Counted from the whole stretch's first letter, positions 1 through 46,924 are shown. The stretch is 46,924 nucleotides of DNA, filler included, from Jimgerdemannia flammicorona (GCA_003990765.1; 2 parts of 2 records of this genome joined end to end with filler, not necessarily neighbours in it), one strand, 5' to 3'. Numbers and translations: made by a program. The notes: generated from the letters alone by a model not told the origin.

Positions 1-170
1 AGGTCGGTGCAGAGGAACATAGGGAGGTCGGTGCAGGGGAGGTCGGCATGGAGGAACATGGGGAGGTCAGTGTGGGGGAGGTCAGTATGGAGGAACATGG
101 GGAGGTTGGTGCGGAGGAACATGGGGAGGTCGGTGCAGAGGAACATGGGAAGGTCAGTGTGGAGGACGAA
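1..170 (+). repeat. Degenerate 24-bp tandem repeat (GAGGAACATGGGGAGGTCGGTGCG)
   Basis: About 5 full units plus partial 15-bp units, directly visible. Confidence 0.85.
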
Positions 171-344
171 ATGGAGGTTGGCATGGAGGAGGTCGGCCCA
201 GAAGAGGATATAGAGGAGGAGGATATAGAGAAAAGCGGTTTGGAATATATGGAGGAAGATGGTTTGGAATATGAGAAGGAGGAGGATCAGTTGGTTTATA
301 GCAATGAAGAGGAGGATCAGTTGGTTTATAGTGATGAAGAGTAA
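3..344 (+). CDS. C-terminal acidic low-complexity tail of an ORF entering from the left edge, possibly a DNA-transposon transposase tail
   Basis: The frame is open from the window start to TAA at 342-344. It has EEHGEV(G/S)A repeats and a duplicated EEDQLVYS. It lies just upstream of the subterminal repeats and TIR-like end at 877. The product is inferred from this context only. Confidence 0.4.
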   Translation, partial: VGAEEHREVGAGEVGMEEHGEVSVGEVSMEEHGEVGAEEHGEVGAEEHGKVSVEDEMEVGMEEVGPEEDIEEEDIEKSGLEYMEEDGLEYEKEEDQLVYSNEEEDQLVYSDEE

Positions 345-599
345 GATCTATTCACACTGGTAAGTTCTTTATTTTCCTGATTTACTTCCTATTTATTTCT
401 GATTTCATTTTGATTTCTGATTCCTAATTATGTTTCTGTTTGTTTATTCTAAATATATATATCTTAGATGTGCAATATATTTTTTTTGGTGCCTTGTAGC
501 TTAAAGGCAGATTAAAGACAGGTCTGTGTCGGGTTAAATATGGGTCAGGGTTGGGTCATGTATATTTCTCAGGTCAGGTCACGTATATTTCTCAGGTTG

Positions 600-838
600 G
601 GTTAAAGATGGGTTACGTATAATTCCAGGTCAGGTTAAAGACAGGTGATGTACGTTTCCAGGTCGGGTTAAAGATGGGTGATGTATAATTCCAGGTCGGG
701 TTAAAGATGGGTGATGTATTATTCCAGGTCAGGTTAAAGACAGGTGATATATTATTCTGGGTCGGGTTAAAGACAGGTGATGTATAATTCCAGATCAGGT
801 TAAAGACAGGTGACATATAATTCCGGGTCAGGTTAAAT
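600..838. repeat. 33-bp tandem array (GGTTAAAGACAGGTGATGTATAATTCCAGGTCA), about 7 copies; degenerate units extend back to about 500
   Basis: Head-to-tail units with no unique spacers. Confidence 0.92.
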
Positions 839-877
839 ATGTACACCGGTCGGCTCGGGTTGCGATGTACTACCCTG

Positions 878-3150
878 AGTCCTTCTATCATTCCACGTGG
901 GCATAGGGTTCCATTTGCCATGCTTACAATAAGGTTGGTAGACTTGATCGCCCTTCCCATTATTTTGGCCACGTGTTCTGGGATATAATTCTCCAAGGCG
1001 CTAGTGTCGAAGATGACCTCATACCTCCTGCTACCTACTTCTACCTCTCAATACAGGGCTGTGGTGGGTTTCGTGACAACAGCGGAGGCCATTACGGCTG
1101 CTCCTGCTGGTCCCTTGACAGGGTCTTGGATGGTGGGTTCCTGGATGACCAGTTCGACCATGGGTTCTTCTGCTGGTTCCACCGCGATGACACCGTACCA
1201 CAGCCCTTACCTGAACTCCTTCCAGACAATCAGGGAGATGGCTAGGAGTTGTCCATAGGTTATACCAGTGAGTGTATTGGTCAGAGATGCTGCAATTGAA
1301 TAAGGTTCCCCATTATTCATCATGTTGATCATCCCAAACTTCTTCTGAGCTTACTTTGCTTTCTTCTTTGGTGCCGGGAGGATGGGAATTTCCACCACTT
1401 GCTCACCGGCTGGCTCCTTGTTTCCTTTCTCTACATCTGCCATTACCTCATCTTCTGGTGCTGTTCCACTCTGAACGGCCCTGCTGGCTCTGCTGGCCCC
1501 ACCAGTTCCAGTTGCCACCTGTTTTCCCCATGTCCTTCTAGCTATCAGGTTAAAACGGACATCCTTTACAACCAGGTAGGCTTCTGTTGAACCTTCTGGC
1601 TGCTCGCTTATACCCACATGATTGGCAGAAGGGGTATGGCTGGTGGGTGCCGCTTGGACTGGTATACAATTGCTACCTGTCACTGGTCCCGATCCATCCT
1701 CTTGCTTGTGGTTCAGGTAATATCTTACCATATGGCTGACCTCTCCACAGTCATAGCACTTCCGAGGGCCACTTGAGGTGCATTTCTTGAACTGTTGTAA
1801 TTTGTCATCAATTTGCTGTATTTTATCATTCACTGCCAGACTAACAGCTTTTTTGATCAACTCCATTAGCTCGTCGCTGATTGTAGGCATAGGGGAGGCT
1901 GCTGGCTGAGCCATGTAGATGCTTGCTGCTATCACCGTCGTAGCCCAGAACTCCATCAAGTGAGCCACCAGAGGATTGGTTGGTGTACCGATGGCCGGCA
2001 AAGAGTCCAAGACAAACGGAGGGATCCTCGGGGTGTATACTGCTGGCCTGGACATTCTTATTTGTCCCGCATAGTCTTCCCATGCATTCTGAGCAGCAAG
2101 GAGTACTTCATCGAACCCCTTCTGATAATTCTGATGTATCTCACTATCGTAGACCTTTATGGCTCTTTGGTAGAATGTCTGCTCTCTCAGCTCCCTTATA
2201 TCAATACCATATAGATTGCAGTTCTTCTGCACATGGGCCCAGAAAGCAACGGGGCTCTCCCCCAGGCCAATCACAATGTTGCCAAGGCTGATGTTGAGTA
2301 CTGTGAGCCCTCGATTCTTGGTGAAGTGGCCAATAACATGGGCCTTAATTGCATCATACGTAGGTCTGGCAAAGACAATGAAGGGGTTTTCTGACGGAAC
2401 TATGGTATTGGCAACTGTCAGAGCTTTGTCACATAGGTGGGCTTTGAGCACGTCCACCTTTTTGTCATTGGCACAGATATGATGGTCGACCATATAGGTT
2501 TCTAGATCTTCAAAGAAAGTGATGACGTTTTCATGGTACATGCCGGTGTAGCATAGCGGAGCCTCCTGTGCTGGTGATATCTTGATGTAGTTGTGGGTTT
2601 CGCTTGAATGCTTGATTTTGAGAATTATTCCTCGACATCTCCACCAATGTGAAATTTGGCAATTTCCACCTGAAATCACTTGACTGTCAAAGGGGTGGTA
2701 ATTGGACTGGTTGTAGATCAAAAGGGTGTGTGGTAATCGTGATGCGTTTGCTAGGGAATTCACTAAGTAAAGTGTCGGAAGAACCTCTCAGAAGGCTTGA
2801 AAAACGACCGCTTGCACACCAAATCCTTAGATCTATGAATCCTCAGGATATGCACTTCTAGTTGCCAATTCTCAATAAATTCTGATTCTCTTACTGAACT
2901 AACTCTGTCCTTTATTGCATGCTTGAGCCTATGCTATTTATACATGGAAGCCCTCCTATTCTTGAAACTGCTAGAAATACTGAGTAATCTTTCTCCATAT
3001 GCTTCTATGAACCCCAAGAAGTGTCTGGAACACTCCACTGAGTAATTAGAGTGCTTTACCGATAGAAATGGAAATGGAACAGGACTTCTTCCATGTTGTT
3101 TCAGAATCCAGGATTCTTGCCTGATTTGGATGCATCCTATTTTTGGCCAC
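878..3150 (-). mobile_element. Ty3/Gypsy LTR retrotransposon fragment (gag plus start of protease)
   Basis: Gag-like ORF at 1351-2763 with a CYDCGEVSH zinc knuckle. Downstream is EVIFDTSALENYIPEHVAK, an aspartic-protease DTG/DSG-like motif at about 1010. A PBS-like TGGCAAC lies at about 2861-2867 on the minus strand. The upstream boundary is approximate. Confidence 0.8.
1351..2763 (-). CDS. gag: Retrotransposon Gag-like protein (470 aa) with a degenerate CCHC knuckle
   Basis: Capsid-like segment YTGMYHENVITFFEDLE...KVDVLKAHL and knuckle CYDCGEVSHMVRYY (last Cys changed to Tyr). The TAA at 1351 may be a mutated CAA. Confidence 0.75.
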   Translation of the reverse strand: MNSLANASRLPHTLLIYNQSNYHPFDSQVISGGNCQISHWWRCRGIILKIKHSSETHNYIKISPAQEAPLCYTGMYHENVITFFEDLETYMVDHHICANDKKVDVLKAHLCDKALTVANTIVPSENPFIVFARPTYDAIKAHVIGHFTKNRGLTVLNISLGNIVIGLGESPVAFWAHVQKNCNLYGIDIRELREQTFYQRAIKVYDSEIHQNYQKGFDEVLLAAQNAWEDYAGQIRMSRPAVYTPRIPPFVLDSLPAIGTPTNPLVAHLMEFWATTVIAASIYMAQPAASPMPTISDELMELIKKAVSLAVNDKIQQIDDKLQQFKKCTSSGPRKCYDCGEVSHMVRYYLNHKQEDGSGPVTGSNCIPVQAAPTSHTPSANHVGISEQPEGSTEAYLVVKDVRFNLIARRTWGKQVATGTGGASRASRAVQSGTAPEDEVMADVEKGNKEPAGEQVVEIPILPAPKKKAK

Positions 3151-3346
3151 GTGCCTCTACATTCTGCAACGCGTTAAGAAACAGTCATGACACAAAGCCA
3201 CAAATGCACTATGCATTATAACCTTTTGCCTCAGGCCCCGTCGTTCTTGAGCATACACATAACCCTTAGAATTCTTTGGAATGGCTCGCTTTCCGTTCAA
3301 CCATTTTAATCTTGCTCGTTCTTTTCTTCTCTGTCCAGACTTGACA

Positions 3347-4265
3347 ATGTCTGACTTCATTACCCTCAACTGCCTGGTCTATGGCGATAATTCAATTGAA
3401 CATGCCTTCACAGTCAATTCACCAAGATGAAAAACGTTGACGAACTCGAGGACGCCATCAAAGTGGAGAACCCATAGACATCCACGATAAGCCGAATGAC
3501 AAGTTAAAACTGCCGACTCAGGAGACGATATCAATAATCCACTCGATGGTGAGGATCTATTCATGCTTGATGAAATACAACAGCTCTACCCCGAACACTC
3601 GAAAAGACATATCACGTTGTCATCATGCCATCTATCACACGTGATGGGAAACAAGTTTCAAGAAGTGGAAATTAAAGGAGCGCCAGTTGCCTGTATGGTA
3701 TGTTATCTCTTTATGATTCACATGAAGCAAGGGGTGTCTTGATGACAGTATATTGTGCTCTTAAATTGTAATTATGTCCAAAGCACAAGCCATTCAAGTG
3801 GCCCGTGAATTCGAGGATAGCGAGCTTCAAGGCGATGTCTTTACAAAAGTCAAAAATGTGATGCAACTTCACTATGGATTCGGGGACAGGTATGTTAAGG
3901 GTTTATGTCGAACGTTCAAATAATCACTATGTTCGTGGAAACCCGTATGTGCATCTTTTCCGATTTTATATTACTGGAGAAGGAAGTGAATGCCTCTCCA
4001 ATGTCAATTCTAACGCATTTTTATTTTACTTTTTTTTTTTTTTATATTCATCGTAGAGTTTGCTTTATTGTACGGGTTGGAGGACAATAACAACCCTCCG
4101 CTACACATTTCAAATGCGGTAAGTTGTCCCCCCCCCCGTATTGTTCGCCTTCATTAAATATCTGGATGCTAAAATGTGGATTGCCTTTTACCATCGCCAC
4201 TATTGCAGGTTACATTGAATTGAAGAGCGAATTCCCTCGTGCAATCTCATGGCGAAACAACAGGT
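3347..4265 (+). pseudogene. Crinkler (CRN)-type effector pseudogene: ubiquitin-like N-terminal domain plus intron-containing downstream exons
   Basis: ATG at 3347 gives MSDFITLNCLVYGDNSIEHAFTV, then (frameshifts) KNVDELEDAIKVENP*..DKLKL and ..LYPEHSKRHI/HVVIMP, matching the CRN N-domain LxCLV..F.V..LKxAIK..HVLV pattern. A GTATGT donor follows at about 3698. The 3' end is approximate. Confidence 0.75.
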
Positions 4266-5840
4266 AACGTAATCGCCTGTACTGGGGAATACTGTTAGAT
4301 AAAGTCTGTTACTTTTACTAACTCTCGCATTATATTAAAACATCCCAAATGAAGAGAGTGAGGTATCGAAATCTGAATATGCACGTTCTTCTCTGGTGAT
4401 TGAAAATAATATACGGTTCATCCACAAAGGAATATCTCGGGTAAGAATGGACATTGACCTGCTTGATTCTGCAATATGGATAGTCGTGGGTGTGACAGGA
4501 AACTGCTGGTTGAGGAATTGCTTTCTTATTCTTTTTTATATGATAAACATTTGCAACTCACCCTCGATCATCCTCCCCTCTCCCTCCTTCGATAGATGAA
4601 TTTCTTGAAGGCAACATAGTGTAATAATCTCAGAAAACGCAAGTATCAAAGTACATTCATCAATCACAGGGGGGTGATTGTATATCTCGCACTTGTAATA
4701 TTCTCGATATTAATGCACCATTGCTTACAGGTATGACAATCCTTCGCCATCATTGTTGTGACATCATATTCTAAACCCATGTCCTGTCTGTGTGTCTTTC
4801 ACGCCTACCATTTTTTTCTGACTGCCCGTTTTCTTGGTGTTTCACTTCTCTCTGGTTGCATGCGTTTGTATTGTTAACATTTTTATGTTCTTCCATGTTT
4901 TGGTCATAGGCTGATTTAGCACTAGACGTTCGCTGCACAGGGGTTGAAATATACAAAGTGAGTGCTAATGAATATATACATCTAGTATTTTTAATTTGCG
5001 AGCCCTCGTTCTTTTCCACGATGTTGATGGAAAGATATCCAGCACATACTGCCACGTAAATTGAATATTTGGAACAGGCCTTCCATCTGATAACTATCGC
5101 AACTTGACTAACTCTGTTTTTCTATCAATAGCATATTTGTCTACTAGCAGCAAGAAGGGTCAAAGAACAAACCTTCACAAATATACAACATGCTAAGCAA
5201 GGAGTTGTAACTTCTCGGTTCCGAATTTTTTAATGATGATATGGCTTATATTTTGAAAATCATTGAGGATAATTGCCTTGTCATGAGTATCCACATATCG
5301 ACATCCCATCCCCCAAACTGATGCCCTCCTCCAGCTCATACGCTTCAATCAATCTCGCTTCACGCGTCTCTACGTCCTCACTTGCCTTCTGGAAGCCATG
5401 CAACTGGGTCTCGTTATATCTAAATTCACCTCGATCTTGGTTGGATATCCCGAGGCCCGTAGTACTCCTCCACATCTGCAGACTTTCCGAGTCGTCCGTC
5501 CGTGCGGCACCGGCCTCTCCAAAATAATACAAGTGACGAAATGGAAAACATAATCGAATCGTCACCTGCTGCCCAGGCCATTATATGCACTGTCCTCGAG
5601 GCCCTTTATCCTGGTCTCGCACTCCACCACCGACGCTGAGGTTTATCGCCCCAACCGCGCCACCTTCCGCTTGTCTGATGGCCAAAGCCCATTTTGGTAC
5701 CGGAGAACTGGCTCACATGACTCAAGTATGAGAACGTGTTCTTTATGGCCTTTCAAGTTTTTCAGTGCTATTTTGGAATTGATGTGGTAAGTTGGGGTTT
5801 GCACGTGTCATTTGCGATTTGTTTTCTTCCGTCTCCACAG

Positions 5841-6480
5841 ATCATCCACCAGAGTCTGATCTAGTTTATCAAGCATGTTGTCATCACCTTCCTTTGTGCC
5901 ATCTTTGCAGTCATGCAGATCATGGAGATGAAATGGTACGGATCGTAGATAGTTGACAGTTTTAAAGCATATGAGGACTGAATATACATGATCCCTTCGA
6001 CTGGACTCCCCATTAACTCGACAACTTGCCCCTCTAGGTGGAACATCATCAGCGGCATCGGCCAGACCTATGGCATCCCAGTCGTCGTCCTTATGGGGTT
6101 CGATATCACATGCCAGTACGAGATTGGCCTTGTCATATTCACAGTCGCATTTGGAGGGAGGAAGGTTTCTTAAGTTGGTATAGTTAAAGTAGTGATGGGT
6201 GTTTTGTGGATTTAATGTTGACTTTAACCTCCGTTTCTGTTTCGATCTGGATTTGCAGTTCGGCTGAAATGTCTACAAGTGGATTGGTGCTGACGTTGAG
6301 ATGCAAAGTATGTACATGATCTCCCTCTTCCTATCATCATGCCTATCTAAAAAACTCATTTCCTCCATTGTTCCAGATGCCTTTCACATCTACCAGATTT
6401 TTGTATTTCTGCTCAAGCTAGATGCCTTCTTCGAGCTTGTCTTCATCGTCTTCTGGTTGGCTGTCATGGCTGAGACAGTT
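5841..6480 (+). pseudogene. UPF0658-family (Golgi) multi-pass membrane protein pseudogene or fragment
   Basis: Spliced reading QYEIGLVIF ... FG*NVYKWIGADVEMQ (intron 6308-6376, GTATGT..CAG) NAFHIYQIFVFLLKLDAFFELVF matches the fungal FGWxxYKxIGAD/YQIFxxLLKxDxFF signature as I recall it. It carries a TGG>TGA stop. Confidence 0.7.
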
Positions 6481-7726
6481 ATACGACCTCACAGGGCCCA
6501 GTCCTTGTCGCCATGTTCATAATTCATGCTGTGCTACATGCACTCAATTTTCCAGTGCTGTTTCTGGTGAGGAGGATGGTGGGTGTTGCGGTTGTAATTT
6601 GCTTTGTGTGTTGGGAGTGTCGTGGTGTTTTAGGTTCTCACGTTCCGATTTCGCTTGGATACATTTAGGTCGAGACAGAATCTGTGCCGCTCATCACCCT
6701 CTTCCTGTTCTTCCTCTCCGTTTTTATTGTCGACTTCTAGTCCAATACCCAGTGGGAGTTTTGAACTTTTGTAGGTACGGCACGTGGAGTGGGAGAGGGA
6801 AGGAGGGACGAAAGGAAGGTTCAAGCTGAGACTACCGCGGTTGAAGGAGAGGTTGTTAGACTTGAAGGGGAAGATTGAAGAGATGGCAAGGACTATCGGC
6901 AAGATGCAGGCGTTGTTGGGGCCTGTGAGGAAGACCTTGTTGAAGCCGAGCTTCATAGAGAAGGTGCAGAGCGGGTTCGAGGGGTATATGACACATTTGG
7001 CATGAGTTACAGTTTATTATTCATTTTATCCATGCATTCGATGTTGGATTGCGAACTTACCCTTCTCCATTCCAGCGCAAAATTATCGACACTCTCATCA
7101 TGGAACCATGCCCTCAAAGATTGTGTCGAGATTAATTAATAAATTCGATCGCATTTTTCTCTGTGAAATACTTGATGATATACTGCTTGATGAAATGGTC
7201 GAGCGACCAGGTGATCTTACGAATAGCTCCTCGGAGTAAATTTCTTAAGTGTGAAATGAGGAAGGCATTCCTGTTATAATTACAACACTACTCCAATTGG
7301 GTAGTGACGACATGACAATTAGGTGACAACATGACAATTACGTCGGTTCAAAACAAACTCATGATAGTATCAGGCCCACAATTTGTTCAGTTTGTGGAAG
7401 GAACATGGCAGGTGGACCTCTATTAGAAAGATTACATGCTGGTATGACACAAAGTTACGTAGTTGAATACGATCACCTTACCGACTCGAACCAACTGGGC
7501 CGCAAACCAACGGCTTCTACAACTCTATACAGATAAGTATGGTGAATCTTGTATAATCTTCGAAATCCGAAAAACCTACTAACTTTACTTTTGACCGCCG
7601 GTTTTGGTTGCTTTTAAGCCAACTGATGAGCCCCTTGAGCAAGGAATTTTCGGATGCATCAAACAAACGTGATCTTGCTGGTGATGGTTATATTTGAACA
7701 CTAGTCACTTAAAAAAATTCCATGGT

Positions 7727-9406
7727 GTCCAGTGAGTACTTGACACTGAGGCCAGATCTCAGTGCAATTCTAGCATAATGTTCCTTGGAGATTTCAACTG
7801 CAAGGCTAGTTGGAATGAGCCTTCTTTCATGAGCAGGAATAGTGACTTGTTGTATAGCTTGAAGGTCTAAACCAATGGCTCCTTCTGACTGTAGCTAAGG
7901 AATCTGAGCCTTGAGGTTGACTTGTATGAAATTGAGTACAACTTCTTATTCAACTGGTTGACCTTGGGTATCTTTGAACAGGACTAGAATCCTCTTGGAC
8001 TCAGTAGTCTTTTTGGAATATTTAGTAGCAATGTGGCCAGGCTGATAGCAAAAGAAGTAGGCTTCAGCCTTCTTGAGATACTCCTTTTCCTCAGGTATAA
8101 GTTTGCTCTTCTTGTTCTTATTGATAGTATTCAAGTTCATGAGGGCAGATTCAATAGTTCTGACTTTGGGTTTCTCTCTTCTATAGTTATTGTTGAATGG
8201 CAGTCTCTTCTATTCAAAGTAGTAATTATAGGTAATAATATCAAACCTATTAGCAATTTTCATTATCATGTCTAGATCCTTGGATTCTTCAAGTTTGATA
8301 TGAACTCATATTTGTCCTTTCAGACCTCAGATATACTTATTGATCTTATTATCTTCAGTAACATAGTAGCTCTAGTAAAATAGATATTATATACTTATAC
8401 AGACTTAAGTTGTTTGATATTTACTAGATAGTCTTATATAGTCTTGATACTATTGATTGATTTGAATTGGCCTTGAATAGTATCTGAGAATTCACTTCAA
8501 GTCTTGATTTAGCTAGAGAATCTAGTATTCTAGATATGATTTCATCATTAGATTATAGTATTTTCTCAAAAGAGTATAGTAGTAAATTGGACTAATGTTG
8601 CTTCTTTCAAATTAGTCAGTTCACTATACTACTTCAATTGAAAAAGTCAAGTATTGATAGATATGTAGTCCTCCTCTTTAGCCATCAAAGGTATCAGGCC
8701 TCTGAGGCTTGATGGTAACTACTGTTAGAGATATTGGTATTAGTATAGATATAGACTGAGTAGGGTCCTTATTGTTCAATTTGTCTAAGTAGTCTTAAAG
8801 TTGGAAAATCTGAGTTAATATAATCTGCAAAAAACTTTCAATAGACCTAATTGACTGATTGGAGATCAGCTATTTATTCTCTTCTTCTTGCTAATTATAG
8901 AAGATATTCTATAAGATACAGATATTATAGAAGTTTCTATCTTAGCCACTGATATCTATAGTATTGTAACTGATACTTGAGAGGTTTTTTATTTAGATAA
9001 AGTATAACTTAACCACTGCTATTAAGAATAATGATTCTGGTTTCTAAATAAGAAAGTAACTTATTCTAGAAGTTTCTAAATAGCTTAATAATTACTTGAA
9101 GTTCTGAAAGATCTTATAAGTTCTGAGAGAAAATATTTTAAGCTTTATTCATTAGAACAAAGAGAATATTTATATAAGATCTGAAGAAGAATCTAAGAAA
9201 TCAAAGGAAATACCAAGAGGAAAGTTCTCAGCAAAGATGATAAATAAAGTTCTATAGATTTCCATAAAGTTTCATAACTAGCTAAAAATATTCTAACTAA
9301 AGCTTAGTGCTAAAAAAGAATTCCTAAGCATTCAGAAAGTACTAGAAGATTATAGAATATTTAAGAAAGATAAAGAAAAAGAAGTAAATTACACTGAAAT
9401 ATTATA
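7727..9406 (-). mobile_element. Truncated copy B of the dUTPase-bearing Gypsy element (5' LTR, gag, knuckle, N-half of dUTPase)
   Basis: The reverse complement aligns with 10540-12468. LTR at about 9027-9406, RPDTFDG gag motif at about 8680-8700, YFFCYQPGHIATKYS knuckle, then GAIGLDL and RIALRSGL dUTPase motifs. Confidence 0.9.
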
Positions 9407-10539
9407 TTAATACTATAAAGATCAGAGTTGGAAATACTATATTAAAGGAGTAAAGTAGGCCATAATCAAAACTTACTATAAAAGCTATATATCTCTATAA
9501 ATTTCTGGCCAAAGTTTAGATAAATATATTGAAGAATTTCTCTATCATATATACTATATAGCAGAAAGAGAAAAAGAGAGTAATTAGTAGAGAAAAATCT
9601 ACTATTAATAAATATAGAACTATCATTAATAGATAAACTCAGTATTTATCTAATTAGTAATTAAGTAGTTCTACTAGAGAGTATAGAGATATTCAACTAG
9701 TAGAAGATGGATTATTATTTTCCAAAGAGGTGACCAGTAGACTAGACTGATAGTCAATTTTAATTAATTTAATTTTTGAGATATATATATATATATAGAT
9801 AAACAGATATATCAAATGGATTTTTCTAATCTATATAATATAGTATGAGATAGTACTTATAAATAAATCAAATGAAATCAAGTTGAATTGAATGGGAGAT
9901 CTAAAAAGTCAAATTAAATTAGAATTTTTTCAAGTTAAATAGAAGTTGAATCAAATGAAAGTCAAATCAAATAGAGCTTTAATTTGATTAGGGTTGAATT
10001 GAATAGAGCCTTGATTCAATTAGAGTTGAATTGAATAGAGCCTTAATTTGATTAGGGTTGAATCAAATGGAGGCTTTATTTAAATGATGATATTATAAAA
10101 ATTTTATTGATTATAATATAGACTAGGCTATCAATGATACAGACTATTAATAATTTCTCTTATATCTAGCTACTGCTGTCTGATAAGTATTATTATATAT
10201 TCTTTTTTAGAGAGATAGATTCAGAGTCAAGATATCATATTATATTTCTTTCTATATTACCTACAATTGTAGTAACTGATATATAAATGAACTCTTTTTG
10301 GAATCAGAACCTTCTCATCACTTGAAATTATAATATCTAGGTATTATTATCAGAAATTTCAAATATATCATCAATCTCCACTTCAATATCTGAATCCGAA
10401 ATCTCAATGATAGTAGCATTAGTGAGTATATCATCCTCTACTTCAATGTCTGAGTCTAAAATATCAATATAGCAGTATTGGAAATAACAGTATTGAGAAC
10501 TATAGCAGTGACAGCTATAGCAGTAACAGTATTTGGGAT

Positions 10540-10941
10540 TATAATATTTTAGCATAGTTTATTTCTTTTCTTTGTCTTTTCTGATCATTCTATAACCTTC
10601 CAGTACTTTTTGAATACTTAGAAATCCTTTCTTGATACTGAGCATTAACTAGTACTCATTTAGCTAGTTATGGAACTTCCTGGAAACTTGTAGAACTTTA
10701 TTTATCATTATTAGTCATCTTTGCTAAGAACTTTTCTCTTGGCATTTTCTCTTAATTTCTCAGATCCTTCCAGATCCTTCTTTCAGATCTTATATAAATA
10801 TCCCTTTTGTTTTTATAAATAAAGCTTCAGAATATTTTCTCTCAGAAATCACAAAAATTACTAGAACTCTGGGTATCTCTTCGAGCTACTTAGAACTTTC
10901 AGAACTAGTCACTTCCTCAAATAGAAACTAGAACTATTACA
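10540..10941 (+). repeat. 5' LTR of Gypsy copy A
   Basis: TATAATATTTTAGC...ATTACA (initial TG mutated to TA). About 90% identical by eye to 16357-16766. Confidence 0.95.
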
Positions 10942-10943
10942 CT

Positions 10944-10953
10944 TGGTAGCAGT
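10944..10953 (+). promoter_or_regulatory. Primer-binding site TGGTAGCAGT (tRNA-iMet-like)
   Basis: TGG starts 2 nt after the LTR end. TGGTAGC is complementary to the ...GCTACCA 3' end of initiator Met tRNAs. The tRNA assignment is inferred. Confidence 0.65.
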
Positions 10954-11265
10954 AGAGAAGTTACACTTAGCCTTATCAAGACACCTCTTAAGATACTAGT
11001 CACAATACTATAAATGATAATGAATGGAATCCATTATATAATACCTATAGTCCAGGCAATACCTCTTACAATTAGCAAGAAGAAGAGAAATAGCAAATCC
11101 CTACTCAGTCAAATGGGTCTATCGAGAGTCTTTTATAGACTGCAATAGCTCAGATTGCCCAACTTTAAGAATACATAGAGAGAAAGAAAAGCAAGGCCCC
11201 TGTGCACACCTCTATACCTTTACTGATATCAATACATCTGACAGTAGTTATCATCAAGTCTCAGA

Positions 11266-11477
11266 TAGTGCTCCCAAATGAATCAAATCAATTTGAATCA
11301 AATTGAATTGAGGGTCATTCAAATCAAATCGAATTGGGGATTTTTCAATTTGAATTGAGTTTGAATCAAATCGAATTTGAATCAAATTAAGAATCAAATT
11401 GGACCTCAATTCAAATTGATTCAAATTGAATCAAATTTGGGTCCAATTCAATTCAATTTTATTTGTTGGAAGCACTA
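11266..11477. mobile_element. hAT-type MITE (212 bp) inserted in gag
   Basis: TIRs TAGTGCTCCCAA and TTGGAAGCACTA, with a perfect 8-bp TSD GTCTCAGA (11258-11265, 11478-11485). The empty site is present in copy B at about 8700. Confidence 0.95.
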
Positions 11478-12249
11478 GTCTCAGAAGCCTGATACCTTTG
11501 ATGGCCAAAGAAGTGGACTGTCTACTGATGCTTGGCTTTTCCAATTAGAGTAATATAGTGAACTGACCAATTTGGAAGCAATACTAGTCTAATTTGCTGC
11601 CACACTTCTCTAAGAGAATACTGCAATCTGGTAGTGAAATCATATTCAAAACACAAGATTCTCTGACTGAATCAAGACCTGGGGTAAATTCTCTGATACT
11701 GTACAAGATCAATTCAAATCAGTCAACAGCACCAAGGCTGTGTGAGACTACCTGGCAAATGTCAAACAACTCAAGTCTGTGCAAGCATACAATATACAAT
11801 TTCTGTCAATCTTACTAGAGCTACTATATATCACTGAAGATGAGAAGGTTGATAAGTATATCTGAGGCCTGAAAGGTCAAACCCAAGTTCATGTTGAACT
11901 AGAAGAACCCAAAGATCTAAATACAGCAATAAAGATTGCTAATAGGTTTGATGTCATCACCTATAGTCATTGCTTCAAACAGAAGAGACCACCTTTCAAC
12001 AACAATAACCACAGAAGAGAGGAACCCAAAGTCAGAACTATTGGACCTGTCCCCATGGACCTAGACACTATTGACAAGAACAAGAAAGGCAAGCTTACAC
12101 CTGAGGAAAAGAAGTATCTCAAGAAGACTGGAGCCTACTTCTTTTGTCATCAGCTTGGCTACATTGCAATTAAATATCCCAAGAAAACTGCCAAACCCCA
12201 GAGGATTCTGGTCCTGTCCAAAGACACTCAAGGTCAGTCAGTTAAATAA

Positions 12250-12656
12250 GAAGTTGTACTCAATTTCATGCAAGTCAACCCCAAGGCCCAGATCCCTCAA
12301 GTATAGTCAGAAGGAGCTATTGGTTTGGACCTTCAAGCAGTACAATAAGTCACCATCCCAGTATATAAAAGGAGACTCATTCTAACTGGCCTTTCAGTCA
12401 AAATTCCCAAGGAACACTATATAAGAATTGTATCAAGATCTGGTCTCAGTTTCAAGTACTCACTGGATGTTGGTACTGGAGTTATTAATTCTGACTTCTG
12501 AGGTGAAATGCAAGTCCTGCTAGTCAACCACAAGAACCAACCATATACTGTCAATGAAGGTGACAGCTTATTCTGGAGTGAGCCACCCTACCAGTCATCA
12601 AAGAAGTCACCAAGCTGTCATCAATCAAGTGAGATCAAAAAGGCTTTGGCAGTACT
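12250..12656 (+). pseudogene. dut: Trimeric dUTPase domain within the retrotransposon polyprotein
   Basis: All five motifs are traceable: GAIGLDL (I), RIVSRSGLS (II), GVINSDF*GE (III), EGD[deletion]LIL (IV), *DQKGFGST (V). It runs in frame into the protease. Confidence 0.92.
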
Positions 12657-15600
12657 AACAAAGTTACAAATATAGCTGAGAACCAAGCCAATTCAATGCT
12701 CATCTTCAAAGGTCTAGTTAAGAGACAAGAACTAGATGTTCTCATAGACAGTGGAGCTGTTAGGAACTTCATCAACAAGAACCTCATCGACAAGCTCAAG
12801 ATTCTCACCAAACCAGCTAGCAAGAATGGTTGAGTTGTTACTACAGATGGTACTACTCTACCAATTGACTCAATTACTGCTAAACTTCCCCTCAGATCCA
12901 GAAGTACTGGGAACATTTAGATTTTGAGATAGCACCACTAAGAGATTATAATCTGATCCTAGGTAAACCCTGGCTTATATGACACAACCCTCAGATTGAT
13001 TGGATCAAGAATGAAGTCACCTTGATTCAAGATGGAGCCAACATTATAATCAAGCCAGACAAGACTCAGATGAGGACCCCAATTGTTACTCTTTCAGTAA
13101 TTCAGTTCAAGAAGACCCTCAAGAAAGCTATCTGTGCCTTTGTTGTACTGATCTGATCCAAGAAAGAAGATAAGAAGCTGTCAATCAGTGAAAGTGTCAA
13201 GTTACTACTGAACAAGTACAAGGATGTCTTTCCAGACAAACTACCTGGTCTACCACCTTCAAGAGATCATGATCATGAAATCAAGTTGATATCTGATACA
13301 GCCATACCTAAGAAGGAGATATACTATATGTCACCACTCAAAATTGAAGCAGTCAAGAAAGAACTCAATGAACTCATTGAGTGAGGAGCTATTTAGCCAA
13401 GTAAGTCACTCTTTGGCTCTCCAGTCCTATTTGTCAAGAAGAAGGATGATACTCTGTGAATGTATATAGACTATCGAGCACTCAACAAGATTACAGTCAA
13501 GAACCATTATCTGCTACTGCTTATAGATCAAATCTTTGATACTCTCAAGAATGCAAAGTACTTCACCAAGATTGATCTCACCTCTGGATATCACCAAATT
13601 CGAATCAAGCCAGAAGACATACCCAAGACTGCCTTCATGACATCTTTTGAACTCTATGAATTCCTAGTCATGGCCTTTAGTCTCATCAATATACCAGCAA
13701 CTTTTTAAGACCTCATACAAACTGTCTTCAAGGACCAGCTCTATATCTTTGTACTTATGTATATTGATGACATCCTGATCTTCAGTAGCACTGAAGAAGA
13801 ATACCTCAAGCATATTGAACAAGTCTTCAAGATTCTCTGCAAGAACAAGCTCTATGCAAAGCTCAAGAAATGTAAATTCTTCAAGGATCAAGTCAAATAC
13901 CTTGGACACATTATATCAGCCAAAGGAATTCAAGTAGACCCAAGAAAAATACAAGCCATTGAACAGTGGCCTATATCAGCAAACCTCACTGAACTCAGGT
14001 CCTTCTCTGGTCTGGCTAGATACTACTGTCAATTTGTCAAGAACTTCTCTAATATTGCAGAATCTTTGACAAATCTCCTGCAAAAGGAACCCATATATTC
14101 CCTATATCTGAGATGTCTTTTGTCAATAAGCTTTTCGAGAACTCAAGAACTGCCTGATCCATGTGCCTGCCTTTAGAAATATGGACCCAAACTTGAAGTT
14201 CATGGTCACTATAGATGCATCCAACTTCGCCATTGGTGCAGTTATTTCTCAAAATAATGCTCAAGAATACTAACCTATTGCCTTCAAGTCAAGGAAGTTG
14301 TCTCCTGCAGAACAAAAGCTGGTAACCTATGAAAAGGAACTCCTGGCAATCATTTATGCCCTTAAGACTTAGTGATACTATCTAGAAGGAGTTGAGTTCA
14401 ATGTGATCACTGATCACAGGTCTCTTCAGTACATCAACACTCAACCAACTCTTTCCTGTCAATAAGCCAAGTAGAGTCAATTACTTCAGACCTGTATCCT
14501 AAATATCATTTATAAGCCTGGAAAAACTCTAGTTGTACCAGATATACTTTCAAGAAGACCTGATCTTGCTACAATTTTACAAGTCACTATGGCACCTGAA
14601 TTCCTTAACCAGATCAAGAAGGCATATGAACAAACTCTCTGGTTCTATAAAAGGACACCAAGGAATTTAAGGAAAAGTACACCATCAAGGACAATCTTGT
14701 GTACTATCAAGACAAAGTCTACATTCCTGCTGACCCTGAACTACAGTAAAAGATTCTTCATGAACATTATGACTCCCCACTAGCTGGTCATCTGAGAACT
14801 GAAAAGACTGTCAAGAATATCCAACAAGACTACTACTGGCCAAATATGCTCAAGAAAATCAAGGAGTATATTCAAAGCTACAATCTTTATCAAAGAAACA
14901 AGTCAAGCAATCAAGTATCTACTGGTCTTCTATAGCCTTTGTCAATTCTGACTAAGAAGTTTGAGCAAGTCACAATGGACTTTATTGTGTAACTCCCACA
15001 AACCAAAACAGACTATAATGCTATTATCATATTTGTAGACCATCTCACTAAGATCACAATTACTAAGCCAACCACAACTAATGCCACTGCTCCTGAAATT
15101 ACCAGAATCTTCTTCAAGACTATCTTCTACCAATATGGACTTCCCCAAGTAATTATTAGTGACCATGACCCCAAGTTCATAAGTCACTTCTGGTAAGTAC
15201 TTTTCAAGACCCTTAGAACCCAAATCGCTATATCTACTGCCTTCCACACTCAAACTGATGGACAAACTGAGTGAATGAACAGAACACTTGAACAAATACT
15301 CAGAAACTATATGTCTTATAAGCAAGATGATTGGAACCATTACCTGATCTATATTGAGTTTACCTACAACAATGCCATCCAATTATCAACTGGTCTTTCC
15401 CCTTTTCAGCTACTTTATGGTCAAAACCCTGAGACCTCTGTAAGTCTAGTCTCATTCCAGCAATCCAGTCACACACAAGTCTCCACAGCCCAGAACCTTA
15501 TCAACAAAATGGATTCCCTTCTCAAGATTGCTACTACAAATCTACAAAAGGCTCAGCAACATTAAGCTAAGTATGCAGATATATAAGTGGTGAGATATCA

Positions 15601-16343
15601 TATATAATATTGGTGATATGGTTCTACTCAAAGCTGACAACATCAAAGTTCAATCTCAAGTCAACTGCTAGTTAGCCGAATTCCAGCCTAAGTATCTTAG
15701 ACCCTTTGAGATCACTGAGCAAGTCTCTATCTAGTCTTACTATCTCAACCTGTCAACAACCATACATATATATCCAGTATTCTATATATCACAACTCAAG
15801 GCCTAGAACCAGTCACTCCCATACCCTGGCCAAATTCTGACATCAACAGTACCAGTTATAGTTGAAGACTACATCAAGTATGAAGTCAAGAAAATCTTAG
15901 ATAAGTAAGTTCAATACTATCACACAGAATACCTAGTCAAGTGGATAGACTACCTTGAATACAATGCTACCTAGAAATCTGCTATCAATCTCAAGAACTC
16001 CCAAAACCTCATTCAAGAGTTCAAGCAAAAAGAAACTCATTGACTGCCCATGAGGTTCTTCCCTTGGAAAATAGATGACATACTGTACTGATCAAGTACA
16101 TTATGTATCAGGGCACTCTAAGGGATATAGCATTAGAAACAAGACATACAGGAGAACCCTATAAATCCTACAACTAATGAGATTTGAACCAGTTCTCATC
16201 TGATCAAGATGATACTTTGGCCCTTGCCTTATACAAGGATAACTGGTCCTTACCAATGAGCTAATATATTTTATTTATAGTTTCTTTTAGTCTTATTATT
16301 TATTCTGTGTAATCTTTTGAATTCAATGAGAACATTGATTCTT

Positions 16344-16356
16344 AAGGAGGGGGAGA
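16344..16356 (+). promoter_or_regulatory. Polypurine tract AAGGAGGGGGAGA
   Basis: Directly abuts the TGTAAC start of the 3' LTR. Confidence 0.9.
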
Positions 16357-16766
16357 TGTAACATTTTAGCATAGTTTTTTTTTTTTTTTTTTTTTTTTTG
16401 TCTTTTCTGAACATTCTATAACCTTATAGTACTTTCCAAATGCTTAAAAATCTTTCTTGACACTGAGTATTAACTAGTACTCATTTAGCTAGTCATGGAA
16501 CTTCCTGGAAACTTGTAGAACTTTATTTGTTATCATTAGTCATCTTTGCTGAGAACTTTCCTCTTGGCATTTTCTCTTAATTTCTCAGATCCTTCTGGAT
16601 CCTTCTTTCAGATCTTGTATAAATATCTCCTTTGTTCTCATAAATAAAGCTTCAGAATATTTTCTCTCAAAAACTACAAGAATTACTAGAACTCTGAGTA
16701 TCTCTTCAAGCTACTTAGAACTTCTAGAACTAGTTACTTCCTCAAATAGAAACTAGAATCATTACA
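16357..16766 (+). repeat. 3' LTR of Gypsy copy A
   Basis: TGTAAC...ATTACA followed by the GGGAT TSD. Contains an expanded poly(T). Confidence 0.95.
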
Positions 16767-17159
16767 GGGATAGCAGTAGCAGTGGCAGTAGTTCAGCCTT
16801 GAATACTTCATCTATATCTAGATCAAATCAAACAAAAGCCAAACTGAATAAAAGTTAAATCAAATGAAAGTCAAATCGAATAAAAGTCAAATCAAATAAA
16901 GTTAAATTAAATGAAGATAAAATCAAATGAAAGTTAAATCAAATCAAATAAAAGCCAAACTAAATAAAAGTTAAATCAAATGAAAGTTAAATTGAATTAA
17001 GTCTTAATTTGGTTTGTATTGAATTAAATTGAGAGTTAATTCAACTCAATTCAGTTTTTTACAAGTACTAACTTGATATAAAGCTATAGTATTATGAAAA
17101 CTAGCAAAAATAAATTATTTGAAAAGAGATAATTCTTATAAAAGAGAAGTCAAAGATAT

Positions 17160-18895
17160 AAGTATATTGAATTTGTAGTTCCCTATCTACTATAAGAAGT
17201 AAACTTCAAGTAATTTAAGAAGAGAAGAGGGGTATCAACTAAGATATAAGAGTTGACAGAAGATAATATATAGAATTTACAGTCCTCTCTTCTGCCTACA
17301 ATAAGAGATAACCCCAAACTACTAATTAATATAATTGAAAGGAGTATGCAGAATTTATAATCCAATTACTTTTTATAAGAAACAACTTTAAGCAATTGAA
17401 CTCTGTCTCAGTTTAGCCTCCTAACTCTATACAGTAATACTATATCAGTAATACTACAAAGCAGAGTCAAGAGGCCAGTAAAGCTTAGAAAAAAAAATAC
17501 TCTAAAACTAGTTCTATATAGAGATACTTACTCTAACTGCCTATTCTTTATAAAAACTACTCTATCTGCTAACCCTAGATCTTAATTAGTCTGTTATCTA
17601 TTGTGAGTATAATGATTGTAGTATCTGAACTCTTCTCAGAGATAATAGTACTATAGTAATTTTATAGCTAGAATAAAATAGTAATATTGATTATGAACAG
17701 AACTTCAAAGTTATAAGTAAGATTATACTAAATACTATTACTACTCTGAGTCTACTCAAATCATTTTCCACAATCTTCAAAATTATACTAAGGTCAGTGA
17801 GAAGTTCTGGGGAAGTGGAGGGAGTATTTGTATCTTCTTGACTCTCTAGAAGATTATTGAGGTTTTCTTTCTATAATATAAATGAGTTGCCACTGTTCTC
17901 TAAATTCTGAGGAGTGATATCAGTAGTGATGATATCATTATTGGTGATGTTATCATTGGTGAAAGATATGGAGTATTCTTGCTACTATTCTTGAGAATGA
18001 TATTTTTATCTATAAAGTATAGAATATCTGTAGAATTCTGAGGAGCATAGACTCTTAGAGGAGGGCCTTGAAACAGTGCAATCAAACTATAGATAAACTG
18101 GTCTAGATTGTCTTCTAGGAGGGAGTTTCAAAGGTCTTAAGTCTTTTTACTTCTGAGTAAAATAGTAAATTGGGCCTCTTCTGCTATCATCTATTTAAGA
18201 TGATTTATACAATAGATTGACAGTTCTTGAATATTAGAGGTCTTGATATACTACAAGTTAAGGATGGCCCAGGGGGTATGCCTGAAGATTTGATGGATTC
18301 TCTTGCTTAATTACTACTCATACCTGTCCATAGATATAGTATCTGAGATTTTTTAGAAGTTAGTTTAAGAGAATTCTTAGTGGAGGTAATATTCCATCTT
18401 ATATTCTTACTATATAAGAAGGCATTTAGTGGCTATTGTGATTCTTATCTCTATCTTATAGTAGTTTAGAGTGAAGTGACAGAGGTCTCTTATATAGAGA
18501 TTTAAGCTTAGAATCTTTTTAATATATATTCTTATAACTCTTCTGATATTATTGAATATCTATACTTGAACTGATAGTCCTGAGTGAGTTCTTGATCTGG
18601 CTGTCTGATAGAGGGCAGGTATTTTGTTTTATATTGAGTCTTATATTTAATACTTGATACTTCTTCTTAATGCTCTCTTTTATAATTCTGGTATCTTCTC
18701 CTTTGGTCAGGAGTATGGTTATCTGATTGAGAGTAGTATACTCCTGAGGTCATTATGAGTCATTATGAGTTCAGATAAAGATCATCTTATAATCAAGATG
18801 AGTTATAGAGTAAGTCATATTTTACAACTAGTAGCTTGCAAAGAGTAAATAGTCTTTGAGGTTCTAATGTTACTGAATTCAGAAGCATCATTACA
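17160..18895 (-). mobile_element. Probable solo long LTR carrying an unknown ORF remnant (ATG at 18763)
   Basis: Begins TGTAATGA at 18895. It is homologous to 25696-25931 plus 31685-32690 and to 21100-21822. The left boundary is approximate. Confidence 0.6.
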
Positions 18896-19041
18896 ATATA
18901 TATTCATTGAGTTATAAATCAAACCTTAAATCAAATTAGTCTTTAATTTGATTTAAGTTAAATTAAATTGAACCTTTGATTCAATTGAATTGAATTAGGT
19001 TTGAGTTAAATTCAGTTTGATTTAATTCATTGAGAGTACTA
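18896..19041. mobile_element. Right end of another TAGT(A/G)CT hAT-MITE copy
   Basis: (AATTG/AATCA)n repeats ending TTGAGAGTACTA, the same end as 43442-43453. Confidence 0.75.
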
Positions 19042-20765
19042 TATAAAAAGAGAAATATTTTACCTAATATACTCTAATATAATATAAATATATAGCTAGA
19101 TAAACTCTTAATCTAGAACTTTATACTACCAGATAATACTAGAGAAGGATACTTATCTTTTATTGAGCCCTGAGAGCCCTGGCTTAAAAACCTATCTAAT
19201 CAGATAGTATTTAGTTAATCCTTTTGATTTATATATAAAGATTCCTCAGGTTGAATAAAAAAGTCAAATATTTATTTTATAAGATATACTGAATTTTATT
19301 AAAAATATATATATAGCTATACTAAGAGTACCACCAAGCTGATCTATTATTTGCTTTAGTAATTTGCTTAAAGATCTTTAGATAATAGCTACTATTATTA
19401 TATAGACTATATTATACTTATATAAGTTTACTCTCTAATAGTACTTCTGAAATTTCAGTAAGAGAATAAAAAAGTTAAAAATTTCAAAAATAGTTAAATA
19501 TGGAGAATTTTGGAAAAATCTTAAGGAATCCACCCTTTATTAATATTGCTATATATCTAATTTCTATCCAAACTCCCCCTCTTTACTTTTTATACTTTCT
19601 CTTTCCTGCTATTTAATATTTGATATAATTCTTACAAATCTTATTTATATAATATTAAAGCTTATTACTATAGAGTTTCCTCACTACTATTATATATAAC
19701 TATATATCTATCTACAATTATTAATAATAATATAATTCTCATCATCATTGAATACTCTAGTAGACAAATGAGTTCTTTGATCAAGAATAATTAGCTTTAA
19801 ATTGAATATTAAACCCCAAGTCTTAATAATAATATTAGTATTACTTATACTGAATAGCTTGCTCTCAAACTTCTCTAATATTAGATATCAAATGCAGCTA
19901 AACTTAGGTTACTTTGAATTCTTCTCTATAGTAGAACTAAGCTTTGATCTAAGTCAGTAAGCTGAGAGATATATATAGATAGATTGTATATAAGTTTTTT
20001 TTTAAATAAATAAAAAAAAGAGAAAGATAAAAGTTAGAATAAGAGTGAAAAGAAGATAATATTAGGACAAGAATAGAATAGAATCAGATTGAATTATATA
20101 TAAATAAAGTACTCACAAAGACTCACTTTTGGTCTTTTTGAGATCTTCACTTTATAATATATTGACTCAATAGCTCAGCTATCAAAGATATATCTTATAA
20201 TATTCTTTGGTTTTTCTTCATATTGATCAGATATTGTGAATAAAGTTGGCAGATCTAACTATAGAGTTGTGGACCCTAAGAAAGAAAATAGTATAAATGA
20301 TATAAGTTAGATTATATTATAGAATTTAACTAGTTATAATAGTAAAAAGATACCTATATTTACTACTAGCTACTCTACAAAGACTACTATATATATAGTA
20401 TTACATAGTGGTTATATAGTCCTTCAAATATGCCAAATTCTCTTCAAGGTGTATCTCTTAGACTAACTCAAGTTTGTTATAAGTAAGTTCTTATTGGAGT
20501 GCCTTCCCAAGGTCTTATAGTCCTCAAACTTCTTATCTTTAACTGTCTTGTTATCTCTTAGATTGTTTGTAAGGAAGTATATATATTGTACTGAGAGGAA
20601 CTGACTTTATTTCAGAGGAAATAAGGGAAGTATTTATATAAAATATGATTCAATGGTTGCTAAGATATAAAGCTAAATATAAATTCTAATAACTAAAATA
20701 AAATGCCAGGACAGGAAAAACTGCTAAGTTCCAGAGTCAGTACTGATAGTTATACAGATTCAAGA

Positions 20766-20888
20766 TGCTGGTATAATTTAGTATCATATCAGAATACCAA
20801 TACTGGCATTATTTAGTATTACATCAAATACCAGTGCTGGAACAATTTTGTATCACCTCAGAATACCAGTGCTGATATTATTTAGTAT
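20766..20888. repeat. 35-bp tandem repeat (TGCTGGTATAATTTAGTATCATATCAGAATACCAA-like), about 3.5 copies
   Basis: Directly visible head-to-tail units. Confidence 0.8.
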
Positions 20889-21303
20889 AACCAGGAGACT
20901 TAGAGCAGAATGTTCAAGACTATAGGGGCTTCATCATTAGAGGTCAGGATGTCTTCAAAGAAGATGAGGTCTGCAAATTCATCATTATAGTCATGTAGGT
21001 CACATGTTTCATATACTTCACATATTTTACATATTTTATGCTCATTGTACATCTCACATATGTTGCACAGGATGATGTCATCACTAATGATGTCATCATG
21101 TTCAATAGCAGCAGGAAGGAGGTCTGGGGCTCTCTAGTCTATGAAGTTCTCTTCCACAAAATAGGGAACAAATGTGGGGTCTTAGGGAGATCTAACCTGG
21201 ATACTTGGGTCTTGGAATACTGAGATCAATCCTTGCAGGAATTGGTCTGGGTTGTCCTGGAGGATGGGGTGCCAGAAGTCTTCTACTTCATCACTATTGA
21301 GGG

Positions 21304-21665
21304 TAGTACTCCCAATAAATTGAATTGAATTGAATTTGGCCCAAACTCAATTCGATTCGATCGAATCAAGGGTCCAATTTGATTCAATTTGAATCGAATC
21401 AAAGGTCCAATTCAATTTGAAGTTCGATTCGAACCTTAATTTTCAAAATGTAATAACTCGACGAAAACTCATCCAAATTTAACATATTTTAGCATGTTAG
21501 ATTCACTGTATTAATGTGATTCTAACAAGCTAAAGTATGTTAGATTTGGATGAGTTTATGCTGAGATATTGCATTTTGAAAATTAGGGTTCAAATCAGAC
21601 CCTCAATTCGATTCAACTTTTGATTTGATTCGATTTGAATTGATTCAACTCATTTGGGAGCACTA
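21304..21665. mobile_element. hAT-type MITE (362 bp) with an internal hairpin
   Basis: TIRs TAGTACTCCCAA and TTGGGAGCACTA, 8-bp TSD ATTGAGGG/ATTGAGAG. The homologous uninterrupted site is at about 32180-32195. Confidence 0.93.
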
Positions 21666-21821
21666 ATTGAGAGTGATAGTGGACTGGGCTTCTATAGCCA
21701 CCCTGGCTTCTAGTATATTGATATAGCAAGATGACAGGTCTCTGAAATCTGAGACTCTAACATACTCCAAGTTAGAGATTGACCATGGTGCATGTCTAAA
21801 GATCTGATGGATCTTCTTAGC

Positions 21822-21823
<2 letters not shown>

Positions 21824-21862
<39 letters not shown>

Positions 21863-22919
21863 CTTTTTTTTTTTATAGTTACTTGAACTTCCTTTCTTTA
21901 TTATATCTATCTATCCCATATAAATACAGTGATCTCACCCCCTATCCAATCTCCCTAGGGGGGCTCTCTCTCTCTACCCCTACCTGATGAAATACTACTT
22001 TGTCTAACACCATCTCTACCCTCCCACTACTCTGTTCACAAATCCTTGCTACAAAACTGTGATATCATCCCCCCTGAGAACTCCAACCCACCCACCATCC
22101 AGTCAGCAGATCCTCCAACAACTTCTCTCACTACAATACCTTCTCCTATAGCCCCATCTGCTACTCCTCCTCAAAAACAAAAAGCCAATGTCCAGCCAGT
22201 CCCACCCACACTACTAACACCCACCCTATAGTGAGCCAACTATCATCTATACCACCCACTAACCAAGATCTCAAGTCCTCCCAGCAGCCTCCCTCACCTG
22301 CCGGCCTTCGCTCTCACCTAGTCTATTCCCTATTTCTACCCAAAAGTCCTCCAAAATCTCACACTCTCCCAGCCAGTATTTTGGCATCTGCACAAGTCCC
22401 CCAGCTTGTCCAACATTGTAGTACTTCTCACAATCTAAACAGCCACCATCCACCAGATGCCCAGTGTGGTAATTCAATATGATATTCCTCTACAACATTT
22501 GCCACTATATCACTCAGAACTTGGGAGGAAGCCACCTCTTCACCTCAGCACTCCATGACCAGATATCTGCTCAGTTCCACTCCTTGTCAATCTCTGCCAC
22601 CTGCCAGCCATTCAGCCAAAGATCCTGACCAGGATCCTGCTGATACTCCACTCCATCCCTAATATCAAACTCAACAAGGGAAGTACCCCCCAGTAGCAGT
22701 CTATCTCATTGCCATATATCAGGACTCCACATCACCTCTCTCTTATTACCTTGCCAGTGCAGGCCAATTTGGTGTGCTCCATCTACCACCCCCCACCAAA
22801 AGCCCTTAAACTGCAGCCACTGATTTCCATTCAGCCCCACCAAAGAGAGTAGATCTCCTGAGAACCCTCAAGGGGAGGTTCTCATCTCCCACACCTTCTG
22901 CAATAGTGGCACCCAACCC
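21824..22919 (-). mobile_element. 3' end of an L1/Tx1-like LINE (ORF2 C-terminal Zn finger, 3' UTR, poly(A))
   Basis: Poly(T) at 21824-21874 and GCLDCEKYY..KYWLGECE. Homologous to 41430-42480. Cut off by the hAT end at 22920. Confidence 0.9.
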
Positions 22920-23413
22920 TAGTGCTCCGAACAAATGGAGTTGATCCAGATGAGATTCAATTCAGATTCGTCATGTGATGGATTCGAATCAACTCGGATT
23001 GGTCTCATGATCTGATCCGGATTGATCCGGATTGATCCAGATTGATCCATCCAGATTGATCCATTCGGATTGATCCATCCAGATTGACCCATCTGGATTG
23101 ATCCATTCGGATTGAAATCATTGGTGACGTCACCCTTTCTTTTGTTCATTTCGCTCTTGTTTTTTTTTCCTGCCGCACTTTGGTGACATCACCCTTTCCT
23201 TTGTTCCCTCTCTTTTCTTTGTTCTTTTTCTTTGTTCTTTCCTGCCGCATCATGAGCAAACAAAACAGCAGCCCTAAATTCGTACATTGGTCCAGTCTAC
23301 TCATTTTTCACCCTGCAATAATCGTCAAAAGAGGGAGTATTCGAGGTGGAAACGCACTCTCTGCTGACAATGTTAGATTCTTTCTCATATGGACAGCACA
23401 CAAGCTGCTCATC
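22920..23413 (+). mobile_element. Left end of a young, CpG-intact hAT-family element running into the gap
   Basis: TAGTGCTCC TIR, (GATTGATCC[A/G])n subterminal repeats, a duplicated TTGGTGAC(G/A)TCACCC...CCTGCCGCA block, and a candidate ATG at 23252. Confidence 0.75.
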
Positions 23414-23513
23414 NNNNNNNNNNNNNNNNNNNNNNNNNNNNNNNNNNNNNNNNNNNNTTAATTAATTAANNNNNNNNNNNNNNNNNNNNNNNNNNNNNNN
23501 NNNNNNNNNNNNN
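23414..23513. other. Artificial scaffold gap: N44-TTAATTAATTAA-N44
   Basis: 100-bp spacer containing a linker with stops in all six frames. Confidence 0.97.
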
Positions 23514-23705
23514 GCGCAAGCCCGGCAAGCACCATTGAAGCGATGGAATGGAGGGATTGTCGTTTCTGGAAATGCTGTCATGTTCTTGAATTTCGATTTG
23601 TCCTCTAGCCGGAGTAGAACGCGGCGAGAAAATAGCACCCAATGTTTTCAATGTATTTTGGCGCTGAGGCTATTAAGAGTATTTAGACAAAGAAAGAGAT
23701 TTTTC

Positions 23706-24076
23706 TGTCGGGTCCGGTGCGCTCTCAACGGCCCTTGGAAATCCGAGGGAAAGAATGACTTTCACGCCTGGTCGTACTCATAACTGCAGCAGGTCTCCAA
23801 GGTGAACAGCCTCTAGTTGATAGAACAATGTAGGTAAGGAAATAGATCCGTAACTTCCGGAAATAGATTGGCTCTAAGGGTTGGGCTAGCTGGGCCTTAT
23901 CTGAACATCGCTGGACCTGGTTGGGGCTATCTCGGAGGCAACTCTGGGGCCGGACTTGATTGGGACCGGTGTCCTGACGGGTTTGGCTTGCTTCGCGACG
24001 TCCGGCTAGCGCTTAACAACCAACTTAGGGGAATCTGACTGTCTAATTAAAACATAGCCAGAAATTGATATTGACG

Positions 24077-24110
<34 letters not shown>

Positions 24111-24170
24111 AGTGAAGAAATTCAACCAAGCGCGGGTAAATGGCAGGAGTAACTATGACTCTCTTATGGT
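23706..24170 (+). pseudogene. 28S rRNA: Dispersed 28S (LSU) rDNA fragment, part 1
   Basis: Conserved LSU strings GCAGCAGGTCTCCAAGGTGAACAGCCTCTAGTTGATAGAACAATGTAG and CCCAGTGCTCTGAATGTCAAAGTGAAGAAATTCAACCAAGCGCGGGTAAA..GAGTAACTATGACTCTCTTA. Three 10-16 nt deletions remove conserved helices, so it is non-functional. Confidence 0.95.
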
Positions 24171-25354
24171 TGCTCCTTTCTCTGCTACCTTACTGGTCAC
24201 ATTGGTTTGATAGGCAATCTTCTGAGTCTACTTTTCACAACTACTACCCTCTTTACTTTAAGTTGGTTTGTTATACCTATTGTAGGGCAGTGGGAGAGAG
24301 GCAATAGTGGTGAGTTGTCTCTTTAGTGGTATCAGATTGATGTCTTCTTCACTTTTTTGTAGCTCTGGTATCTTTAGTGCCTCCAGTTGTATCTGGGATA
24401 TATCTGTTTTGGTGTAGTATCTTCTTTCTTTTGCTGTTATCAATAAGATATCATCTCAGTATGTCATGGGCTGTGTAGGATATTGGCCAACCTTGGGTAT
24501 TAAATATTAGTATAGGTTATCTACAGATTGCTTGGTGTCTGTGGTGGGGCTCTCTGAGCTTTGGTAAGCTTTTTAGTGAGTATAGTACTGATATAGATGA
24601 CTACTTTTTAGGTAGTATTAGGTTGGGAGGAGAGATGGCCATCATAGATAAGAGAAAGAGCAATTATAATAAATTAGTAGAGTATCAGACTGGGAGTGAT
24701 CATTAGGGTTGGAGTAGACATTATCTTAGTGGGGCTTTCTGATTGGCTGATAGAGGGTGGGATAGTATAGAGACTAGTATTCTAACTATACCCAACTGGA
24801 ACTAAGAGCTGATACAGTAATATAATTGAGGCCTATAGGCTTAGAGAGTGGGATCTTCTTTATTTGACAGTATCTAACTAGAACTGAGAGCTGATATGGT
24901 AATATAATTGAGATCTATAGGCTCAGAGAGTGGGAGTGAGGTCTTTTCTGGCCCTAGCCCATATATAAGTCCTTTTGGAGAGAGTCTCATATATAAGTCC
25001 TTTACTTACCTACTTTGAATCTACTTTGTTCTTTATTAGTTAGTTGGGGAGTTTTTTCTTTATCTTAAACTTTTCTTTAAGGTTTGAGGGATATTCTTTA
25101 TTCAGTCCTAGTGCTGCTAGATCTGATACATAAGTATGCTCTCTCATGCTTCACAATGATCTAGCCCTAATAAGTAAATAAGTCTAGTTTATATCATATA
25201 GCCAGTGTTCAATAGGCATAGCTAGAGTAGTAGAACTACTGAATAATTTAGTAGTCTAAATTAATAGAGAGATAATATTCAGTAGGTAGTAGGAGAGAGT
25301 TTTGGTCTATATAGTCTAGGTCTCTTCTATTAAAAATCTATAGAACTATGAGTT

Positions 25355-25386
<32 letters not shown>
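24171..25386 (+). mobile_element. Non-autonomous poly(A)-tailed retroposon, about 1.2 kb (copy 1)
   Basis: Poly(A) at 25359-25386 and a 13-bp TSD ACTCTCTTAT(G/A)GT (24158-24170, 25387-25399). No RT or endonuclease. Collinear with 32689-33965. Confidence 0.9.
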
Positions 25387-25392
<6 letters not shown>

Positions 25393-25526
25393 TTATAGTA
25401 GCCAAATGCCTCATCATCTAATTAGTGATATATATGAGATTCTCACTATCCCTATCTACTATATAGCAAAAATATAGCCAAGAGAACAGACTTGATAGAA
25501 TCAGTAGAGAAAGAAGACTTTGTTAA
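25387..25526 (+). pseudogene. 28S rRNA: Dispersed 28S rDNA fragment, part 2 (hypermutated)
   Basis: TAGCCAAATGCCTCATCATCTAATTAGTGA..CCCTATCTACTA..AGAATCAGTAGAGAAAGAAGAC continues the LSU sequence after the insertion. Confidence 0.92.
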
Positions 25527-25931
25527 AAATTTCAAGATATAATAAGTTAATCAGATGATAGTATTTTACATTAACCAAATTTTAGAAATCTAGAGATTAT
25601 ATTCTAAGAATATTATAGAGAAATTAAAACTAGATATAATGTATGGAAGTGAAATTAATATGCTCTGATCAATATTATTTCTTTAGATATTATATTGTAA
25701 TGACATCTTTGAAATCAGTAATATCAGAATTCAGAAGACTGCCTTGACTTTATAGTTAAAAATTGTAACTCAACTATAACTCATCTTGATTATAAGATGA
25801 TCTGCATCTGAACTCATAATGATATATAATAACTCTAGTAGTATACTACTACTAGTCAGATAACTCTACTCTCTAGACTAAAGGAGAAGACCTTTAAGAT
25901 ATAAAAGAAGTATCAAGAGAAGAAGTATAAA

Positions 25932-28900
25932 CACACCTTTCACTAATAACATTTAGGTGACACAAGACTCAGACAATACTTTTTGTAATATTTTTGATAA
26001 AAGGAGACTATCAACATAATCAGCAATGAGCATACTGGTCAGTGGATCAGCCAGGGGGACAATAGGGCCTTTGACTGATAGCAGGTCAGAAGAAGGTGAG
26101 GAGATAGGTTAGGAATACCAGAGTTCCCTACAGTTGGCCATAACATTGGTGGTAGAGGGAGGGGCAGAATAAGGCAATAAGGAGGGGGGAGGATGATCTT
26201 TGCTGATAAGATCAAGATGGGGAGGATGTCATCTGGTCTGAATAGTTGGCTGAGACTGGGGAAGACATTGATGGCTTTAGCTGGGAGACAGAGAGGGGTC
26301 TCTATGGAAGGATCTGGTAGTAGGGGGGGGGGGATATAGAGACTGGGATATGATGGCTAATAGAGCTATAACTGGGGATTTGGAAAAAAAATCCAGATGT
26401 GATAGTTATTGGTAGATCAGAACAGGGAGAGGGCACAAGACCTGGGAATCTGGCTAATAACATGACAGGTATGGTGTCAGCACTGTTACTCAAAAAGTTA
26501 AGGTTAGAATATACCATCACATTGTGCTTCCAGGGTTTGGTAGTAACTATGAGGATGATTTTGGGGCTGGTCATACAGAAGGTGAAGGGGGTGACTTTGG
26601 TGAAGTTCTTGAAGGGGAAAGAAGAGGTTGAGGTGGATTTGAGAGAGGGGTATCATTGTTGGAGGCTGTGAAGAAGAGGGTAGTAATGGGCAGTATAGTG
26701 GTCCCTATGGTCAGGTGCATGCACTGGGACCCCTGAGTGATACAGTTGACAGTATTGGATCTTCCTATAGTATCAAGGAAGAGGGCCAGAGAGCTGATTG
26801 TAGAGGTGGTCAAGGAATATGGAGAAATTGTGGATATCAGGTTCAGAGTCTGGGAGGGTACTGAACTCTAAATGAGAAATATCAATGTCAGAGTAAGGCT
26901 GGCTAGGAGGGAGAATATGGAGAAGGCAAGGGATTGGCCAGTGACCCTTAAGTGGAGATCAGTTGAATGTAAGGTTTCATGGGTGAAGAGGATGCCAGAG
27001 GAAGAGGAGACCTTGCTGGAGGCTCTTGAGGATCTGGTAGGAGCAGTAGAGAGGAGGAGATTGACTTGAAAGGAGTATGAAGCCAAGATAGTAGTGGAGA
27101 TTGTGGATGGAAAGAAGATCAGAATGGACTGAGTGGCCTGGGAGAAGGTGCAGGAGAGGTAAATCCAGAAGGAGCTGTTGGAGAAGTTGGGAGGGGGTAT
27201 AGCAGGTAGCAGTACAGAAGAAGAAGGTGCTGAACTGATGAAGAGTACTTGGGCAAGAGAGTGTGGAATGGCCCAGGAGGTGGCCCAGAGCAGATTAAGT
27301 GAGAAGAGACTGGGCAGTATGGTAGAGGATACTGAAATGAGTGAGGAAGTCCACCCTCAGTATGGCATCCCAAGTGGGGCAGGTGGTGAGAAGAAACTAC
27401 TGGATGTACTAGAGAAGAAGTGAGATGAGTTGGGGAGGAGGAGCACCTTGGTAGACCTGGTGGTGGAGGTTGAAGGAGTTGTCCAGGGTGTTGCTGAGGC
27501 AATAGATGAAGAGAAGTAGCTGTAGAAGACTCTAGAGAGAGTGGTGGCTGAGGAGCTAGAGAAAGAGGACTTTCAGGTCCTAAGTGATAGATATTGGGAG
27601 GAAATTCTTCATAGGGAAGAGATGCTGAGGAAGATTAGAAATGAGATCCTGGTAGTGCTCTTAGAGTTGGAGGAATATCAAGTTAATGATTAGAGAGAGG
27701 AGGCCTTTCAAGAGATTGTGAATAACTGAGTGGAATTTAAGGAAGGGGTTGAAGAAGTAGAGAGTGGTATATATAGATTATCAGGCAGAAATGGAGGTTG
27801 TGGATGGGGTAGAGTGTCAGAAAATCTTGGAAGCACTGGAGGCTCAGGCTGTAGTGGAGGATAAGTTGGAGGCAGAGTGGTACATAGATCTTACTGGTAA
27901 TGGGATGAGTATGAAGTTCTAGACTGGGCTCTCAATATCAAACATTATTCAATATGAATAGTACAACTAGAATCTTTTCTTTGAATGTGAATGGGTTGAG
28001 GGAGGCAGCACAGTAAAGAAATATCTTTGGCTGATTGAAGGAGCTAGATATAGATCTTTTCTTATTGCAGGATGTACAGTATGAGGAAGATATAAATTTA
28101 CAGGACTGGACTAGAGAATGGGGTAGAGTGGTAGTATGGACTGAGCAGTTGGGTATCTTGGTTTGAAAGGGGATAGGAGATATTGAGGATATTGGACATT
28201 GGGAGAGTAGACTAGTATGGGAAGTATAAAAGAGGCCTGGATAGAACCTCTTAACTGTTGGATCATATTATTGTCCAGCTGAGAGAGGGGAATATATGGA
28301 TTGGATCAGAGGCTTGAGGGAGGCTGGTATTATGGATGAGGTAGAGATAAATTGTCTGGAGGGTGATTTTAACATAGTACATGATAGTGAGGTGGACAGG
28401 ACTGATAGTGGGAGAGGAATGGGGGGCCAAAGTGGTGGGTTGGAAGATTGGATGGAAATTGAGAGATTGAGCTTCTTGGTTGACTCAGAGTACCAGTTTT
28501 GGGTGAAGTGTCAAATTTATACTCACTGGGTGGCAGGGCTGGGCTCCAGGATTGACTGAGTATTGACAGCAGAGTACTGGAGAGAGAATGTCTGAGATAT
28601 ACTGGAGGTGGTCTGGTGCCCATAGTCAGATCACTAGGGTCTGATAGGGAATAGGAGATTTGGGGGGAGTGGGGATGGACCTGAACATTGGTAACTAAAT
28701 TATTTTTTGTTGGAGGATGGTTCTTTATGGATAGACTGGAAGGTGGAAGTTATTGAGAAGATTGGTGAGTGGTGGGAGCAGGGACTAGTGATTGGAGATC
28801 ACTGACAGTAGTTGAAATTGAGCACTCAGAGATACTGGAGAGAGGCTGGGAAAGAAAGGAGTGCTCAGTGGCAGCAGTGAGTGCAATGGGCTCCTCAGAG

Positions 28901-31675
28901 ATTGGTAGCACTTCTGGAAAGATGGGCAGTGTCACTGGAGGATGGGAGAGTGGCCAATTGGAGAACTTTGCAGATACAAAAGGAAGTCAATGAGCTTAAG
29001 GGTATACTACAAATAGCAGAAGAGATTAAGCTAAAGGAGATGATAGCAAGGTTGAGGTAGCAGGGGTTGGAGGAGGGAGAGAGGCTCACTAGATTTCTAT
29101 CTCAGTCACTCTAAGCTTGGTGAATCAGACAGAGGTGGGATGGTATTTTAAATGAGGAGAGAGAGATAGTGGCAGAGACTTCAATGATTTTGAAATTGCT
29201 GAGAACTCACTGGGGAAACTTATGGAGTGATAGAGAAGGGGGTGAGGATGCCCTGAACATTGAATAGTAGTTAGAGAATTGACATCCAGACCCAGCAATG
29301 GGCCTGGGGTTACTGGGAGACCCAGTGCAGGGGGAGGAGGTATGCAAGATCTTGGCTTCAATATGTAAAAAAGACAGCTCTAAGAGAGGATGAGTAACTC
29401 TGAGATTTTTGAAAAAAGATGGCTGGAGTGGAGGTAGTACTGAGAGAGATGATGGTAATGTATGATGAGGTACTTTGATCTGGAACTTGGATTGGGGGCC
29501 AGTGCTTAGAGCTGGTCTCTTTGCTCTATAAGGGTAAGGGGAGAAGAGAAGATTAGAAGAACTGGCAGCTGATCATCTCCTTGATATAGACTGCAAGCTG
29601 GTGATAAAGATCTTAGTAACTAGGCTGTAGAGGATTGCTCAGCAGGTACTGAGAGGGGAGCAGAGGAGATTTGTAGGTGGTTGGTTAATCTGAGATTAGA
29701 CTGTCTGGGTATATGGAGTAATTGAAGATACTTGGGTGGTCAGAGTTAATGGCTGCTTAGTATTTCTGGATCAGGAGAAGACATATGACAGAGTGAGAAG
29801 GGTCTGGCTGAAGAGAGTGCTGAAATGTGTGGGAATTTCCCTAGGGTTCAGGCAGTCATTAATCAGTCTATTGGAGAATATCAAGCAGCATTAGTAGTGA
29901 ATGGATATAGGAGAGTGACTTTTCCACTTAGTCACAAGGAGACCCTTTGTCACCCATCCTTTATGTCCTCTCCTTAGAGCCTCTATTGGACAGAACTCAG
30001 TATAGAATTGGAGATCTAGACATTTTGGAGATTAACTGGAAGGTTGGGACTTTTGCAGATAATATGATGGTTGGACTGAGTTTCTTGGAGGATGTAGAGG
30101 AGTTATGAAGGACTGTAGAATGGTATGAGAGGGGCTCAGGGGCTCAACTCAATTAGCATAAATATGAGACTCTGATGCTTAGTGGTGGAATAGTTGGCAG
30201 TAATGTGATTGAAATGGTAATTCCAGCCAGAGAACTAGTTTGGTACTTGGGAATATACTTTTTGGTGTATGGGTCTCTTCTGCCCTATACTTGGTAGGAA
30301 TAGCAGCTACTAGTATAAAGGAATGTTCTCTTGAGGTAGAGTGGTTGGCATATTTCATTAGTAGGAAGGGTGATAGTGCTGAATGTATATTGGACACCAA
30401 AGCTGTGATATATGAGGTATCATCTGAACTTCTCAGTATGGGTCATCAGGCAACTTCTGAAGATAGCAACATTATGGATTTGGGCCAGAAGGTGAAGTTA
30501 GATAGGCTGGGAGGTTCTGACTCTATCTGTTGGTAGAGGTGAGCTAGGTTTAGTGGACTTTACCAAATGTCTTCACTGTCTAAGAGCATGGTGGCTGAAG
30601 AGAGTGAGCAAGTTGAGAGGCTGAGAGTGGGTACCACTCATGTAGAGAGTGTGGGAAGTCCAGTATTCACCTCATGAAGTAACTGGTAACCTACTTGCTA
30701 TAGTGGCCCTGGACAGAAGCAGAAGGATGCATTATAAGGGCTTTTGGTGGAGAGTGGTAGATAGTGTAAGGAGAATTGGACTTCAGTAGTGAGGTGATGA
30801 GAGAGAGGAGGACTGGGGACTATAGATGTGGAGATGAGACAGACTACTGCTGAGAGGTACATTGGTAGAGAATTTTCAGCTTGGTGATAGAATGGAATAT
30901 ATATAGGGTCTTGGAGGGGACCTGTGGCCTGAAGTATGGCAGAGGGTGGGGATTGATGAGGAGTGAGACTGGAATAGTCTTTGGCCTTGGAGCAAGCAGA
31001 TAATATAGTGGCTTCCCCCTAAGTTCTGGGTAGTATGGTGGAGATTTCTAAGGCGAAATATAATGCTGAATTATCAGTCTGGGCATTTGGTGGCAGATGG
31101 CATATTTGAGTGTAAGGAATATATAGATATTAGTCAGGAGGGAGGAGTGGTACAAATGCCTAAACATTGGCTTGGAGAGTGTGAGGTCTTGGGAGAGTTT
31201 TGGCACCATATTGCAAACTGTTTAGAACTGCAGGTGAAGAAGGGGAAAGATGGGGGGACCTCTGCTGAAGGTTAGTAGGTGGAGTTGGAGATGAATGGTT
31301 GATCTTAGAATAGGCTCTGGCAATTTGGGTTGGGCTGGCCAGACATTAGTTACATGTCTTCAAGAAGGGCTAGCAGGTTGAGGTTGAGGTTAAGGTAATA
31401 TGGTGAGAATGGTTGATACTTGACATTTTAAATGGCTGGTGGAGAGGGTGGGGACCAAGTGGGGGGGGGCTGGTAGAGTCTGGTGAATTGTATTTGTAAG
31501 AAAAGTGGAGGAAGGGTTCAGGTAGTGGGTGGCTGGGTTATACTCTAGCAGGGAGAGATGAAGAGTGAGAAAGGAGATCTGAGGGGTATCAGTTGAGGGA
31601 CTGTAGGTACAAATGTATTATTATTTATAGACTGAGTGGTAATAAAGAGAAGTCCAAGTAACTATATATATATAA
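25932..31675 (+). mobile_element. Full-length degenerate L1/Tx1-like LINE (copy 1): ORF1 plus ORF2 (APE-RT-Zn finger)
   Basis: ORF2 from ATG 27954: SLNVNGL, GDFN, YTHW..SRID, SDH, FLDQEKTYDRV, QGDPLSP, FADNM, KHWLGEC. AATAAA and a (TA)n/A tail. AAGTATAAA is duplicated at both junctions. Boundaries are good to about 5 bp. Confidence 0.92.
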
Positions 31676-32687
31676 AAGTATAAAGTATCAACCATAAATA
31701 GAAGACTTATTACAAATCAAAATATCTACCATCCACCAAACAGCCAGATCAAGGAGCTACTTAGGTCTATCAGTTCAAGAACAGATATTCACTAATATCA
31801 AGAGAGTAATGAAACTATATATAAGAAGAATCTCTAGTCTGAATCTCTATATAAGAGACCTCTATTACTATACTCTCAACTACTGAGAAATAGAAATAAG
31901 AATTACCACCACTACTGAGTGCCTTTAGATATGGCAAAAATATAAGCTGAGATATTACTTCTGTCAAGAGTTCATATAAGCCAGCTCTTAAGAAATTGTA
32001 AACATCATATGCATAGATAGATATGAATAGAAACTAGTCAAAAGAGTTTATCAGATCTTCAGATATATACTCTGGGCTATTCTCAATTTAGAATATGTCA
32101 AAGTCTCTGATATCTAAGAATTGATAAGCTACTATACAGACTACTTTAAGGAAATAGTTACAGAAGAAGCCCAATCTACTATTATAGTTAAGAGTGATGA
32201 GGTTTAAGATCTTTAGAACTCTATCCTAGAGGACAATTCAGACCAATTCATTCATGATCTAATTGTACTATTTCAAGGCTCTCTCTTGAGAGTCTACTAT
32301 TTCCAGAATTCTACAAATATTCCCTACTTTATAGATCTCACCATTGACTGGAGCAGAATGACCTTATATCTTTTGATGATATCACTCTCTCAGACAACTT
32401 GAAGAATAATGGCAACCTATTTATTTTATTAGAAGATAATAGCAACAACTTTCTTTTCTCATTCTCAGACCCCCCCCACTGACTTCAGTATAACTATAGA
32501 GGATATAGAAAATGATTTGGCCAGACTCTCTAAAAAAAATAAGAAGGATAAAGATGATATAATCTCAGTTACATTGAATTTTAAGATACATGAAGATGGC
32601 TCTATTAGTCAAATTGAGTAAGTTATTAGTTGTACAAATAGTGACTGCATATTAACTAGCCAAATTCATTATAAATATAAAATTAGG

Positions 32688-32688
<1 letters not shown>

Positions 32689-32779
<91 letters not shown>

Positions 32780-33965
32780 GACTTATAGTTCTACAGATTT
32801 TTATTGGAAGGGAACCTAGACTATATAGGCCAAAACCCTCCCCCACCACCCACTGAACAATATTCCCCTATTAATCTAGACTACTAAACTATCCAGCAGT
32901 CCTACCACTCCAGCTATATCTGTCAAATACTGGCTACATTGATCTCCATGATATAGACTAGACTTGTCTGCTTGCCAGGGCTGGATCATTATTTATATAT
33001 GAGAGCACACCTATATGTCAGATCTAGCAGCATCAGGACTGAATAAAGAATAGCCCCTGAATCCCAAAAGAAAGCCAAAGATAAAAAAAAACCCCCCAAC
33101 CAATCAATAGAGAGTAAAGTAGATTCAAAGCAGGTAAGTAAAGAGCTTATATGCAGAACCTTCTGCAAAGAACTTACATATACATGAGCTAGAGCCAGAA
33201 AAGACCCCACTCCCACTCCCCAAGCCTGCAGGCCTCAATCACATTGCTATGTTAGCTCCTGGTTCTAGTTGGGTACAGCCAAATGAGAAAGGCCCCACTC
33301 CCTAAGCCTGCAGGCCTCAATTATATTACTGTATCAGCTTTTGGTTCCAGTTGGGTATAGCTAGGATACCAGTTCCTGTACTACCTCACTCCCCACTAGC
33401 CAATCAAAAGGTCCTACTGAAATATTGTCCACCCCAGTCCTGATGACCACTCCTAGTCTAGCACTCTACTGGTTCACTGTAATTGCCCTTCCTTCTATCT
33501 GTGATGGCCATCTCCCCTCCCATCTCAACAATACTCAAAAAACAGTCACATATATCAGAACCATGCTTGCCAGGAAGCTTGCCAAAGCCAGAGAACTTCA
33601 CCACAGGCACCAAGGACCTATAGGTAATCTACACTGGGTACTTGATGTCCAAGGTCAGCTGATTCCCTATATAATCTGTGATACACTGAGACAATACCAT
33701 ATTAGTGATAGCAAAAGGAAGAAGATACTACACTAAAACAAGTATACCCCAGATGCAGCTAAAGGTATTAGAAACTATGAAAAAGTAAAGAAGACACTAA
33801 TCTGATACTGATAAAGGGGCAACTCATCACTATAGCTCTTCTCCCACCATACCTATATAGGCACAGTACACCAATCTGAGGTAGAGAGAGTAAATAATAG
33901 GGGAAAGGAGACTTGGAAGGTTACCTACCAAATCTTGTAACCAATAAAGTAGCAGAGAAAGAGAC
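32689..33965 (-). mobile_element. Non-autonomous poly(A)-tailed retroposon (copy 2)
   Basis: Poly(T) at 32689-32776 and TSD AAATATAAAATTAG(G/C)C (32673-32688, 33966-33981). Same 5' start (CTTTCTCTGCTAC) as copy 1. Confidence 0.92.
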
Positions 33966-34907
33966 AAATATAAAATTAGCCTTATTCAGTTAGTTAGTCA
34001 CCTAAATACCAAAAGTATACTAAATTGTATCTTCTAGTAATTGTGAGTTACAACTAATTATCAGCCTTATTCTTAGTCTAAAAGTTGTATAAATATTCTC
34101 TGATCTATAGTGAATAAATCTCAGTCAGCTTGAGTTTGAAGTAAAAGAATTACAGAGAAACCCACTATCTCTAAGAGATGGAATAATTCTAAAAAATAAG
34201 ATAACTAGAGTAACAATCACTTGAGGTTTGAGTTGAAGAATTTCTCTAACTACAGACTGTAAGAATTACAGAGAAATCCACTACCTCCAAGAGAATAAAT
34301 AATTCTAGAGATCAAAATATCTACCTAAAGCATAAAGCTCAGAGATTGAGAAGATAAATCACTCTTGCTATTACTGCTATAGAATCAGAATATACTACTA
34401 TAGTTAGATAAGAAAATGACTGCTACTTAGGATACTAAGAACTGTTATAAACCTCAGAAATCAGATACAAGATCTACAGAAAACTCAAGAATACTATATG
34501 AATGAGTCAATTGACCAGAAAACTTCACTATAGTCAGTTAAGACCATCATATAAATTAGATATAAAACTGCTATTAGAAATGACTACCATTTGGAAATAA
34601 GACTAAAGAAAGACTCAAGAATATACTAGATCACCAAGAAATATAGAGAATATATAAAATTGATTACCAGAAACTATACAAATGTACTTCAACCATTTTA
34701 CCATTCTGAATGTTCAGTCACATGACTAATAACTTGAGATACATGAACTCTAACATAATATGAACTTTAGCAAACAAATTGAACAACTGTTTAAATAAAT
34801 ATTGAGCCAGAATATTGTTAGTAAAGTGATAAATAGTACATAAATAACTAGTAGTATATTGAGCTATATATATCAGTAAACTAATCTATAAATCACATAC
34901 TATATTT

Positions 34908-34916
34908 TGGGGGCTC
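34908..34916 (+). promoter_or_regulatory. Primer-binding site TGGGGGCTC (tRNA-Pro-like)
   Basis: Matches the start of the known tRNA-Pro PBS TGGGGGCTCG. Follows ..ACTATA-TTT (mutated ..TACA LTR end) and precedes gag-like sequence. Confidence 0.6.
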
Positions 34917-36679
34917 AACTGGAAAAGTTTTCTAAAGACTTGACCATTTGACTCAAGAACTCAGTAGTTATCTATAGTAGAGAATTTAGGAGGAACTAGC
35001 CAATAGTAGTCTGCTTCAGAAAGAGAAGCACATACTATTGTTAGGACAGCCCTCACTCTATTTGGAATCAATAGTCAAGAAACTGACTCAGAAAAAAGAA
35101 GTGACCCAGACTACAGTTTAACCTCAAGAAAAAGAAGATGCCTCAGAGGACAACTTGAGCCTATACAGACCTAAGATCCAGAGTAAGAAGAAGATTTTCC
35201 TGAAGAATATCAGACTTTAATCTATAGAAGAGATTTAGACAGAAGTGACTATATTACTACTATCATCACTTAAGCCACACTACTAGATCAAGTATATTTT
35301 GAAATATCTGAAAGAGAAGAAGATTACTATTCTTATCTACTTAAGATATGAATTCAATCTTTATCGCTACTCAGACAGAAATATAAACTTTTGGCAAAAT
35401 GAACAGAACCTCACTATTTCATAACAGTAAGAGGTAGATGAACTAAACATTAGCTATATCAGTCCTATTCCAATTGCTAGAACCTCAGTACTCTGGTCCT
35501 TTATATCTCAATACTATTCTCAAGAGATAAGAAGCTCTAGCCCTCTCAATACCTTAGTATTTAGTGATCACTATTATCTAATTAGAGAACTACCATCATC
35601 AAAAACCTCTACCCCAGTTTTAATTAGAAGGGCCAGACTCTTTATACTCTCACCAAGACACTACCTTTTGCCAGTACCACTAGTTTATCAAGTACCTCCA
35701 CCATCTCTATCCTAAGTATTATTAAGAAACTCTACTCTAGAACTAGACTTAGATAGTAAAGATGAATCAGATATGAGCTATCTTCAGAAATTCCATAATA
35801 TAGATAGTTCTTGGAGAAATTGAAGTATAAGTAGCAACTAAGTAGTGAGATGTTCAGAGAAAACTCAGAATTATAGAATTACTCTTGAGATATCCTGCTC
35901 TATAGAAGTACAACCAAGTAAAGTAAATTGGAAGAGATATCAATAGAACAGAATAAGCTAATAATCTTCAAGCAAATAGAGACTATGTAGATAGATATAA
36001 TATCTATAAGATCTGGCTCTACACTTGGTTCAATGATTTCAAGTATTAATAGGAAGTACAAGAAGCTTTGATCTATATGAGCCAAGCTGCCAATGAAATC
36101 TCAAAAAGCTTCTATCATCAGATTCAAGCTCAGATAATTAAGGCAAACTTGCAACCTACAGTCTAATTAGCCCTAACCTCAATCATCTTTCTTAATAGAA
36201 TATTTCTAGAGCTTCAAAGATAAGTCATTAGGATGAGCTATTATAATATTGAGTAATAAGTTACTAGAGTATAATAATGCTGGAAAGTAGACTATAGAGT
36301 ATCTCAGTAGACACAAGAATATCAAGAACCAGCTCAAGTTGAAACCTCAAGAACTCATAAAATAACTCTAGAACAAAAGAATGCCTACTTGAGAGTTCAG
36401 TTGACCAGCTATGAGACCAGACCCCCACCCTCAATTCCAACTCAATAGAAGTAACAATAGTAATTTTCACCAAGAACTCAAGAAGACCCTATAAAAATAC
36501 TTACTAAACAAATAAACTAAGAAGGAAAATAGCAAGATTATCATCAAGAATATAGATCAGACTACTGGCAGTAAGATAATAAGAACTCTACTCAAACCAT
36601 CTTTCTCCAGTAACATTCAGATTACACAATCTTTTGGCAACACTTTCAACACAGTTTCTAGAGACAAGATACTAGTATC

Positions 36680-38730
36680 ATGGCAACCAACAAGCATCCT
36701 GAGGTACATACTGGGCAGGGTGGCCCTGGAGCATTCGAATAGCAGCAAGTGGGGAGAGGCCCTGGCTTGGGGGATAGTATGAGGGGCCTGCTAGCAGGAG
36801 GATGCAGTGGAGGAGGGGGCAGAGCTGGAGGTCAAGGGTCTGGCAGAGCAAGCTTTGCAGAGAAGGTGAAGGGGGGTCAGCAGGAAGCTAGACTGGAGAG
36901 CTGGCTAAGAGGGGGAAAGGTGCTAGTAAGGGCTACAAGTCAGCAACCTCATAGGGGTACCTCTCTGGAGGGCCATAGGGGTGGAGCTAGGGGGGTAGTG
37001 GCTGAGGCGGGGACTGCTAATGGGGTGTGATGGGCAATCTGGAAAAAAATCTAGATGGGACTGCTGATGGTGAGCTAAGCAGTGGGAAGGGCACAAGGCC
37101 CAGGGACCTGGCAGATGGTGTAATAGAACTGGCAGTGGCTCCATTACTCAAGAAGTCGATCTCAGAATTTGCAGTCATAATGTGTTTCTGAGGCTTGGCA
37201 GTGACGGCAAAAATGATTCTGGGGCTGATCATGAAGCAGATGAGTGGTGCAGTATCTGTTAAGTTCCTGAAGGGCCTAGAAGGGGTGGAGGTGGGATTTG
37301 AGGAGGCTGGGCCACTAGAGGAGGCTTTGAAGGCTGAGATGAAAGTGGGCAAGATGTGTATACTGATGGTGAGATGCCTGCGGTGAGATCCAAGAGTAGT
37401 GTAGCTTCTGGTAAAAAGAGTCCCTACTGTTACTACTGTAGAGACAAGGAAGAGAGTCATGGAGATCATAGCAGAGTATAGGGAGGTAGTTGATATTGGG
37501 TTCAGAGTGTGAGAAGGAATCTCTCTCTGGACAGAGGATGTTGATGTCAGGATTTGGTTGGCTGGGTGGGAGGCTACTGAGAAGGCTTAGGACTGGCCCT
37601 CAGTGATGGTGTGGGGGGCTATCTTGTGCAAGGTGATGAGAGTAAAGGGGAGTGAGGAGGAGGAGGAGGATTTGCTGGAAGCACTGAAGGAGTTGAGTAG
37701 AGTGGTGGAGAGGAGGGCGAAAGCATGAAAGGCATTCGAGGAGGCAACATATCTTAAGATGGTTGGAGGAAAGTGGGTCCGCATTAACAAGGAGGTGTGG
37801 GAGAGGTCCCAAGGGTATAGAAGGCAGAGGGAATTGTTGGCGAAAATGGGGGTAGAGGCAACAAGGAAGGCAAGTGATAGTACAACCACTGGAGGTGCTG
37901 AAGTGAGTGTCTGGGCTGCTAGTGGGGGAAAGAATGAGGAGGGGGGGCAGGTGGAGGCCATGAAGGTACCAAGCAAGAATCTATATGAGGATGGCATACT
38001 GGAGGTTTGGGAGGAAACCTGGGAGAATTTACCTTCACCCTCCCCTCTTATCAAAAGGGGTCCAGTGGCAAGAGACAGGGTGGTGGAGGATGTACCAATG
38101 CATGGTGCTCAGCAGGTATGCTTTGGAGTCCCAAATGTAGAGAAGGGGGGATTGGTAGAGGGGACTGGGGAAGAGGAATTGGTGGATGTCCCAGAGGAGG
38201 GATGGAATGAGTTGGCAAGTATAGGGACTGATACTATGATGTTGGATGGAGGGAGGCCAGTGACCCCAAGAGGGAAGGAGGTGGGTAACTTGCTCTGGGT
38301 ATGTTGGATAATGAACAACTTGGCAGCGGAAGAGCTGGGGGAAGTCGACCTCCAAGTGATGAGCGATGAGCATTGGGCAAGGATTCTGCAGGGTGATGGA
38401 GTGGTGGCAGCATTGAAGGCAGAAATTCTGGCAGTATACTTGGAGGAAGAGGGGTATGAGGTTGATAAGGAGAGGGAAGCTGCTCTGGCAGTTGTGGTAG
38501 GTGAGCAGACTGCCCACTGTTAGACTAAGTGGCATAGACTGCAGCTCTGGCAGGAGGCTTGTTTAGAGTATCAAGAGGAGTTTGAGGAAAAGGAGGATGG
38601 AGAGATGGCTGAAATCCTGGCTGAATTGGAGGCTAAGAGGACCGAGGAAGCAGAAGCTATTACTGAGTGCAACCTGGATAGGGCATAGGAGGAAGTGGAC
38701 ATAGAGCAGTAGAGGACACATCTGAAACTA
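36680..38730 (+). pseudogene. LINE ORF1 (Gly-rich N-terminus, SFAEKVK motif, acidic C-terminus)
   Basis: ATG at 36680 and fragments 36749-37030, 37195-37386 and 37759-38523. Homologous to about 26020-27930. The end is approximate. Confidence 0.75.
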
Positions 38731-38743
38731 TATAATTCTCCTT

Positions 38744-41700
38744 ATGAATAGTATAACTAATATTTTTTCTTTAAACATGAATGGGTTATGGAGCACTTAT
38801 TGATATAAGAACATTTTTACTTGGCTGAAGGGATTGGAGGCTGATCTTTTCCTCTTACAGGATGTCAGATGTGAGGATGACTTGGATAGACTGGAATAGA
38901 TGAAGAAGTGGGGAGGTGAGGTGGTTTGGAAGGGCAAGGTTGGAATTCTAGTATAGAAGGGCAGAGGGGAGATACAGGATGTGCAGAGCTGGGGGGATAG
39001 ATTGGTCTGGGGAGAATAGATATGCATAGGTTGGGGGCCAGTCATGGTGGGCTCTTGTTACTGTCCTGTGGTACAGGGCGAGCAGGTGAATTGGGTGGTG
39101 GGCCTACAGGAGAGTGGAATTCTTGTGGGGGTTGGGGTAGATGTGCTTGGCAGAGACTTCAATATGGTCTGAGACATATTGAGGGATAGAACTGATGGAG
39201 GATGAGGAGCTGTGGGTTGGAGTGGAGGACTGGCAGCATAGAAGGAAGTGGAAAGACTGAGTGCTCTGATGGATGCAGGTAGGGAATGTTGGGGGAATAG
39301 GAGGGTGTACACACACTGGGCTGGGGGCCTGGGGACAAGGATTGATTGGATTCTGACAGCCAGCTGCTGGGGCTTGGATGTTTGGAAGTCACTGGAGGTG
39401 GAATGGTGTTCATGGTCAGATTATTGGGGGCTTTTGGGGCAGGGACATTTTGGGGGAAGTGGGGATAGGCCTGGATATTGGTATCTCAATTCCTCCTTAC
39501 TAGATGATAAGATTCAGTGGGATAAATGGGCTGAAGTTGTTCAAATGCAGGTGGAGTACTGGAGGCAGGAGGGTGTCCCAGTTGATATTCAGTAGATGAG
39601 GATGAAAGAGATGGCCAGGGCCTTCTGAAGTAAGGCTGGTATGGAGGCAGAGAGACAGAGGAGGCAGTAGGTGCAGTGGGCATCTGGTAGACTATCTAGA
39701 CTCTTGGAGGACTGGGTGAGATTGGTGACATTGGAGGGAGAGGAGGACTGGTGATTGTTAAGGTTGCAAATGAAGGTGGCTGAACTCCAACAGGTGTTAC
39801 GGAATAAGGAAGAGGCAAGGGTCCAGGGTCTGGCAGCACAGCTTTGTTGGCAGGGGCTGGAGGAAGGAGAGCAGCCCTCAAAGTTCCTTACAAGAGCCCT
39901 TCAGGCAAGAAGGGTGCAGCAAAGGTAGGAAGGGGTGCTTAATGCTGATGGTTCATTGGTGCATGGGGTACAAGACATTCTTGAATCATTAAAGGAGCAT
40001 TGGAGTGGATTGTGGAGTGAGGAGGAGGGTGGGGCAGATACTGAGGACATTGATCAAGCATTGGAGGATTGGCACCCTACCTGAGCAGATAGATTGGGTG
40101 ACTTAGTACTGCCAGTGCTAGAGGAGAAAATCCACCAGATTCTTGCTGTGACAACCTTGGGTACAGCACCTGGGGAGGATGGTCTGCTCTGGAACTTCTG
40201 GAAAAAGATGGTGGGAGTCCCTGGAGTACTGAGAGAGATGATGGCACTGTGTGATTGGATTCTACAGACTGGGAGATGGGTGGGAGAACAGGATCTAGGG
40301 TTGGTGACATTGCTTTATAAGAACAAAGGAAGCTGAGAGGACTGGAAGAACTGGAGACCAATTATGCTACTGGATATAGACAGAAAGTTGATTACCAAAG
40401 TAGTGGTCACAAGATTGCAAAAGGTGGCCCAGCAAGTCTTGGGTGAGGAGCAGCAAGGCTTTGTTGGAGGCCAGCTCATCAGGGATGGCATGGCATGGGT
40501 GCATGGTATTATTGAAGGGGTATGAGCCAGTGGACTGGATGGGCATCTGGTCTTTTTGGACCAGAAGAAGGTCTATGACCAAGTGTGATGGGTCTGGCTG
40601 GTGAAAGTTTTGGATAGGATTGGGGTCTTGTGACAGTTTAGGACTGCTATGGTCAGCCTACTGGAAGGGAGTAGGGTGACACTCATGTGTAATGAACATA
40701 GAGGGGTAGCATTTCCCCTGGGTAGGGGGGTACTCCAGGGGGACTCACTGTCTCTCATTTTGTATGCTTTATCTCTGGAGCCCTTCATGGACAAGATCAG
40801 GCAGAAGATAATGAGGCTCTCTATCTTTGATATCGGGTGGAAAGTAGGGGCATTTGTGGATGACATGGTGGTTGGTCTGGGATCAGTTGCAGATGTTGAG
40901 AAGCTCAAGAAAACAGTGAAATAGTATGAGGCGAACTCTGGGGCTAGGCTTAATTAGTATAAGTGTGAAACAATGGTGTTAGACAATGGTCTGGTGGGAG
41001 GGGAGATTATTGGTACCATTGTCCCTGCTGGTGAGGCAGTATGGTACTTGGGTATTTATCTATCAGTATATAGGTCAGTTCTGCCCAGACTTTGGTGGGA
41101 GCAGTGGGTTGGCATCTGGGAGGAGGCTCTGTGAAGTTGGGGGGGCTGCCAACTGTCTCTGGCAGGACATGTTTCGATTTTGAATGTCTATTGGCTGCTG
41201 AAGTTATGGTATCTGGCTTATCATTTGGACTTCCCAGCTTGGGTAGTGAAGCAATTGATGAAGCTGGCCAAGGGGTAGATCTGGGCTGAAAGGTAGAGTC
41301 AGATCAACTGGGAGGTCTTGTTCTTATCAGTGGTGAGTGGGAGACTTGGGCTGATTGACTTTCCTAAGAGGCTGCACTGCTTGAGAGTATGGTGGCTGAA
41401 GAGAGCAGTAGAGTTGAGAGGGGGTGGTTGGGTTCCCCTACTACAAAAAGTCTGGGAGATGAGGTCCTCTCCAAGGGGTTCGACTGGTGATCTCCTAGCA
41501 CTGGTGGGCCTTCAGAACTCTGAACAATTGTGATATAAAGGCTTCTGGTGGAGAGTGGTGGAGGGGGTATGCTACATTGGAATTAGGTGGCAGAGAAATG
41601 AAGGGGAGGAGGCTTGGGACCCAGCAATATGGAGATGGGACCGAGTGTTACTAGGTGGCATTCTCTTAATTGAGTTTGATATTAGTGATGGGATTGAATG

Positions 41701-42400
41701 CCAATGGGGACCAGGCCAGGATCTGTGGCCTAGCAGTTAGCAGGGTGTAGAAATTAGTGAGAAGTGGGACTGGCATAGCATTTGGGACTGGAGTGCCAAG
41801 GTGAGGAGGTGGCTGCTGCTGAAGTACTGGGTGGTCTGGTGGCATATGCTGAGGTGAAATATCATGCTAAACTTCCACTCTGGTCATCTTATCGAGGGAG
41901 GCTGCTTTGACTGTGAAGAGTGTTATAATGTAGGGCAGGAAGGGGGATATATACAGATATCTGAACATTGGCTAGGAGAGTGTGAGGTACTTAGTACCTT
42001 TTGGCAGAACATTGGAGATTATCTGAGAGTCATGCATAGGGGAGCTGATGTGCAGAGGTGATGGGAGAATTTAAGGGACAGACTGGAGGGGGGGGTGGGG
42101 AAGGAATGGCTGATACTAGGTTGAGCTTTAGCCATTTGGGTGGGGCTGGCCAGTCACTGGTTATTTGTTTTTGAGGATGGGAGGAAACTTGGCTCTGAGG
42201 CCAGGCTGATGAGGTGGCATAGCCTTATGGAGGACATCTTGATGGGCTGATGGCTTGGTTGGGAGTTGAAGGGAGGTCGAAGGTATTGCTTGGTAGAACA
42301 AATCTGTAAGCAGAGTGGGGGGAGGGTTGGTATTGTGGGTGAGAAAGTGGTCTTTATTCATATAGGTAGATGGAGTAGTACCTCTATGGGGATTGGGTAG
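38744..42400 (+). pseudogene. LINE ORF2: APE endonuclease, reverse transcriptase, C-terminal Zn-binding domain
   Basis: SLNMNGL, LLQDV, RDFN, YTHW..TRIDWIL, SDY; TAPGEDGL, NWRPIMLLDID, QQGFVGG, FLDQKK, GVLQGDSLS, AFVDDM, YLG; CFDCEEC..EHWLGEC. Confidence 0.93.
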
Positions 42401-43129
42401 TGGGAGGGTAAACTGTACAATTATTAATAGATGGGTAATAAATGGTGGAGTCTAAGTGACTATAAAAAAAAAAAAAAAAAAGGAACTCTACTCAGACCTC
42501 ACTAGTTATAACTACAGGTTCACTAGTAATAAGTTTCTATATCTCAACTTACTTTAACTATAGAAACCAAGATCACATTTAGAGATTCTGTCTAAAGAAA
42601 CAGACTCTGTCCAATAATAGAAATAACAACCTTATTCAGATAGATGATGAGATTTGAGAAATAAAAGAAGAAGCTATCTAGCTTTATGGTTAGAATTATA
42701 TCTATCTATATTATGAAGTCTTTCTCTCTAAGATAACTTGGGATACAGTATCTGCTCAGATTAGAGGACAAGGAAGACCCCCAAGGACCCCACTTCTACC
42801 ACTATTACTAATAACCATATCTATAGGCAATATTCAAGACATGACCATTCTTCCTCAGATACATACCCCCTTAGAGAAGAACAAGAGAGTTAAAAGAGAT
42901 ACTTCTGAACTAGAAGTTGGCTCATCAAGAGTATCAAGAAGTACCTCTCTGAAGAAGAATAATATATAAGTATAGAATCTTCAGCTAATGAAATACTCAA
43001 TAGAAATAAGAGAATTCACTCTAAGAGACCTAGGTATCAAAGAAGTAGTAAACTCTATAAAGTAGTATCACTTTGAGAATATCTCTGCATCCAGAATACA
43101 GACCTTATATTCAAATAAGTCCTTAAGAA

Positions 43130-43453
43130 TAGTTCTTCCAAATGATTTGAATCAATTCAAATTGAATCAAATTGAGGATCATTCAAATTAAATTGAGGGT
43201 CTGATTTGAATCCTATTTTTCAAAATATAATAACTTAACAAATATATATCTAAATTTAATGATCTTTAGCTTTTTAGATTCCCCTATATAAGAGAAATCT
43301 AATAAGCTAAAGATAATCGAGGATATATATTTATCAAGTTATTATATTTTGAAAAATAGAGTTCAAATTGGACCTTAAATCAAATTAGTCTTTAATTTGA
43401 TTTGAATCAAATTGATTAGATCTTTAATTCAATTTAATTTATTGAGAGCACTA
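43130..43453. mobile_element. hAT-type MITE (324 bp) with an internal hairpin
   Basis: TIRs TAGTTCTTCCAA and TTGAGAGCACTA, with a perfect 8-bp TSD CTTAAGAA (43122-43129, 43454-43461). Confidence 0.93.
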
Positions 43454-43554
43454 CTTAAGAATATATCAGAAATTAGATAAAAATTCCTCAAAGAAGCCAA
43501 AGAAGATACTAAGAGAATCTTTATAATATATTTTATAGTTATATATATTGGTTT

Positions 43555-45142
43555 TAAACTATTTAAGCTAAATATCTTTGATAGTTACTAAGGAGAACTG
43601 TCTATTGATATCTGAACTTTCCAATTAGATCAATATTTCAAACTTATAAAAATGAATATAAATATCTAAGTATAATTTATTATTATACTTTTTTGAAGAA
43701 ATATAGTTATAATTATATCAGAATATCTCTACTTACTAAGAATCAAAAATTGAAAATAAAAGAACATTTAAGGAGATTCTTTATAAGTAGTTTAAGTCTA
43801 CTAATACTACTAAACTGGTTAGAGATAGACTAGTAATATCAAGTAACTTAAGTCTATATAAAGCTATAATATATAATTTCTATTAATTCTCATAGAACTA
43901 TCTGATATTATAAAAGATAAAAAGATAAACTACTTTATCTGAGACTTAAAAATGAATATATAAGTCAAGGTTGAACTAAAAGAACTAAGATCTCTTAAAG
44001 AAGCTATAAGAATGATTAAGTTTAATATTATTATCTATAGTTATTATCTTAAACTAAAATACTATAAAAAAAATTACTATGAGAACTATATTATAAAAAC
44101 TAGCCTAAAATATTAGGACTAGTTCTGATAGACTTGATTCTATAAATAAAAAGAATATCAAGCTTACTCCAAAAGAGAAAAAATATCTGAAAAAGTTAAA
44201 AGTATTTTTTTCTACTATTATATAGATAGAATATATTGTAATAAAATATTCTAAAAAGATAAGTAAATCAGCCAGACCAGTCATTATATTATCCAAAGAT
44301 ATATCCAATAATCTCACTAATAGTCAATCAGAACTTAAGATTGGAAAGCTATATTTGAAGATTTAAATTACTCAATATTAATCTAAAGAAGTCATTAGAC
44401 TTGATCTATACTCAGTCAAACAAGTTATCATTTCTATCAGAGAAAGAGTTCTAGTACTCATTAGAATTATTGTTTATACTCAGAAGACTATTATATAAGA
44501 ATTGTAGCTAGATTAAGACTTAGTATCAATTATTATTTAAATATTAGTATTGATATTATTGATTTAGACTACTACAGATAAGTTTAAGTCCTATTTATCA
44601 ATCAGAAGAATTAAGATTATACTGTCAAAAAAGAAGACTAAGTTATATAAATAATTCTAAAAGAAGTAAGTCAACTCAAGATTATAGAAGTTTAAGAACT
44701 ATATCTCTCTAACTAAGTAAAATTAGAAAGAATTTAGAAGTATAGCCCAAGCAGTAAGTTTATCTAAGAACTGAGCTCAAACCATACTCATATTCAAAGA
44801 TCTAGTTAAAGAAAGAGAAGTTTAAGTACTTATTAATAATAGAGTAGCTTGTAACTTCATCAACTAGAATTTTATTAAAAATCTCAAAATTCTTATTAAG
44901 TTTGTATCTAAGAATGATGAAGTAGTTACTACTGATAGCATACTATATTCTATTGAATCAATTACTACCAAACTATCTATTAAGATTCAGAAATACTAAG
45001 AATAAGTTAACTTAAGATTATATCTCTAGGAGATTATAATCTGATTTTAGAAAAACTCTAACTTATAAAACACAATTTAAATATTGATTGATATAAGAAT
45101 AAAGTTATCCTACTATAAGATAGAGTTAATACATATCACTAT
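43555..45142 (+). mobile_element. Extremely AT-shifted copy C (divergent subfamily) of the dUTPase Gypsy: gag, dUTPase, protease
   Basis: Collinear with about 11480-13050: KLTPKEKKYLKK, GLDL, RIVARLRLS and IIDLDYY dUTPase relics, ILIFKDLVK and VLINNRVACNFIN protease relics. Confidence 0.8.
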
Positions 45143-45590
45143 TAGTACTCCTAATGAGTCAATTTAATCTGGATTGGATTCAGATTGATTTGAATTAAAT
45201 TCCATTCAGATCAACTTAGATGAGATTTGAATCTCATCTAGATTGACCATTGTTTTAATTTTCAAATTAGACAATTACATGTTTACATCAATAACTTAAT
45301 AATCATCCAAATTTGATGATATTGATGTCATTTGAATGCTCTTAATAGGACCTTTCTAATGATACCAAGATCATTGAAATTGAATTATGCATTACTGAGT
45401 TATCAAGAAAAATATCTGACTTACTGATTTCAAAAATTATTCAACTTGCTGATTTTGGAAATTATACCAAAAGAATGTTTTTCTTAATATCTTGGTAATA
45501 TATAATCCGATTTTATTATTCTTAGTATTATTAGAAAGGCCTTATTAAGGGTACTTTTCTCTGATATAATTTGTATTATATAAAACTTTA
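45143..45590. mobile_element. Left part of an hAT-like element with two hairpin modules
   Basis: TAGTACTCC TIR, (GATT/AATT)n repeats, and imperfect inverted repeats at about 45290-45403 and 45485-45590. No right TIR was seen. Confidence 0.65.
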
Positions 45591-45591
45591 G

Positions 45592-46065
45592 GAAATACTT
45601 TTCAATACAACTCAGAGAAAAGGTACTAGTAAAATATCATTGAGTAAGAGTTCCAACAGATGTGCTGGATCAGATAAATCTGAAGCATTTGACTGGTAAC
45701 ATGTAGGGAGGGGTTATGGCCTGGAGATGGGGTTTTTTTTAGAGATATGAAGATAGAAGAGGGCTCTGGAGAGCAATCAGTATTTAGTGGAAATGGGGAA
45801 AAATCTGGGCCCCCAAGTTTCACTGACAAAGTAAAGGAGAGTAGATAGCCAGCAGATACTTAAGCTGGTGGAGCTGAGGGAAAAGACAAGGCTAGCTTGG
45901 AGAGGGCAGAAGGCTCTTTGCTGAGAGAAGTGAGTATAAGGGCTAGAGGAGCTATGGTTGGGGGTAGTGGAGTGACTGCTGATGAGAGTATAATGGGGGA
46001 TCAAGAAAAAAAAAGAGATGTGATAGTTGATACAGAAGGACAGAAAGAAGTAAGGGGGTCTGGGG
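45592..46065 (+). mobile_element. LINE 5' UTR and ORF1 start (older copy)
   Basis: AATACTTTTCAATACA..TACTAGTA resembles 36638-36678, and SFTDKVKE resembles SFAEKVK. Boundaries are approximate. Confidence 0.6.
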
Positions 46066-46924
46066 GGAGAGGGCTTGGGGCCTGGCGATGTGGAGATGGG
46101 AGGGCATTCTACTGAGTGGTGTACCTTTACCTAAGTTCAACATTGGTAATGGAGTAGAATACCAAAGGGGACCAGGCCAGGATCTGTGGCCTAGTGGTTG
46201 GCAAGGAGTTGGAATTGGAGAGGAGTGGGACTGGCATGGGGTTTGGACCTGGAGCACCACAGTGAAAAAATGGATGCTACTGAAGTACTGGGTAGTCTGG
46301 TGGTACATGCTGAGGAGGAATGTGATGCTTAACTTCTGCTCAGGATACCTTGTCATAGGGGGCTGCTTCGACTGTGAGGAGTGCTATAATGTAGAGCAGG
46401 AAGGGGAATTTGTATAGATGCCAGAACATTGGCTAGGGGAGTGTGAGATATTGGGAGACTTTTGGTGGGCCATTGGGGACTGCTTGGGGGTGAGGCATAG
46501 GGGAGATGATGTAAGGGGGAGGTGGGAGGACCTGAGGGATCGATTGGTAGGAGGGGTAGGGGTGGAGTGGACTACTTTAGGCTGGGCATTGGCTATTTGG
46601 GTTAGGCTGGCCAGTTACTGGCTATTTGTATTTGAGGAAGAGAGGCGACAGAGCTTGGGGAGCCAGTTATCACAGTGGCAGTGCCTTATGGAGGACACCT
46701 TGATAGGCTGGTGGCTTGGTTGGGGGCTACAGGGGGATTGGAGGTGCCGCTTGGTAGTGAAAATCTGTGGTCAGAGTGGTGGGAGAGTTGGAGTCGTTGG
46801 TGAGAGGGTGGTCTTTATACTTAAAGAGATGGGGAGGGGCCCCCCTATGGGGATTGGATAGTGGGTGGTGATATTGTATACTTATTCATAGACTGGTAAT
46901 AAAGACAGAGTCTAAGTGACTATA
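46066..46924 (+). mobile_element. LINE 3' end (ORF2 Zn-finger region and 3' UTR); the least mutated copy
   Basis: CFDCEECY..MPEHWLGECE, stop at 46861, AATAAA, and GTCTAAGTGACTATA at the window edge. Confidence 0.92.

Follow-up and report, generated by a model that had tools for sequence, protein, structure and literature searches.

The window analysed here is a stretch of 46,924 nucleotides, filler included, from Jimgerdemannia flammicorona (GCA_003990765.1), in which two parts of two records of the genome are joined end to end. Its features are summarized in Table 1. On the plus strand it carries an LTR-like unit (copy 1) whose first bases are TGTAATGA at 25696 and which is broken up by two nested elements. 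One of them is a full-length LINE (LINE copy 1), whose 9-bp target duplication, AAGTATAAA, occupies 25923-25931 and 31676-31684. We regard it as an insertion because of this flanking duplication and because copy 2 of the unit is uninterrupted at the same point. The other is a retroposon, 75% identical to 24176-25387, which stands between 16-bp duplications at 32673-32688 and 33966-33981; its insertion site is bridged by the alignment to L001, a related locus in a metagenome contig from another sample. The initial annotation had proposed that about 2.2 kb would be left after excision of both elements, and this is borne out, the remaining segments of 236, 1004 and 925 nt adding up to 2165 nt. 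The unit ends in ...CACATACTATA, followed by TTT and then by TGGGGGCTCAACTGG, a sequence resembling a primer binding site (PBS) for which tRNA-Pro may be the primer; a clean ...ATTACA end is absent. The second LINE, 3' of this site, is flanked by a 16-bp duplication (36583-36598 and 42483-42498), and the 5' ends of the two LINE copies look alike. The window ends before any 3' copy of the copy 1 unit, and copies 2 and 3 stem from other insertions or subfamilies.

Table 1. Features of the window, with positions counted from its first nucleotide.
Feature	Position	Strand	Evidence or remarks
G1, reference Ty3/gypsy chromovirus, well preserved	10540..16766	+	LTR pair, junctions, Pfam matches
Copy 2	17408..18895	-	72-74% identity to copy 1; HMM E 2e-66
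Copy 3	20606..21845	-	Subfamily differs, close to P0002/P0003; HMM E 4e-26, 6e-36
Copy 1 unit, 5' segment, LTR-like	25696..25931	+	74% identity with copy 2 18900-18654
Full-length LINE insertion (LINE copy 1)	25932..31684	+	Right copy of target duplication (31676-31684) included
ORF copy 1, decayed	31722..32621	+	HMM of intact homologs E 2e-65; aligned to L001, P0010
Retroposon insertion	32689..33965	-	Long poly(A) tail (T run on + strand)
3' part of LTR-like unit	33982..34906	+	L001 1095-1295 aligns to 33964-34160 (z 15.3)
PBS-like site TGGGGGCTCAACTGG	34908..34922	+	Exact 15-mer, sole occurrence within the window
LINE copy 2, 3' of PBS-like site	36599..42482	+	RT match
G3, decayed, homologous to G1 11265-13037	43129..45125	+	60.3% identity over 1797 nt, E 4e-102

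The unit encloses a decayed open reading frame (ORF) with 10 internal stops, at least two frameshifts and a terminal TAA at 32619-32621; over 300 codons of copy 1 the three frames contain 11, 32 and 23 stops. This frame had been assigned 350-400 codons beginning with an ATG at 25819. Both the start and the length had to be revised: the intact 323-aa homologs P0010 and P0012 start at a codon that is now ATA in copy 1 (31722-31724) and likewise in copy 2 (18622-18620), and in L001 the upstream TATA box contains an in-frame stop. With its start at 31722, the ORF therefore comprises about 300-323 codons (31722-32621) and lies entirely to the right of the LINE insertion. A TATA box, TATAAAAG (TATA box 1; 25900-25907 in copy 1 and 18684-18677 in copy 2), precedes the start codon by 62-75 nt in copy 1, copy 2, L001 and L002, the last being a more distant metagenomic relative. 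The next poly(A) signal after the ORF is the AATAAA that we ascribe to the LTR, 180-290 nt past the stop. With the conserved TATAAAAG about 70 nt before the ATG as its putative promoter, the gene is a self-contained cassette. Further downstream in copy 1, a second TATA box (TATAAATA, TATA box 2) at 34088-34095 is separated by 17 nt from the AATAAA at 34113-34118. The U5-like stretch that follows is long and contains a diverged direct repeat (34145-34493 versus 34261-34623; 62% identity, E 2e-14); across this stretch TRF reported only an 11-nt microrepeat, and ungapped autocorrelation stayed at the level of shuffles.

A profile HMM of intact homologs, run against all six frames of the window, finds exactly three copies of the ORF. 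Recurrences on the minus strand had been noted at 18763 and at 21100-21822; both are upheld, copy 3 being longer than described and running from 21845 to 20903. Copy 2 starts with TGTAATGA at 18895, is homologous to copy 1 down to 17643 and has its ORF end at about 17700. Its PBS-like site (17422-17408) differs from TGGGGGCTCAACTGG at four positions, a score reached by 19 of 2000 shuffles, and is situated about 115 nt past an AATAAA-like site, similar to the 125-nt U5 of the chromovirus G1. Copy 3 consists of two ORF pieces, 21845-21666 and 21310-20903, separated by a palindromic insert of about 350 bp (21311-21665); its 5' end is cut off by a LINE poly(A), and the second piece has just 2 stops in 136 codons. 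It is followed by TATAAATA at 20638-20631 and AATAAA at 20611-20606. All three copies are dead, mostly through C>T and G>A changes. A pairing of copy 3 as the 5' LTR with copy 2 as the 3' LTR of one element was considered and rejected: the two belong to different subfamilies, and copy 2 is not preceded by a purine tract.

The window also contains a well-preserved chromovirus, G1, which serves as a reference. Its LTRs (402 and 410 bp, TGTAAC...ATTACA) are 87.7% identical to each other; a 5-bp duplication (GGGAT), a polypurine tract and a PBS are present, and its genes are arranged in the order gag, dUTPase, protease (PR), reverse transcriptase (RT), RNase H, integrase (IN) and chromodomain. Only about 240 nt separate the chromodomain from the polypurine tract. 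In each LTR a TATAAATA-N17-AATAAA module precedes the end by about 125 nt. The decayed stretch G3, oriented like copy 1, holds a palindromic insert, gag, dUTPase and the start of PR, with protein-level matches collinear with G1 and a weak dUTPase match at about 44474-44700 (Pfam on decayed frames). It is the only G1-homologous stretch behind copy 1 and may represent the internal region of copy 1's element. The link passes through 2.3 kb of sequence without assigned identity, and a G1-type LTR in front of G3 is absent. The decayed frames of 34916-37000 gave no Pfam match, and a frame at 35068-35967 that had been read as gag found no homolog among 784 candidates.

Judged from sequence comparison, the ORF is a real, formerly selected gene for a protein of about 320 aa that belongs to an undescribed family, and it is probably an accessory gene of chromovirus-type Ty3/gypsy retrotransposons. 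Intact family members of up to 342 aa occur in public metagenome assemblies (best E 7.4e-78). The homolog search returned 7 proteins with E <= 0.01 among 4403 candidates, and a search of 1.84 billion representatives gave 5 matches with E <= 0.001, 3 of these with E <= 1e-30. Thirteen intact members are 28-93% identical to P0010 and have 10 invariant columns. Related loci were sought by pattern matching: two of 93 matches in metagenome contigs were confirmed, and none was confirmed among 65 matches in viral contigs and 29 in genome contigs.

The initial annotation had argued for past selection from third-position transversions. This does not apply to the comparison of copy 1 with copy 2 (13 transversions at first, 6 at second and 11 at third codon positions) and does apply relative to the intact L001, from which copy 1 differs by 17/6/28 transversions (p 8e-4) and copy 2 by 15/9/19 (p 0.17). 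Changes other than C>T and G>A relative to L001 are distributed 22/10/45 in copy 1 (p 4e-6) and 20/14/41 in copy 2 (p 3e-4). The view of a once-selected coding frame without gag, pol, env or other known motifs thus agrees with the intact homologs, with the codon-position bias and with the lack of Pfam matches. The ORF in the decayed window frames matched no Pfam entry, the 13 family members matched no gag family at E <= 1, and comparison of the family profile with the G1 gag profile gave a probability of 0.18%. A PDB sequence search with the family profile returned nothing at E <= 1.

An AlphaFold2 model based on the 13 sequences (mean pLDDT 48.6) predicts helices within residues 19-186 and assigns the tail a pLDDT below 50. 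In P0010 the tail has a pI of 4.05, with 30 D+E residues against 3 K+R, and the acidic tail bears short hydrophobic motifs, one DLISF-like and one LNFLL-like near or at the end. As modelled, the protein divides into a conserved core of about 215 aa, largely made up of helices, and, behind it, a disordered tail that is strongly acidic, a combination that weakly suggests a regulator. With this poor query model, Foldseek found no match in the PDB at E <= 0.001, and no capsid was among the fold-search matches listed. The best Z in VIA-align wide, 6.1 over 69 residues, lies in a range common for helical models, and the ESM Atlas yielded a best score of 0.91 to an unnamed cluster and nothing usable.

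The proposal that this gene is borne by an LTR fits the window's lineage, in which the cassette probably lies inside the LTR, in U3; it does not extend to L002, whose ORF is outside the repeat. In the window the ORF sits between a shared TGTAAT-type terminus and a TATAAATA-N17-AATAAA module. The cassette would begin about 270 nt past the terminus, ahead of an LTR core promoter represented by the module, and both LTRs of an element, together with any solo LTR, would bear an expressible copy of the gene. The starts of copies 1 and 2 coincide to the base, and their upstream flanks are unrelated and devoid of pol-like sequence. The TGTAATGA hexamer compares with the TGTAAC at the LTR start of G1 and with the TGTAAT that follows the polypurine tract of L002. 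A TG-type 5' terminus, as an LTR should have, is thus common to independent copies, and the copy 1 unit possesses the core promoter and poly(A) signal of a U3/R/U5 layout. Copy 1, copy 3 and L001 all have the same module, with a spacing of 17-19 nt, 3' of the ORF, and in L001 the ORF and the downstream part are contiguous.

No polypurine tract precedes either TGTAATGA, the contexts present being of the 5' type or solo only. BLAST detected no counterpart of 33982-34906 (925 nt) behind copies 2 and 3, and short alignments hinting at one are weak, being reached by 15, 25 and 53 of 300 shuffles. Homology between the sequences 3' of the PBS-like sites of copies 1 and 2 is undetectable. If the unit is an LTR, the U5 of copy 1 would measure 790 nt, compared with about 115-125 nt for copy 2 and G1. 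The sequence TATAT stands immediately before TGTAATGA in copies 1 and 2 and also before the PBS-like site in copy 1; with TATAT at both ends, the unit may instead be a solo LTR that lacks a PBS and whose duplication is TATAT.

The strongest competing explanation, which we consider unlikely, is that in all lineages the ORF is internal and 3'-terminal, with the integrase chromodomain on its 5' side and the polypurine tract on its 3' side. In that case the real LTR, a normal one of about 400 bp, would begin shortly past the stop, copies 1 and 2 would represent the 3' parts of elements, and their shared TGTAATGA start would not be an LTR edge. L002 has exactly such a layout. Moreover, the ORF stop is 182-285 nt from TATA box 2, which is near the length of the whole G1 U3 (about 270 nt), so an ordinary short LTR starting just past the ORF also fits; with about 150 nt added, this distance matches the 402-410 bp of the G1 LTRs. 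About 15 nt past the stop, copy 1 and L001 share TG(T/C)ACAAA(T/C)AG, which faintly resembles the G1 LTR start without reaching significance (L001 score 13, shuffle maximum 17). This layout is nevertheless at odds with the lack of a purine tract behind the stop in the intact L001, in copy 1 and in copy 3, and with the identical start nucleotide of two copies that have unrelated flanks and nothing pol-like upstream. The PBS-like site behind both copies is likewise expected for a 5' LTR, not for a 3' LTR.

It is quite improbable that the ORF unit is a separate entity, either a small non-autonomous mobile element or a member of a dispersed host gene family, that has its own promoter and merely tends to adjoin chromovirus LTRs in a repeat-rich region. 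Its own TATA box and the usable AATAAA nearby would suit such an entity, as would the short contigs in which family members are found (540-2375 nt), the lack of longer or fused forms among 7999 candidates (weak evidence) and the failure of the HMM of intact homologs to detect any ORF trace in G1, G2 and G3. The link with LTR features, however, is kept across subfamilies with 44-57% protein identity: copy 1, L001 and copy 3 are each followed by TATA-N17-AATAAA, and L002 by a polypurine tract with an LTR start. The TGTAAT-type terminus is also as in chromovirus LTRs. Finally, an open frame that arose by chance or from the composition of decayed, AT-rich DNA, with no gene at all, might be read from the many stops in every window copy and from the modest codon-position signal between copies 1 and 2, but it is refuted by the 13 intact homologs with their conserved columns and E values down to 1e-78, and the third-position enrichment relative to L001 also speaks against it.

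An ORF outside the repeats had been named beforehand as evidence against an LTR-borne gene, and this is what is found in the distant relative L002, where a polypurine tract and an LTR start (TGTAAT) directly adjoin the end of the ORF. Positions 1223-1281 of L002 align to the pre-polypurine, polypurine and LTR-start region of G1 with a score of 22, reached by none of 500 shuffles; for its first 50 nt against the end of G1 pol, 61 of 500 shuffles reached the score. A comparison of the 5'-most 200 nt of copies 1 and 2 with that end of G1 pol gave p of about 0.1 (28 and 32 of 300 shuffles), and both results are leads at most. L002 also has a 33-nt motif about 95 nt 5' of TATA box 1 that recurs 217 nt into the downstream LTR (1 of 300 shuffles). 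No motif shared upstream of both TATA boxes was found in copies 1 and 2 and L001 (45 to 224 of 300 shuffles).

Since the gene is outside the LTR in L002 and would be inside it in the window's lineage, capture into U3 is the simplest history. A 3'-terminal internal accessory gene would have been taken into U3 as the plus-strand priming site, which sets the left edge of the LTR, moved upstream of the gene. We regard such a movement of the accessory gene into U3 by a shift of the LTR boundary as the best explanation and put its probability at roughly 55%. The protein may be a trans-acting factor that influences the element's own expression or its control by the host, for example an acidic-tail transactivator resembling foamy-virus Tas, an assignment that we hold at low probability. 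The fuller proposal, in which a self-promoted gene brought into the LTR by a priming-site shift would allow every LTR to express a trans factor that regulates the element or blunts silencing, we hold at somewhat short of even odds.

Several known systems invite comparison. The sag gene of mouse mammary tumour virus (MMTV) is a superantigen gene in U3 of the viral LTR, and Sag is a type II membrane glycoprotein. The analogy with sag that had been drawn for the present ORF holds in position, that is, for U3 of the LTR-like unit in the window's lineage: a sense-strand coding frame would fill most of U3, and every LTR would therefore carry the frame. The likeness is one of position only, with no sequence or fold similarity in Pfam, PDB-sequence and fold searches. 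Here the carrier is probably a Ty3/gypsy retrotransposon with a chromodomain and not a betaretrovirus, the ORF has its own TATA box about 70 nt 5', and the protein, with its predicted helical core and acidic tail, has no predicted membrane segment.

The tas/bel1 gene of foamy viruses has an internal promoter, adjacent to U3, that drives its expression. Like the gene described here, it is a 3'-terminal accessory gene that adjoins or overlaps U3 and has its own promoter, and the C-terminal part of its product is acidic. The motif repeated upstream of both promoters in L002 is as expected for a self-activating regulator. In contrast, homology between the two is lacking, host and element class differ, and a transactivator role here would be assigned by analogy.

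Extra ORFs are also found in other LTR retrotransposons, such as ORF1 of the plant element Ogre. A lineage-specific extra ORF ('add. ORF') is indicated for fungal chromoviruses in a figure of PMC2864245. In the descriptions available to us, these extra ORFs resemble the present one as lineage-specific genes without assigned function added to gag-pol, and their described location is internal, either 5' of gag or 3' of pol, whereas here one lineage would have the ORF behind the LTR terminus and ahead of the LTR core promoter. Within the window, G1 is similar in its LTR start, TGTAA(C/T), in the same TATAAATA-N17-AATAAA module, in a gag-dUTPase part with about 60% DNA identity to 43375-45125 and in a polypurine/LTR junction nearly the same as that behind the L002 ORF. 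It differs in lacking the ORF, in its LTR of about 400 bp and in its PBS.

Accessory genes distinguish complex retroviruses from simple retrotransposons. To our knowledge, few are known in Ty3/gypsy elements and none has been described inside an LTR; the literature accessible to our search, partly in excerpt, contained no report of an accessory gene inside a Ty3/gypsy LTR. If the LTR location is true, solo LTRs would be gene copies and not inert scars. On the fuller proposal, gene dosage would also follow the number of LTR relics and not that of intact elements, and each LTR, including solo LTRs arising from recombination, would by itself be able to express a trans-acting factor. The contrast between L002, with the gene outside, and the window's lineage, with the gene inside, would then show an LTR boundary migrating over a gene. 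The protein family is new to domain databases, and since it is intact in environmental assemblies, a role in element regulation or host evasion is directly testable.

The decayed open reading frame (ORF) present in three copies in the window is a real gene. A search profile built from the three copies, with stops read as X, retrieved from protein collections 7 proteins at E <= 0.01 among 4403 candidates (best 7.4e-78) and 5 at E <= 0.001 among 1.84 billion representatives. The matches, together with the other members of their clusters, are intact proteins of up to 342 aa. The contigs that encode them, in ENA and JGI assemblies, measure 540-2375 nt, the longer ones being those of P0009 (2375 nt), P0010 (1795 nt) and P0003 (1625 nt). 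An alignment of thirteen family members shows 10 invariant columns at identities of 28-93%. Conversely, an HMM of the intact homologs matches exactly three places in the six frames of the window, and these are the three copies recognized in the initial annotation. Both the gene and its tie to chromoviruses, a Ty3/gypsy group, are solid. Positions of the features are collected in the table.

Decay of the copies is mainly by C>T and G>A changes. They account for 179 of the 321 differences of copy 1 and 172 of the 324 of copy 2, and are seen in all dinucleotide contexts. The intact segment of L001, a metagenome contig carrying an intact relative, contains just 4 CpG in 1090 nt. Intact DNA for the codon comparison amounts to one usable sequence per subfamily; measured against L001, changes other than C>T/G>A are distributed 22/10/45 by codon position in copy 1 (p = 4e-6) and 20/14/41 in copy 2 (p = 3e-4), and transversions 17/6/28 and 15/9/19, respectively. 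Past purifying selection had originally been deduced from third-position transversions between the copies themselves. Copies 1 and 2 differ at 55/34/67 sites by codon position, with transversions at 13/6/11, and the argument is therefore weak as stated; made against L001, it stands.

Family members of 323 aa begin with MPAIT; in the window their start codon has become ATA, found at 31722 (copy 1) and 18622 (copy 2). The TATA box upstream of the ORF in L001 contains an in-frame stop. Translation therefore does not start at ATG 25819, as had been proposed, and with the start at 31722 the whole ORF falls to the right of the LINE that interrupts the surrounding LTR-like unit. The anatomy suggested for this unit, with a LINE and a retroposon inserted into it, is borne out by the target duplications of both; the retroposon site is also bridged by L001, an independent contig. 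Without the two insertions the unit is 2165 nt long, begins with TGTAATGA and is followed after its end by TGGGGGCTCAACTGG. The beginnings of copies 1 and 2, a TGTAAT-type terminus, coincide to the nucleotide; the flanks upstream of them are mutually unrelated and contain no pol-like sequence.

Positions of features in the window
Feature	Position	Strand	Remarks
ORF copy 1	31722-32621	+	
ORF copy 2	within 17408-18895	-	
ORF copy 3	within 20606-21845	-	
LTR-like unit around copy 1	25696-34906	+	
LINE copy 1	25932-31684		9-bp target duplication; copy 2 of unit uninterrupted there
1.2-kb retroposon	24176-25387	+	75% identical to the next
1.2-kb retroposon	32689-33965	-	16-bp duplication
Second LINE downstream of copy 1	between copy 1 and 43129		16-bp duplication
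G1, well-kept near-complete chromovirus	10540-16766	+	LTRs 402 and 410 bp, 87.7% identical
G3, decayed G1-like stretch	43129-45125	+	
Frame downstream of PBS-like site	35068-35818	+	
478-codon uninterrupted frame	1354-2787	-	left, less decayed part of window
G-rich, C-poor LINE sense strand	26000-31600, 36700-42400, 45700-46924	+	
G-rich, C-poor LINE sense strand	21860-22918	-	
Palindromic short repeat	43130-43446, 11265-11486, 21311-21665, 18906-19102, 9757-10034, 16976-17051, 45193-45549		

The chromovirus G1 serves as the local standard for an LTR. By Pfam it encodes gag, dUTPase (1.7e-18), protease, RT, RNase H, integrase and a chromodomain, and it has a 5-bp duplication (GGGAT), the polypurine tract AAGGAGGGGGAGA and a PBS. 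Its LTRs start with TGTAAC and end with ATTACA; some 125 nt from the end they carry TTGTATAAATAT and AATAAA, separated by 17 nt. The dUTPase domain of G1 sits between gag and protease, and a Tf2-type SH3 domain is also present; similar dUTPase-bearing chromoviruses are reported from fungi (PMC2864245, in excerpt), a slight hint as to the host.

This TATA-AATAAA module of G1, with a spacing of 17-19 nt, also lies 3' of the ORF in copy 1 (34088-34118), L001 and copy 3 (20638-20606), and the ORF is thus upstream of the core promoter and poly(A) signal of an LTR. Further downstream of copy 1 and in the same orientation, G3 is 60% identical to the gag-dUTPase-protease region of G1 and has no G1-type LTR of its own. 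Together, the module, the shared TGTAAT-type terminus, the unrelated flanks free of pol and the G1-like region downstream probably place the ORF in the U3 of a chromovirus LTR. This location is likely, if unproven, for the lineage in the window, where no LTR pair with the ORF was seen. Of the LTR-borne gene described in the initial annotation, the gene stands, the start codon does not, and the interpretation is supported in part.

Several results weigh against the LTR location. BLAST detects nothing behind copy 2 or copy 3 that corresponds to the 925 nt 3' of the ORF in copy 1; copy 3 retains from them solely the TATA/AATAAA module, and alignments behind copy 2 are weak, being matched by 15 and 53 of 300 shuffles. 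A 4-mismatch version of the PBS-like 15-mer (score reached by 19 of 2000 shuffles) lies behind copy 2, about 115 nt after an AATAAA-like site; the LTR of copy 2 would then be about 1.5 kb long, versus 2.2 kb for copy 1. The added length of copy 1 is partly a diverged direct repeat; looked for with TRF and by autocorrelation, a regular array could not be confirmed in it. The stretches 3' of the two PBS-like sites show no detectable likeness. The frame that follows the site of copy 1 has 7 stops in 250 codons, versus 24 and 18 in the other frames; it has no Pfam match and no homolog, and may represent either another unknown ORF or the gag, now decayed, that had been proposed there.

A different arrangement is found in L002, a metagenome contig with a distant relative, whose protein is 44% identical in the tBLASTn match. 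Its ORF has TATAAAAG about 75 nt upstream, as do copies 1 and 2 and L001 at similar distances, and ends directly at GGAGGGAGGAT, followed by TGTAATAAG. Positions 1223-1281 of L002 align to the pre-polypurine, polypurine and LTR start of G1 with a score of 22, whereas none of 500 shuffles scored above 17, and the gene is therefore internal there, immediately 5' of the 3' LTR. A short LTR beginning after the ORF in the window's lineage too is a less probable rival reading; it is retained in view of the 182-285 nt between the stop and TATA box 2, the one downstream of the ORF, a stretch similar in length to the U3 of G1. In L001, copy 1 and copy 3, the ORF stop is not followed by a purine tract. 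Where an LTR begins on its left side is determined by the plus-strand primer site. For the gene to lie within the LTR, as is likely in the window, we infer that this site would have moved upstream of the gene, thereby placing it in U3.

The window is repeat-rich and eukaryotic, with nested LINEs, a poly(A) retroposon, gypsy elements and a palindromic short repeat, and its CpG is 0.20 of expectation. GC skew of the LINE sense strand is +0.4 to +0.55 over kilobases, and -0.47 in the reversed copy; LINE translations are abundant in G, W, E and R and have many stops. This G-richness may reflect strand-specific C loss or native composition. The poly(A) tail of the retroposon, about 100 nt, is still nearly pure, which fits decay hitting only C and G. 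The palindromic repeat (about 300 bp, 74% self-complementary, MITE-like) is dispersed across the region; one copy interrupts ORF copy 3, and it is present in the leader of G1 and G3 and absent from G2, a further gypsy element. The 478-codon frame has neither a Pfam match at E <= 0.01 nor a match among PDB sequences. Just upstream of the studied region are two runs of 44 N (23414-23457 and 23470-23513; 88 N in all), taken as assembly gaps or masked stretches, which fall within the filler joining the two records.

The ORF protein matches no Pfam family at E <= 1 beyond noise and no PDB sequence, is unrelated to the gag of G1, and was not found in fused form. Its AlphaFold2 model, which is poor (mean pLDDT 48.6), places helices within residues 19-186, adds two short strands and leaves the tail, from residue 217 on, disordered. 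Fold searches with it gave nothing above the level expected of helical models. The tail carries conserved DLISF-like and LNFLL-like motifs; in P0010, an intact family protein, it has a pI of 4.05, with 30 acidic versus 3 basic residues. A full-text literature search, judged by titles and the starts of abstracts, turned up no retrotransposon described as carrying a protein gene within its LTR. One figure legend on fungal chromoviruses includes an "add. ORF" without assigned function (PMC2864245, in excerpt), which may be linked to this family.

Transcripts from TATA box 1, upstream of the ORF, would include the AATAAA of the LTR and end there, at about 1.2 kb, a predicted size close to those of the observed contigs; their expected start is about 30 nt 3' of TATAAAAG and their expected end about 20 nt past the AATAAA. 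Genomic RNA from TATA box 2 would start at or after this hexamer and then read through. A 33-nt motif is directly repeated in L002 with 82% identity (score reached by 1 of 300 shuffles): it occurs at 170-202, about 95 nt before TATA box 1, and at 1481-1513, within the downstream LTR and 217 nt from its start. It could be a shared regulatory site. The ORF can be likened to MMTV sag and foamy-virus Tas. That its protein is a regulator acting on both promoters is a guess with rather low odds; it would fit the acidic tail, the gene's own promoter and the 33-nt motif of L002.
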